This document shows positions 1 through 64,000 of a stretch of DNA of 64,000 nt, piece by piece. The notes under the pieces were generated by a model. That model did no database searches, had not been told where the DNA came from, and saw only the letters and a list, made by a program, of their open reading frames with translations. The DNA is from an uncultured Spirochaetota bacterium (GTDB lineage Bacteria > Spirochaetota > UBA4802 > UBA5550), in the NCBI GenBank assembly GCA_963827275.1, contig CAWHAA010000005.1, positions 384,001 through 448,000 of the forward strand, written 5' to 3'. The stretch's first letter is position 1, and each line of letters opens with the position of its first letter. The translations under genes and the position numbers were made by a program.

Positions 1-625
1 TCAAGGACTTCACGCGCATGCGCTTGGTGACCGGCTCGAAGTCATACACGCCGGCATTGGTCACGACCGCGACAGGCCCCTCGCCCAGGAGACCGGCCTT
101 CTTTCTGGAATCGCCGCCGTCGAGGAAGCCCACGGACGTTATGAAGTCCACCTTCTTGACAAACTTGTCCGGGGACTGGATCCCCACCAGCACCATTTTT
201 TCCGACAGGGAGGAGAGGTCGTTGTTGCCGCCCGACCCGGTCAGACGGACCTTCGGCTTGAGGAGATCGGTGCCGATCATGTGCGTGTTGATGTTCCCGT
301 ACATGTCGATCTGCGCGAAGCCGAGGAACCCGATATCGACATACCCGTTGTAGGCCTGTCCGAAGGAATAGGACATCTCGAGTATCATGGGCGACTTGCG
401 CCACGTGAACGGGCCGCCCACCGACCAGGGCATGCCGCCCTCGAGCGGGTCCTGCGCCCCGGATTCATAGACGAGGGTTATGTTCGGCGCGTGCGTCTTG
501 CGCGCCAGGATCGCGGCCACCATCGGGAGGCCGGTCCCCACATACACCACCTGGTGGTCCTCGATCTGCAGGGAGAGATTATATGCTACCATTTCAAGGG
601 GATTGGCTGGTTTAATATCTGTCAT
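1..625 (-). CDS. Class I CoA-transferase beta subunit (GctB-like), runs off the window start
   Basis: Manual translation from ATG 625 (GGAGG RBS upstream): MTDIKPANPLEM...VYVGTGLPMVAAILARKTHAPNITLVYESG, with the catalytic Glu motif. Confidence 0.85.
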   Translation of the reverse strand, partial: MTDIKPANPLEMVAYNLSLQIEDHQVVYVGTGLPMVAAILARKTHAPNITLVYESGAQDPLEGGMPWSVGGPFTWRKSPMILEMSYSFGQAYNGYVDIGFLGFAQIDMYGNINTHMIGTDLLKPKVRLTGSGGNNDLSSLSEKMVLVGIQSPDKFVKKVDFITSVGFLDGGDSRKKAGLLGEGPVAVVTNAGVYDFEPVTKRMRVKSL

Positions 626-664
626 GTCCTGGTTCCTCCTTTAGTATATGGCCGTCGTCCCGGC

Positions 665-1765
665 TCAGTAGTAGATTCCCGTTTCGGTTTCAAGGGTCTT
701 GAATTCCTTGTAGGAAAAATCGACGCCCAGGTCTTCATTGTCATACTCTTCCGCCTTGGTCGTCTTCCGGGAATTGGTGATCCACCTGACCCCTCCCAGC
801 TTATCCACGAAATCAAACTGGTCCTTCGAGGAGAAGACCCAGTACTCGAAGTACTCGTTGATGTTCGCATCGGAAAGGCAGGCCCACCGCATCAGCTTTT
901 CCCACCACTGGCGCGACCAGTAGTAGTGGCCCGGCATGCTGCCGGGCGTGGCGCCGAAGGGCAGCTCGACCACCGCGTCAACGTAGGTGAAGGGTATCAC
1001 CACGCCCTTGTTGTTGCTCCGTATATCGCCCGGGGGGACGATCTCCTCGGCGGTGATGATGAGCCGCCGCGCCGCGGCCGCCAGTGCTATGTCGTTAATC
1101 GGCGGGCCGTACATGCGCGCGTTGCCGAACCGGTCCGCCGCCTGCACATGGATAATGGCGATGTCGGGGTAGAGCGCCGGCACAAAGACCACCGGGTCAC
1201 TGTCGGCGCGCATCGGGTTCTGCATCACCTTCACGTAGGGATTATACTTTAAGATGTCGGAGCCGAGGAGCTGCTTGCTGAAGACGCCCGCGACGCCGAG
1301 CTGCGCGGCCTTGAAGCCCTGGGCCATGGTGCCGTGGCTCCACTCGGACAGGATGGCGGTCCTCCCTTCTATGAGCGACCGCGAATAGGCCCGGTCATAA
1401 CCGCGCATCTCCGCGCCCGAATAGGAGTTGTGCGAAAACCTGGCGGCCCCGAAATGGATCATGTAGCTCTGGTTGGAGTTCGGCGAGCCGATCATCTGGA
1501 TGTTCTTTTTCCCCTGCCTCAAGATCTCAAAGTAGGCCTGCATGGGGGTCCGCACGTAGCTGAACCCGGTATCGCTGAGCACGTCACCGTCCCTGACAAA
1601 TTCGCCGATCGCCTCTTTGAGTGAAAGCCGCTTGTCACGGCGCGAACGCTCCTTCTTTATATGGTCCCGGCGGGCGGATTCAAAGTCAACAAGGGGATCC
1701 AGAATGCCGGTGTCATCGATCTTCAAGTTTTTCAACGCTTCTTTGTTGTAATCAAACGCGCTCAT
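665..1765 (-). CDS. Class I CoA-transferase alpha subunit (GctA-like)
   Basis: SLKEAIGEFVRDGD, PDIAIIHVQAADRFGN, VDAVVELPFGA motifs; GGGAGG RBS before ATG 1765; adjacent to the beta subunit. Confidence 0.85.
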   Translation of the reverse strand: MSAFDYNKEALKNLKIDDTGILDPLVDFESARRDHIKKERSRRDKRLSLKEAIGEFVRDGDVLSDTGFSYVRTPMQAYFEILRQGKKNIQMIGSPNSNQSYMIHFGAARFSHNSYSGAEMRGYDRAYSRSLIEGRTAILSEWSHGTMAQGFKAAQLGVAGVFSKQLLGSDILKYNPYVKVMQNPMRADSDPVVFVPALYPDIAIIHVQAADRFGNARMYGPPINDIALAAAARRLIITAEEIVPPGDIRSNNKGVVIPFTYVDAVVELPFGATPGSMPGHYYWSRQWWEKLMRWACLSDANINEYFEYWVFSSKDQFDFVDKLGGVRWITNSRKTTKAEEYDNEDLGVDFSYKEFKTLETETGIYY

Positions 1766-2193
1766 GACCGCCTCCCTGCATAGAGTAGGATTCAAGTATT
1801 AATATATGCCACTCCCGGGAAGAAAACAATCCTCGTGATGGGTGATTTTATGGTAAAATAACCACTGCTCCTGTGACCCGGTCATAGCTATTTCCGTGAC
1901 AGGCGGGCCGTCCTGAATCCGGCCGCGGAACATGGAAACCATCGCCCCGCTATCGGCCTACAACTAACAGGCGTTATTTTTATTGCCTGTTGCTATTTGT
2001 AATATTTTGTAATTTTTTTCAAGGCCGTAATTTTTAAAAAAATCTCGGAACACGATGAATTATGTCAAAAACGTCTTGCATTAATTAGCTAAGAAAAAAA
2101 ATTATAATCATTACAGGTTTACCGGATACTCATGGCCGGCAAACCCAAACAGCACATTGAATCTTAACTTACTCATTTCCAAGGAGGAACAAT

Positions 2194-5167
2194 ATGCCTT
2201 TATCCCGAAGGGACTTTCTGAAACTTTCGGGAATGACCGCGGCCGGTGCTTTTGTCGGCGGCGCGTCGTTTCTGACCGGCTGTAAATCGGCCGACAAGCT
2301 TCGCGGCACGAAAGAATCCACCACCATCTGCCCGTATTGCGGTGTCGGCTGCGGATTGATCGTCTCATCTCGAGACGGAAAAGTCATAAATACCGAAGGC
2401 GATCCCGATCATCCCATCAACCACGGGGCCCTCTGCGCAAAGGGAAGCTCGCTCTTCCAGGTCGCGGTGAACGACCGGCGGCTGACCAAGGTGCAGTACC
2501 GCAAACCGTACGGCACCGAGTGGGAAGAGCTGTCATGGGACGAAGCCTACAAACGCATAGCGCGCCGCGTTAAAGACGCCCGCGACGCCACCTTCCAGGA
2601 GAAGGACGGCGCCGTTACCGTCAACCGGACCCCCGGCATCGCAAGCCTGGGCGGCGCGGCCCTTGACAACGAAGAGTGCTACGTGCTCACGAAATTCATG
2701 AGGACGCTCGGCGTCACCTACCTTGAACACCAGGCACGAATTTGACACTCCGCCACGGTCGCCGGTCTGGCGGCCTCTTTTGGACGGGGTGCAATGACGA
2801 ACCACTGGATTGACATCAAGAACTCTGACGTAATATTCATGATAGGCAGCAATGCCGCGGAAAACCACCCGGCGTCGTTCAGGTGGATACTGAAGGCGAT
2901 GGAAGAGCGGAATGCCAAGCTGATCGTGGTAGACCCGCGGTATTCCAAGTCCGCATCGATGGCGAGCCTGTACGTGCCGATACGGCCCGGTACCGACCTC
3001 GCGTTCCTGGGCGGGATGATCAACTACGCCCTCGAGAAAAACCTCATTCAAAAAGAATATGTCGTGGAATACACCAACGCATCGTACCTGGTGAACCCGG
3101 ACTACAGATTCAACGACGGGCTCTTCTCCGGGTATGACGCCGGCAAGCGCAACTACGGCGACCGTAAATCCTGGACCTACCAGGTGGACGCGAAGAAGGT
3201 CCCCAAGCGGGACAAGACCCTCAAGAATCCGCAGTGCGTGTACCAGCTCATGAAGAATCATTACAGCAGGTACACCCCCGAGATGGTCGAAAAGGTAACC
3301 GGCTGCCCGAAGGACACCTTCCTTAAGGCCGCCGAGATATTCTGCTCGACGCACAAGCCGGACAGGGTCGCGAACTTCATGTACGCGATGGGCATCACCC
3401 AGCATACGGTCGGCACGCAGAACGTGCGCGCGCTCGCCATGCTCCAGCTCCTCATGGGCAACATGGGTCTGGCCGGCGGCGGCATCAACGCGCTGCGGGG
3501 CGAATCGAACGTGCAGGGATCGACCGACCATGCCCTGCTCTTCCACATCATCCCCGGCTACATGCCTGCGCCGAACGTGAAGGACCATCCGACACTGGAA
3601 GCGTACAACAACACGACGCCCAAGACCGAAGACCCGATGAGCATGAACTGGTGGTCAAACCGGCCCAAGTACCTGGTCAGCATGCTGAAGGCCTGGTACG
3701 GCGACGCGGCGACAAAGAAAAACGACTTCTGCTACGACTGGCTCCCGAAGTACACCAGCCCCTCCCCCTACATCCTCCTCTTCGAGGACATGCTCAAGGG
3801 GACGATGAAGGGTGCGTTCTTCATGGGGACCAACCCGATCGTCGGCGGCCCGAATGCCAACCGCAACGCCCAGGCCATGGAAAAGCTGGACTGGCTGGTA
3901 GCGGTTGACCTCTGGGAAACGGATTCTGCCATATTCTGGAAGCGTCCGGGCGCGAACCCGGCCCAGATCAAGACCGAGGTCTTCCTCCTCCCGGCGGCGT
4001 CTTCCGTCGAGAAAGAGGGCAGCGTCTCCAACTCGGGCCGGTGGGCGCAATGGCGCTACAAGGCCGTCAATCCTCCGGGGGTCGCCAAGTCCGACCTTGA
4101 CATCCTGGACACGCTCTTCCTCATGCTGAGGGACCTCTATAAAAAAGAGGGCGGCAAGTTCCCCGACCCCATACTGAAGTCAAACTGGGACTACCGGGAG
4201 CATGGCGAGCATGAAGCGTCGCCGCACCTCGTGGCGAAAGAGATCAACGGGTACACCTGGCCTGAAAAGAAGCAGATGAAGAACTTCCTTGACCTTAAGG
4301 ACGACGGTTCCACAGCATGCGGAAACTGGCTCTACAGCGGCACCTACCCGGGTAGAAAACCTGATGGCCCGCCGCGGATCGAAAGACGCACCCAACAAGA
4401 TCGGCGCGTTCCCGGAATGGTCATGGTGCTGGCCGCTCAACCGGCGGATCATATACAACAGGGCGGCGGTCAACCGCAAGGGCGAACCGTGGGACGCCAA
4501 CCGCTGGGTAGTGAAATGGACCGGCAGCAAGTGGAAAGGCGACGTCGTTGACGGCGGCCCGAAGGCCGGCCCCGAGGCGAAGAACCCCTTCATCATGAAC
4601 AACGAGGGCGTGGGACGGCTTTTCTCGCCCGGCAAGGCCCTGACAGACGGGCCGTTCACCGAGCACTACGAGCCGATGGAAAGCCCCATCCCCAACCTTT
4701 TTAACAGCCAGAAGGTGAACCCGGCCGCGAAGATCATCGGCGATGTCATCGGGCAGTTCGGAAATTCCGGGCAGTACCCCTACATTGCCACTTCGTACCG
4801 GGTGGTTGAACACTGGCAGGCCGGCGCCATGACGCGTAACCTGCCCTGGCTCAACGAGCTTGTTCCCGACATGTTCTGCGAAATCAGCCCGTCCCTGGCG
4901 CAGGCCAAGGGCATCAAGAACGGCGACCGTGTCAGCATCTTTAATGCCCGTGGAAACGTAAAAGCATACGCACTGGTGACCGAACGGATGCAGCCCCTCA
5001 CCGTCAACGGGCGGACCGTGGAGATGATCGGCATGATCTGGCACTTCGGGCCCGGCGGCGCCGCCACCGGCGACGCGGCAAACCAGATCACCCCGTCCAT
5101 CGGGGACGCCAATACCATGATACCGGAATTCAAGGCGTTCCTCGCCGACATCAGGAAGGAGGCATAA
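2194..5167 (+). CDS. fdnG: Formate dehydrogenase alpha subunit, Tat-exported, selenocysteine (TGA 2743-2745); apparent frameshift near 4350
   Basis: SRRDFLK Tat motif, CPYCGVGC, HQARI-UGA-HSATV, ALRGESNVQG, C-terminal PEFKAF; spans ORFs 2194-2745, 2794-4551 and 4289-5167. Confidence 0.95.
2757..2775 (+). promoter_or_regulatory. Bacterial SECIS hairpin
   Basis: GGTCGCC-GGTCT-GGCGGCC stem-loop starting 11 nt after the in-frame UGA, with G in the apical loop. Confidence 0.8.
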
Positions 5168-5170
5168 ACC

Positions 5171-5980
5171 ATGTCAGGAAAAGCGTTTTTAGTGGATACC
5201 ACCAAGTGCTCGGGGTGCCGGGCATGCCAGGTTTCATGCAAGCAGTGGAACAACCTGCCCGGCGAGAAGACGACCTTCTTCGCCGGTCCGGAATACACCA
5301 ATCCGGCCGAGCTTTCGGCGATCACGTTCAATCATGTGAAGTTTTTCCCGATTGACCGCAAACAGCCGGGCAAGCCGTTGTGGATGATCATGCACAAGAA
5401 GTGCTACCACTGCGAAGAGGCAAACTGCCTCAGGGTCTGTCCGCAGCACGCCATATCCAAGGTGGAAGGCTGGGTCGTCATCGACCAGTCGCTCTGCATC
5501 GGTTGCGGCGCCTGCGTCAACGAGTGCGTGTACAAGGTGCCCCATGTCCTCGAAGAAGACATGAAAAAATACGGCGCCGAGGGAGTCATCAAAAAGGACA
5601 AGTCGTACAAGTGCCACGCATGCATGGAGAACAAGAGGGACGTTCCCCTCTGCGTCATGCATTGCCCCACCGGCGCCATGAGCTACGGCGAGCGCGCGGC
5701 GCTGGTAAAGAAGGGCCTGCAGCGGGTACGCCAGGTATCGGCCGAATTCCCCCACGCCAACCTGTACGGCCTCGAGGAATTCGGCGGCCTCAGGGTCCTG
5801 ACGGTGCTCAAGGACAGCCCCGAAAAATACGGGCTGCCCACAGGCGAGAAGGCCAAGGCGATCGACCTCGCCAGGGCCGAGGCCATCAAGGACACCTACG
5901 CGCTGCTGTCGATGTTCACCTTCGGGCTTCCCTCGCTGAAAAGGGTCGCCTACAGGATATCGAAGTCGATGGTCGGTTAA
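5171..5980 (+). CDS. fdhB: Formate dehydrogenase iron-sulfur beta subunit
   Basis: CSGCRACQVSC, CYHCEEANC..C, CIGCGACVNEC, CHAC..CVMHCP (four 4Fe-4S motifs). Confidence 0.9.
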   Translation: MSGKAFLVDTTKCSGCRACQVSCKQWNNLPGEKTTFFAGPEYTNPAELSAITFNHVKFFPIDRKQPGKPLWMIMHKKCYHCEEANCLRVCPQHAISKVEGWVVIDQSLCIGCGACVNECVYKVPHVLEEDMKKYGAEGVIKKDKSYKCHACMENKRDVPLCVMHCPTGAMSYGERAALVKKGLQRVRQVSAEFPHANLYGLEEFGGLRVLTVLKDSPEKYGLPTGEKAKAIDLARAEAIKDTYALLSMFTFGLPSLKRVAYRISKSMVG

Positions 5981-6000
5981 GCCTGAATTTAATTTGACAC

Positions 6001-6042
6001 AAAAGCCCCACGGCTGGGATTATCCACCGTGGGGCTTTTTTT
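6001..6042 (+). terminator. Intrinsic terminator after fdhAB
   Basis: AAAAGCCCCACGG...CCGTGGGGCTTTTTTT. Confidence 0.8.
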
Positions 6043-6072
6043 ACTGCAACGCGCCACAAGGGCACTATACCG

Positions 6073-7509
6073 ATGGACACCAGTGACATATCAGCCTATA
6101 TAATTGCCGGGGGCAAGAGCACGCGCTTCGGCGAAGACAAGGCGCTCTACCTATACCGCGGAAAGCCGCTCATCGAGCATGTAATCGAAAGGATCGCGCC
6201 GCTTTTCGGAAAAATAGCGATCGTTGCCGATGATTCGGACAGGTTCAGCTACCTCGGGTTTCCCTGCTACGGCGACATCATCCCCGGCCTCGGTCCGCTG
6301 GGCGGGCTCTATACCGCGCTGATGCGGACTGATACCGACGGGGTTTTCGTATTTGCGTGCGACATGCCCGAATGCAACCGGGGGCTTATCCGGTACATGA
6401 TATCAGAGTCAGCGGGCTATGACGCGACCATTCCGATCAAGCATGGATATCATGAGCGCCTCCACGCAATATACCGGCGCTCCTGCATCGGCGCCATTGA
6501 AAAGCGCATCGACAGCGGGCAGCGCCAGTTCAGCAGTTTTTTCGAAGATGTCACGGTCCGCGAGATCAGGGATGAGGAGATATGGAAGTTCGGCGATCCT
6601 GATATCGTTTTCAGAAACATAAATTACCGCCGGGATGCGGAAATACCTATTACGAGGAGATGGCACATGCACGTCCATTCAAAATACCTGGAGAGCCGCG
6701 CTGCAAAGGCGCTGGATAACGGAATGATCACCGCGGAGATGCTTGATTTCTACAAGGCCCTGTACGCCGTCAGCGACGCGCAGCATGAACGCTATATAAA
6801 TGCAGCCGCCATGCCGGCCCCCAGGCTCGAAGACCTTCCGCTGTCAGAAAACGGCGCGCACCTCTTCACGGACGGAGCCGCCGGCAGCCTGCTCCTGCCC
6901 GGCCTCGCGCCGCTTATAGAGGCCACGACCGCGCATCATCCGGGCCTGTCGCTCGAGTCTCTGCGGCTTGCCCTGTCCGGCGGGGCCGCTTCCGGCGAAG
7001 CAATCGCGGCAGTGCTGAAAAAGGATTCCGAGCGCATCGCAAAGCTCGCCGCCGACTGCAAAATTGGCGCCGATGAGACGATCTTCATCCTCAGCAACTG
7101 GATGAAGCCGTTCCTGGCGGCGTTGCGGGAACGCAGCGGCCTCCCCATCAATGAGACCGAAACAGAGATACTCTGCCCGTTCTGCGGCTACTACCCGGAC
7201 ATGGCGGCCATAGTGTCAGGAAAAGACGGGAAGCGGTTTCTCCACTGCTCCCTCTGCGGCCACCGGTGGCCCTTCAGGCGCATCATGTGCGCGGTATGCG
7301 GCACCGAAAACGCGGACAGCCTTGAAAACCTTACTCCCGAGGGGGATACCCGTAACCGCATCGACGTGTGCGGCTCCTGCAACGGCTACATCAAGACCCT
7401 CAGGTTCGACTCCATCGACGCCCTCGACGAGTGCGACCTCGAGGTGGAGAACATCCTCACGGCCGGCCTTGACAGCGCGGCGCTCAAGAAGGGCTTCAGG
7501 AGGCCGTAG
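6073..7509 (+). CDS. MobA (Mo cofactor guanylyltransferase) + FdhE in a single ORF
   Basis: N-terminal AGGKSTRFGEDKA, GPLGG, ACDMP; C-terminal CPFCG, CSLC, CAVC, CGSC of FdhE. Confidence 0.85.
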   Translation: MDTSDISAYIIAGGKSTRFGEDKALYLYRGKPLIEHVIERIAPLFGKIAIVADDSDRFSYLGFPCYGDIIPGLGPLGGLYTALMRTDTDGVFVFACDMPECNRGLIRYMISESAGYDATIPIKHGYHERLHAIYRRSCIGAIEKRIDSGQRQFSSFFEDVTVREIRDEEIWKFGDPDIVFRNINYRRDAEIPITRRWHMHVHSKYLESRAAKALDNGMITAEMLDFYKALYAVSDAQHERYINAAAMPAPRLEDLPLSENGAHLFTDGAAGSLLLPGLAPLIEATTAHHPGLSLESLRLALSGGAASGEAIAAVLKKDSERIAKLAADCKIGADETIFILSNWMKPFLAALRERSGLPINETETEILCPFCGYYPDMAAIVSGKDGKRFLHCSLCGHRWPFRRIMCAVCGTENADSLENLTPEGDTRNRIDVCGSCNGYIKTLRFDSIDALDECDLEVENILTAGLDSAALKKGFRRP

Positions 7510-8422
7510 CAGCCGCCTCGAGGCCGTGTATGATCTTCGTCATCGCGTCATTCCGCGGGCACGGCACGCCGAGTGACTCTCCCTCCCGCACGATCGCGCC
7601 GTTAATAAAGTCGATCTCCGTGGGGCGGCCGTTTTTGATGTCAGAATACATCGAGGAATAGTTGTCAGCGGTCAGCCTGCACACCTCCGCCACGCGCGAC
7701 ACGGGGTCGTCGCACATCAGGCGGTGTCCTTTTCTCCGCACGACCTCGCACCCTTCCTTGACGAGATCGGCCATGAGCAGGCGGGCATGCTCGATTTCAA
7801 GAATCCGCCCGTTGCGTACCGAGAGGATCGCGGTCAGGGGGTTGATCCCTGCGTTGACCAGCACCTTGCCCCAGATGAGTGACTGCGGATCGCCGGAGAG
7901 CTCCGCGTCCATCCCGGCGCTTCTCAGCATCGAAAGCAGCTCCTCGAGGAACCGGTCGCCGGGCCTTCCGTACTCAAGCGGGCCAAACGAGGTCTTTCCC
8001 GCTCCCGCATGCCGGACATGATTTACCGCGGCGAGGTTGGCGCCCTCGGACGTGATCCCGGCAATGACCGCGCATCGGGGGCAATTGCCGGCGATGAGCT
8101 CGGCGTTCCCCACCCCGTTCTGGAGTGTCAGGACCGGCCCGCGGTAGCCCGCCCGCGCCAGTCCGCGCGCCGCGCCTGCCGTGTGATACGCCTTCACGCA
8201 GAGGATCACAAGGTCAGTGTTCGCCGGGTCCTCAAGGCCCACGTTCACCGGCACGGTGTAGCGGAAGTCCGTCCCGGCGCCTTCCCAGCGCACCCCTTCC
8301 CGGTTCAGGAGCGCGGCCCTTTCGGGAAGCTCGTCCACAAGGGTGACCCGGGCCCCGGTTTTCTGGAGATATCCCGCGAGGAGCAGCCCGATGGCCCCGG
8401 GGCCAACAATAGCTATGTTCAT
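7496..8422 (-). CDS. panE: 2-dehydropantoate 2-reductase
   Basis: GPGAIG, VKAY, LQNG, WGKVLVN, SSMYSD, TEIDFING. Confidence 0.9.
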   Translation of the reverse strand: MNIAIVGPGAIGLLLAGYLQKTGARVTLVDELPERAALLNREGVRWEGAGTDFRYTVPVNVGLEDPANTDLVILCVKAYHTAGAARGLARAGYRGPVLTLQNGVGNAELIAGNCPRCAVIAGITSEGANLAAVNHVRHAGAGKTSFGPLEYGRPGDRFLEELLSMLRSAGMDAELSGDPQSLIWGKVLVNAGINPLTAILSVRNGRILEIEHARLLMADLVKEGCEVVRRKGHRLMCDDPVSRVAEVCRLTADNYSSMYSDIKNGRPTEIDFINGAIVREGESLGVPCPRNDAMTKIIHGLEAAATAS

Positions 8423-9012
8423 TTCTCCACCTCCGCTGTCTCCGCAAGGAGCGCGTTCCTTCCGAATTCGTAGGCCCGTTTCATCTCCTCCGGCCGGTCA
8501 AGTATCGATCCTTTCCCCTCTGCCCTGAAAAACGCCCCGCCGCCGTATGACTTGTCCAGCGCGTCAAAAAAATATTTCACCGTCAACTCGCTCCCGCGAA
8601 ATTGCTCCGGGCCGCTCGCGGCGCCCACCATGACCAGATAGCCCCTTCCGCCGTCATGCCGCTTGCGCCCGGAGGGCGTCTTCAGCAGCATCCGCTTCCG
8701 CCACAGGGCCTGGGCACGGTCGATGAAGGCCTTCACCTGCGCGCTCAGCCCCAGGAAAAAAACCGGTGACGCGAGGATTATGACAGGTGAATCGACAAGC
8801 ATCGGGTATGAATCCTGCATGTCGTCCATCACCGTGCATTCGCCTGTTTCATCGCACCCGCCGCACTCAGTGCAGCCCGAGAAATCCATCTCCCGCACAT
8901 AGATGCGCGTGATCTCGCCGCCCGCAGATGCCGCGCCGTCGAGGACGCGGTCCAGGAGGATATCGCTGTTGCCGCCGCTGCGCGGGCTGCCGTATATGCC
9001 GAGCACCTTCAT
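8419..9012 (-). CDS. Iron-sulfur flavoprotein / multimeric flavodoxin
   Basis: GSPRSGGNS, CTECGGC..C, DDM, SPVFF, KAFIDR. Confidence 0.85.
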   Translation of the reverse strand: MKVLGIYGSPRSGGNSDILLDRVLDGAASAGGEITRIYVREMDFSGCTECGGCDETGECTVMDDMQDSYPMLVDSPVIILASPVFFLGLSAQVKAFIDRAQALWRKRMLLKTPSGRKRHDGGRGYLVMVGAASGPEQFRGSELTVKYFFDALDKSYGGGAFFRAEGKGSILDRPEEMKRAYEFGRNALLAETAEVEK

Positions 9013-9022
9013 CACGTAATTA

Positions 9023-9385
9023 CCCCTGTCCCCCATGGGGGGCACGATTTAATCTATTGCTACTGATGATTAACTCACAAATTAATTATATGATGAATCA
9101 ACATTCATTTCAATCATTATCACCCCCCGTCGCCCGAAGTGGGCACGAGATAGTTTGATTTTTTCATTCAATACATTCAATAGCGCATCAGGTTGATCAT
9201 CTGTAAGATGCATTTCTTTTGAATTGAAGTGTTTATCATCAATAATATATTTGTTGGATTGAATGTTCATTTCAATCATTATTTACAAATTAAGCTTTTT
9301 TACATAACAATACCACAATCTCCTTCGTGCCCCCTTCGGGCGACAGGGGGTAAATAATTTTTCGTGCCCCCTTTAGTGGGGACAG
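9023..9385. repeat. Cluster of four REP-like units (CCCCTGTC..CCC..GGGGGCACGA) around AT-rich DNA
   Basis: Forward copies at 9023-9047 and 9123-9148; reverse copies at 9325-9350 and 9362-9385. Confidence 0.75.
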
Positions 9386-9400
9386 CCAGCAAATTTTCTC

Positions 9401-9429
9401 TTGACATATATTGATTATTTTAGTATTAT
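9401..9429 (+). promoter_or_regulatory. Sigma70 promoter of the Rrf2 gene
   Basis: TTGACA-17 nt-TATTAT. Confidence 0.7.
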
Positions 9430-9460
9430 AGTACCAATATACCATTTTACAGGTAACGCT

Positions 9461-9883
9461 ATGTCAACCGGAATACCAATATCAGACGCCGCGTCCATGG
9501 CAATGCACTCCATGGCGTATATCGCATCCCGACACGAGCCGTCAAGCGTTCACGACATCTCAGAGCGCCTCGGTGTCTCGGAATTTCATCTTTCAAAGGT
9601 GCTCCAGCGCCTGTCAAAGCGGGGCCTGGTGAGATCAAACCGCGGTCCGAAGGGCGGTTTTACGCTTTACTCTGACCCCGATTCCATTACTCTCATGGAC
9701 GTGTATGAGGCGATCGACGGGCCTCTGAACAGCCATGCCTGCCTCATGAGGAGCAAAACGTGCGTTTCAAATACCTGCATCCTGGGCGATACCATGCAGG
9801 CCATGCAGGCCATGTTCAGGAAACGTCTCACCGGCACCCGCATATCCGATATCACCGATAGTTATCGGTCGGAGGCGTCATAG
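9461..9883 (+). CDS. Rrf2-family transcriptional regulator
   Basis: HLSKVLQRL..GLVRSNRGPKGGFTL, ITLMDVYEAIDG, three C-terminal Cys. Confidence 0.9.
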   Translation: MSTGIPISDAASMAMHSMAYIASRHEPSSVHDISERLGVSEFHLSKVLQRLSKRGLVRSNRGPKGGFTLYSDPDSITLMDVYEAIDGPLNSHACLMRSKTCVSNTCILGDTMQAMQAMFRKRLTGTRISDITDSYRSEAS

Positions 9884-10464
9884 TGGACAGGATGATGTGC
9901 CCCGGGCAGGACACGCGCTACTGGCGGCCCGATGATATATTCAATGTCCCCTGCGCATCGTGCGGCGCAGCCATCGAGTTTTTCAAGGATGACGCCGCCC
10001 GGCGCTGTCCCCGGTGCGGCACGCGGGTGCGGAACCCCCGTCTCTCCACGGGATGCGCGCAGTGGTGCCGGCACGCAAAGGAATGCCTCGGCTACGACCC
10101 TGCCATTGCCGCAGAAGAGGGCCCGGTGGCCGTCCAATCCGTCGAAGGCGACATCATTGATGCGATGAAGAACGAGTGCGGCGAAGTGCTCGGGCGCGCG
10201 CGTGCCGCCTGCCGGAACGCGCGGACACTCATGGAAAGGAACCCGGCGGACCCCGGGAGGGTGATCCCTGCCGTTTTGCTCCTTTTCGCGGACAGCCCGG
10301 ACGGCCGCGCCGAACGTATCATGAGGGAGGCCCGCGTCGAACGCGGCGCTATCGAGGACGCATGCGCCATCATCCGGGCCTATCACTCCGGCGCCATCAT
10401 CGACTCACCGGAATTCAGGATTGTCGCCGGATCATATGACGGCCCGGACGTGGACAGGGCCTGA
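9883..10464 (+). CDS. Cys-rich zinc-ribbon protein with a degenerate HD-like C-terminal domain
   Basis: CPGQD, CASC, CPRC, CAQWC..C; coupled to the Rrf2 stop codon. Confidence 0.6.
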   Translation: MDRMMCPGQDTRYWRPDDIFNVPCASCGAAIEFFKDDAARRCPRCGTRVRNPRLSTGCAQWCRHAKECLGYDPAIAAEEGPVAVQSVEGDIIDAMKNECGEVLGRARAACRNARTLMERNPADPGRVIPAVLLLFADSPDGRAERIMREARVERGAIEDACAIIRAYHSGAIIDSPEFRIVAGSYDGPDVDRA

Positions 10465-10479
10465 TACCCAGGGGCCCGC

Positions 10480-11286
10480 TTAAAACGCCATCCCCACGGC
10501 AAGGCCGCCCGGACAGGTCGTCAGGTACCAGCGGTCCTCATACCCGTCGCCATACGCGGCGCCCGTCTCTCCGTAATAACGCCGGCGGTACTCCTGCCAG
10601 TCCTTTATCGCGCGTGTCGGCTGTGTCCATACCGTTGCTTCAAACACCGCGAAGCCGGTAAAAAAGCTGATGATGGCGTCCTTCCACGGGTCCTTGCCCT
10701 TCTGGCACTGCCAGATGATAATGCTTCCCGCCGCGTTCACGCCGATGCCCATCAGGTGCTTCCACCAGGCCCTGCCCATTGTTTCTTTCTTTGCGCATTT
10801 TTCGAGTATGCGCTCCGCCTCGCTGAGCTTTCTGGCTATCTCCTCGTCACTCCCCGCGGGCATCTCCGCGAGCCTGCCCGCCGCATAGGCCGGCGTGAAG
10901 GGCATTACAAGCAGCAGGCCGAGAGAAAGCGCGCTCTTTGTCGCGCCTACCGTATAATTGACCCACTGTTCCTTTTTCGGGAATGTCGTCTTGCTCGCCA
11001 TGTTAAAATCATCCTTGATGCGGTCAAGCCTGCTGAAATCTTCATTGTGGTTCCAGGCGACCCCCGCAAGGGCATATTGGCCCGCGGAAAGCGCCGCGTA
11101 CCCGGCGATCCAGAGTCCCCACCATATCTGCGCGTTTTTCTCTCCTTCCAGAAGGGATTTCTGGACGAACTCGATCTTTTCCTTGGCCCTGGCTCCCTGT
11201 GCGCCCTGGGCCTTCTGCGCGGCGAGCGGCGCCGCACACAGGGCTACCGCCACCATTATCGAACATACTGCCGTTCCGTGTTTCAT
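10480..11286 (-). CDS. Hypothetical exported/membrane protein
   Basis: Signal-peptide-like N-terminus (APLAA-Q), several hydrophobic helices, C-terminal F. Confidence 0.65.
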   Translation of the reverse strand: MKHGTAVCSIMVAVALCAAPLAAQKAQGAQGARAKEKIEFVQKSLLEGEKNAQIWWGLWIAGYAALSAGQYALAGVAWNHNEDFSRLDRIKDDFNMASKTTFPKKEQWVNYTVGATKSALSLGLLLVMPFTPAYAAGRLAEMPAGSDEEIARKLSEAERILEKCAKKETMGRAWWKHLMGIGVNAAGSIIIWQCQKGKDPWKDAIISFFTGFAVFEATVWTQPTRAIKDWQEYRRRYYGETGAAYGDGYEDRWYLTTCPGGLAVGMAF

Positions 11287-11532
11287 ACTTGTATTGCTCC
11301 TTGTTGGTTTGTACCGCCCGACGCACTTGCAACACCGCGTCGGCCCCCGGTTGATTGTACGACTATCCGGCCCTGCCACCAGGGCATGGCAGGAAACGAC
11401 CATGAACATTGTGCATTAGATTGGCTAAAAAGGAATGGCAACATTAATATCCGATAACGGATATTGCGTCAAATCAAAAACAATTGCAAATTGTATTTGC
11501 CGATCACAACCCTCGCCCATCCGCAGAAACAG

Positions 11533-11560
11533 ACCGGGACGGCAGTGTCACCGTCCCGGT
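11533..11560 (-). terminator. Hairpin downstream of the acetate module
   Basis: ACCGGGACGG...CCGTCCCGGT stem. Confidence 0.45.
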
Positions 11561-11618
11561 ATCCAGAATGCATTTTCGCGGCCACAGCCCCGGCGCCCCG
11601 GGGAGCCGCCCGGCCCCG

Positions 11619-12656
11619 TTATCCGATCATCTTTTTAACGTCGAGGTAATCCTTTACAAGCTGCTCGAGGTATTTTATCTTCTCTCCGCCGTCGTGGGTA
11701 AGCAGGGCCTCAAAATTGTCCATCTGGCGCGCGACCTCGTAGGTGTCATAGGGCACCAGCAGGAGCGGGATCTTCTTCTCGGAGGCCTTGCTGATAATAT
11801 TCGGCGGCGGCACGATATTGTTCGTCAGGATAACGCCGACCGTGTCGCTTTCAAGCGCCGCGATGATCATGTCGCTCCGGTCGCCGCTTGTAATGAGGAG
11901 CTTGTTCTCCTTGTTGAATATAGGGTTCCTGAGCGACTCGTCAGTCGACATGGCGCCCACGAAGATATGCCGCACCACGTTGTCCAGTCCTTCTTCGCCC
12001 GCAATCACCCGGGCCAGGAAACGGTCCGCGAGGGAGCTTACCGTGAAGTTCGTCAGCTGTGTCTTGTACGGGATTATCCCGAGTACGGGCACCTTCATTT
12101 CGTCGATTGCCGGCAGGAAGCTGTTCTTGAAGTCATCGACGTCCTGCACCTTGTTCACGATGATCCCGCCGAAGTCTATCTTCGACAGATCGATCGATTG
12201 ATGGAGAAAGCGCACATCGTCGGAAACGCGGTCGCCGTCCCCGCTGACGACCACCACGAGGCGCGCCGAGAGGTAGCGCGCCATTGACAGTGAATCGAGG
12301 TGCACCGACGCACCCCATGCAAGGTCGCGCCCGCCCTCGATGAACAGCACGTCGCGCCCGGTGCCGACCGCTTCGGACATGTTCGCGAGCATGCCCTTTA
12401 TCCCCTGCTCGTCGTATTTATACCGCAGCTTGGAATGCGTGAAGCCCAGGGAGATGCTGTCCGGCTCGGCGTCGATACCAAGCACTTTCAGGAGCACCAT
12501 CGCGTCATGGTCCACGTTTTTCTTCCGCTTGTATACCAGGCGGTCGCCGAGCGGCTTAATATATCCGTATTTTTTCTGCACCGCCGCTGAAACGCCGGCG
12601 ATAATGCTCGTCTTGCCCGCACCCTCGCGCGTCGATGCAATCAGTATCTTCTTCAT
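11619..12656 (-). CDS. Pta N-terminal-like protein (BioD-like P-loop + DRTGG), no catalytic PTA domain
   Basis: GAGKT, IKPLG, IEGG, GAM, TSGDRSD. Confidence 0.85.
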   Translation of the reverse strand: MKKILIASTREGAGKTSIIAGVSAAVQKKYGYIKPLGDRLVYKRKKNVDHDAMVLLKVLGIDAEPDSISLGFTHSKLRYKYDEQGIKGMLANMSEAVGTGRDVLFIEGGRDLAWGASVHLDSLSMARYLSARLVVVVSGDGDRVSDDVRFLHQSIDLSKIDFGGIIVNKVQDVDDFKNSFLPAIDEMKVPVLGIIPYKTQLTNFTVSSLADRFLARVIAGEEGLDNVVRHIFVGAMSTDESLRNPIFNKENKLLITSGDRSDMIIAALESDTVGVILTNNIVPPPNIISKASEKKIPLLLVPYDTYEVARQMDNFEALLTHDGGEKIKYLEQLVKDYLDVKKMIG

Positions 12657-12666
12657 TTTTGCCTCC

Positions 12667-14781
12667 TCAGCCTGTGATTAATATGCGGCTGTCAACCGCC
12701 TTGTGTCCCCGCTTCTGCTCATACACGACCACGGGGTTGATTTCGATGTCAGTGATCCTCGGGCATTTCCTGATGATGGTGCCCACCTTGATGAGCGCAT
12801 CTATCAGCCCCTCGATGTCTTTCCGCGGCTCACCGCGCACGCCCAGGAGCAGAGGGAACGACCTGAGTTCCTTCAGCATTTTCATCGCCTCGGCCTTGTT
12901 GAAGGGATATCCCCTGAAGGCCACGTCCTTCATCACCTCGACATAGATCCCGCCGAATCCGCACATCACTATCGGCCCGAACGACGCGTCCCGCCGCGCC
13001 CCGACGATGATCTCCGTTCCCTTCTGCACCATCTCGCAGACCTCGATCCCGTCGATATGGGCGTCCGGCTTGTACGCCTGGCAGTTCTTGATGATCGCCT
13101 CATAGGCGTCCATCACCTCTTCCTTGTTGTCGATATCAAGCGCCACGCCGCCCGCGTCGCTCTTATGGAGGATGTCCTTCGACACGATCTTCATGACCAG
13201 GGGGTAGCCTATCTCTTCAGCGATCTGGACCGCCTGCTCGATCGAGTGCGCCACTTTCGTCTGTGGAATGCTCACCCCGGCGGCCCGCATCACCGCGGAG
13301 CCCTCGTTTGCGAGGAGGAACGAACGCCTGTCCGCCAGCGCGCCGTCGACGATGCGGTTGATTGCCGCGATATCGATGTCGGCATCCTCGGCGGCGCCGG
13401 TCTTTTCGGTCTTCGACCGCTCGGACCGGTAGAGCATGCCGAGGCAGGAGACCGCCTGGTACACGTCGCCGTAGACCGGCACGTTGTCGTGCCTCAATCG
13501 TATGATTGCGTCCTCGACCGCCGTGCCGCCCACAATGGCGTAGCAGACGGGCTTGCCCGCGTCCAGATGTTTTTTATGGGTCGCCTTTATCATCGGCACC
13601 AGGTCGGCCGACTCGAAGGTCGCCGTTTCGCAGTAGAGCGCGATAGTGGCGTCGATGCCCGGGTTCGCCGTTGGGACCGACAGGGCAAGATCATAGTCTT
13701 GTGCCTTGGCGCCGCCGGTCAGGTCCACCGGGTTCTTTGTTGAGCCGAAGGAAGGGACCACGGACTCGAAGGCGCGCTTCAGCTCGGCCTGGTCGTCATA
13801 GAGGTCAATGGCGTAGCGCTCGCACGCGTCCGTGGCCATGACACCCACGCCCCCGCCGTTGGTGATGATCACGCTCTTGTTTCCCTTCGGCTTCGGCGAA
13901 AAGGCGAGGAACTTGCACCAGTTGAAGGCCTCGTCGATGCTGTCGGCGCGGATGACGCCGCACTGCTTCATGATGGCGTCGAAGATGTTGTCCGAGCCGG
14001 CAAGCGAGCCGGTATGCGAGGCAGCCGCCATCGCGCCCCGCTTGGACCGGCCCGATTTTATCACCACGACCGGTTTCGTGTCGGTCGTGCGCATGAGTGC
14101 GCTGATGAGACGTTCTCCGTTTTTCACGCCCTCGATGTACATCAGGATGACCCGGGTGTCGTCGTTTTTAATGAGGTACTCCAGCAGGTCCGCCTCGTCG
14201 ATATCGCACTTGTTGCCGATCGATACGATCGTCGAAAGCCCGATGTTCTCGACGGCGGTCTTGCCGATAAGGGCGATCCCCAGCGCGCCGCTCTGGGTAA
14301 GTATCGCCACGTGGCCCGGGAGCACCGTCCCCGCCGAGAACGTCGAATTCAGGCTCGCGGGTGCCGAATAGAGGCCGAATATGTTGGGCCCCAGCACGCG
14401 CATCCCGTGCTCGCGCGCCACGGCCACGATTTTTTTCTCCTCCTCCGTGTTCCCGGTCTCGGAGAACCCGGACGTGATTATCTGCATGAACTTCACGCCC
14501 TTCTTCGCGCACCTGGTCACCGCATCGAGCACAAATTTAGCAGGGATGACGACCGACGCAACGTCGATATCGCCCTCGATATCCTCGATGTTTTTATACA
14601 CCCTGTTCCCGAGGATCTCTCCTCCCTGCGGATTGATCGGGTACACCTTCCCGGCATATCCTCCGGAAACGATATTGTTCATGATTTTGTAACCGATCTT
14701 ATCCGTATCGTGCGAAGCGCCGATGACCGCAAAACTTTTTGGTTCAAAAAGTGTCCTGATGTCGCTGCTATTTTTTGTCAT
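12667..14781 (-). CDS. acd: ADP-forming acetate/acyl-CoA ligase, fused alpha+beta
   Basis: IGAS, GPNIFG, QSGA, SHTGSL phospho-His motif, HKSDAGGV, EINPV. Confidence 0.9.
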   Translation of the reverse strand: MTKNSSDIRTLFEPKSFAVIGASHDTDKIGYKIMNNIVSGGYAGKVYPINPQGGEILGNRVYKNIEDIEGDIDVASVVIPAKFVLDAVTRCAKKGVKFMQIITSGFSETGNTEEEKKIVAVAREHGMRVLGPNIFGLYSAPASLNSTFSAGTVLPGHVAILTQSGALGIALIGKTAVENIGLSTIVSIGNKCDIDEADLLEYLIKNDDTRVILMYIEGVKNGERLISALMRTTDTKPVVVIKSGRSKRGAMAAASHTGSLAGSDNIFDAIMKQCGVIRADSIDEAFNWCKFLAFSPKPKGNKSVIITNGGGVGVMATDACERYAIDLYDDQAELKRAFESVVPSFGSTKNPVDLTGGAKAQDYDLALSVPTANPGIDATIALYCETATFESADLVPMIKATHKKHLDAGKPVCYAIVGGTAVEDAIIRLRHDNVPVYGDVYQAVSCLGMLYRSERSKTEKTGAAEDADIDIAAINRIVDGALADRRSFLLANEGSAVMRAAGVSIPQTKVAHSIEQAVQIAEEIGYPLVMKIVSKDILHKSDAGGVALDIDNKEEVMDAYEAIIKNCQAYKPDAHIDGIEVCEMVQKGTEIIVGARRDASFGPIVMCGFGGIYVEVMKDVAFRGYPFNKAEAMKMLKELRSFPLLLGVRGEPRKDIEGLIDALIKVGTIIRKCPRITDIEINPVVVYEQKRGHKAVDSRILITG

Positions 14782-16663
14782 TGCCCGCACCAAATGTTAT
14801 AGTATATTCATATACGCCATCCTCCACCTTTTTGTCGACACGGTAACCCATCTTGTCAAACATGTGGAGCATCGGCTTATTATCCCCGAGCACGTCCGCC
14901 GTAAAACCCTGGAGCCCCTCGTTTTTCGCAAGGACGGTAATGTAGTCAAGGAGCTCCGTCCCGATTCCCTTGCCCTGGTATTCGTCCCGTACCGCGAAGG
15001 CTATGTCGGCGAAGTTCTTGTCCTCCCATTTCACGTACTGCCCGATTCCAACGACAATCTCGATGTCGTTTTTGTTCGTGCATGCCAGTATCACGATCTC
15101 TTTCGTGTAGTCTATGACCACGAACTTCTGGCGCATCTTGTGCGGAATGTCCTTCCGCACCGTCATAAAGCGGCGCTGGAGGCTCTGGTCCGACAGCGAA
15201 TAGAAAAAGTCCTTTATGAGGTCCTCGTCGCTGATGCGCACCGGCCGCAGGAACAGCTTGAAGCCGCTCCGGGTGCGGCGGTGCGTCTCAAGCCGCTCCG
15301 GGTAAACCCCCTTGTCGCCGGGGATGAACGCCTGGTCGCGGTATATGAGGTTGAGGCGCTTTGCCTCCTCGATCAGCCAGGGCCGGAAATTGGGATGCGC
15401 GATGCCGATCAGGTCCATCGCCCTCTCCCGTATGTTCTTGCCGTGGATGTAACAGATGCCGTACTCGGTGACGATATAATGTATATCGCCCCGGTTCAGG
15501 GTAACGCCGGCGCCGGTCTCTAAAAATGGCACGATGCGCGACACCTCCCCGTTCCTTGCGGTAGACTGCACCACCAGGATGCTTTTCCCTCCCTTTGACA
15601 GCACCGCCCCGCGCATGAAGTCCGCGCTCCCCCCGATGCCGCTGTAGAAGGTGCTTCCGATCGATTCCGCGGTCGACTGCCCGGTGAGGTCCACCTGGAG
15701 GGCGCTGTTGATGGCGGTCATGTTGTCAATGCTCGCGATGACCATCGGGTTGTTGGTATAATCTATCGAACGAAAATCGATGAGCGGGTTGTCGTTTATG
15801 TACTGGTAGGTGGGCTGCGATCCCATGCAGAACGAGGCCACCGTCTTGCCCCGGTTTACATTTTTCCGCGTATTGTCTATCGCACCGCTTTTTATCAGGT
15901 CAACAATCGAATCAGTGAGAAGCTCGGAGTGCACTCCCAGGTGGCGCTTGTTCTTCAGGTTGTAGAGGATGGCGTTGGGGAGGCTCCCGTACCCGAGCTG
16001 TATCGTGTCGCCGTCATTGATGATCCGGGAAACATACTTCCCGATTTCCTGCCCCACATCGCCGGGAACCTCCGGTGTATACTCCAGGAGCGGCTCGTCG
16101 CGGTGCACGATGAAATCCATGTCCTTGATATTCACGAACGTATCCCCGTGCACGCGCGGCATCTTCGCGTTGATCTGGGCGATAATGACCGAGGCCTTCT
16201 CGATGGCCGCCCTGGATATGTCAACGCTGACGCCCAGGCTCATTAACCCGTTCTCGTCAGGCAGGGACGTCTGGATCAGGGCAACATCGATGCGGATCCG
16301 TCCGCTGTATATGAGGCCCGGCACGTTCGACAGGAAGATGGGGGTATAATCGGCGAGGCCGCTATTGACGGATTTTCTGGTATTATCGCCAACGAAAAAC
16401 GAGTTATGCCGGAAATTGTAATCGAACTGCTGGTCAGCGTACGGCGCCACGCCGAGGGACCACACGTGCATCACCTGGGTCTCGGCAAAAGCGCGGGGGT
16501 TCGACCCGAGATAGGTCGCGAGCGCCTGGACAAGGTACTGCGGCTCACCGCAGCCGGTGCTGATGAATATACGATCGCCGCGCTGGATGCTGCCGAAAAT
16601 ATCCTCTTCCGGGGCGAACTTCTTTGGATACTTTTTCTTCCATGTTTCAACCGGATTTGTCAA
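14768..16663 (-). CDS. Acetyl-CoA hydrolase/transferase fused to a C-terminal GNAT domain
   Basis: QLGYG, HSE, GIGGSADF, VTEYG; C-terminal VRDEYQGKGIG and N..ML; AGGAGG RBS before TTG 16663. Confidence 0.9.
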   Translation of the reverse strand: MTNPVETWKKKYPKKFAPEEDIFGSIQRGDRIFISTGCGEPQYLVQALATYLGSNPRAFAETQVMHVWSLGVAPYADQQFDYNFRHNSFFVGDNTRKSVNSGLADYTPIFLSNVPGLIYSGRIRIDVALIQTSLPDENGLMSLGVSVDISRAAIEKASVIIAQINAKMPRVHGDTFVNIKDMDFIVHRDEPLLEYTPEVPGDVGQEIGKYVSRIINDGDTIQLGYGSLPNAILYNLKNKRHLGVHSELLTDSIVDLIKSGAIDNTRKNVNRGKTVASFCMGSQPTYQYINDNPLIDFRSIDYTNNPMVIASIDNMTAINSALQVDLTGQSTAESIGSTFYSGIGGSADFMRGAVLSKGGKSILVVQSTARNGEVSRIVPFLETGAGVTLNRGDIHYIVTEYGICYIHGKNIRERAMDLIGIAHPNFRPWLIEEAKRLNLIYRDQAFIPGDKGVYPERLETHRRTRSGFKLFLRPVRISDEDLIKDFFYSLSDQSLQRRFMTVRKDIPHKMRQKFVVIDYTKEIVILACTNKNDIEIVVGIGQYVKWEDKNFADIAFAVRDEYQGKGIGTELLDYITVLAKNEGLQGFTADVLGDNKPMLHMFDKMGYRVDKKVEDGVYEYTITFGAGNDKK

Positions 16664-16729
16664 CCCGACGCCTCCTGTTACTTCCATCAATTATATCGCG
16701 GGATGGAATTTCGCCCGCGTCCTCCGCGT

Positions 16730-17107
16730 CTAGGGCCTGTCCATCTCCTGCTTGACCAGTTTCAGCATCTCGTCAATATCGTACGGTTTCTGGAGTGTCC
16801 CGTTGCAGCCGAGCTCATAGATATCTATGTTTGACGCCGTGAGCTTCCCGATGTCGCTCAGAAGATAGATGGGCACCTTTTTGTCCATCTCCCTGATTTC
16901 GCGCACCAGCCTGAAGCCCGAGTCGATCTTCTCCATCATGATATCGCAGATGATCAAGCCCGGCTTCTTTTCCCTGAAAAGCCTGACGCCCTCGGCTCCG
17001 CTATCCGCCGCAGCGACCTGGTATCCGACCGATTCAAGCATTGTCTTTAGCGATGACAGGAAATCCGGATCATCATCGATTATCAGAATAATTTTCCTGT
17101 TACGCAT
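16730..17107 (-). CDS. Single-domain response regulator
   Basis: IIDDD, CDIMM, QKP. Confidence 0.85.
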   Translation of the reverse strand: MRNRKIILIIDDDPDFLSSLKTMLESVGYQVAAADSGAEGVRLFREKKPGLIICDIMMEKIDSGFRLVREIREMDKKVPIYLLSDIGKLTASNIDIYELGCNGTLQKPYDIDEMLKLVKQEMDRP

Positions 17108-17208
17108 CAACCCCCTCCTTGATGTCCACCGTCATTGCCGGCAATCCTCGGCGAATCGCCCTCCTGATTACAATTAACGGCATGGTTGAATCCATTTCAA
17201 ATTTTAAT

Positions 17209-18288
17209 TCACGAAACAGCATCCTTCGGGATGGTGAAAAAGAAGGTCACGTAATCCCCTACTACCGACTCCGCCCACATCCGCCCGTGGTGCTTTTCTA
17301 TGATCTTTTTGCAAATGTAGAGCCCGAGTCCCGATCCCTTCACGCCTTCGGTACCCTTCTGCTTTAAACGGTTGAATTTCTTGAAAAGCCGCTCTTCAAT
17401 GTCCTTTTTCGATATCCCGACGCCCTTATTGTTGATTGAAAAGACGATATTGCCGCCGTCCTCATACAGTCGGACCGCAATCTCCGTACCTTCGGCACCG
17501 TACTTTATTGCGTTATTCAGCAGGTTTGTAATAACAATCTGCAGGAGATTGGGATCACCGTTTACGTGAGGCTGAACGGAGAAATCCGTGACGATGGTCA
17601 TCTTCTTCATGTTGTCCTTGTATTCCGGTATATCGAGCACCGGCTGTATTACCTCGCCTACAAGGTCGATGTTTTTAGAAAATGATTCCAGGTTATCGAT
17701 GTCCATCTTGGAAAGGTCGATATAGCAGCGGATAATGTCCTCGAGGTACTGGCAGTTGCGGAGTATCCGCTCCACGGTCTTCTTCTGCTCCGGGTCCAGC
17801 GTCCCGAGGTAGCCCCGGTAGAGGGTCTCCGCCGTGGTATGCACCGCCGACACCGGGCTCTTCAGCTCATGCGATACGATGGCCATGATGTCCAGCATGC
17901 CGGAATCGGAATTCTTCTCCCGTGATTTCACCGCGTTATCGACGACCGACCTGAGCTCTTCGCTGGTGAACGGCTTCGGGATGTAATCGAACGCACCCGC
18001 TTTGAGCGCCTCCCGGGCATTCTCGACCGTCGCATACCCGGTAAAAATGACCACGGTCACATCGGGCCTGTTCTTTCTCAGGTCGGCGAGCACTTCCATG
18101 CCGCTCATCCCCGGCATCTTCAGGTCAGTAATGACGATATCAGGTTCTTTTTCGGCGACACGGCGCATGCCCTCGTCGCCCGATGAAGCGGTTTCGATTT
18201 CATATGCTTCGTTTTTCAATATCCTGAGGCAGCTTTTCAGCACGATATCCTCATCATCGATTATCAGAATACGTGTTTTTTTATCCAT
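17209..18288 (-). CDS. Receiver-histidine kinase hybrid
   Basis: IDDE, DLKMP, KP; SHELKSP, NAIKY, GSGLGL. Confidence 0.9.
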   Translation of the reverse strand: MDKKTRILIIDDEDIVLKSCLRILKNEAYEIETASSGDEGMRRVAEKEPDIVITDLKMPGMSGMEVLADLRKNRPDVTVVIFTGYATVENAREALKAGAFDYIPKPFTSEELRSVVDNAVKSREKNSDSGMLDIMAIVSHELKSPVSAVHTTAETLYRGYLGTLDPEQKKTVERILRNCQYLEDIIRCYIDLSKMDIDNLESFSKNIDLVGEVIQPVLDIPEYKDNMKKMTIVTDFSVQPHVNGDPNLLQIVITNLLNNAIKYGAEGTEIAVRLYEDGGNIVFSINNKGVGISKKDIEERLFKKFNRLKQKGTEGVKGSGLGLYICKKIIEKHHGRMWAESVVGDYVTFFFTIPKDAVS

Positions 18289-18317
18289 GTCGCCCTCGAG
18301 AAGTAATCAAGAATCTA

Positions 18318-20255
18318 TCAAGTTGCTGCAACATTTTCCGCGTCAACAGGAAATTCAACCGTGAACGTGGTGCCGGCGCCCAGCGTGCTTTCCACCCGAA
18401 TGGTCCCGTTATGGCGCTGGACTATTCCATAGGTCACGGAAAGCCCCAGCCCGGTGCCCTTACCCGTCTCCTTTGTCGTGTAAAATGGATCGAATATTTT
18501 CGTGAGGTTCTCCCGGCTGATCCCGGTGCCCGTATCCGTCACCGTGACGATTATTTTCCTTCCCTGGTCGTCATACCGCGTCTTTACGGTCAGCTCCCCG
18601 CCGCCTGACATCGCGTCCGCGGCGTTGACCGCCAGGTTGTTCAGCACCGATTTTATCTGGTTCGTGTCCAGGTTGAAGTCAGGCAGGTCCTCGCCCAGGT
18701 CTTTATTTATCTTTATATTTTGGAAGGTAACGTGTTTCTCGAGTATCGCAAGCAGCTCATTGATTATTTTATTAATGTTCGCGGGGCGCTTGTCAATTTT
18801 TGTTTCTCGCGCAAAATCGAGGATGCCTTTCACGATTTCACGGCACCGCAGCGTCTCATCAATGATCACCTTCAAATCCGCCTGGTAGCCCGGGTCCTTG
18901 ATCTCCTCGTACAGCACGGTACTGTAGGTGAGCACGCCGGTAAGCGGATTGTTTATCTCGTGTGCGATGCCGGACGCAAGCCTTCCCAGGGACGCCAGTT
19001 TTTCTGACTGCGCCATCTGCATCTCGGTCTGCTCCTTGAGCTTCCGGTCGCGTTCGGCGATCGCATCGATCATCATGTTGAATGTTTCACACAGGTATCC
19101 CATCTCGTCAGACGATACCACGTCGATCTTCTTCGTGTAATTGCCCGCCGCCATCTGCTTCGACGCCATCACGAGGGAGCGTATGGGAGTGGTAATGCCT
19201 CTTATAAGGTACACGGAGAGAGCCGCCGCCATGAAGATCGAAATCATGATGATAAGCATGGAGAACAGTGTGGCATTCCGCTTGATCACATTGTACTTTT
19301 CTTCGAGTATTCCCACATAGAGAATTCCCACGACCTTTTTATCCAGGTCATATATCGGGCTGTAACCGGAGAGGTACCAGTTGCTCACCACGAACGCCTT
19401 GTCGAGCCACATCTTCTCGCGCTCGAAAACTTCCCGGTACACCTCTTCCGACACCTGTGTCCCCACGGCACGCGTGCCGTGCCTATTTTTTACGTTTGTC
19501 GATATGCGCAGGTCATCCATGAATATCGTTACGGTGCCGATTTCGTATCCGCCGATACGCTCGTTTTTGAAAAGCAGGTTCTTCAGCGAATCGACCATTT
19601 CAAAGTTTTTATTAAGCAGCTTCGCGCCGTAAATAACGCCGATAAGCCTCCCATTGCTGAAGATCGGCGCGGCGGCCTTCTTGCACATGCCGTTTGCTTC
19701 AAATATTTTATCCTTCGGCCTGGCCCGCAGCGTCGGTATGACACGGATATACGCCTGGTCCGCGAGTTTTTTGCTTTCGCGGAGCAGATCGTCCCGGCTC
19801 ACGATATCGGTCCCGGAGCATGATTTTCTATTTTCGATCACGTACCTGACGAACCGGTCCCCGCTGACATCGTCACCGAAGTTGTCGGAGCTGTTCGCGC
19901 GCGCGATGACCCTTCCGTTCGCATCCGTAATGGTCATGATATCGATGTTGAGCTCCTTTTTAACTTCCCGGAGTTTTTCAACAAGGAGGGTACGGTTATT
20001 CTGCAATATTGCTGTCTGGAGATAGCCGAGCGATGAAAGGTGGTTGATGAAAAGATAGATTATCTGTATGCGTTCGTTATAAAAATAGATGGCAGTGTTG
20101 AGGTGGCTCCTCACTTCATCATATGCCTGGCCAACCACGTTGTTATTGATGACGTTGCGGCTGATAAATATGGAGCTTATGCCGCTTATGGCGACAACTG
20201 ACATCAGGCTGATTACAAGTTTTGTGCTAATCTTAGCCTTGAATCGTCCCATCAT
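18318..20255 (-). CDS. Cache/HAMP sensor histidine kinase
   Basis: Two TM helices, RISTNV..RAVGT, HAMP, AHEINNP, GTGLGL. Confidence 0.9.
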   Translation of the reverse strand: MMGRFKAKISTKLVISLMSVVAISGISSIFISRNVINNNVVGQAYDEVRSHLNTAIYFYNERIQIIYLFINHLSSLGYLQTAILQNNRTLLVEKLREVKKELNIDIMTITDANGRVIARANSSDNFGDDVSGDRFVRYVIENRKSCSGTDIVSRDDLLRESKKLADQAYIRVIPTLRARPKDKIFEANGMCKKAAAPIFSNGRLIGVIYGAKLLNKNFEMVDSLKNLLFKNERIGGYEIGTVTIFMDDLRISTNVKNRHGTRAVGTQVSEEVYREVFEREKMWLDKAFVVSNWYLSGYSPIYDLDKKVVGILYVGILEEKYNVIKRNATLFSMLIIMISIFMAAALSVYLIRGITTPIRSLVMASKQMAAGNYTKKIDVVSSDEMGYLCETFNMMIDAIAERDRKLKEQTEMQMAQSEKLASLGRLASGIAHEINNPLTGVLTYSTVLYEEIKDPGYQADLKVIIDETLRCREIVKGILDFARETKIDKRPANINKIINELLAILEKHVTFQNIKINKDLGEDLPDFNLDTNQIKSVLNNLAVNAADAMSGGGELTVKTRYDDQGRKIIVTVTDTGTGISRENLTKIFDPFYTTKETGKGTGLGLSVTYGIVQRHNGTIRVESTLGAGTTFTVEFPVDAENVAAT

Positions 20256-20281
20256 CAGTTGCCACCACCCACGAGTAGGAA

Positions 20282-20683
20282 TTATGTGTTTTTCGCGACC
20301 TTCTCGAGGAGTTGATCAAAATTCACCGGTTTTGTCAAGAAATCATTAATCCTCGGCAAAAAACTGTCCTTGTCGCTGAGAGAGAACCGCGAATTGGTCA
20401 CCTGGTTAATTGCGGTGAGCACGATAATCGGCACATTCTTTACTTCTTTATACTTTGAAGTCGGCCGTTCGCTCCGCAGCATGTCTGCCACTTCAAAACC
20501 GGCAGTGTCCTTCTCCATCATGATATCCAGTATGATCAGGTCCGGCTTTACCGCCAGGACCTTTTTCAGCGCCTCGGCGCCTGAATACGCCTCGGTCACT
20601 TCATATCCTTTCATGGAGAGCACTTTAGATATACTGGCACAGGTATCTATATCATCGTCGACCAATAATATTTTTTTGCTCAT
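20282..20683 (-). CDS. Single-domain response regulator
   Basis: VDDD, LDIMM, LTA, TKP. Confidence 0.85.
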   Translation of the reverse strand: MSKKILLVDDDIDTCASISKVLSMKGYEVTEAYSGAEALKKVLAVKPDLIILDIMMEKDTAGFEVADMLRSERPTSKYKEVKNVPIIVLTAINQVTNSRFSLSDKDSFLPRINDFLTKPVNFDQLLEKVAKNT

Positions 20684-20802
20684 TGAATTACTCCATAGTA
20701 AAGTATAATTGCGTCTCTCCCGCGGCCCGACCCGCTTCACCAGGCCACCCTCCCCTCCAGCGTTTTGACCGGGAGAGGGCGCCGGAAGGTCAGGCATTCA
20801 TC

Positions 20803-21335
20803 CTATTTATTCAGCACCTGGTATATAACGTTCCGCTCTTCCCAGGCCTTGTTCTTCAGATACACGTCGATCGGGAACTCGACCTGTTTCAGCTCGACCG
20901 GGGACGCCTTCTTGTCCACGAGGCCCAGTGCGAGCGCCACGCCGTAAATTATTGCCTCCGGCTTCGGCGGGCATCCGGGGATGATATAGTTCACCGGCAC
21001 CGCCTTGTCGGCGCCGCCCGGTCACATGGTAGCAGTCAAACCAGCGAACCGCCGCCGGACGCGCAGGACCCGATGCCGAACACCAGCTTCGGCTCCGGCA
21101 TCGCCTCGTAGGCCTTCTTCACCAGCGGGAGGGTCGGCCTGGTGACCGCGCCGGATATCAGCATGACGTCGGCATGCCTCGGCGAAGCGACGAGCTTCAT
21201 TCCGAAACGCTCGATATCGTAGTAGGGCGTCAGGACGTTCAGAATTTCTATATCGCAACCGTTGCAGGCGCCGGAGTTGCAGTGATATACCCAAAGTGAC
21301 TTGGGAAACGCTTTTTTGCATAATTTGGCCAGCAT
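20803..21335 (-). CDS. Group-4 [NiFe]-hydrogenase small subunit (HycG/NuoB-like), frameshifted near 21020-21050
   Basis: CNGCDIE, GSCASGG, PGCPP across fragments. Confidence 0.85.
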
Positions 21336-21346
21336 ATCTCTTCTCC

Positions 21347-21885
21347 TTACTTCTGGGGTCTCTTGTAATGATCCGACTCTTCCAGCATCTTTGCGTCAAA
21401 ATGCTCAGTGGCCTTCTGGAATCACGGCGCGCGTCTCAAGGTTGTCATACCGGAACCCCCGGAGCCCCATCTTGTCGATCATGTTCGTCGTTTCCATGTT
21501 GTAACACCTGCCGCAGCGCTGGCATGTCAGCATGAAGAGCTCCATGTTGACGGTGATATCGTTCTTGTCGTTGGTCGCCAGCTCATACTGCTCGGTCATG
21601 GTGATGGCGTTTTCCGGACAGACATCGGCGCACCGCCCGCAGTAGGTGCAGCGCGATCCGTCGTAGAGCATGACGCGCAGGTCCTGGCAGACGTCGCGGA
21701 TCATAGATTGTCCGCGCCGGACAGTGGGCCGCGCAGCCGCCGCAGCCGACGCATTTATGATGATCCCATGACGGCTGTCCCCTGAAATCCTTCGCCACCG
21801 GATGCGGCTCGAAGGGATAGTTCAGGGTGACGACGCCCGGCTTTAAAACCATCAGAACCTGTTTTATTTTACTCGTAAGCCACAC
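21347..21885 (-). CDS. 2x[4Fe-4S] subunit (HycF/NuoI-like), frameshifted
   Basis: TLNYPF, FRGQP, CVGCGGCAAHCP, CTYCGRCADVCP, CQRCG. Confidence 0.8.
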
Positions 21886-21907
21886 AATAGTTCTCCTTAA
21901 ATTAAGA

Positions 21908-22817
21908 TTATATCCCGTATACGGACAATCCCACCGCAACCAGGGACGCGACGATCAGCACCGCGTAAAACTTCTGCGCCTGGTCGATCCGGAGCCGCGG
22001 GTGGGTCGAACCCAGCACCGCGATCAGGACATAGACCAGCAAAACAAATGCCAGCTGAATCAGAACATCCACGCCATAGAACCCGGTCTTGAATCGCCGG
22101 TATGAACACGATGACGAAGAGTGTGGCATAGAACATCTGTTTCAGCAGCATGTAATACTTGAACAGGGCCAGATTGGGACCGCTGTACTCGATGAACGGG
22201 CCTTCCAGTATCTCGACCTCGGCCTCAGCGATGTCAAAGGGCTGCCGGCCGACGAAGGCCTGCAGCGCCATCAGGTACACCACCAGCATGATGATGACCG
22301 ATGCGCCGTAGCCTGCCGCCGGTAACGCTGCAATACCGAGGCAGGGATCCCGAGGCTCTTTACCTTGACGGCGCCCAGGATGAAGCGTCATCGCCAGCAC
22401 CGGCTCGACCATGATCATGGTGATCATCTCGCGGCTTGACCCGATCAGCGCGTACGTGTTCTTGCTGGATAGGGCGCCCAGCAGGACGGCGACGCCGCCC
22501 AGGGTGAGCAGGTAGATGATGGTGATCACGTCGGCGTACTGCGTCAGGTAATTTTCCCTGTAGCCCAGCGGCAGGAACACGATGACGCTCAGGATCGAGG
22601 CGAAGCGCCACCACCGGCGCGATCTTAAACGCGATGTTTCCCGCGGACAGGTTCTGCTTGCCCAGGAGCTTCAGGATGTCATAGTACGGCTGGGCATGAG
22701 GGGCGGTCCCTGGCGGGACTGCACCACCCGCGCCGTTATTCTCCTGACCACGCCCTCGAAGAAGGGGGCCAGCGCCAGAAAGACCAGTATATTCACCACA
22801 ATGTACAGAATGTCCAT
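21908..22817 (-). CDS. Membrane subunit (HycD/NuoH-like), frameshifted
   Basis: QSRQGPP, GSSRE, PFDIAEAEVEILEGPFIEYSG. Confidence 0.8.
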
Positions 22818-22821
22818 GTTC

Positions 22822-24506
22822 TTACCTTCCCGCCGTTTTTTTAGCTCGAGATATCTTTTCCAGGTCGCTGTTCGAGAGATGCGACATCGCGCCGGACCTG
22901 ACGTCAACCTTGACGACCCTGTCGGTGCAGGAGAAGCAGGGGTCGATGCTCCCGATGATGATCGGCAGATCGGCGAACTGGTCGTTGAGCAGCATCGCCG
23001 GAACGCCCTGCAGGTTCGGATAGGTCGGGGCGCGCACGCGCCACCGTTCCGGCCTGTTCTCCTCGCCGGTGATCAGGTAGTGAACGGCCTCGCCCCGCGG
23101 CGCCTCGACCGCGCTGATCGCATGCCGCAGCGGCGTCACGTCCTCATTGAACTCGGTCATGATCGGACCGGCAGGCATCTTGTCGAGCGCCTGGCGGATG
23201 ATCTTGATCGCCTCAAAGGTCTCGAGTATCCGCACTACCACGGTGCCCCACACGTCGCAGGAATCCACGACCGGCACGTCAAACTGCATTTCGTCGTACG
23301 CCGCGTAGGGATGGTCGCGCCGCACGTCGATGTCGACGTTGCGCGCCCGCGCCACCGGTCCGACCAGGCTCCAGAGCCTGGTCTCTTCGGTGGTGATGCA
23401 GCCGACGCCCTTGGTCCGGCGGTGTATGGAAGTATCGCCGGCGACCGCCTTGTAAATGACCATCAGCTCTTTTTCAATTGTATTTGATTACATTCCGGAG
23501 CTCGTCGGCGAGCTCCGGCGTGATGTCCCTGCGGACGCCGCCAGCTACGATCATGCCGTAGGTCTTCCGGTTTCCGGTCAGCTTCTCACCGTACCACATG
23601 ATGGCTTCCCGCACCCGCCATGCCTGCATGAACACCGTGTCAAAGCCGATCAGGTGCCCGGCGATTCCCAGCCAGAGGAGGTGGGAGTGTACGCGCTCGA
23701 TCTCGAGCATGATGGTGCGGATGTATTCCGCCCGCCGCGATATCTTCAGGCCGGCGACAGACTCAACGCACTGCGCGTATGTTGCGGCGTGCACCGAGCC
23801 GCAGATGCCGCAGATACGCTCTGCGATAAAGGGTATTTCATTGTAGGTGAGCTGGGTCTGGCAGAGCTTCTCGAGTCCGCGGTGCACCATGAACCCGCGG
23901 TAATCGCAGCCCTTGATGGTCTCGCCGTCGACGAAGACCGCGAAGTGCGCGGGCTCGTGCAGGGTCGGGTGGAAGGGGCCCACCGGGATGGTGGTGCAGC
24001 CTTCCGGCGCCTCGTCGAGCTGGTAGGCGACGTTCTCCGCCGCGGGCGGCATCAGGTTCCAGGGGACGTCCTTGCGGAGCGGATAGATCCCTTCGGGCCA
24101 GTCGTCGGCCAGGATCAGCTTCTTCGGCTTGGGATGTCCCTTGAATTTCATGCCGAGCAGGTCCATGTATTCGCGCTCGGACCAGCCGGCATTGGGTATG
24201 TCCGGCGTGATCGAATCGAAACTCGGGATTGTCCACCGGCGCCGCGGTGCGTATGCAGACGAAGACATCGTCCTTGTCCATGCTGAAGGTGTGGATCAGC
24301 CCCAGGGTCTTGTCCCGGGCGATATTGTCGTACCCGACGCTTACCAGGTACCGGCCGCCCATCTTGATGATCTCGTTCGAGATGTCGCGGACCTTGCTCT
24401 TGTCAATATCCACGAACAGACGCGTACTGTAGGGGCTATCAAAGTTCTTAATGCTGTTCTGGTATTTATCTTTTAACTGTTTTTTTATTTCGTCAATAGT
24501 AAGCAT
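22822..24506 (-). CDS. Group-4 [NiFe]-hydrogenase large subunit (HycE, NuoCD-like), frameshifted
   Basis: EREYMDLLG, HRGLEK, ERICGIC and DPCFSCTDR Ni ligands, C-terminal extension. Confidence 0.9.
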
Positions 24507-24532
24507 GTTGTACCTCGTATGAATAAAGTGCC

Positions 24533-26390
24533 TTATTTTTTAATATTGCCCCCGGTCCACTTGACCGCCTTTTTGAAGGCGGAATACATCCCATGGGCCT
24601 GATACCTGTTCTTGTTGTTCAAATCCTGATATCCGCACAGCCAGGTCGGCACCTCTTTTTCTTCCGAGCCTCCCGACTTCTTGAGCAGCCACGCCAGGAT
24701 GTACGCCACCGCGAGCACCGCCAGGACTACGAGCGGCACCGCTACCGACGACACGAGCCCTTCCATGCCGGGCACGGTGACGGACACGCCCATGGCCGAG
24801 TTCACGATCATGTTGTCAAGCGTTACGTCCGCGAAGAGCGGCTGGATAATTGAGCCCGCCGAATTCTTGAATATGCTGATGAAGAGCCCGAAATATAGAA
24901 AGGGGAAGAGGCCCTGGACCAGGCAGAGCACCGCAAGGATGACCTTGGGGATCAGCATGGTCGACGGGTACTTCCTTGATCTTCTTGGTAACCGTCCACT
25001 CGACGCCGGAGGAGGCAAACGTCATGCCGAAGAACTTCACGTACGACGCCAGGGTGACGGCGCTGGTGAACAGCGCGATGATGCCGAATATCACCAGGAA
25101 CATGACCTGTTGAACCCGCCAGGATGTTCGATGATATGATCGTCCACTTGCTGGCAAAGCCGCTGAAGGCCGGCATCCCGGCGATGGAGAGTGACGCGAT
25201 CCCCGCGACGACCGCGGTCACCGGCATGAGCTTCATGAGCCCGCCCAGCTTGTTCAGGTCCTTGGTGCCGGTCGCGTAGAGGACGCTCCCGGTGGAGAGG
25301 AAGAGCAGCCCCTTGAACACGGTGTGGTTCAGGGTGTGGTAGAGGGCGCCGACGATGGCGACGACCGACAGGAGCTTCACGAACTCGCTGCCGCTGTTCA
25401 GCATGACGAGCGCGGACCCGATACCGAGTATGATGTAGCCCATCTGGCCGATGGAGTGGTACGCGTGGAGCCGCTTGGCGTCATGCTGTTTCAGCGCCTG
25501 GTTCGTTCCGATGAAGAGGGTCACGACGCCGAAGGAGGCGATGACGATGCCCCAGAGCGACCCGTTGTAGCCCTCGGCCGGCACCATCCAGAAGAAGGTC
25601 CGGATGATGCCGTACACGCCGGTCTTGATCATGACGCCGGAAAGGAGCGCGCTGATCGGTGACGGCGCTATGGAGTGCGCGTCGGGCAGCCAGAGCTGTC
25701 CGAAGGGGAACATACCGGCCTTGAAGCCGAAGCCGATGAGGAGCAGCCCGTAGACGAAGTACAGCGACACGCCCTTGGTCGCGCCCATCTTGACGCCGAG
25801 TTCATGCAGCGAATCGCCCAACGAAGCGCCGCTGATGAAGAACGTCGCCGACCACTATCAGGACCCAGGCCAGCTCCATCAGGATGAGGTACTTGTTCGC
25901 GTTTTTCACGTTTCCGGTCGGTCCGGTACTCGAAGCGGATCAGGAAATAGGAAGCGATCGTCATGATCTGCCATGCGACGGTGAACCCGGTGGTCAGGTC
26001 GTCAACGGTCACGATCGCGATCATCCCCAGGATGAAGAGCGGGAAGGTCAGGTAGTAGCTCCAGAGCTTATAGTCGGGATAATGCTCCATGTACTGGATC
26101 GAGTAGAAGGCGCTCATGATCGCCATGAAGGAGATTATGGCGATGAAGAACCCTGCAAAGGGGTCAACGAGGAAATATATGCCCAGCATCTTCTGGGCAT
26201 GCTCCCCGCCACCGCCCTGGAAAAGGGTCACATAACTTATATTCAATAGCATGATGGCGGCGACGGATACCAGGATGAAGTTCACCCAGCCCGCCAGTTT
26301 GCGTTTGCTCGACAGTATCGGACCGATAACAGCGGCGCCGAGCAGGATCGCCATCGCGGTTAACAGGCTGCCATAGAGATCAATGTTCAT
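24533..26390 (-). CDS. Antiporter-like membrane subunit (HyfB/HycC/NuoL-like), frameshifted
   Basis: KAGMFP..WLPDAH, SALLSGVMIKTG, HTVFKGLLF, GFASKW. Confidence 0.85.
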
Positions 26391-26889
26391 ATACGAGCTC
26401 CTTTTGATCACAGTTAATGTAAGATAATAATAGATCGCGGATTATATCAGCACTTTTCTTCACATCATCGGAAAGGCCGGTCCCGAAGTCCACTGTCACG
26501 GACTTCAATGCCCATGAACCAGGTCTTTTTGTTATACTGCTCCAGGATCTTCCCCGAGAGGAACAGTGCGAGTTTATGGGTCGAAAAATTACCGATTGCT
26601 TCCTTCACTTCATTCAGCCGGCCGAAGAGCACCGATCCGGTCTCCGCGCCCGACTGCATCGCGTCTATGATGACCACGTTGTCGCAGTCAGCTTCGGCGA
26701 TTCTGATACACATAATTTTCAATGACGTCCTCGACATTCAATGCCGTTACGGAATCCGACTCGATCAGGTCCCTGTATCCCGTCAACGATATGCAGGCCC
26801 ACCGCGTCGTCGCCCATGAGGTAGTTCCCCATGCCGACGAAGCAGGTCTTTTCGCGGGCAAGCCGCTCTATGACGGGAAGGAAATCCAT
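26380..26889 (-). CDS. Hydrogenase maturation protease (HycI-like), frameshifted; 3' end approximate
   Basis: GMGNYLMGDDAVG, IIDA, STH. Confidence 0.8.
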
Positions 26890-27725
26890 TAGATCTGCTC
26901 TCCCAGGGTCTTGATCTGACGGTAGGTATATACCGGGCCGTCGGTGCAGACCAGGGTCCGGCCGATGGCGCAGTGCTGGCATTTTCCGATGCCGCACTTC
27001 ATGTGGCGCTCGAGGGTGGAGATGATGTTCTCCTCCCCGATGCCCATCTCGGTGAGCTCCTTGATGACGGCATTGAACATCATCGGCGGGCCGCAGACAA
27101 AGGCGACCGTGTCCTTGACCGGTATGTTCTTCTTCTTGATCAGGGTATGCACGAACCCGACCTCGCCGTCCCAGCCGGGGACAGGGTTGTCGATCGTGAT
27201 ATTGGTCTCGAAACCCGGGCGTTTTCTTCCACTCTTCCAGGTTTTTCTCGTACATGAGTTCCTGGGGAGTACGGGCGCCCAGGAAAAGAAGGACGCGGCC
27301 GAACTTGTCCTTGTTCTGCATAACGTGCATGATGGAGGAACGGAGCGGGATAAGCCCGATACCGCCGGCGACATAGATAATGTTTTTACCCTTGATCTCC
27401 TCGAAGGGAAACCCGTTGCCGAACGGGCCGCGGATGCCGATCTTGTCGCCCGGCTTCAGCTCGTGCAGCGCGTTGGTCACCTTGCCGACCCTGCCGCACC
27501 GTGAGGTGAAACCGGTCATTTTCCGGGCAGGTGGGAAGCGATACCGCGAATTCCCCCGCGCCGAACACGGTGCACATGACGAACTGGCCGGATGTAAATT
27601 TCGGCGCCTCGCCGCCTTTCCGCGCATCGAAGGAAAGGTAAAAGGTTTTTACTTCCACGATCTCGTCTTTGATTTCATCAATCGTTACGATTTCCGGTAT
27701 TGTTATGTTGTATTATTTCGCTCAT
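26889..27725 (-). CDS. AsrB / sulfhydrogenase gamma-like FAD-NAD(P)H [2Fe-2S] subunit, frameshifted
   Basis: GQF, RGPFGNGF, AGGIGLIP, CGPP, CGIGKCQHC, CTDGPV. Confidence 0.85.
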
Positions 27726-27734
27726 GTCACCCAC

Positions 27735-28792
27735 CTATTTTTGAATCTCTCTTCTTATATACGTGACGACATTGGGCAGACCGATATCGCCCGGGCACAC
27801 CCACTGGCAGCGCCCGCAGCCGACGCAGCCGGGCCGCAGATATTTCTTCGACTGGGAATACGACAGCTTGCAGAAGAACCGCTTGCTCCGCCGGTCTTCA
27901 ACAGGCTTCCGCGGGTTGTGGCCGCCCGCCATCCGGGAATACCCCTCGTAGGAGCAGGAATCCCAGGTGCGCATCCGGTCCGCCGCGTCGGGGGCCGTTA
28001 CCGGGTCAGCGATATTGAAGCAGGAGCAGCTGGGGCACACGAAGGAGCAGGCGCCGCACTCGATGCACTGGTTGCCGATATATTCCCACACCTTTTCTTC
28101 AACCAGGCCCGTGGTGACCCTGTTCATCACGCGGGAGATCCACGCCTTGTTGTCTTTCGCGATCGAATCGAAGACGTGAAATCGACTTATCGACCGCCTT
28201 CTTCTTTCGCTTTCTTGTGCGAATCGTCGGACTTGGCGAGCCCGAGCTTCTCCGCGAGTTTCGTGCCCTTCTCGCTCCCGACCTCGACGAGGTACTGGTC
28301 GCCCAGATCGGTCAGGTTCAGGTCATAGCCTTCCTGGGCGCTGGGGCCGCTGTCGGTGCATACGCAGAAGCACTGCTTGAACGGCGCGTTGCAGGTATTG
28401 GTCACGATGAACATGTTCTTCCGGTGGTTCTTGTACACCTCGTCGACGAATTCCTGTCCCAGGAAGAAGCGGTCCATGCAGAGGATACCGGTCAGGTCGC
28501 AGGACCGGAGGCCGAACAGCGCCTTCGGTTTGTCGTCGAAATCCGGCGTGATGTCGACCTTCTTGTTCTGGCGGTCATACTTGTACGACATGATCCGTTC
28601 GTAATTGGGGAACAGAGCATGTTTCGGCGGTATCGCCGGGATCGGTGCGTTCAGGTCAACCTCGGCCGCGTCATCGACCTTGACGAACATAGTCTGCTTC
28701 GTCTCCTTGTCGACAACGGGACCAAAGATCTGGTATTCCTTCTGCAGTTCCTTCGCAATATCCATTACCTGACTTTTTTTTATCAAATACAT
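27735..28792 (-). CDS. AsrA / sulfhydrogenase beta-like 4Fe-4S subunit, frameshifted near 28190
   Basis: RSCD, CFC, CIECGACSFVCPSCSC, WDSC, CVGCGRCQWVCP. Confidence 0.85.
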
Positions 28793-28794
28793 GG

Positions 28795-30782
28795 TTACAC
28801 CTTCACGATTCTTACTGGGATTGTTGAGTCTTCGCCTCTTTTCAGAACATCCTTGTGTTCCAAAAAGAACTTGGTCACCATATCATCAACGAAATAGGCC
28901 ACATAGGCCGTATTCGGTTTTACCTTGTCGGTAACCTGCACCATTGCCTCCATCGAGCCGTAGGGAGATACGATCTTTACCGTGAACCGGTCGCGCACGC
29001 CCAGCTCCTTGGCGCTCTGCGGCGACATGGCAACGTAGCCCTTCGGATAGAGGAGGAGCGTCGCATTGTATTCGCGCAGGGGCAAGCTCGTCTTTTTCAT
29101 CAGGTTGTTCTGGTGCCAGTAGTGCTGCGCCTCGCCCACCATCAGCAGGAACGGGTATTCCTCGCTGGTGAGGGGGACGCCCAGGCCGCCCTCTGTCGCC
29201 GCGAAGGCGACTTTCTTCGGTGCCGATTCGATATTGAAACGCGCCGCGCCGTTCGGCCACTTCACGCCGCCCATGACCTGGAGCTTGTCGTAGGTGATGC
29301 CGGCGTAATTCGGCGTGAGCTTCACGATCTCGGCCATGACGTCGGCAGGCGACGAGTAATTCCATTTCGCCCCCGCCTTCTCGGCGATCTTCGCGATCAG
29401 CTTCCACGCGGGGAGCACGTTCTTCGCGGGCTCGATCTTTTTCTTCGCGAGCTGCACGCGGCGCCCGGTATTGGTGAAGGTGCCGTCCGTCTCGGCGTAG
29501 GTGGCGGTGGGAAGCACCACGTGGGCGTAATCCGTGAAACTATTCTGGTACGAGCCCATGTAGGCGACGAAATCCATCTTGCTGATCTCGCTGACATTGC
29601 GGACGATTGTCTCGTCATGGTCGACCACCACGAGGGCCTTCAGCTTGCCGCCGAGCTCATTGACTGATTTGCCCGGGTTGGCATTGAGCTTTACGCCCCA
29701 CTCCTTGCTGAACTTCTCGACGGCCGCCTTGTCCGAGAGGGACTGGAACCCGGTAAGCAGGTCGGGGGCGATGCCCATGTCGTAGCTCCCCTGGAGGTTG
29801 TTGATCCCGGTGATGGGGTTGACGCCGCAGCCCTCTTTGCCGATCTTTCCGGCCATGAGGAACAGGTTGAATATATACCCGATGGTGTCCTTGTCAAATC
29901 CGGAGATCCCGGAGGAGAAAAAGACCATCGCCGACCTGGAAAGCGCCAGGTCGCGGGCCGCGTTCTTGAGGGCTTCGAGGTCGAGGCCGGTCTTCTCGGC
30001 CACGTCCGCGTCCTTGATCGAGGCGAGGACCGAGGCAAACTGGTCATAGCCTTCCGTGTATCTCTTAATGAAATCGACATCGCAGAGCTTCTCATCGACA
30101 AGGACCTTGGCCATGTAGGCCATCGCGACCTTGTATGCGCCGGGCCTGATCTGGAGGAATCCGTTTGAGAGCTTGGCGATCTGGGTGTTCCGGGTGTCGA
30201 TCGTCACCAGCGCGCGCGCCCTTCATGGCGGTCAGGTGCAGCTCACTGCCGATGATCGGGTTCTGCTTGGTGATGTCTATGCCGACGACAAGGAGGAAGT
30301 CCGCCTTGTTTATCTCATCAAGCGAGCCGAGCATCCCGGCCATGCCGGTCGCCCTTGTTCAGAACGTCAAGGCTGTTCCGGTGGCCGGGATCGGAATCGA
30401 GGCTGATGTTGTTTGAATTGAACACTGACCGCGCCAGCTTCATCAACAGGAAGTTGTCCTCGTTCGAAGAACGGGACGAGGCGAGGAATCCGATCTCTTC
30501 CGAGTTGTCCTTTTTGTACTTGGAAAGGTTTTCCACCAGATACGCGACCGCTTCGTCATAGGACGCTTCGACCAGTTTGCCGTTTTTCCTGATAAGCGGG
30601 GTCGTGATCTTGTCAGCGGTGCTTAAAAGCTCGTGCACGTTCCATCCACGCACACAGAGCCGCCCCTTGCTGACCGGGTGGTTTTGCATCGGGAATACGC
30701 CGCACACCTTGTCTCCCCTGACATCCAGGAGATGACCGCATCCCGTACCACAAAATGTGCAAATACCGGATTTATAATTCAT
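28795..30782 (-). CDS. FdhF-like molybdopterin-oxidoreductase-family subunit lacking catalytic residues, frameshifted
   Basis: CTFCGTGC..LCVRG, SNEDN, NNLQG, ETDGTFTNTGRRVQ; Cys/Sec position is Gly. Confidence 0.85.
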
Positions 30783-31158
30783 ACGAAAAGCTCCTCACTT
30801 AAATTATGTTTCTTCGCAGTCCACTCGCTGAAACAAGTACGCCGGCGGGAATTTCCGCACCTGAGCGAGCTGCCGTGTCCGTTTCAATTATTATTATTTA
30901 AATGCGGGTTTACTACCCTTTTGTACCTCAGAATGAAAATAATAAACTTTCTTTCTGCACACAGGAACAATACCATTAATTATGTTCACCGGTCAATGCC
31001 CGATAATTGCTAATTTTTAGTAGCAAAAATCGGTGATACAAAAGATTGATGGATGAGTGTTTGTTTTCAAGTAAGTATCGTGAGAGAATAAATGCAATTA
31101 TTTTTTCACGGATTTAACAGCTATTTCTGTAGAAACGACAAAACCAGTGCGGGATTGT

Positions 31159-31830
31159 TCATTTATTCTGCATTATAACCCACTGAATGGAATACTTGGC
31201 CAGGTCGGAGGAATTCTTGAGTTTCAGCTTTTCCTTTATGTTCTTTTTATGGCTTTCAACCGTATAAATGCTCAAATTCAGCTTTTTCGCCATTTCCTTT
31301 GTGCTGAACCCGTTCCCTATGAGCTGAAAAATCTCGAATTCCCGGTTGCTCAGGCTTTCAACCGATATGCCGATGGTGTCGGCGGAGCCGCGCACCAGCT
31401 TGTCTATGATTTTTTTCGAGATGTTTTCGCTCAGGTAGAGCTCATCGTTGAGAATGGTACGGATGGCGTTGATGATGTTTTTCGAGGCCATCTCCTTCAT
31501 TATATAGCCGCGCGCGCCGGCGCGGATGGCCCGCTCGGCGTAGAGGGACTCGTCATGCATGGTGAGGACCAGCGACCTGATGTCGGGAAACCGCTCGTTC
31601 ATCGACTTGACGAGCTCGATGCCGCTCACGTTGCCGGTAAGGGTGATGTCCACGATGACCAGGTCCGGCTTGTCCCTGTTGATGAAGTCGATCGCCTCGT
31701 TGGCGCTCGAAGCTTCGCCGATGACCCGCAGGTCGTCTTCGAGCTCGATGACCTGCTTGATCCCCTGCCGCAGCAGCGGGTGATCGTCAACGATCAGTAT
31801 CTTCTTTATTTCGCTTGTTTTGTCCGGCAT
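31159..31830 (-). CDS. NarL/LuxR-family response regulator
   Basis: DDHP, LTMH, LSNREFEIF HTH. Confidence 0.92.
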   Translation of the reverse strand: MPDKTSEIKKILIVDDHPLLRQGIKQVIELEDDLRVIGEASSANEAIDFINRDKPDLVIVDITLTGNVSGIELVKSMNERFPDIRSLVLTMHDESLYAERAIRAGARGYIMKEMASKNIINAIRTILNDELYLSENISKKIIDKLVRGSADTIGISVESLSNREFEIFQLIGNGFSTKEMAKKLNLSIYTVESHKKNIKEKLKLKNSSDLAKYSIQWVIMQNK

Positions 31831-31965
31831 TGTCCTTCTCGCAACCTGGTAGTAACGAGCTAAGTATACAACCTGGCGCCCGGCGCGTCAATACCTATAT
31901 TTGGTTATTTTCGTGTCCCGTATTGTCGTGAGATTCGCCGGGGAACGAAACACCCGCCCGCCCGG

Positions 31966-32745
31966 TCACGGCTCCAGCCGGAACGGGTCGGCGTCCTTCC
32001 ACGCCGGAAAGGACGCCCGGTATTCCCGCAGCGCCGCGCGGGAGAGTTCTACCGTGCGGACCCCCTCCTCCCCCCCCATGTCGATGACACCGTTCCCGGC
32101 ACAATCGATGACGCAGGAATCGCCGGCGTAGGAGACGCCGTTGCCGTCGGTGCCGACACGGTTGACCCCCGCGACATAGCACTGGTTCTCCACCGCGCGC
32201 GCGCGGAGGAGCGCCTTCCAGTGGGACGCCCGCTGCGCCGGCCAGCTGGCGACGAAGACCGCTGCATCATACGCGCACCCGGGGTTCCTGGTCCAGACCG
32301 GGAAGCGGAGGTCGTAGCAGATGAAGGGCCGCACCTTCCACCCGCCGAGGTCCACGGTGACCACGGCATCGCCGGCCGAGTAGACGCCGTCCTCGCCCGC
32401 CATGCGGAAGAGATGGCGCTTGTCGTAGGTGACGATGTCGCCGCCGGGCCGCGCCCAGACCAGCCTGTTGTAGAAGCGGGCCCCCTCCCTGATGACGAGG
32501 CTGCCCGCGACGTCCGCGCCGCGCAGGTCGGCCCAGCGGCGCATCCGCTCGACAGAGGGCCCGCTCATCTCCTCGGCTATCTCGGCCGGCCGCATGGTGA
32601 AACCGGTGGTGAACATCTCGGGCAGGATGATGCAGTCCGTGGGCCCGTCGATGCCCCTGATGACCGCATCGAAGCGCTCAAGGTTTTTCCCGGCGTCATG
32701 CCAGGCGATGCCCGCCTGCACCAGTGTTATTCTCAGATTGCGCAT
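31966..32745 (-). CDS. yafV: Omega-amidase (nitrilase family)
   Basis: LPEMF, YDKRHLF, ICYDLRFP. Confidence 0.88.
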   Translation of the reverse strand: MRNLRITLVQAGIAWHDAGKNLERFDAVIRGIDGPTDCIILPEMFTTGFTMRPAEIAEEMSGPSVERMRRWADLRGADVAGSLVIREGARFYNRLVWARPGGDIVTYDKRHLFRMAGEDGVYSAGDAVVTVDLGGWKVRPFICYDLRFPVWTRNPGCAYDAAVFVASWPAQRASHWKALLRARAVENQCYVAGVNRVGTDGNGVSYAGDSCVIDCAGNGVIDMGGEEGVRTVELSRAALREYRASFPAWKDADPFRLEP

Positions 32746-33899
32746 AACCGCTCCGCCGCCGCTTCAAGGGTCTTCTCTTTTTTCGCAAAGCAGAACCGCA
32801 GCACCCTGTTATCGACCGCCCCGTGGTAGAACACGGAGGGCGGTATCGCCGCCACGCCGTGCTCCACGGTCATCCGCCGCGCGAACGCCGTGTCAGGCTC
32901 GTCCGTTATGGCGGAATAGTCGAGCATCTGGAAATAGGTCCCCCTGCTCGGGGCGCACCTGAAGCGCGACCCCCGTATGAGCGATATGAAATAATCGCGC
33001 TTCGCCTGGTAGAACGCGGGGAGCCCGAGGTATTTCTCCCTGCGCTCCATGTACTCGGCGAGGGCGCACTGCACCGGGGTGTTGCTGGTAAAGGTCAGGT
33101 ACTGGTGGATCTTGCGGAACTCGGCCGTGAGCGGCGCGGGCGCGCAGCAGTAGCCGATCTTCCACCCCGTGGCGTGGTAGGTCTTGCCGAACGAGCCGAC
33201 CACGAAGCTCCGCGCCGCGAGCTCCGGGTCCCGCGACATGCTCTCGTGACGGGCGCCGTCGAAGATGATATGCTCGTACACCTCGTCGCTGACGATGAAG
33301 GACCCGGTCCCCGAGACGACCTCCTTCAGGGCGTCGAGGTCCGCCGCGGAGAGTATCGCGCCGGCGGGATTGTGCGGCGAATTCAGCATGATGAGCCGCG
33401 TCCTCGGCGTGACCGCGTCCTTTACCATGTCCCAGTCGATCGAGTAATCGGGATAGCGGAGCGGGCAGTAGACCGGGACGCCCCCGGCGAGGGCTATCGC
33501 CGGCACGTAGGAATCGTACGCCGGTTCGAACACGATCGCCTCGTCGCCCGGGCCGACCACCGCGGTGATGGCTGCGTACAGGGCCTCGGTCGCGCCCGAG
33601 GTGACGGTGATCTCCTCCGCCGGGTCGTAGGAGGCGCCGTACAATGCTCCCGTCTTTTCCGATATCCGCTCGCGGAGCGCCATGACCCCCTGCATGGGGG
33701 CGTACTGGTTGTTCCCCTCCCGCATGTACCTGGCGACCAGGTCCACGAGCCCGTCGTCGACGTCGAAATCGGGGAACCCCTGCGAGAGGTTGATGGCGCC
33801 ATGCTCATTGGCGAGCCGGGTCATCACCGTGAAAATCGTCGTGCCGATATCGGGCAACTTCGACCGTATGTGCGGCGATGCCGCCGGGTGCCTTTTCAT
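32733..33899 (-). CDS. ybdL: Methionine/glutamine aminotransferase, PLP class I
   Basis: INLSQGFPDF, NSPHNP, DEVY, SFGKTYHATGWKIG. Confidence 0.88.
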   Translation of the reverse strand: MKRHPAASPHIRSKLPDIGTTIFTVMTRLANEHGAINLSQGFPDFDVDDGLVDLVARYMREGNNQYAPMQGVMALRERISEKTGALYGASYDPAEEITVTSGATEALYAAITAVVGPGDEAIVFEPAYDSYVPAIALAGGVPVYCPLRYPDYSIDWDMVKDAVTPRTRLIMLNSPHNPAGAILSAADLDALKEVVSGTGSFIVSDEVYEHIIFDGARHESMSRDPELAARSFVVGSFGKTYHATGWKIGYCCAPAPLTAEFRKIHQYLTFTSNTPVQCALAEYMERREKYLGLPAFYQAKRDYFISLIRGSRFRCAPSRGTYFQMLDYSAITDEPDTAFARRMTVEHGVAAIPPSVFYHGAVDNRVLRFCFAKKEKTLEAAAERLCAI

Positions 33900-35458
33900 T
33901 TCAGCCTGAACTCCCGTTTTACTTCCTCGTAGAGGTCCAGCTTCTTCACCTTTCCCACGGAATCAAGCGGCAGGTAATTCCTGACAATGATCTCCTCCGG
34001 GATCTTGTATTTTGCGAGCCTCCCCGAAAGGAACTCCTTTATCTCTTCTGTTATAAAAGCCGTCCCCGGCCGCGGCACGATATAGGCCCTGCCCGCCTCT
34101 CCCATGATCGCGTCCGGCCTGCCGACCACCGCGGCCAGGAGCACCGCCGGGTGGCCCGATAGCGCGGCCTCGACCTCGGGGGGATACACGCTCTCGCCGC
34201 CCCGGATGTACATCTCCGTTTTCCTGCCGCTCAGCACGAGGGACCCGTCATCCTCGAGCATGCCCATGTCGCCGGTATGAAAATATCCCGCGCCGTCAAA
34301 AGCGCTCTTGTTGTCCTCGGGCCGGTTCCAGTAGCCCTTCATCAACACCGGGCCGCGGACCGCAATCTCGCCGATCTGTCCCCGGGGGAGAACGGCGTTG
34401 TGCTCGTCCATGATCGCGATTTCGACCCCCGGCATCGGGAGCCCCGCCGTCTTCAGCAGCTTCACTTCCCCCTGTTCCTGACGGGTGAAGGTAATGGCGC
34501 CGCTCGTTTCCGTGAGGCTGTAGGCGTTCAGGGGCAGCACTCCCAGCCGGTCCTTTATCCGCCCGATCAGGTCGGGCGGGCACGATTGCCCCGAGACGAT
34601 CGCGATCTTCACGGAGGAGAGGTCGTACTTCGCCATGTTCGGGTTCAGAAGCTCGAGCACGTACTGCGCCGGCACCTGGCCGATGACTGCGATCTTTTCA
34701 CGCTCGATGATCTTCAGCGTCTCCTCCGGCACGAAGGAATCCATCAGCACGAGCCTGTTTCCCCTGTTGAGGCAGGACATCACCGCCATCACCGCGCCGC
34801 CGCTGTGATAGAGCGGCACGTTGAGGAGCAGGGAGTCGCCCGGCCCGATACCCGACGCGGCGATCATCCCCTCCGAGGAGGCCAGCAGGTTCCCGTGCGT
34901 GAGCATGGCCGCCTTCGGCGCGCCCGTGGTACCCGGCGTATAGAGCAACAGGACGGTGTCGCCGGGCGTGACGGCGCTCCCCGCCTTCGTGACCGGGCCG
35001 CCCGGCTCCCGGAGGAGATGCACGTAGGGGACCATGTCGTGCCCCGCGGCGTCCCCGCCGAGCAGCACGACGCGCCGGAGGCCGGGCGTTTCCGGCCGTA
35101 CCCGGTCAAGGTTGGCGATGAAATCGCCCCCTGAAAAGCCAGGCACCGTAAAGAGGACCGAGATCCCCGCATCATTGATGACGTACTGGATCTCGGGCGG
35201 CGTGAAGCGGCAGCTCACCGGCACCGCGATGGCCCCTATTTTCGCGGCCGCCATGTATATGAAGAGATATTCCGGCCTGCTGGGCATGTAAATTCCGACC
35301 CGGTCTCCCCGGGCAACGCCCATGTGAAGCAGCCCCGCAGCGATCCGGTCCGACTCCCGGTGGTAGGTGCCGTAATTCAAGCGCACCTCGCCGTACACGA
35401 TCGCCTCAGCGGACTGGTTCTCCGCCGCGTGCCGCTCCAGCAACTCACCGATGACCAT
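33896..35458 (-). CDS. AMP-forming acyl-CoA ligase with a variant P-loop
   Basis: YTPGTTGAPK, YSLTET, HTGD, GR, GKV. Confidence 0.85.
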   Translation of the reverse strand: MVIGELLERHAAENQSAEAIVYGEVRLNYGTYHRESDRIAAGLLHMGVARGDRVGIYMPSRPEYLFIYMAAAKIGAIAVPVSCRFTPPEIQYVINDAGISVLFTVPGFSGGDFIANLDRVRPETPGLRRVVLLGGDAAGHDMVPYVHLLREPGGPVTKAGSAVTPGDTVLLLYTPGTTGAPKAAMLTHGNLLASSEGMIAASGIGPGDSLLLNVPLYHSGGAVMAVMSCLNRGNRLVLMDSFVPEETLKIIEREKIAVIGQVPAQYVLELLNPNMAKYDLSSVKIAIVSGQSCPPDLIGRIKDRLGVLPLNAYSLTETSGAITFTRQEQGEVKLLKTAGLPMPGVEIAIMDEHNAVLPRGQIGEIAVRGPVLMKGYWNRPEDNKSAFDGAGYFHTGDMGMLEDDGSLVLSGRKTEMYIRGGESVYPPEVEAALSGHPAVLLAAVVGRPDAIMGEAGRAYIVPRPGTAFITEEIKEFLSGRLAKYKIPEEIIVRNYLPLDSVGKVKKLDLYEEVKREFRLK

Positions 35459-35485
35459 TGATCGTCCTCCCCATTCTGTCCCGCG

Positions 35486-38125
35486 CTACCCTTTCAGGTG
35501 CACCCGCACCTCGAACCCGCCGCCCTCGCGGTTGCCGGCGAAAAAGTCGGCGCCGATGATGCCGGCGCGGTACCTCATGATGCGCAGCCCGAGCCCGGTG
35601 TTCTTTTTCTCCTGCATACCCACGCCGTCGTCGAGGACCGACATCTTGATCCCCTCGCTGTTCGCGACCAGGTGGATATGGATGCTTGCGGCCTTCCCGT
35701 GCTTGATCGAATTCGTCACCGCCTCGCGCGCGATGTAGAACAGGTGGGTCGCCGCCTGGTTGTCGTCGACCAGGAACACCCCGTCCTGGTATATCCTGCA
35801 TGACACGTTGAATATCTTCTCGGTGGTTGCCGCCATCTCGTCGAGCGCCGAGCGGAGGCCGTTTTTCTCCATTTCAACGGGGCTCAGCATGCGCGAAAGG
35901 CTCCGCGTCTGCACGATCGCGTCGCGTATCAGGCTCTCGATATGCTCGATATCCGGGATGCCCGCATCGAACCGGTCCTGCGTCTTCTCCTTGAGCGCCT
36001 CGATCAGGAAGGTGACGGCGGTGAGGTTCTGGCCCAGGCCGTCGTGCAGGTCCTGCCCGATCCTCTGCCGCTCGATCTCGGCGATGCGCATGATCCCGTC
36101 CTGGAGGTTGCGCATCTCCGTGATGTTGGTGAAATTCTCGATTATGCCGATGACGCTTCCGTCCCTGGAAAAATAGGGTGACGCGTTCACGATAAAGATG
36201 ACGTCCTCGTCCCGGACCCGCGTCCGTATCTCGTATTCCACGTATTTCCTGCCCTTCAGGATGCGCCGCATCAGGATGCGGTCCGCCTTGACCAGCTCGC
36301 GGTCCCACTCGGCCTGCCCGGTCCGCGGAAAATGCCTGACGTCCAGGTCGAACATCTCCATGAACCGCCGGTTCATGTGGATGAGGGCGAAATTCCGGTC
36401 GATGACGCGCATCCCGACCGGCGTCGAGTTGAATATCTGCTCCAGCTCGATATAGGCCTTGACCTTCTCCTCCTCCGCCCTCTTCCGCTCGGTCATGTCC
36501 TGCAGCGTCTCAATGGCGCCGATGATCGTCCCGTCGACGTCGCGGAGGAGGGCCGCGGTGAAGAAGAGCCACCTCCCGCCGTCGCTGAGCAGCGGGAAAA
36601 AACGCTCGCTTTCGCCCGCTTCCCCGAGCACCGGCGACTGCCGGAACCCGCTATCATATTTTTCCGCCTGTCCCGGGTCGAGCACGCGGTTGATGATGAT
36701 ATCGGCCATGGTGGGCCGCTGCTCCTCGTTAAAGGGCTCCCAGTGCCTGCCCGTGCCGATCATCTCCTCGGAGAGGCGCCCGGTGAGGACCTCGCACGCG
36801 CGGTTCCAGTGGGTCACGACGTGGTTCTCGTCGATGACGAAGGTGGGGATGGGGCTCCCCTCGATGATCTGCGAGAGGAGCCGCCTGCTCCTCCGGAGGG
36901 CGATGTCGGCGTTCTTCTGCTCGGTGATGTCATTGAGGAACCCCTCCACCCCGACGATCTCGCCGTGGTGGTACAGGGGCTGGCTGTAAAAGGTCTGGTA
37001 GGCGATGCTGCCGTCCTTCCGCCGCGTGCTGAACTCTCCCCGCACCGTCTCGCCGGCGAGGACCCGCCCGGTCTGCGCCTCGATCTCCCGCTTTCCCTCC
37101 AGCGACTGGATGATCGCGATATGCTTTCCCACCACGTCCGCGCCGGAAAAGCCGAGCATACGCTCCAGCTCGGGGTTAACGTAGGCGATCAATCCCTCCC
37201 GGTCGATGCGGTAGTACCCGAAGGGGGCGTTCTCAATGATGGTGCGGAAGCGCTCCTCGCTCTCCTGCAGCTCCTCCAGGGTGGCCTCATGCTCTCCCCT
37301 GAGCCGTATGCCGCCCAGCGCGTACTCGATGTCGTCGGCGATGTCCTCGAACAGCACCTGCTCGTCGCGGTCAGCGATGAGCTCCTCGGCCATCGACACC
37401 GAGAGTATCCCCCTGAGGTTCCCTCCCGGGTTGATGCCGATGGTCATCCGTCCCTTGTCGTCATACTGGTCCGCCAGGGGGCACCCGGCGCAGTCGACCC
37501 CCGGGTCCCTGGTGATGATAAGGCCCGTGCGGTACACCGAGCGCTGGACGCACACCGGCAGCGTGCCGTTCGTGAGCATGTCCGTCATCGGGTGGAACTT
37601 CTCGCCGAGGCCCGACTCCGCCGCGTACAGGAGACGCGAATTATCATCCACTATCGCGATCCATGCGTAAAAATAGCTCCTGCTTTTCACCAGGTTGTCG
37701 CAGATGCCCTTCATGAGCCGGTACAGGTCTTTCTCTTTGGTGATGAGGTGGTTTATTTCGCGTATGGAACGCAGCACAAGGTTGAAGTGCCGCATCCGTT
37801 CCTGCGCCTTTTTGATCCGCTCGCTCAGGTAGGCGACGACGACGGAGATGACGATGAACATGAGGGCACGGATGTAGTCGTCCGCGGTGGGATAATACTG
37901 CTTCAGGATCAGGTGCGCGATCACCAGCGCCGCCGAGAGTATCACCGCCACCGGAACGCCCCGCCTGCCCCACCAGAGGGAGGCCAGTATTATCGGGATA
38001 TAGAAGAAATGCGTGAAAACGGATCCGACATGAAGCATGCCGTAAAAAATCACGATGAACGAGAGGGAGATCAGGACCAGGATCGTAATTACAACAGGCC
38101 TGCTCCGGGAAAAAATCCTATCCAT
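35486..38125 (-). CDS. Membrane GAF/PAS sensor histidine kinase (HisKA_3)
   Basis: N-terminal TM helices, PAS domains, ERQRIGQDLHD, DDGVG, GLGL. Confidence 0.9.
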   Translation of the reverse strand: MDRIFSRSRPVVITILVLISLSFIVIFYGMLHVGSVFTHFFYIPIILASLWWGRRGVPVAVILSAALVIAHLILKQYYPTADDYIRALMFIVISVVVAYLSERIKKAQERMRHFNLVLRSIREINHLITKEKDLYRLMKGICDNLVKSRSYFYAWIAIVDDNSRLLYAAESGLGEKFHPMTDMLTNGTLPVCVQRSVYRTGLIITRDPGVDCAGCPLADQYDDKGRMTIGINPGGNLRGILSVSMAEELIADRDEQVLFEDIADDIEYALGGIRLRGEHEATLEELQESEERFRTIIENAPFGYYRIDREGLIAYVNPELERMLGFSGADVVGKHIAIIQSLEGKREIEAQTGRVLAGETVRGEFSTRRKDGSIAYQTFYSQPLYHHGEIVGVEGFLNDITEQKNADIALRRSRRLLSQIIEGSPIPTFVIDENHVVTHWNRACEVLTGRLSEEMIGTGRHWEPFNEEQRPTMADIIINRVLDPGQAEKYDSGFRQSPVLGEAGESERFFPLLSDGGRWLFFTAALLRDVDGTIIGAIETLQDMTERKRAEEEKVKAYIELEQIFNSTPVGMRVIDRNFALIHMNRRFMEMFDLDVRHFPRTGQAEWDRELVKADRILMRRILKGRKYVEYEIRTRVRDEDVIFIVNASPYFSRDGSVIGIIENFTNITEMRNLQDGIMRIAEIERQRIGQDLHDGLGQNLTAVTFLIEALKEKTQDRFDAGIPDIEHIESLIRDAIVQTRSLSRMLSPVEMEKNGLRSALDEMAATTEKIFNVSCRIYQDGVFLVDDNQAATHLFYIAREAVTNSIKHGKAASIHIHLVANSEGIKMSVLDDGVGMQEKKNTGLGLRIMRYRAGIIGADFFAGNREGGGFEVRVHLKG

Positions 38126-38221
38126 CTGGCGGGGGCCCCTGAACTATACAAACATTTTGTAATGAACAATACGTATCAGGGAAAGGATAAGTCAAGAGAT
38201 ATTCGGCGTGCGGCCATGCAT

Positions 38222-38465
38222 AAAAAAAGTCCGCTCCCTTGCCGACTGGAGGCGTGCGGCCAGGGGCGGACTGATCACACATGCAGAACCTATTAAGGAA
38301 GGATTTCGTTCAATCGGATCATGCCGCTTGTGGCGGCAGGGCCCAACTGCGTTATTAGTTCACCTCTCATCTATGATCGCGGCAAAAGACCACGCAGGGC
38401 TGGGAGACTCCATTCACATAGGGGGGGGGGAAGAAGCGTCCGTCATCTCCCAGCCCGGGTCTTTC
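38222..38465 (-). ncRNA. Candidate multi-hairpin small RNA ending in a terminator
   Basis: Three long hairpins with pyrimidine-rich loops; final stem followed by T7 on the minus strand. Confidence 0.35.
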
Positions 38466-38812
38466 TATCTTAACTAATTCCATGCGGTTTCCCGCAGGGA
38501 ACGTGATATACCGAGCGATCTCATTCATGAAATCCCCCGCGCGGGCGATTTCACGGGCCAATTCCAGAAAAACCATCCTGATAACGAGTAGCATCAATCA
38601 TTTCTCCTGCTTATAATAAACAGCAAAGAGAAGCCCCGGTCAATCCCCGATACCGGGTAAAATATCATAGCGTATTACGGGGTGATCCGCTATCACGGTT
38701 TCAATGATGCGGGCCGCTGAAACCGTCCTTTTGGACGGAGTGATTATTTCTTGACAAGTTCCCCGCTGATGAGCTCTTATTTACAACAAATTTCAACATG
38801 GATTATCATACT

Positions 38813-39652
38813 ATGAATAAAATAATCGAAAAAGAGTTCCTGTCTCCCCTGGTGTTCCGCATGAAGGTGGAAGCGCCGGAGATAGCCAGGAAGAGAAAGG
38901 CCGGGCAGTTCATCATACTTCGCGTCAGCGATGCGGGCGAGCGCATTCCCCTCACCATAGCGGACGCGGACCCCGAAAAAGGATGGATCGAGCTCGTGGT
39001 GCAGGCCGTCGGCAAAACCACGAAAGAGCTTTCAGCGCTCGGCCCCGGAGACGCGCTCCACGACCTGGCGGGCCCCCTGGGCCGCCCCACCCACATAGAA
39101 AAGCGCGGCACCGTGGTGATGGTGGGCGGCGGCATAGGGATCGCGCCGGCGCACCCGATCGCACAGGCGATGAAAGCGGCCGGGAACCATGTCATCTCCA
39201 TCCTGGGCGGCCGCACGAAGGAGCTCGTCATAATGGAAGACCGTATGCGGGCGGCGAGCGACGAGGTGATCATCATGACCGACGACGGCTCGTACGGCAC
39301 GAAGGGCCTCGTGACCGACGCCATCCAGAAGCTGATCGACGGCGGCACGAAAATAGACGAGGTGATCGCCATCGGCCCGCCGGTGATGATGAAATTCGTG
39401 AGCCTGCTCACGAAAAAATACAGCATACCCACCCTGGTGAGCCTGAACACGATAATGATCGACGGCACCGGCATGTGCGGCGGCTGCCGCGTGAGCGTCG
39501 GCGGCGAATCGAAGTTCGTCTGCGTCGACGGCCCCGAGTTCGACGGCCACCTGGTGAACTTCGACGAGATGATGCAGCGCCTGTCGATGTACGGCGACAT
39601 GGAGAAGGAATCGGCCGACCACGCCTGCAAGATCGGGCTGGATCGAAAATAA
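38813..39652 (+). CDS. nfnA: NfnA (small subunit of the bifurcating transhydrogenase)
   Basis: GERIPLT, GPLG, GGGIG, DGTGMCGGCR, CVDGPEF. Confidence 0.9.
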   Translation: MNKIIEKEFLSPLVFRMKVEAPEIARKRKAGQFIILRVSDAGERIPLTIADADPEKGWIELVVQAVGKTTKELSALGPGDALHDLAGPLGRPTHIEKRGTVVMVGGGIGIAPAHPIAQAMKAAGNHVISILGGRTKELVIMEDRMRAASDEVIIMTDDGSYGTKGLVTDAIQKLIDGGTKIDEVIAIGPPVMMKFVSLLTKKYSIPTLVSLNTIMIDGTGMCGGCRVSVGGESKFVCVDGPEFDGHLVNFDEMMQRLSMYGDMEKESADHACKIGLDRK

Positions 39653-39707
39653 TCCCCCGCCCCCCTCCCATCAAGGGAGGGGGTGAGCTAATACAAGGAA
39701 TTAAATC

Positions 39708-41148
39708 ATGGAACGAAAAGAGCTCACCAACAAGGAACGCCTGGCGATACCGCCGCAGAAGATGCCGGAACAGGACCCGAAGGCGCGGATCCGCAACGTG
39801 AACGAGGTGCCCATCGGCTATACCGCCGAGCAGGCGATAGAGGAGGCGAACCGCTGCCTCCAGTGCAAGAACGCCCCCTGCGTCAAGGGGTGCCCGGTGG
39901 AGATCGACATCCCGGGCTTCATCAGGCAGATCACCGAGGGTGACTTCCGCGGCGCGATAAACACCATAAAGATAACCAGCGTCCTTCCCGCCGTGTGCGG
40001 GCGGGTGTGCCCGCAGGAGGAGCAGTGCCAGGCCCCCTGCACCGTGGGCAAGAGCCTGAAGTCGGTGGACAGGGCCGTGCAGATCGGCAAGCTCGAGCGC
40101 TTCGTCGCCGACCGTGAGATGGCCCAGGGCCAGTCGGAGACCCCGGAGATAAAGCCGGAGACCGGGAAAAAGATCGCCATCATCGGGTGCGGCCCGGCCG
40201 GCATCACCGTGGCGGCCGACTGCCGGCGCGAGGGGCACCGGGTGACCATCTTCGAGGCCCTGCACAAGCCGGGCGGGGTGCTGGCCTACGGCATCCCCGA
40301 GTTCCGCCTCCCCAAGAAAATCGTGGGGCGCGAGGTGGACAACCTGGTGCGGATGGGCGTCGAGGTGAAGACCAACATGGTGATCGGCAAGATCGCCACC
40401 ATCGACGAGCTCATGGAGGAGCAGGGATACGACGCGGTGTTCGTGGGCACCGGCGCCGGCCTGCCGATGTTCCTGAACATACCGGGCGAGAACCTGAACG
40501 GCGTCTATTCCGCCAACGAGTACCTGACCAGGGCGAACCTGATGCAGGCCTACTCCTTCCCGAACACGGACACGCCGATTGCGCGCTCGAAAAACGTGGC
40601 GGTGTTCGGCGGCGGCAACGTGGCCATGGACTCGGCCCGGACCGCGCTGCGCCTCGGCGCGGACAACGTGTACCTGATGTACCGCCGGTCGCGCGAGGAG
40701 ATGCCGGCCCGGAAGGAAGAGAGTACACCACGCCGAGGAGGAAGGCGTGCAGATGATGTACCTCCAGAACCCGACCCGCTTCATCGGCAACGAAAAGGGC
40801 TGGGTCACCGGCGTGGAATGCCTCCGCATGGAGCTTGGCGAGCCGGACGATTCGGGCCGCCGCCGGCCCGTCGCGGTCAAGGGGAGCGAATTCATGACCG
40901 AGGTCGACACCTGCATCGTGGCGATCGGGAACGCGTCGAACCCGTTGATCCCCCAGACCTCGCCGGACATCACAACCACGAAATGGGGCAACATCATCGT
41001 TGACGAAGGCTCCCTCAAGACCTCGAAGAAGGGCGTCTTCGCCGGCGGCGACATCGTCCTGGGCGCGGCCACGGTCATCCTGGCCATGGGCCAGGGCCGC
41101 AAGGCGGCGAAGGCGATCAACGAGTACCTGGCGACCGGGGCCTGGTAG
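39708..41148 (+). CDS. nfnB: NfnB (large subunit), frameshift near 40720
   Basis: RCLQC..PCVKGCP, CGRVCPQE, GPAG, YGIPEFRL, GGGNVAMD, AGGD..GAATV. Confidence 0.9.
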
Positions 41149-41154
41149 GAGGGA

Positions 41155-41370
41155 ATGATGAAATTTTTACTCTGGTTCATACTGCTGTTCCTGTGCTGGC
41201 CCCTCGCACTCCTCGCGCTCATCCTGTACCCGATCATATGGCTGGTCCTTCTTCCTTTCAGGATCATCGGCGTGGCGGTGGATGGCGTGCTCGGGCTCAT
41301 CAAATCGATACTGTTCCTGCCCGCCCGGATTTTGCGGGGGCCGGACAGGTTCCGGGAAACTAAGAGATAA
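41155..41370 (+). CDS. Small hydrophobic membrane protein
   Basis: GGAGG RBS; highly hydrophobic 71 aa. Confidence 0.6.
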   Translation: MMKFLLWFILLFLCWPLALLALILYPIIWLVLLPFRIIGVAVDGVLGLIKSILFLPARILRGPDRFRETKR

Positions 41371-41394
41371 AATTCTTTTCTATATTTTTATCAG

Positions 41395-41523
41395 GAGCCG
41401 GGAGTCGTCCCGGCGAGCAGGCGACACGGAGGTCGACGTTTCCGCCGAGTCAATCCCGATTCATTAAAAAGATAAATGAAATCGGGATTATACGAGGCGG
41501 ACGAGCGGGATGGCTCCCGGCTC
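41395..41523. repeat. Long palindromic intergenic element (MITE/REP-like)
   Basis: GAGCCGGGAGTCGTCCCG pairs with CGGGATGGCTCCCGGCTC; inner AATCCCGATT/AATCGGGATT. Confidence 0.6.
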
Positions 41524-41661
41524 AAAACGAAATTACCGAAGAAGATTCTACTTGACTCGCCTTCCATTAATATAATAATCGAATACTATCCGATGCATCG
41601 GGTACCGGCCGCTCCGGAATAGTACCCGCCATCAAGGTTAACATTCAGCGAGGATAAACAT

Positions 41662-42822
41662 ATGGCAGAACCGACCCATACCGAACAAACCTACCGCAAG
41701 GCGGCGGAACTGATCGCGCGGGCGGGGATCGTCCCGTTCCAGGTCACGAACACGCTCGTCGAAATCGTGAAGTTCTACCTTGACGAGAGCGACGCGGACT
41801 TTATTATTAAAAACTTCAGCGGCAAGAAGACCCTGTCGGCGGCGGAGATCCGCGCGACATCCGGCATGACTGACGGCGAGATCGGGAACAAAACCGCGTC
41901 GCTGGCAAAAAAGGGTATCATCTTCAACCAGCCGAACACGAAGGGCGAGATGGTGTACCGGCTCCTGCCCCTCATCATCGTCGGGACCTTCGAGTACACC
42001 TTCATGAAGCAATTGCCGAGAGACGAAAAGATAAAGGACTACGAGAAAATCGCGAAGCTCTACCAGACCCTCCTGGGCGAGCTGCGGGACATGATACAGG
42101 GCAACTACGACAACCTCCTCCCGATCTTCAACATGCAGCCCCCGGTGGACCGCACCGTCCCGGTATTCACCACCGAGACCGGGAAGAGCATAAAGATCAT
42201 CGTCAACGAGCCGGTCAGCCGGGAAGAGCACATCGTGCCGTCACAGACTGTGGAGGAAATAATCGCCAAGTACGAGGACATCGCCGTGGGCCATTGCTTT
42301 TGTCGGAACTACACGAAAGTGCTCGGTCACACCTGCGCGACGGACGCTCCCTCGGAGGTCTGCTTCACCTTCGGCAAATCGGCCCGTCACACCGTCACAC
42401 AGGGCTTCGCGCGCAAGGTCACGAAGGAGGAGGCGCTGAAGATCATGCGCGAGACAGAAGAAGCGGGCCTGGTGCACAAGGCCTTCCACAATGGCTCCAA
42501 CATCGAGAAGGAGGAGAACAGCATCTGCAACTGCTGCAAGGATTGCTGCGACACCTTCACCCTGTGGCGGAGCGGCGCCACACCCATGGTGAACTCGACC
42601 ATGTACCTCTCGGTAATTGACCCGGTGTCGTGCACCGGCTGCGGGATCTGCGTGGAGCGCTGCCCCGTGGACGCGATCGCCATGAGCGACGACGGCATCG
42701 CGGTGCGCGAGGAGAAATACTGCATCGGCTGCGGCGTGTGCGCCCGCTTCTGCCCGGCAGACGCCATCTCGCTCCAGGAAGGCATGCGGCGCGTGTGCGT
42801 GCCGCCCCCGCGGCTGCGGTGA
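41662..42822 (+). CDS. 4Fe-4S protein with an N-terminal wHTH-like region
   Basis: CFCR, C, ICNCCKDCC, CTGCGICVERCP, CIGCGVCARFCP. Confidence 0.85.
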   Translation: MAEPTHTEQTYRKAAELIARAGIVPFQVTNTLVEIVKFYLDESDADFIIKNFSGKKTLSAAEIRATSGMTDGEIGNKTASLAKKGIIFNQPNTKGEMVYRLLPLIIVGTFEYTFMKQLPRDEKIKDYEKIAKLYQTLLGELRDMIQGNYDNLLPIFNMQPPVDRTVPVFTTETGKSIKIIVNEPVSREEHIVPSQTVEEIIAKYEDIAVGHCFCRNYTKVLGHTCATDAPSEVCFTFGKSARHTVTQGFARKVTKEEALKIMRETEEAGLVHKAFHNGSNIEKEENSICNCCKDCCDTFTLWRSGATPMVNSTMYLSVIDPVSCTGCGICVERCPVDAIAMSDDGIAVREEKYCIGCGVCARFCPADAISLQEGMRRVCVPPPRLR

Positions 42823-42837
42823 GGCGGGCCGGCCGCG

Positions 42838-44396
42838 TCAATTGCCGTAGTCTTCTATCTCCTTCTTGAGGCCAAACACCAGGTCCACCAGATTCTGCGC
42901 GTCATAGGATATCTTCACGGCATTGGCTGAATTGTTCTGCGAAACATCGTTCATCGAGGTCACGTTGCTCACGATCTCGCCGATAGCGGCCTTCTGCCGC
43001 TCCGCCGCGGCGGTGATCTCGTCCGCGCGTCTCTTCACCATCACCGCGTTGCGGTTCACGACCTCGTTGGTCTCGGCCTGCTTCTTCTGGAAGTCCGACA
43101 GGGCCTTGATCTTCTCATTCACCGCGTTCACTCCCTCGATGATGGTGCTGATCGACGACACGGTCATGGCGACGCCCGACAGGCCCTTGTCGATCTCATC
43201 CTCGTTCGTCTTGATGATGGTTTCGATCGACTTGATGCTCGACGCGGTCCGATCGGCGAGCTTCGATATCTCGTCCGCGACGACCGCGAAGCCCCGGCCC
43301 GATTCACCGGCGCGGGCCGCCTCGATGGCCGCGTTGAGGCTCAGGAGATTGATCTGGTCGGAGATGTCGTTGATGATCCCGATGATGTTGGCCATCTCGC
43401 CCGAGCTCCCCTTCACGCGGCCGATGCGCTCTTCCATGGCGCGGAGGTACTGCTCGCCGTCGCGGGCCTTCCCCACGATGTCGCCGGTCGCGTTCAGCGA
43501 ATCCGCGATCGCGGCGTCGATCTCCCGTATGATAATCGAGAGATCGTCAAGGATGGCGATCAGCGAATCGAGGTCCGGTTCTGCTCATTGGCATTCTTCG
43601 ACACGTCGTCGATGCCGTTCGAAATCGTTTCCACGGTCTTCGTGATCCGGCCGATGGAATCCGCCTGGTCATGGGCGGTTTCGGAAAAGGCGTCGCTCCG
43701 GCCGGACATCTCCTGCATGGCGGCGACGACACGCGCCGAGCTTTCCCTGAGGACGTTCTTTATGAAGGTGTTGGCGTCCTGGTTCTTCTTCGATTCGATG
43801 TTCGCCAGCTCCACGCTCCGCTGGAATATCTTCATGATGAAGAATGAGATGACAAACAGAAAGATGAGGCTGAAGAGCGTATTGTTGAACGCGATGACGA
43901 TCATCTTGCCGTCCGCCGGGGGCGACAGCCGCTTCAGGACCACGAACAGCGCGACGTTCGCCAGCATCATGATGCCGGTCACGATGGACAGAAAGCGGAT
44001 GTCGCTGAAAATGGCGCACATCACCACGCAGGGGAAGATGAAATAGATGTACGACGTCAGCGAGAGGTTGATCTCCTGGAACGGCTGGCGCAGGAGCCCC
44101 GCGACGACGGCGATGACCGCCGCCATGATGAAGATATTTGCGGACAGGAGATACCTGCCTTTGCGGAGCAGCACGAGGGCGGACACGAAGCCGATCAGGA
44201 GGAACGAGGTTATCGGGATGGTGACGAGGAAATCATACCACCCGGCGAAGAGCATGCTGAACTGGAGCATGAACGTGAAGAAGATGAATATCGTCTGGAA
44301 AAAAAGGAGCAGCCGTGCGCGCGCGCCGGTCAGGTAATCGGCCCCCCCGTAATGCGCCAGAAAATAATCCGTATATCCGGTTAATAATGTTGCCAT
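42838..44396 (-). CDS. Methyl-accepting chemotaxis protein, frameshift near 43575
   Basis: Multi-TM N-terminus; QINLLSLNAAIEAARAGESGRGFAVVA. Confidence 0.85.
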
Positions 44397-44530
44397 GGTT
44401 GTAATCCTGCCGCTGTAGTGTCAGGCCCGTGGGCGAATGCGCCGCTTCACCGGTCTCATTTTAATCTCATCAAAGTACACGTGTCAAGACATTTCAGGCG
44501 ACCGTCACCGGCATGGGCCCGGCCCGTGCG

Positions 44531-46195
44531 TCAGCGCTTCTTCTGGAGCAGCATTTCGATCCGGCGCATCATCTCGTCAGGGATGACCACCCCGGAGGTC
44601 TTGAGCCGCGTCAGGTACTTTTCAAAGGACTTCCTGGTGTCGGATGAAGCCGCGAGGACGCGCAGGTATGACCGCATGTTCTCCTCGACCTGCCTCCGGA
44701 AGGACACGTTCCTGTTCAATAAATCCTCCACGGGCGCAAGGAGGCGGTAATTGACCGGCCTGCAGAAGGAGCGGTACACCGCGAACCGCTGGGTCTGGTC
44801 GCAATCGGCGTTCCCCGCGCCGATGCTCGCTTCGACGATGTCAAGGTTGATGAAGTCGATCGCCTGGAACCCGTGCCGGTCGGCCAGCAACTCCTTGATC
44901 CGCGCGGCCACGTCCTTCGCAAAGCCGCACGATTCGAAGTCCCCGCCGCATGACGCCTGGCCCTTCAGGTAGAGCACGGCATCGACGTCGGAAGAGTCCT
45001 GCGCCATCCCCATGTTGACCGAGCCGACCAGGTCCAGGGCTACGTGTCCGGACAGGGGGCCGAGCGACTGGAGGGCCCGCTCGAGGTTCTGGATGCGCTC
45101 CTCGGTCTGCTTCGTCTGGTGTATCCTGAAAAAATTCCGGATGTCCCTGAAGATCTTCAGCTCCGGCACCTGGTTGTACCGCTCCAGGTTGTCATCCATC
45201 ACCGATATGTCCGCAAGCGCCTGGAGTCGCTGCCGGTCGATCACGTTTTCATGGTACGAAGCCCCTTCTTTCCTGTATTCCGCTATGTCGAAGACCCGGT
45301 AATCGACGATCTTTTTGAGCTGCACTTCGGGGACCTGGCCGCCGTCCACCGTCATTTCAAAGAAAAAGCCCCCCTCGGATATCTCACCGCGCGAAGTCAT
45401 CACCTCGCCGAAATTCGACGGGTTCAGGTACAGGGTGTTATCCAGGTAGCGCACGCCCCAGTTCTCGTGTACGTGGCCGGTACAGCACGCCAGCACCCGG
45501 TTATTGTCGCAGTAGGTCCGGAGTGCCGTCGATCCCCATGACCCGAGGTGGCTGATGGTGTCCATGACGCCGTAGGCGGGATGATGGGCGGCGATGATAT
45601 CCGGCCGCGCCTGCTCCAGGAAGCGGTAGAGCTCGTTGTCGGTGTCGCTGGCGGACCGGCCGCCATAGCGGACCTGGTATGTCTCCGGGAACCCCGGGGT
45701 CCGCATGGCCGCGCCGCCGTAGCCGGCGATCGTGAGCCCGCCGGCCGTCACCGACTTCAGGTGAAGGCTCCGCGCCTCCAGCGCGGTGCCGGCAAGGTCC
45801 ATGTCGTAGTTACCCGGCAGGGTGACGATCACGCCCCCTTCCTTGGAGCTGAATATGTTTTCCAGTATCTGGTATTTTTTTGACATCACCTCTTTTGCCG
45901 TCTTCGAGGCGTCCAGGTAATACCGCGCTTTGACTTCGCGCTCGCCCGCGAGGCGGCCGCCGCGCAGGAGAGAATCGACGTACTCTTCCAGCACGACATC
46001 CTGTTCTCCGGCCTCCCGTCTCATCGAATGGAACAGGTTCTGCGCTTCAACATACTCAAGCGACTGGTCAAGGGAATAAAAGGGCAGGTCGATAAGGTCG
46101 CCGGATATCATATACAGGTCGGCAACAGTCTCTTTTAAGAGGTTGTATACGCGCGTAAATCCGCCATGAACATCGGTACAGTAAATTATTTTCAT
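44531..46195 (-). CDS. Metallophosphoesterase fused to a Pol-beta-type nucleotidyltransferase
   Basis: TDVH, GDLID, GNYD, HHP, GHVHE; C-terminal VGS-x10-DVD. Confidence 0.8.
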   Translation of the reverse strand: MKIIYCTDVHGGFTRVYNLLKETVADLYMISGDLIDLPFYSLDQSLEYVEAQNLFHSMRREAGEQDVVLEEYVDSLLRGGRLAGEREVKARYYLDASKTAKEVMSKKYQILENIFSSKEGGVIVTLPGNYDMDLAGTALEARSLHLKSVTAGGLTIAGYGGAAMRTPGFPETYQVRYGGRSASDTDNELYRFLEQARPDIIAAHHPAYGVMDTISHLGSWGSTALRTYCDNNRVLACCTGHVHENWGVRYLDNTLYLNPSNFGEVMTSRGEISEGGFFFEMTVDGGQVPEVQLKKIVDYRVFDIAEYRKEGASYHENVIDRQRLQALADISVMDDNLERYNQVPELKIFRDIRNFFRIHQTKQTEERIQNLERALQSLGPLSGHVALDLVGSVNMGMAQDSSDVDAVLYLKGQASCGGDFESCGFAKDVAARIKELLADRHGFQAIDFINLDIVEASIGAGNADCDQTQRFAVYRSFCRPVNYRLLAPVEDLLNRNVSFRRQVEENMRSYLRVLAASSDTRKSFEKYLTRLKTSGVVIPDEMMRRIEMLLQKKR

Positions 46196-46313
46196 TTCCC
46201 GCTGCCAGGTATAGTTATCGGTCCTCAAGCGCCAGTATTGACGGTAAAGCCTGCCCGACTGGAAAATAACCGGCGATTTTGGTGTTTTTGTCAATACAAT
46301 AAATTAAACTTCC

Positions 46314-46458
46314 GGGGGTCAGAGTAATTTCCCAACTCCCAGAGGTCAGGCCAGACAGCATACCGATAACTATCGGTGCAAACAGGGGGTCAGAGTACGA
46401 AATCTACCGATAACTATCGCTGGCTACCGGGGGTCAGAGCAACACGCGGGGGTCAGAG
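46314..46458 (+). repeat. Four GGGGGTCAGAG direct repeats with two CGATAACTATCG palindromes
   Basis: Copies at 46314, 46385, 46429 and 46448; TACCGATAACTATCG at 46361 and 46405. Confidence 0.7.
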
Positions 46459-46565
46459 CAGATGCGCCCAGGCATGAAAAAACCGCCGCCTGTGAATAAA
46501 AAACTTGTCAACGCACAGAGCCGGGAATTTTACTACCAGAGACATTATTTTTAAAGGAAGAACCA

Positions 46566-46835
46566 ATGAAAGCGATCATCACCGTCGTCGGGAAGGACAG
46601 GGTCGGCATCATCGCTGCCGTGAGCACGCGGCTCGCCGACTGCGGCGTCAACATACTCGACATCAGCCAGACCATCATGCAGGACAATTTCACCATGATG
46701 ATGTCCGTCGATACAGAAAAAAGCAGCATCTCCCTCAAGGAGCTGAAAGCGCAGCTCGCCGAAATCGGGAACCGCATGTCCCTGGTTATCAACATCTACA
46801 ACGAAGAGCTCTTCAATTCCATGCACCGGGTATAG
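46566..46835 (+). CDS. ACT-domain protein (UPF0237)
   Basis: ITVVGKDRVGII, NILDISQT, FNSMHRV. Confidence 0.9.
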   Translation: MKAIITVVGKDRVGIIAAVSTRLADCGVNILDISQTIMQDNFTMMMSVDTEKSSISLKELKAQLAEIGNRMSLVINIYNEELFNSMHRV

Positions 46836-46838
46836 GCC

Positions 46839-48194
46839 ATGAACGAGCGCGAAGTCATCGAAACACTGAAGATGATCCAGGAGGAGAAGCTGGACATCCG
46901 CACCATCACCATGGGGATATCGCTGCGCGACTGCGCGGATGAAAGCCCGGAGCGGTCGTGCGCCAGGATACGCGACAAGATCGGGCGGCTCGCCGGCCGG
47001 CTCGCCGCGGTCGGCGACGAGATCGAGGAGACCTACGGCGTGCCCATCATCAACAAGCGGATCGCAGTCACCCCGATCTCTCTCGTGGCGGAGAGCTCGC
47101 GCACCGACGACTACCTCCCCTTCGCCCGGGCCCTCGAGGAAGCGGCCCGCGACGCGGACGTCAACTTTATCGGCGGGTTCTCCGCGCTGGTGCACAAGGG
47201 GGCCACGCCGGGCGACCGGAAGCTCATGGACGCCCTCCCCCGCGCCCTCTCGGAAACCGAACGGGTGTGCGCCTCCGTGAACGTCGCGACGACCAGGGCC
47301 GGCATAAACATGGACAGCATACGCATGATGGGAAAAATCATCAGGGGGATCGCCGTCGCCACGAAGGACCGGGGAAGCATCGGGTGCGCAAAGCTCGTGG
47401 TCTTCGCCAATGCGCCCGAGGACAATCCCTTCATGGCGGGCGCCTTCCACGGCGTTGGAGAGGCGGAGGCGGTCATCAATGTCGGCATCAGCGGGCCGGG
47501 CGTCATAAAGAGCGCGCTGGAAAAGATACGGGGCAGCGACCTGGAGACCGTGGCGGAAACCATCAAGCGGACCTCCTTCAAGATCACGCGGGTGGGCCAG
47601 CTTGTTGCGCGCGAGGCCGCGCGGCGGCTGAATGTCCCCTTCGGCATCGTGGACGTGTCGCTCGCGCCCACCCCCTCGGTCGGCGACAGCGTCGCGCACA
47701 TCCTCGAGGAGATGGGCCTGGAGCGCTGCGGCGCGCCGGGATCGACGGCGGCGCTCATGCTCCTGAACGACGCCGTCAAGAAGGGCGGTCTCATGGCCTC
47801 CTCCTTCGTCGGCGGGCTCTCCGGCGCGTTCATACCGGTGAGCGAGGACCTGGGCATGATCCAGGCGGCGCAGGAGGGCGCGCTCACCATCGAAAAGCTC
47901 GAGGCCATGACCGCGGTCTGCTCGGTCGGGCTCGATATGATCGCCGTGCCGGGCGACACGTCCGAGGACACGATCGCGGCGATCATCGCGGACGAGGCGG
48001 CCATCGGGGTGGCGAACAACAAGACGACCGCGGTGCGGATCATCCCGGTGATCGGGAAAAAGGCGGGCGACTTCGTGGAATTCGGCGGACTGCTCGGCAG
48101 GGCGCCGGTCATGCCGGTGAGCAGGTTCAGCCCGTCCGGCTTTATCGCCCGCGGCGGCAGGGTCCCGGCGCCGCTCCACAGCTACCGGAACTGA
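46839..48194 (+). CDS. DUF711/UPF0210 (PFL-like) protein
   Basis: [31 protein letters not shown]. Confidence 0.9.
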
Positions 48195-48290
48195 GGCGGG
48201 ACCGCCAGGCCCCCCGAAAAATGTAATTGACGTCATGTACACCTTTACATTTCATCTGTAATGTAATTCAGATAACCACGGGAATATTTC

Positions 48291-49130
48291 ATGTCCAATT
48301 ATCATGCAGCAACAGGATTCCGTATTTTCTTCACGGTGATTCTCCTCGCTGCAGCCGGCTGTTCGGCCACACAGAGGCCGCCGGTTGACAGCGTCTCCTT
48401 CGCCGTTATGGGGAACACCAGCCCCGCGTCACCCTTCACCGGCTACCCGGAAAAGCTCGAACAGGTCTTTCAAAGCATCAACCGGGACAACCCGATGTTC
48501 GTCATCCACACCGGCAACATCATACAGGGGGGGGCGGGAAACGTGGGCATCCGGCCCGGCGATATCACCCGCCAGCACCTGAAATTCATCGAGCAGAAAA
48601 AGGCGCTCCGCCCCATCCTCCATATCCTTGCCGGCGAGCGGGACCTCTTCGACGGTTCCCTCGACCTGTTCAGGCAATACACGGGCGGCAGGCTCTGGTA
48701 CTCCTTCAACTACGGCACCGTGCATTTTATCATGCTCCACGTCCTGAACGGCGCCCACGGCATGGCAGCCGACCAGCTGAAATGGCTGAAGCGGGACCTG
48801 GCGGCGCACCGTTACGACTCGGCGGTATTCGTCTTCACCCACTATCCCGTGCTCTCGTCGCCCTACGGCGGGGCGCGGTACCGGGACGGCGCCCTCCTCC
48901 ATGAGCTCTTCGTCAAATACCCGGTGAAGGCCGTTTTCTCAGGGAGCCTGAAGGGCCTGTATGAATTCGAAAAAGACGGCATCCGCTACATCACGGCCGG
49001 GTGCTCCGGCTATAATGCCGAGGACCGCGGCTGGAGCTTCAACCAGTATTACATCGTCCAGTGCAAAGGGGAGAAGTTCACGCTCAGGGCGGCACGCGTC
49101 AATGCGCCCTCCGGCGCCTACCGCCCGTAA
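48291..49130 (+). CDS. Lipoprotein with a degenerate calcineurin-like phosphoesterase fold
   Basis: LAAAGC lipobox; motifs altered to GNT, HTGN, GERD, FSGSLK. Confidence 0.7.
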   Translation: MSNYHAATGFRIFFTVILLAAAGCSATQRPPVDSVSFAVMGNTSPASPFTGYPEKLEQVFQSINRDNPMFVIHTGNIIQGGAGNVGIRPGDITRQHLKFIEQKKALRPILHILAGERDLFDGSLDLFRQYTGGRLWYSFNYGTVHFIMLHVLNGAHGMAADQLKWLKRDLAAHRYDSAVFVFTHYPVLSSPYGGARYRDGALLHELFVKYPVKAVFSGSLKGLYEFEKDGIRYITAGCSGYNAEDRGWSFNQYYIVQCKGEKFTLRAARVNAPSGAYRP

Positions 49131-49230
49131 TTAATCGGGGAAGCGCCGGAGAAAAAAAATTGACACGGCGGAAAAATTATCCGACGCTGATATGCGGCGC
49201 GATTAATCAACATCTTCACGGGAGTATGCC

Positions 49231-51027
49231 ATGGCTTCCAAACCGGGTCTCATCGAAATCCACGACACCATCCGGGAACTCACCGAGATAGAATCAGAGC
49301 TCGAGCGCAGCATCAACACGACCATGTGGATCAGCGACACGCACGGGGCCGGCGAGCGCTTCACCACGATCCTGAAGGGACGGTTCGGCCTTATCTGGCG
49401 GACCGCCCAGGAGGCCCTCACCAAACACGTCCCCACCGAAAAGCTCGACTACCTTGACCGCGTCATCCAGATCGAACGCTACCTTCCCTCCACCGACGGG
49501 GTCTCCATGGAGCGGCAGGACGTTATCTCGGCCCTGGTGAGGATCATCCGGTACAAGGTCGAAGACGTCGTTGACTTCGATGCGATCAGGTCCGCCATCA
49601 ACAACGACCTGAAGACCGTCATCGAGAACCTGATACTCAACTTCCATGTCCCCGACATCGTGTACGAGAACGAGCTGATCGCCGACAAGGTGATCACCGC
49701 CCTGGCGAAGATCGTGAAGCAGGTGATCCTCGGGCAGCTCGTGGTACTGGGCGACGTGTTCGACCGGGGCGACGAGCCGGACAAGATCCTCCGCATACTC
49801 ATGAGCCCGGCGATACGCCCCTACGTGCAGTTCGTATGGGGGAACCACGACATCCTCTGGATGGGCGCTGCCGCGGGGAACAAGTCGCTCATCGCCGAGG
49901 CGCTGCGCATCAGCGTGCGCTACGACAACCTGGCGTTCCTTGAGCGGCTCGGCATCAACCTCGACAAGCTGAAGGCCTTCGCGGAAACCCTCTACCCCGG
50001 CCCGATCACCGGCCAGTTCAAGGCGAAGCTCGATATATCGAGAAAGATGGAAAAGACCCTGGCCATGATCCAGTTCAAGCTGGAGGAGACGACCATCAAG
50101 CGGTTCCCCGAGCTGCAGATGGAGCCGCGGCTCAACCTGGAAAAATTCGCCGCCATGCTGAAAAAGGGCGAGACCGAGGGGCTTACCGACACGCACTTCC
50201 CCACCCTTGCCATGGACGCGCCGCTCGAGCTCACCGCGGAGGAGTCGGAGGTGATCGACGACCTGGCCCGCCAGTTCACGACCAGCCCGAAGATCATGGA
50301 GCTGATGCGCTATCTCTTCGACGACGGCAAGCTCTATCACGTGAACAACTACATGCTGAACATCCACGCCCTCATCCCCAGCACCGAGGAGGGAAAATTC
50401 GACAAGCTCTTCGGCAAGAAGGGGAAGGAGCTCCTGGACCATATCGAGGCCATGGTGAAGAACGTCGGCCACTACTACCTGGAAGGCAAGGAGCAGGACC
50501 CCTTCGAGCTGGCGGTCATGTTCTACCTCTGGTGCGGTCCCAAGTCGCCGTTCTTCGGCAAGCACGCCATGAAGACCTTCGAGCGCTACTTCTTCAAGGA
50601 CAAGGCCACCCATAAAGAGAAGACCCTCCACTGGGGCGAAAACCTCAAGAAGAAGGAGTTCATGGATCTGATCATGCAGGAATTCGGCGCGGAGCGGATC
50701 GTGTACGGGCACACGCCGGTGGACGTCATGAAGGGCGAGAAGATCGCCTCCCCCGACGGCCGCGCCATCAACATCGACGGCGGGTTCTCCGAGGCGTACC
50801 TGGGGCGCGGCCACTCCCTTATCCACACGCCCTACTCCCTCTACGCCATCATCCTCCCCTCCCTCGACGAGATCAGGGAGGCAAAGTACGCGAGCCTCAA
50901 GTTCGAGGAGATCGCCAGGTTCGACAAGCCGATTAAGATCAAGGACGTATTCAAGGGGACGAAGCTGCAGGAGCGGCGCGAGGAACTGCTGAAAACCCTC
51001 AAGAATTACGAGAAGAAGGCGAAGTAA
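49231..51027 (+). CDS. fbp: Fructose-1,6-bisphosphatase class 3
   Basis: SDTHG, GDVFDRG, WGNHD, YLWCG.KSP.FGK, GHTPV, IDGGFS. Confidence 0.88.
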   Translation: MASKPGLIEIHDTIRELTEIESELERSINTTMWISDTHGAGERFTTILKGRFGLIWRTAQEALTKHVPTEKLDYLDRVIQIERYLPSTDGVSMERQDVISALVRIIRYKVEDVVDFDAIRSAINNDLKTVIENLILNFHVPDIVYENELIADKVITALAKIVKQVILGQLVVLGDVFDRGDEPDKILRILMSPAIRPYVQFVWGNHDILWMGAAAGNKSLIAEALRISVRYDNLAFLERLGINLDKLKAFAETLYPGPITGQFKAKLDISRKMEKTLAMIQFKLEETTIKRFPELQMEPRLNLEKFAAMLKKGETEGLTDTHFPTLAMDAPLELTAEESEVIDDLARQFTTSPKIMELMRYLFDDGKLYHVNNYMLNIHALIPSTEEGKFDKLFGKKGKELLDHIEAMVKNVGHYYLEGKEQDPFELAVMFYLWCGPKSPFFGKHAMKTFERYFFKDKATHKEKTLHWGENLKKKEFMDLIMQEFGAERIVYGHTPVDVMKGEKIASPDGRAINIDGGFSEAYLGRGHSLIHTPYSLYAIILPSLDEIREAKYASLKFEEIARFDKPIKIKDVFKGTKLQERREELLKTLKNYEKKAK

Positions 51028-51064
51028 AGCGGGGCTGCGCCGCTTATCAACAAGCGACAAAGCC

Positions 51065-51112
51065 CCGTCTGCTGTCAGGGCGGAGCTTGCGCCCCACCCT
51101 GACAGCAGACGG
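51065..51112. terminator. Perfect 16-bp stem between convergent genes
   Basis: CCGTCTGCTGTCAGGG / CCCTGACAGCAGACGG. Confidence 0.55.
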
Positions 51113-51121
51113 ATTACATTG

Positions 51122-51523
51122 CTATTTTTTTATCCATTCGACCGTATCAAGGCCTGACGATGTATCCACCGACACCTGCACCAGGTAGTGCCGAAAAAAA
51201 TGCCCCTGAGGTATTGACGTATTGAACCTGCCCACCGCGCAGCGAATGTCATCAAAAATCCCTATCTCAATATGCGCATTGTCTCCCAGGTATTTACTCC
51301 TCAGGAAGCTGCCCAGCTCCATTGCCTGCTCTTTCGATGTATCCGGGGCAACGACCACCTCCATGGAAATGCCCTCTTTCTGCCTGCCCCCCTTGGCTAT
51401 TTTGTATTTCACCGGGGGCTTTCTCACCTCCCCCTGCGTATCGGCCCTGTCGCCTTTACGCAACGACATCGCGACGACAAAACCGACGGCGATGAGGCCG
51501 ACAGTAATGATTTTTTCTTTCAT
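51122..51523 (-). CDS. Hypothetical protein with an N-terminal membrane anchor
   Basis: MKEKIITVGLIAVGFVVA. Confidence 0.5.
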   Translation of the reverse strand: MKEKIITVGLIAVGFVVAMSLRKGDRADTQGEVRKPPVKYKIAKGGRQKEGISMEVVVAPDTSKEQAMELGSFLRSKYLGDNAHIEIGIFDDIRCAVGRFNTSIPQGHFFRHYLVQVSVDTSSGLDTVEWIKK

Positions 51524-51823
51524 TGATGGATGGTAACGGACGGGCATGGTCGGGCTCCCATGAGTAAATCGTGAATAACTCATAGCTCATAAGAGGCTGA
51601 TGTCAATTGAAAAAGCTCCGAACCTGATACGAGGGGCATTGCGATTCGTGTCTCCGCCAGAATTCGTATAATTGGCATGATACCCCCTCTTTTTCCTGTA
51701 ATCAAACAAAACCAACCGTCTTTTACACTTGTAAAAATTTTTTCAAAACCGGCCGGATAGACTGAATTTTTAGTTGTAATTAATCGTTCAAATTGTTAGT
51801 TAGGAACGAGGGTTCGGTTATTT

Positions 51824-52081
51824 ATGGAAAAAAAGATATCCATCCGCATGAAATTCTTCTCTGGAATAGACAAAGAACTGAAACTCCAGGACTATAATCC
51901 CGGCGAAGGAGTTATTATGACATTTTCTCCGGGAAAGCGACTCAAATACGCCCTTAAAACAGCGGGAATCAAAAAAGCCTCGCCCTATTTTTATTTCCGG
52001 GACGGGCAGCGGATATCCACCTGGGCAAAGCTCAGGGACGGGGACGAAATAACCTGCCTCAAGCCTTCGGGCGGCGGATAG
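51824..52081 (+). CDS. MoaD/ThiS-family sulfur carrier
   Basis: LRDGDEI..GGG C-terminus; precedes aor. Confidence 0.75.
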   Translation: MEKKISIRMKFFSGIDKELKLQDYNPGEGVIMTFSPGKRLKYALKTAGIKKASPYFYFRDGQRISTWAKLRDGDEITCLKPSGGG

Positions 52082-52154
52082 GTCGCATCACCAACACATT
52101 CAACATATAAATAGAACTCATTTTATTTTTATAAATTATCCCAGGAGACGTTTT

Positions 52155-54030
52155 ATGCAGGAACTAATCGGCACCAGTAACCGCGTTCTCGAAATCGATC
52201 TCACCGCGAAAAAATTCGAAGTAACGGAAATAAGCAAGAAGGACCTGGAGATGTATCTGGGCGGCAAGGGGATCGGCCTCAAGCTCCTTTACGACCGGAT
52301 GCAGCCGGGCGTGGACCCGCTCGGCCCCGACAACATGATCGCCATCACCATGGGGGTCATCCTCGGCAGCGGCGCACCCTGCTCGGGACGCTTCGAGGCG
52401 GTGACGAAGTCGCCCGCTCACCGGCATCATGAACTGCTCCTCGTGCGGCGGGGCGTTCGGCATGGCGGCGAAGACCTCGGGATGGGACGCGATCATCATC
52501 AAGGGCAGGTCTGGCGCGCCCGTGTACCTGGTGATCGACTCGAAAGGCGTCCAGTTCAAACCGGCCAAGGGCCTCTGGGGAAAAGACACTGATGCGGCGG
52601 AGGCCGCCCTCCTCAAGGAAGGCTCCGGGTCCCTGGTCATCGGACAGGCGGGCGAAAACCAGGTGCTGTACGCCAACATCCGCTCGGGCCACCGCTTCAT
52701 CGGCAGGGGCGGCATGGGAGCGGTCATGGGATCGAAGAACCTCAAGGGGATCGTGGCGAAGGGCGGCGAATTCAAGATCGTCCCGGCCGACAAGAAAAAG
52801 TTCGCCAGGCTCAACAAGAAATTTTTTTCCTACATAAACGAGAACCCGGTCACCTCCGGATCGTTCCGGAGCTTCGGCACCAACTCGAACACGAATCTGT
52901 GCAACATCACCGGGACGCTCCCGGTCCGCAACTTCTCGGGCGGCTCCCATGGCGAGGCGCACAAGATCTCCGGCGAGGCCATGGCGGACCGCTTCAAGAC
53001 GAAATGGGACACCTGCAAACCGTGCCCCATCATGTGCGGACACAAGGGGATGGTGAACGGAAAGGAAACGCACATCCCCGAATACGAAACCATCCACCTG
53101 CTCGGCAGCAACCTCGAGATCTTCGATCCCGTGGTGATCACCGAATGGGACGAGCTCTGCTCGAAATACGGCATTGACACCATCTCGCTCGGCGGCACGC
53201 TCTCGTGGGCGATGGAAGCCACGGAGAAGGGCCTCATCAAAACAAACCTGAAGTTCGGGTCCCCTGACGGGATAGTGGACATGATCAGGGACATCGCCCT
53301 GTGCCGCGGGATCGGCAAGGACCTCGCGAAGGGCTCGCGCGCCGCGTCGAAGAAATACGGCGGGGAAGACTTCGCCATGCACGTCAAGGGGATGGAGCTT
53401 CCCGGCTACGAGCCGCGCGGCTCCGTGGGGCACGCCCTCGGGTACGCAACGGCCAACAGGGGCGGCTGCCACCTCTCCTCATACGTGGTCGCGATAGAGG
53501 TGCTCTTCAACATGGCCAACCCCTTTGTCCCGCGCTGGAAGCACTACATGGTGAAATACATGGAGAACCTGTTCGCGGGGATAAACTCGCTGCACATCTG
53601 CCTCTTCACCTCCTTCGCGGTCATGTTCCAGCCGCTGCTGGTCAGGGTGAGCCCCTTCCCGCTGCTGAAAGTGCTGGTGGGGTGGATCGCGCCGGTCGCG
53701 CTGAACCTGATGGACGTGAGCCTTTATCCCGAGACCTGGAGCGCCATACTCGGAAAGACCTACATCCCGTACCTCGGCATGCTCAAGTTCCAGAAAACGG
53801 GAGAGCGCGTCCACGTGCTCGAGCGCTGGATGAACATCAGGGAGGGGATATCGAAAAAGGACGACACCCTGCCCCTCAGGTTCCTCACCGAGGGGAGGAA
53901 ATGCGACGCGAAAGAGCATACCGTGCCCCTCGAAGTGATGCTGAAAAAGTATTACAAAAGCCGCGGCTTCGACGAGAACGGCATCCCGAAAAAGCGGACG
54001 CTGAAGCGTCTCGGTATTGAAATAAAATGA
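52155..54030 (+). CDS. aor: Aldehyde:ferredoxin oxidoreductase family, frameshift near 52414
   Basis: YLGGKG, KSP, GRGGMGAVMGSKNLK, CKPCPIMC, PEYET, GIDTIS, HVKGMELPGYEPR, RGGCH. Confidence 0.9.
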
Positions 54031-54073
54031 GCTGTAGTCATAACGGCGACATCATACTAATTACGAGTGAGGA

Positions 54074-55228
54074 TTGATCATGCATATACAAACAAATTTT
54101 GAATTTTTAAATCAATCGAAAATCATATCGGGCAACTGCGCGCTCCAGAACATCCCGTTCGAGCTTGCCGGTTACGACGCGCGCAAGCCGCTGGTGATCG
54201 CGTCGAAGAAAGTGACCGAACTCGGCCTGAAAAAAACGTTCATAAAGGCGTTTTACGATTCGGTGACGGTGCTGGGCGCGGTGTTCGACGAAGTCGGCGA
54301 CTACGCGGGAATATCACTCGCGCAGAAAGCGGCGACGCTCTACCGGGAGCGGGGCTGCGATTCGATCATCGCCCTGGGCAACGGCGCCACGGTGGACGTG
54401 GCCAAGGCGGTGAACCTGATGGTCACCCTGAAGATCGACACGCTCCAGCAGTTCCTCGACGGCGCGCCGGTCCCGGGGCACCTGAAGCCGCTGATGATCG
54501 TCCCCGTCGGCGTCTTCAACGGCATGGAAGCGACCAACACCATGACCATCGACAACCGCCGGGTCACGTCGGACTTCCTCTACCCGGAGGTCATCATCAT
54601 AGACCCCCGCATGGTGCGGGGCCGCTGCGCCGAGTGCGCCGCCAAATCAGCCGCGGTCGCGATCGAACAGGCGGTGATGGCCATATCCGGCGAAGACCAC
54701 AGCCCCATGGTTGACGCGTACGCCTATTCAGCCCTCCAGTACATCGCGGAATACATGAAGAAAAGGATCAAGCAGCCGCGGAACAAGGACGCGGGCCTGG
54801 CCATGGCAAACGCCTCCGTCATGGCTTCCGTCGCCTACGCGAACACGAAGCCGGGCATGGCGCGCCTCCTGGCGGAAGAGCTGGAACTATCGACGGGCAT
54901 CCCCGCCGCCACCTTCATCGCCATCCTCCTGCCGCGGGCCATGGCATACCTGTCCCGCAAGCCAGGCATATTCAGGGACGAGCTGCTGCTCGCGGCCGCC
55001 GGTATGGATGCCTATTCGGCGACGCCGAAGAACGAGCGCCAGCGCAAGGGCGTGGAGACGGTGCTGGGGATCCTGAATAATTTCAAGGGGGTCCTTCCGG
55101 TACTGCTCACGCCGCTCAATGTCCAGAAGCACCTGCTTGCCAAGGCCGCCGCCGCGGCCGCCGCGAAGAGCGGGAAACGCTACAGCGACGCCGACTGTCT
55201 CGCCGTCCTGGAACTGGCGTGGGAATAA
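54074..55228 (+). CDS. Fe-ADH homolog lacking metal ligands
   Basis: CDSIIALGNGATVDVAK, IIDP; Asp/His ligands absent. Confidence 0.8.
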   Translation: MIMHIQTNFEFLNQSKIISGNCALQNIPFELAGYDARKPLVIASKKVTELGLKKTFIKAFYDSVTVLGAVFDEVGDYAGISLAQKAATLYRERGCDSIIALGNGATVDVAKAVNLMVTLKIDTLQQFLDGAPVPGHLKPLMIVPVGVFNGMEATNTMTIDNRRVTSDFLYPEVIIIDPRMVRGRCAECAAKSAAVAIEQAVMAISGEDHSPMVDAYAYSALQYIAEYMKKRIKQPRNKDAGLAMANASVMASVAYANTKPGMARLLAEELELSTGIPAATFIAILLPRAMAYLSRKPGIFRDELLLAAAGMDAYSATPKNERQRKGVETVLGILNNFKGVLPVLLTPLNVQKHLLAKAAAAAAAKSGKRYSDADCLAVLELAWE

Positions 55229-55265
55229 CGCGCGGGACGATACCATTTACAGAAAGGAGCCAACC

Positions 55266-55883
55266 ATGAACATAAACAAATATCCGGAGATAGTACCGGG
55301 CCACAAGTTCTTAATACAATTCTACATCGGCATCATGACATGGACGATCGGCAAGGCCTTCCAGGTCATGTACAAGCTCGATAAAAACGTGAGGGCGGAA
55401 TTCGACCGGCTGCCGAAAAATTTCATAATGATCCTCAGCGTCATCCCCGAGGCGGCGTTCAAGCCGTTCTTTTACGCCAAGCTGATGCCCAACTTCGTCG
55501 TTGACCGCGGCCTCCTGCCGATGGGCGTTCCGATGATCCTCGGGAAAGACAAGGAGGGGAAACTCAAGTACATGGGGTCCGACACCCGCGGGAGGAAAAT
55601 CACCCTGCGGCTCGGCATGAAGAGCATCGACGAGGCGTTCCGCGTCTTCAGCTTCCGCGAGCCGCTGGCGGTCGCCTTCAATCACGGCATATACATCGTG
55701 GACGGGGACCTTCCACAGTCACTCGCCTTCGTTCGCGCGATGGAGATAGTGCTGGTCACCCTCCTGCCGAAGTTCCTGGCAAAGCTTTTCGTCAAGCGCT
55801 ACCCGAGCTGGAAGGAGCTGCCCCCGGTCAAGAAATGGGTCAACAGGGTCCTCCTGTGGCTGCGCGTGTATACCATAGGATAG
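55266..55883 (+). CDS. Hypothetical protein, possible SCP2-like lipid-binding fold
   Basis: AAGGAG RBS; AVAFNHGIYIVDGDL resembles the SCP2 C-terminal motif. Confidence 0.55.
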   Translation: MNINKYPEIVPGHKFLIQFYIGIMTWTIGKAFQVMYKLDKNVRAEFDRLPKNFIMILSVIPEAAFKPFFYAKLMPNFVVDRGLLPMGVPMILGKDKEGKLKYMGSDTRGRKITLRLGMKSIDEAFRVFSFREPLAVAFNHGIYIVDGDLPQSLAFVRAMEIVLVTLLPKFLAKLFVKRYPSWKELPPVKKWVNRVLLWLRVYTIG

Positions 55884-55931
55884 GTCACGGGACGTTTCAT
55901 ATAAAAAATAATTCAGGAAAGGTGAACCACA

Positions 55932-57197
55932 ATGTTACTGCCAAGTTATTATGATTTTTGCTGCCGTGTAAAGACCGTTTCCGGAAACAACGCCCTGGAG
56001 CAGATACCGGCCCTGCTGGCGGGCATGAACGCGAGCCGGCCCATGATCATCACCGACAAGGGGGTCATGGCCGTGGGCCTCGTGGACGTCGCGAGAAAGG
56101 CCATGGGGAAGAAGCTTAAAATCGCCCACATATACGACAACGTGCCGGTCGATTCGAACTACAAGGTCGTCGATGACGCCGCCCGCGTGTACCGCCAGAA
56201 AAAATGCGATTCGCTGATCGCCATCGGCGGCGGCTCCGCGATCGACACCGCCAAGGGCGTGAACATCGTCGCGTCCCTGGGCGGCTCGTCGCTCCTTGAA
56301 TACGAGGGCTTCGGCGCGGTGAAGAAAAAGCTCAACCCGATGGTCGTCATCCCCACCACCGCCGGCACCGGCTCGGAGATGACGCTCGTCGCGGTCATCG
56401 CGGACCCGGACCGCCACATAAAGATGCTGTTCGTGTCGTACTTCATGCTGCCGGACATCGGGGTCATCGACCCGCGCATGACGAAGACCCTGCCGGACTT
56501 CCTCACCGCCTCCACCGCGATGGACGCCATGACGCACTCGTGCGAAGCGTACTTCAGCATGGAAAAGAACCCGCTGAGCGACTCCTTCGCCATCAAGGCG
56601 ATCCAGCTGATCAGTGAAAATTTATTGAACGTGGTAAAGAACCCGAAAGACCTCAAAGGGCGGAGCGCCCTGGCCATCGCCTCGACCATGGCCGGCGTCT
56701 CTTTTTCAAACTCGATGGTCGGCCTCGTCCACAACCTGGGCCACACGGTCGGCGCCATCTGCCACGTCCCCCACGGGACCGCGATGAGCATACTGCTCCC
56801 CTACGGCATGGAGTACAGCCTGCACCGGGCGCCCGACGTCATCGGCGAGCTGCTCTTCCCGATCGGCGGACCGGAGGTATACGCCGCCACGCCTAAGAAA
56901 GAGCGCGGCGAAAAGGCGATCGAGCTGATCCGCAAGATGAACCAGGACCTGCACGACGCCACCGGCGGGAAGCACCCGCGCTTCCTGAAAGAGATCCGCG
57001 ACCGCAGCGGCGCGCAGGTGGTGCCCGAGTCGGTGCTCGAGACCCTGGCGCAGGCGATTATGCTCGACGGCGCCCGCATGAGCAACGCCGAGGAGATATA
57101 CCCCCCCGACGCGCTCATGGTGTACCGCCACGCGTGGGAGGGCACGCCGCTCGATAGAAAGAAGATCGATAAGGGCGGAAAGAAGGTCAAGTGGTAA
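55932..57197 (+). CDS. Iron-containing alcohol dehydrogenase
   Basis: GGGS, PTTAGTGSE, DAMTH, HNLGH, PHG. Confidence 0.9.
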   Translation: MLLPSYYDFCCRVKTVSGNNALEQIPALLAGMNASRPMIITDKGVMAVGLVDVARKAMGKKLKIAHIYDNVPVDSNYKVVDDAARVYRQKKCDSLIAIGGGSAIDTAKGVNIVASLGGSSLLEYEGFGAVKKKLNPMVVIPTTAGTGSEMTLVAVIADPDRHIKMLFVSYFMLPDIGVIDPRMTKTLPDFLTASTAMDAMTHSCEAYFSMEKNPLSDSFAIKAIQLISENLLNVVKNPKDLKGRSALAIASTMAGVSFSNSMVGLVHNLGHTVGAICHVPHGTAMSILLPYGMEYSLHRAPDVIGELLFPIGGPEVYAATPKKERGEKAIELIRKMNQDLHDATGGKHPRFLKEIRDRSGAQVVPESVLETLAQAIMLDGARMSNAEEIYPPDALMVYRHAWEGTPLDRKKIDKGGKKVKW

Positions 57198-57203
57198 GAT
57201 TAC

Positions 57204-57238
57204 AAAGGCGGGGCCAAACGGCCCCGCCTTTTTGTTTT
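57204..57238 (+). terminator. Intrinsic terminator
   Basis: AAAGGCGGGGCC-AAAC-GGCCCCGCCTTTTTGTTTT. Confidence 0.85.
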
Positions 57239-57252
57239 AATTTCTACAGCAG

Positions 57253-57413
57253 CCCCCGTCCCGCTTCGACAAGCTCAGCACGGCGCCCAAAGGGAGGCGC
57301 GTAATCTCCCCCCTGTCCCGCTTCGACAAGCTCAGCACGGCGCCCAAAGGGGAGGCGCGGAAGATAAAGCCAATCTCCCCCCTGTCCCCCGAGGGGGGCA
57401 CGTAAGATAAAGC
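57253..57413. repeat. Tandem REP-like units
   Basis: 37-bp exact repeat at 57258 and 57315 containing CTTCGACAAGCTCAG; third unit at 57377-57402 matches the family at 9023. Confidence 0.75.
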
Positions 57414-57519
57414 GGGAAGTATCAATAATATGCTTGTATCCGAGAGAAGAAGCGCCGCAGGCTTGCGAATTGGGCGATGAGTGGAGCGGTTATGAAAAAG
57501 TTATATGAACTAATAGTAA

Positions 57520-57987
57520 CTATAAACTAATTTTCAATGGAATAAATCGTATTCCATTTTTTAATTGTTCAGGTGCAATTTGTTTAAACCCAAATTTTTC
57601 ATAGATTGGAACTGCATAAAATGATGAATTAACATCAAGTTCCCTTATTCCCTTATTATTGCATATATATAAGGATTCATGGAATAATTTTTTACCAATT
57701 CCAATTTTATGATATTTTGCATCAACGAAGAATAAACAAATGTGATTATAATCTCTAATTTCAATAATTCCAACTAATTTTGCCTCAATTTTTGCTGTTA
57801 TGAGAAAATGATTATTGCTCTGATGTCTCTTAATAATATTCTTATAATTAATATAATCTAAAAAAGTATTTATTCCTTCTGCACTATAATCTGGTGCAAC
57901 AAATTCATTAAATACATGCATTATTAAATTTGATATTTCCTGTTCTTCTCCAGTTTTCATGTTATCAATGATTACTTGATTCAACAT
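57520..57987 (-). CDS. GNAT acetyltransferase, AT-rich gene cassette
   Basis: FVDAKYHKIGIG, NSS..AVPIYEKFGF; much lower GC than the flanks. Confidence 0.85.
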   Translation of the reverse strand: MLNQVIIDNMKTGEEQEISNLIMHVFNEFVAPDYSAEGINTFLDYINYKNIIKRHQSNNHFLITAKIEAKLVGIIEIRDYNHICLFFVDAKYHKIGIGKKLFHESLYICNNKGIRELDVNSSFYAVPIYEKFGFKQIAPEQLKNGIRFIPLKISL

Positions 57988-58054
57988 ATGAATTCCATTA
58001 AATTTGCGCCGCCAAGGATGGCGGCGTCCCAAATAAGTTAAGCGAGCCAATGGC

Positions 58055-58162
58055 GTATAACGTCCAGCCATGGCCGACGCCGCGCCGCGCTTCATATTTT
58101 GCGGCGCGGTGTGGCGCAGCCCGAGCGACCGTAGGGAGCGAAGCGGCCATGGCTTGTTGTGC
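58055..58162 (-). mobile_element. attC-like integron recombination site
   Basis: Minus strand GCACAAC-AA-GCCATGGCCG...CGGCCATGGC-TGGAC-GTTATAC; long imperfect palindrome. Confidence 0.7.
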
Positions 58163-58625
58163 GCCGTACTATATACATTATGGTTTTCTGATAATATTAA
58201 TTCTTTATAAATAATATTTTAATAAATATTTTTTAAACTAAAATCATACGACATTTTTTCAACTCATATATTATAACATCAAGCGAACCTCCCTGTCAAA
58301 CACAAAAGACCATTGTTTAAAGCGGGACTCATTGCGAGGTCGGCCCTGCGTCAGCGACACCGAAGCGAAAGGTATAAGCAAACTGATTACGATTTCAGAG
58401 GATAATTTCCAGCACAACCAAGCCATTAAAACGTCAAACGCAGCGAGGTCACGGACCTCGCCGTGACAAACCAATCGGGCGTCTGTGCGAGGCGAGTCCC
58501 GCGAAGCGGGTGAGCCGAGTTACGCCCGGAGCCCCTCCGGCGATTGAGGAGCACGCGGGGGGTCCATAGGGGGGCCACCGTGCGGTGGTCCCCCTATGCC
58601 CAGTCCCGGACTGCCCCGGGAGGGG

Positions 58626-61220
58626 CTACAATTTCTGCAGCGGCCGCAGGTACCGCTCAATCCTGTTCTTCAGCTCAATGACGCGCTGCTCGTCGCGCAC
58701 CTGGTACTCCGCCTGCTTTTTGCCCGACTGGACGCTTTCAAGGGCGGCCACCCGCTCGAGCTTCGCGACCGCGTTTTCATAATAGGGCACCGAAAGCGAC
58801 TCCGGGAACTTGATCTCCCCGAGATGAAAGAGCTTGATCCCGTTCTTGCGCACTTCGTACACCATCTCCTTGCGGCCCAGGCGCTTTTTGACCTGGAGGG
58901 CGCAGTCGGCCGCGGCCAGGTACGCCTCGAGCAGGTCCTGCACCCCTTTCGCGAAGAGGAGGAGCTCGTCGCGGCCGTCCTGCGCCACCCGGTACCTGCC
59001 GTCGGAGGCCGAGATGACCGAGCGGCCGGCGAAATATTCGAGGACTTTCGCGATCATGACGGGGGCGTCCAGCATGGCCTCGGAATAGACGAACTCCTCG
59101 GACAGGAGGTCCATGAGGTCGGCGAACGTGTCCGCGATGGCGTGGCCCTCGATCCCGTCGCTGCCGTCGCGGGAGATGAATGCCAGGGAGATGAACACGG
59201 CGGGGAGAAATATGTGTATGATGCTGTTCTTGTAGAAATTGATCCGCGAGCGCTCGTTCTCGTTCAGGATATACACGCCCTCCAGCACCTCGTGCACGCC
59301 GTCCTTTCCCACGCCCGCCACCGGCTCGCCCACTATGCCGTCCTGAAGATACGAGTCAAGCACGTAGTCGAGGATCTCGTCGGTGCCGGACGCCTGCGTG
59401 AGGGTGTCGCTCATGCGCGCGCCCGCGAACTTCAGGTAGTCGGCCAGGATGCCGATGCGCTTCTTTAATATTTCGCGCGTGAACCCCTTCGCCGATGACA
59501 GGAGCATCGCGGCCGACGCGACCGAAAACGGCGTCGCGGTAACGATCTCCCCGATCTTCCGCATGATATGGCTGCCGAGAGACAGGACGACGTCCTCCCC
59601 CTCCTTCAGGCCGTCCCGGTACTGGACGTAGGAGATCGGCTCGTTGAACGAGAGATAGACCCTGCCGTACTTGCGCTTCAGGAACTTCCTGCTCTTCATG
59701 AAGTTCGATGTGGACTCCGTCTCCTTCTCCTTCCCCTTCAGCTCCATGTGGTAGGTCGATTCTTCCAGGATGCGGTCGTAGCTGATCGTGATCGGGACGA
59801 AGATCATGTCCCGGTTGTACCCCTCCTCGATGGTCTCGGCCATGTAGCGGATGATCCCCAGCTTGGGAGGAATGAGCTTCCCGGTCCTGGTCCTGGTCCC
59901 CTCGATGAAGACCTCAATGGAATAGCCCTCGCCGATGAGCGTCTTGATATACTGCCTGAAGATCGTGGGGTAGAGCTTCAGCCCCCTGAACGACCGGCGC
60001 ATGAAGAACGCGCCCGACCTCCTGAACACCTGGCCCATGGGAAAAAACGTAAGGTTCGCGCCCGCGACGATGTGCGGCGGTATTATCTTGTTTTCATAAA
60101 ACAGGCTCGATATGATCAGGTAATCCATGTGGCTCTTGTGGCTGGGCACGAAGATGAGCGGCGCGCGCTGCGCCGCCTCCCTGACCATCTTTAAATCCTC
60201 GATATTGTAGTTTATGCCGTCGAAAATCTTCGTGAACATGTACTGGACGGCCTTGTTGAACCACTTGATGACGATGATCGAAAAGTCCGCGGCGATCTCC
60301 CGGTAATACCTGTAGGCTTTTTTCCTCAGCTTTTTTTCCGACACGTGCTCGCTCTCCACCAGGGAGGCGATCTCGTCCAGGACGTTTTTATGATAGAGGA
60401 CCTTCTCCATCATCTCACTCTGTGACTTGATTGCCGGTCCCAGCACGCCCCATTTCTCGTTGTTGTATATTTCCAGCAGCTTGCTCCGGAGCGTCCGCGC
60501 GATCTGCCGGGGGTCGTCAGAGGGGGAGTTCTCGATCTCTTCCTTTAAATTTATCGGATGCGCGATGCGCATGAACGCCGGGGTGCCGCTCTTTGAAACG
60601 GTGAACAGCCCGGAGAAGAAACCCCGGTTGCCGGTCGCGCGCGACGTCATGAAGGCCCGTGTCCGCTCCGGGTTCTGGTTCCAGAACAGCACCTGCGGGA
60701 ACACGAATATCGGCGTATCGATCTCCTTCTGGGCCTCCACCAGGTACTGGAGGGTGTCCGATTTTATATCGATGTACCGGCGGATAAAAAGCTTCCGTGA
60801 CAGGAGCGAGAGCACCATGGCCCGGCCGTTTCTCAGGAGGTCCAGGATGTAGTCGCGGTCGGACATCAGCACGGTTTTTTTCCGGCCGGACAGCTTATCA
60901 AGCAGCGCGGCGGCGCTTTCAAAAAAATTGACCGCCGACTGGAAGAAGTTGGGGGTGAAATCAAGGGCGAGCTCCGGGCCTTTGAACCCGTGCTTCTTCA
61001 GCAAATTGACCAGTATCAGGAGCGGCGCGTTCGAGCTCTGGTACGAAACGTACACCGCGTGGCCGCGCGGCTGGTATTCCTTCAGCGTCATAAGGCTCTC
61101 ACTGTCGAACTCGATGCCCCTGAACAGGAGGCCCGTGATCCTGCCCATGAACGCGTTTACGTCCGTCCGGACCAGGGAATTCCTGATATATGAAGAATGA
61201 CGGATATGGATCTCATTCAT
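58626..61220 (-). CDS. plsB: Glycerol-3-phosphate acyltransferase (PlsB-like)
   Basis: HKSHMDY, GAFFMRR, FIEGTRTRTG, ISYD; start uncertain (61220 or 61319). Confidence 0.85.
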   Translation of the reverse strand: MNEIHIRHSSYIRNSLVRTDVNAFMGRITGLLFRGIEFDSESLMTLKEYQPRGHAVYVSYQSSNAPLLILVNLLKKHGFKGPELALDFTPNFFQSAVNFFESAAALLDKLSGRKKTVLMSDRDYILDLLRNGRAMVLSLLSRKLFIRRYIDIKSDTLQYLVEAQKEIDTPIFVFPQVLFWNQNPERTRAFMTSRATGNRGFFSGLFTVSKSGTPAFMRIAHPINLKEEIENSPSDDPRQIARTLRSKLLEIYNNEKWGVLGPAIKSQSEMMEKVLYHKNVLDEIASLVESEHVSEKKLRKKAYRYYREIAADFSIIVIKWFNKAVQYMFTKIFDGINYNIEDLKMVREAAQRAPLIFVPSHKSHMDYLIISSLFYENKIIPPHIVAGANLTFFPMGQVFRRSGAFFMRRSFRGLKLYPTIFRQYIKTLIGEGYSIEVFIEGTRTRTGKLIPPKLGIIRYMAETIEEGYNRDMIFVPITISYDRILEESTYHMELKGKEKETESTSNFMKSRKFLKRKYGRVYLSFNEPISYVQYRDGLKEGEDVVLSLGSHIMRKIGEIVTATPFSVASAAMLLSSAKGFTREILKKRIGILADYLKFAGARMSDTLTQASGTDEILDYVLDSYLQDGIVGEPVAGVGKDGVHEVLEGVYILNENERSRINFYKNSIIHIFLPAVFISLAFISRDGSDGIEGHAIADTFADLMDLLSEEFVYSEAMLDAPVMIAKVLEYFAGRSVISASDGRYRVAQDGRDELLLFAKGVQDLLEAYLAAADCALQVKKRLGRKEMVYEVRKNGIKLFHLGEIKFPESLSVPYYENAVAKLERVAALESVQSGKKQAEYQVRDEQRVIELKNRIERYLRPLQKL

Positions 61221-61573
61221 GCCCAACCACCTATTCGATTTCATCTCCACTGTCGCCTGCCGGCCCGCGCCTGATGACACAGGCAGCCATGTGCCATGGG
61301 AAGATACGCCGTACATCATTGTCCAACCATCACCAGTTAGACCGTTAGCCCGTTCCGATTGTTACACATCCATCCCGGAATCCGGGATCACCCCGGAATT
61401 TATGTCCAAAATTTAGACATAAATTGGATAATATAAAACGTTCCGATTACCGGCAAGTATTTTTTACTTCCATCAGTCCCGGCAGACGGCCGTTCATTTT
61501 CAAAATTTAAAAATTTGTATTGCAAATAAAATAATACTATTGATACATTGACCCAAAGTAAATTTTTTAATAA

Positions 61574-61648
61574 CGGGATGTAGCGCAGCCCGGTTAGCGC
61601 GCTTCGTTCGGGACGAAGAAGTCGGGAGTTCAAATCTCCCCATCCCGA
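61574..61648 (+). tRNA. tRNA-Pro(CGG), CCA not encoded
   Basis: CGGGATG/CATCCCG acceptor stem, CTTCG-TTCGGGA-CGAAG anticodon arm, GTTCAAAT T-loop. Confidence 0.95.
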
Positions 61649-61751
61649 ATTAAAATTTTAACAATAATGGAGTAACGAATAGGCACCTCCTTTTTTTTTG
61701 CATTGCAGCTGATGATGTTCCATAGCCGGCGTTCATATCGCGATATACTAT

Positions 61752-62175
61752 ATGGTACAGCAGGAAACAACCCACATACTCAACGAAGTCGTACCCATCT
61801 GACCAGAGCAAGCGGAAGGACATCATCGAAACTCTCTGCCGCGCAATCATCGGGTGCGGTATTGCAATATCGATAACGCCGGAAGAACTCTATCTCTCGC
61901 TGGATGAAGCAATCACCAACGCGATGGAGCATGGCAACAGGTGGGACCCTCATAAGACAATCGACGTATCGGTGACCGCGGGCCCGAAAGACCTGTTCAT
62001 ATCGATTACTGACCAGGGAAAAGGGTTTAACACGAAAGAGATTGAAGCCAGCATAAAGAACCGGGACATTCTGAGCAACCGGGGCCGGGGGATATACATC
62101 ATCAACCAGTTCTGCGATATATCCTGGAACAAGAAAGGGAACCAGATCAACCTCCAGATCAAGCGCAAGGCATAA
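61752..62175 (+). CDS. RsbW-like anti-sigma factor kinase, apparent frameshift near 61785
   Basis: LDEAITNAMEHGN, DQGKGF, GRGIY, GN. Confidence 0.75.
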
Positions 62176-62331
62176 ACTGGGACACGGTCGCGCCGCACCG
62201 CATAAAAATCCGCCGGCCGGGGCGCCGCTGATCACTATTGTATTGACATCTGCGGCCCGGGAAAGACAATTAGTCAAATGACCGGGACAGCGGTTCCGCC
62301 GCCGAGGTCGCCCGACACACACGCACGGACT

Positions 62332-62631
62332 ATGAACATAGAAAGAAAAGACACCGAAGGGGAAGTAACCTTCATAGTAATGGACGAGCTTATTTCCCGG
62401 AACATACCGTTCCTCACGGACGAGCTCAACCACTTCATACGGACCGAGGACAAGGACGCCATCATCGACCTGTCCTACGTGCGCAAGATCGATTCCGTAT
62501 CCATCGCCTCCCTGATACGCATCAAGAACGCCCTCAACGAAAAGGGCAGGAACATGCACCTCACCAATCCCAATGAAACGGTACTCAGGGTCCTGGAGCT
62601 GGCCGGCCTCGAAAAATTCCTGATGGAATAA
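62332..62631 (+). CDS. STAS anti-sigma factor antagonist
   Basis: IDLSYVRKIDS, VLELAGL. Confidence 0.8.
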   Translation: MNIERKDTEGEVTFIVMDELISRNIPFLTDELNHFIRTEDKDAIIDLSYVRKIDSVSIASLIRIKNALNEKGRNMHLTNPNETVLRVLELAGLEKFLME

Positions 62632-62644
62632 CAGGGACAACGCC

Positions 62645-64000
<1,356 letters not shown>

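Follow-up and report, generated by a model that had tools for sequence, protein, structure and literature searches.

A nine-gene operon on the minus strand of the window (the whole stretch of 64,000 nucleotides that was analysed) was read, tentatively and at a little less than even confidence, as encoding a reversible, membrane-anchored group 4 NADH:H+ oxidoreductase that would pump weakly or not at all and whose formate dehydrogenase (Fdh)-like part would be structural. The original prediction had been an ion-translocating hydrogenase coupling NAD(P)H instead of formate to H+/H2, with the Fdh-like protein as a NuoG-like Fe-S scaffold and a part in reverse electron transport. Its exclusion of formate as donor, its NAD module and its synteny held; the NuoG analogy was found to be partial, pumping doubtful and reverse transport unsupported.

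Locus, reading frames and carriers

All nine genes were present in the predicted order, from 30782 down to 20803, and were followed by a tenth lying outside that span:
28795..30782, minus strand: FdhF-like subunit, ~661 aa; lacks the catalytic Sec/Cys and Arg; one [4Fe-4S] site; 2 frameshifts
27735..28792, minus strand: AsrA/sulfhydrogenase-beta (HydB)-like Fe-S subunit, 351 aa; 13 near-invariant Cys; 2 frameshifts
26889..27725, minus strand: AsrB/sulfhydrogenase-gamma (HydG)-like FAD/NAD/[2Fe-2S] subunit, 277 aa; invariant Asp181; 3 frameshifts
26380..26889, minus strand: HycI-type hydrogenase maturation protease, 168 aa; weak family matches; 3 frameshifts
24533..26390, minus strand: single antiporter-like membrane subunit of the HycC/HyfB/MbhH family, 616 aa; Gln at the NuoM-E144 position; Lys at TM7, TM8 and TM12; 4 frameshifts
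22822..24506, minus strand: group 4 [NiFe] large subunit, 560 aa, a NuoC-NuoD fusion of HycE type; motifs CGIC and DPCFSC preserved; extended at the C-terminus; 2 frameshifts
21908..22817, minus strand: NuoH/HycD-like membrane subunit, 300 aa; acidic loop between TM5 and TM6 preserved; 6 frameshifts
21347..21885, minus strand: NuoI/HycF-like ferredoxin, 178 aa; two [4Fe-4S] motifs and invariant Cys 66, 121, 124 and 127; 2 frameshifts
20803..21335, minus strand: [NiFe] small subunit, NuoB/HycG-like, 176 aa; 2 frameshifts
20282..20683, minus strand: receiver-only (CheY-like) protein, conserved tenth gene

In a comparison with the intact relative locus L001, 26 frameshifting indels were placed across the nine genes. 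Because all indels were +1/+2 insertions, no gene contained an in-register stop and dN/dS was 0.03–0.13, the breaks most likely represent sequencing errors rather than decay, and a pseudogene reading of the operon was rejected on the same grounds. The window copy of the protease was matched by PF01750 (E 8.5e-4) and TIGR00072 (E 1e-7), and the copy at L001 gave no Pfam match at 1e-8.

Of the 111 related loci, 106 showed the same gene order (62 of them complete and 44 truncated by contig ends), so the arrangement is not due to chance. Carriers were uncultured Spirochaetota and cultured Chitinibacteraceae. The CheY-like receiver gene came after the small subunit in all 63 loci with sequence beyond that gene and is, judged by position, the tenth member of the cluster. 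At 4 loci hyfB and nuoH had moved upstream of the operon and were replaced by 42–48% identical copies; a 'membrane-less variant' was rejected for these loci since both genes sit upstream there. HycB (at E 1e-6), HyfE and HycH were not matched downstream in any of the 111 loci, and no NuoJ/K/A-like subunits were found in the operon. Boxes for Rex, FNR, sigma-54, IHF, ModE and NikR were not enriched upstream in 32 leaders, and Rfam riboswitches were absent from 7 loci and from the window leader, which folded no better than its shuffles (z −0.63). One sigma-70-like site was found, as expected by chance. In three RNA runs of the same study the operon matched short pieces only, mostly less than 90% alike.

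Hydrogenase core and electron input

The large subunit was confirmed to carry both Ni-Fe CxxC motifs (RICGIC and DPCFSCTDR in the window), with C232/C235 and C523/C526 invariant in 9/9 aligned sequences, and is encoded together with small, NuoI-, NuoH- and antiporter-like subunits, as in group 4 [NiFe]-hydrogenases. The fused NuoC-D large subunit and the two-subunit membrane arm are those of formate hydrogenlyase-1 (FHL-1, group 4a), but neither an active Sec/Cys-Mo formate dehydrogenase input nor a HycB polyferredoxin linker was found. Maturation is indicated by an extension after CTDR as in HycE, by the weak protease match and by hyp genes (a hyp cluster adjoins the operon in Deefgea and Chitinibacter, and hypB is present in genome G000); since hyp genes flank the operon in Chitinibacteraceae, a NiFe site is plausible. 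In a quick, unrooted tree with HycE, HyfG and NuoD as the only references, proteobacterial large subunits appeared to nest within spirochaete ones. Acidic residues of the NuoH-like subunit were conserved in 58/58 sequences. The NuoI-like subunit has, besides its two [4Fe-4S] motifs, four additional invariant cysteines, possible ligands of a third cluster at the docking position of HycB.

The predicted NAD(P)H module stood at the sequence level, an NAD-binding flavin/Fe-S pair taking the place of the FdhF-HycB input. The best solved relatives were sulfhydrogenase I (SHI) beta for the AsrA-like subunit (E 5e-38) and SHI gamma for the AsrB-like subunit (E 2e-54), and the pair has the make-up of a group 3b diaphorase (HydB/HydG), namely a FAD/NAD(P)/[2Fe-2S] gamma and a poly-[4Fe-4S] beta subunit. 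AsrB keeps a complete FAD/NAD site, with Asp181 in 70/70 copies. In cytochrome b5 reductase an Asp-to-Thr exchange at a comparable site is reported to shift use to NADPH (PMC5817062); we infer that Asp181 is equivalent to this switch site. Because Asp181 is invariant and the best PDB matches of the surrounding segment are NADH enzymes, a preference for NADH is suggested, and NADH is the likely substrate of the flavin module. Electrons from NADH would then enter AsrB at its FAD and [2Fe-2S] centres, cross the [4Fe-4S] clusters of AsrA and reach the NuoI-like subunit (maybe via a third cluster on its extra cysteines), from which the small subunit would relay them to the NiFe site. It is improbable that ferredoxin drives H2 evolution in the manner of Mbh/Ech, AsrAB then being the point where ferredoxin enters or a side branch leading to NAD+. 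Such a reaction would be energetically capable of pumping (computed with assumed potentials), is proposed in the published accounts of the Hun and Saganbacteria clusters and agrees with Rnf in 5/5 carrier genomes, but it is opposed by the complete FAD/NAD site of AsrB, by the lack of an Mrp module and of CooF in the operon and, inferentially, by the lack of a known bifurcating flavin motif.

The Fdh-like gene reads DSDPGH in place of CARVUH of E. coli FdhF, with no TGA there. Among 153 homologous rows (33 loci and 120 database proteins, not dereplicated), position 140, the Sec/Cys site, was Gly, Ser or Ala throughout and position 333 was never Arg; from the Mo/W-bisPGD FDH set Sec/Cys140, His141, Arg333 and Lys44 only His141 was kept (148/153). 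The subunit was thereby found to be catalytically dead, as predicted, and formate is not the donor through it. Across 69 FDH-type proteins with intact motifs, 70 positions are conserved to 90% or more; in the Fdh-like family retention fell below 80% at 28 of these, including K44, R138, H181, Q335, D478, R581, N662 and K679, which we take to line the pterin pocket; this loss argues against a bound Mo/W-pterin, and the protein is likely a cofactor-free structural subunit. A retained pterin or nucleotide ligand, making the subunit an enzyme or sensor and the complex a three-way node between substrate, NAD and H2, has a low probability. Family-specific invariant residues surround the former pocket, the Mo of arsenite oxidase has no protein ligand, and Chitinibacter tainanensis keeps moaA, moeA and mobA with the Fdh-like protein and NuoG as its only PF00384/PF01568 proteins; these points are set against the 28 lost positions, the fusion of mobA to moaC in that species and its MsrP-type enzyme, the presence of which explains retention of the Moco pathway. 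More widely, moaA was above cut-off in 37/41 relatives and 5/5 Chitinibacteraceae, MoeA_N was matched in 31/41, and fdhD was not found in 2 of the 3 Chitinibacteraceae genomes searched.

The four [4Fe-4S] cysteines of the Fdh-like subunit were retained wherever the N-terminus was present. Its predicted fold is FdhF-like (model pLDDT 74; Foldseek 1FDI, TM 0.72), the model being nearer to FdhF than to mycobacterial NuoG (TM 0.58). The single cluster is the counterpart of FdhF cluster A1, which is described as overlaying the off-pathway cluster N7 of complex I (PMC9474812). The suggested NuoG-like scaffold thus fits as far as the dead C-terminal domain of NuoG is concerned, and fails for its N-terminal Fe-S wire, which is missing here. 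The subunit has invariant motifs of its own (His141, W-H-Q-N-N) and a dN/dS of 0.13, features that speak against a structural role only.

Membrane arm and direction of electron flow

The antiporter subunit has Gln at the TM5 glutamate position (HycC E135, NuoM E144) in 66/66 sequences; it keeps the TM7 and TM8 lysines and the charged TM12 residue of pumping NuoM/MrpD-type subunits, and the axis of TM7 Lys, H222, K239, H328, H332, K336, D354 and TM12 Lys is invariant (66/66). As the Gln recurs in 119 of 120 more distant homologues, drawn from other phyla, it is, on this alignment, a subfamily trait and not recent decay; this tells against a loss of pumping, as does the tolerance of NuoN to loss of its TM5 Glu. 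NuoM E144 is reported to be essential and HycC E135A to be silent (PMC5061711), and FHL-1, with the same two-subunit membrane arm, does not appear to pump according to the account in PMC13277316. The claim of ion translocation is therefore doubtful, given the FHL-1-like arm and the missing TM5 glutamate, although the invariant antiporter axis and NuoH acidic residues suggest some ion-handling role.

Hydrogen limits were computed with assumed potentials. Uncoupled, NADH could yield H2 only below ~3–70 Pa H2; with one H+ exported the reaction would stall at ~0.009–0.2 Pa, and with one H+ imported per H2 the limit would rise to ~1–23 kPa. For NADPH (assumed −370 mV), export of one H+ would be feasible below ~10 Pa. 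A valve rather than a standard ion pump was favoured because the sole antiporter lacks the glutamate that complex I needs for pumping: the enzyme would work near equilibrium, releasing H2 from NADH below ~3–70 Pa and reducing NAD+ with H2 above, and a suitable low-H2 setting would be syntrophic fatty-acid oxidation or H2-scavenged fermentation. The ion-conducting axis is otherwise invariant and the membrane pair is kept even when relocated upstream as divergent copies, which tells against a valve; so does partial redundancy in the host, which already has NuoEF-linked enzymes, namely a group 3 hydrogenase and two Sec formate dehydrogenases.

Canonical coupling, in which ion influx powers the reduction of NAD(P)+ by trace H2, or H2 formation from NADPH expels one ion, is unlikely. 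It fits the polarity described for Ech and Mbh, where H2 evolution is coupled to ion export, and the NADPH limit given above; close large-subunit relatives are found in records of Rhodocyclus purpureus and Lamprocystis, which are phototrophs (known here from the large subunit alone). Asp181, however, indicates NADH, with which equilibrium would lie at 0.009–0.2 Pa H2 and the gradient would be wasted above that, and the TM5 Glu is missing.

At the Ech/Mbh polarity the gradient would push toward H2 oxidation and not from NADH to H2, which does not support the proposed reverse electron transport in a syntroph; since normal group 4 polarity favours H2 uptake, that role requires inverted coupling. 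Ion influx (H+ or Na+) through the Gln/Lys-type antiporter would then drive NADH to H2 uphill in fatty-acid oxidisers and fermenters. This reading is quite unlikely, as is the corresponding enzyme, a reversed-coupling hydrogenase that would combine a diaphorase of sulfhydrogenase type with a dead-Fdh scaffold and carry a third Fe-S cluster on its HycF-like subunit. It gains from the kPa limit, from a conserved yet unusual antiporter axis whose nearest PDB relative is MbhH (which carries protons inward in the MBH model) and from this being the only antiporter-like subunit found in genome G000. It gains too from the host class, which is proposed to include syntrophic fatty-acid oxidisers (PMC13248872, PMC7382037); the present genome is assumed to belong to that class. 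The reading loses by the absence of NuoJ/K/A-like subunits and of the TM5 Glu, essential in NuoM, and no group 4 enzyme with inverted polarity is known to us. Cultured Chitinibacteraceae, which possess complex I and are not known as syntrophs, carry the operon as well.

Under the preferred NADH:H+ oxidoreductase reading, the operon is intermediate between formate hydrogenlyase and complex I, its hydrogenase core being joined by NADH input and a dead Fdh domain. The annotation labels 'fdhF' and 'asrAB' mislead by implying formate oxidation and sulfite reduction. The natural Glu-to-Gln exchange at a key antiporter position offers a direct test of the needs of pumping and of fixed coupling polarity. 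As no other hydrogenase was found in the genomes of two cultured Chitinibacteraceae (Chitinibacter tainanensis DSM 15459 and Chitiniphilus eburneus), an assay is feasible without growing the spirochaete. Reversed coupling, if true, would give syntrophic fatty-acid oxidisers a new route of reverse electron transport, and the NADH input module would have been invented independently on a complex I chassis.

Comparison with known systems

The literature search returned no description of the present operon and no NAD-linked group 4 hydrogenase as a characterised enzyme. Like E. coli FHL-1 (FdhF-HycBCDEFG; PDB 7Z0S/7Z0T), the operon encodes a HycE-type fused large subunit (best PDB match, E 5e-123), counterparts of HycG, HycF, HycD and HycC in a complex with a two-subunit membrane arm, and a protease. 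Unlike FHL-1, to whose Hyc structural subunits identity is only 28–45% (37% for the large subunit), it has no HycB, encodes a catalytically dead Fdh subunit within the operon and adds a HydB/HydG-like NAD module; its antiporter has Gln135/Lys208/Lys391 instead of Glu/Leu/Glu of HycC, and the distal CPxC of HycF is replaced by other cysteines. Full-length homology links the AsrA- and AsrB-like subunits to the beta and gamma subunits of Pyrococcus furiosus sulfhydrogenase I (PDB 9NEZ) and to AsrAB of Salmonella, but here the pair would be joined to a group 4 membrane enzyme and not to a soluble group 3b core or AsrC, and the predicted preference is for NADH instead of NADPH. The Fdh-like protein resembles the N7-bearing C-terminal domain of NuoG, as described for complex I, in having an Fdh fold without catalytic residues and one [4Fe-4S] cluster at the same site; it differs in standing alone, without the N-terminal wire. 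The 'enigmatic' group 4 hydrogenase of Saganbacteria RX5A, read as Mbh-like by its authors, is described as having an unclassifiable one-cluster molybdopterin-family protein and asrA-/asrB-like genes, as here, but with CooF, a separate NuoC, two Mrp antiporters and two further membrane subunits (PMC6349859; compared by description). The Hun complex of Atribacteria and others (bioRxiv 10.1101/536078) is likewise described with AsrAB-like input on a group 4 hydrogenase and sometimes with a 4Fe-4S molybdopterin-domain protein; it has 16 subunits, a full multi-subunit Mrp module and a CYCC L2 motif, whereas the present operon has 9–10 genes, one antiporter and CFSC, and thus falls outside that type. 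As far as these accounts go, related AsrAB and group 4 architectures have already been described computationally, but they differ from the present one in the membrane arm and in CooF.

Conservation and setting of the operon

The nine hydrogenase genes were found in the predicted order on the minus strand:
30782 to 20803, minus strand: fdhF-like, asrA-like, asrB-like, protease, antiporter-like, large subunit, nuoH-like, nuoI-like, small subunit

The window forms part of G000, the host genome (4.13 Mb, 92% complete). Among named genomes, the nearest to it are those of uncultured Spirochaetota, for example RBG_13_51_14 and RBG_16_49_21, of class UBA4802. Comparison with the intact locus L001 gave 26 frameshifting indels across the nine genes, each a 1- or 2-base insertion, 0 in-register stops, amino-acid identities of 87–96% and dN/dS of 0.03–0.13, with intact neighbours in the same dN/dS range. 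The frameshifts are most likely read errors, and intact homologues were therefore used for analysis. Related loci came from three sources: a GTDB scan gave 34 (8 in Chitinibacteraceae, the other 26 in Spirochaetota or unnamed), the best 80 of 215 matches in a metagenome scan gave 65, and relatives supplied 12 further regions, 111 in total with duplicates and close kin included. The original prediction had proposed looking for the same gene order in other genomes; all ten genes, counting a receiver-only gene, were present in order in 62/111 loci, and the order was kept in a further 44 up to the contig end that cuts the locus. In four loci the two membrane genes were relocated upstream as 42–48% identical copies, and one (L102) had a break inside asrA. 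The hydrogenase operon is thus real and conserved. The Fdh-like gene was present in 29/41 relatives, in 43/301 genomes of the phylum (41 of the 43 within the host's order) and in 10/56 Chitinibacteraceae genomes. Close large subunits, matched by sequence irrespective of gene context, carried the source names Rhodocyclus purpureus, Lamprocystis, Vicinamibacterales and Oligoflexia.

The receiver-only gene lies 3' of the small subunit in 63/63 loci with sequence beyond that subunit. Copies from spirochaetes and Chitinibacter have insertions in common and share 46% identity, versus 36% to a neighbouring receiver; the phospho-accepting Asp is replaced by Glu in 8/57 distinct copies, including the Chitinibacteraceae copies shown. 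Further genes in the window were:
2194–7506, plus strand: Fdh-N type formate dehydrogenase alpha and beta subunits and a mobA-type gene
12667–16690, minus strand, just downstream on the operon strand: acetyl-CoA hydrolase/transferase-GNAT fusion and an ADP-forming acetate-CoA ligase-like gene
16730–20255, minus strand, downstream of the operon: Cache/HAMP histidine kinase, receiver-kinase hybrid and another receiver
31159–31830 and 35486–38125, upstream of the operon: LuxR-type regulator and PAS-type kinase

Signalling genes thus stand on both flanks, and kinase and LuxR neighbours were seen again in many spirochaete loci; the genes at 12667–16690 tie the region to acyl-CoA metabolism. An in-frame TGA, which likely encodes selenocysteine, and a frameshift interrupt the Fdh-N type alpha gene. 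In Chitinibacteraceae (L025, L027, L031 9330–9430) a terminator-like hairpin with a U-run precedes the start of the fdh-like gene by ~40 bases (z −1.3 to −2.4), without an Rfam match. Two short leader blocks in the window (30780–30895, minus strand), conserved in part of the genus, could pair round a variable loop; the fold was no better than that of shuffles.

NAD module and Fdh-like subunit

Along their length, the AsrA-like protein matches the beta subunit and the AsrB-like protein the gamma subunit of P. furiosus sulfhydrogenase I. The AsrB-like protein has conserved FAD/NAD motifs and [2Fe-2S] cysteines, with Asp181 in 70/70 copies; for the segment around it, the top solved relatives were NADH-specific enzymes, ahead of an NADPH-type gamma subunit. 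According to a table in PMC5817062, the D239T change switches cytochrome b5 reductase to NADPH. The subunit would accordingly prefer NADH if D239 and Asp181 are equivalent, which the alignments support only loosely.

Fdh-like residues were numbered on E. coli FdhF across 153 homologue rows. The Sec140 position is Gly in 149/153 (Ser or Ala in the rest), the Arg333 position is Thr, Ala, Ser or Val and the Lys44 position Arg; His141 (148/153) and the cluster cysteines are retained. Of 70 positions highly conserved in a control set of 69 proteins with intact Cys/Arg motifs (from 149 profile-search hits), 42 were kept, mostly Gly, Pro and Cys, and 28 lost. FdhF was the best structural match (TM 0.72) to the AlphaFold model (pLDDT 74, pTM 0.76). 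Judged by these residues, the subunit cannot be classed as a formate dehydrogenase, and it probably lacks the pterin. Against pterin loss, however, the family has an invariant pocket motif of its own, and C. tainanensis retains mobA although a search for other clients of bis-MGD found none; this second argument is weakened because mobA is fused to moaC (MobA-MoaC, L075 8393–9553) and an MsrP-type enzyme is present. No canonical bis-MGD enzyme was found in that genome. Cys140 and Arg333 are likewise missing, but differently replaced, in several remoter FdhF-like proteins (P0362–P0375), and dead Fdh domains of several kinds therefore exist. The proposed analogy with NuoG as an Fe-S scaffold holds for NuoG's dead domain only, the N7 cluster of which is off-pathway (excerpts of PMC9474812).

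Hydrogenase core and membrane arm

In the large subunit, a NuoC-D fusion of HycE type, both CxxC motifs and a cleavable tail are present. Among solved structures HycE comes closest, but the large subunit is only 37–38% identical to HycE/HyfG (HycE versus HyfG, 72%); a quick tree with few references placed it in a separate clade. In 56/56 copies the NuoI-like subunit carries, besides the eight cluster cysteines, C66, C121, C124 and C127; these four may hold a third [4Fe-4S] cluster. It lacks HycF's distal cysteine pair; in the HycF counterpart region a single metal ion is bound near FdhF and HycB (PMC9474812, in part). No HycB, HyfE or HycH homologues were found downstream in 111/111 loci. Hyp and nickel-transporter-type genes adjoin the operon in Deefgea and Chitinibacter, and searches of Chitiniphilus eburneus and Chitinibacter tainanensis found no NiFe hydrogenase besides this enzyme and no FeFe hydrogenase. 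The enzyme belongs to the group 4 hydrogenases and is not FHL, Hun or a formate dehydrogenase.

As in FHL-1, for which excerpts of PMC13277316 give no proton translocation on current evidence, there are two membrane subunits. The antiporter, with MbhH as best solved relative, has invariant TM7, TM8 and TM12 lysines and four more invariant axis residues, and the NuoH-like acidic residues are intact in 58/58 copies; the membrane arm is, from this pattern, under selection. Gln occupies the HycC E135 position in TM5 (NuoM E144; essential in complex I, dispensable in HycC; PMC5061711, in part) in 66/66 distinct copies and in 119/120 wider HyfB-like homologues (P0241–P0360), a broad subfamily with Omnitrophica, Planctomycetota, NC10 and Verrucomicrobia records. 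In L107, L108, L116 and L119 the divergent antiporter and nuoH copies upstream of the fdh-like gene retain this Gln, and the rearrangement suggests that the arm was replaced. The predicted ion translocation thus keeps a selected arm, whereas canonical pumping is doubtful, given Gln for the essential Glu and an FHL-1-like arm. No other antiporter-like subunit (Nuo L/M/N or Mrp) was found in G000 (tblastn, E 1e-10, 92% complete genome).

Energetics, role and published systems

Equilibria for NADH to H2 were calculated with assumed potentials (NADH −320 or −280 mV, gradient 150 mV): 66 or 3 Pa without coupling; export of one H+ lowers the value to 0.2 or 0.009 Pa, and import of one H+ raises it to 23 or 1 kPa. 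Ech and Mbh build the gradient by H2 evolution (PMC6349859, in part), and NADH-to-H2 reverse electron transport therefore requires the opposite polarity; as first stated, that proposal is not supported. We tentatively favour an NADH/H2 valve that pumps little if at all. The complex would act like FHL-1 with a sulfhydrogenase diaphorase substituting for the formate input. G000 also encodes four Sec formate dehydrogenases, a NuoEF-linked group 3 and a group 1 hydrogenase, Qrc, Rnf and a butyryl-CoA:acetate transferase-like gene, a context that fits a fatty-acid oxidiser; UBA4802 members are proposed syntrophs (excerpts of PMC13248872 and PMC7382037). With these other hydrogenases and formate dehydrogenases this host would have only partial need of an uncoupled valve, and that redundancy is the chief argument that the complex is coupled; inverted coupling, the form that reverse electron transport demands, appears unlikely.

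In the literature searched, with subscription journals mostly outside coverage, no publication on the exact operon was found. A Saganbacteria group 4 cluster combines an unclassifiable molybdopterin protein, asrAB, cooF and Mrp subunits (PMC6349859, supplementary file 11 part 3), and the Hun complex is described in bioRxiv 10.1101/536078; in the portions consulted, both share the input idea with the operon but are set apart from it by the membrane arm, by CooF or by the L2 motif. AsrAB input on group 4 enzymes is thus already in print, and the operon is a new form of group 4 hydrogenase.
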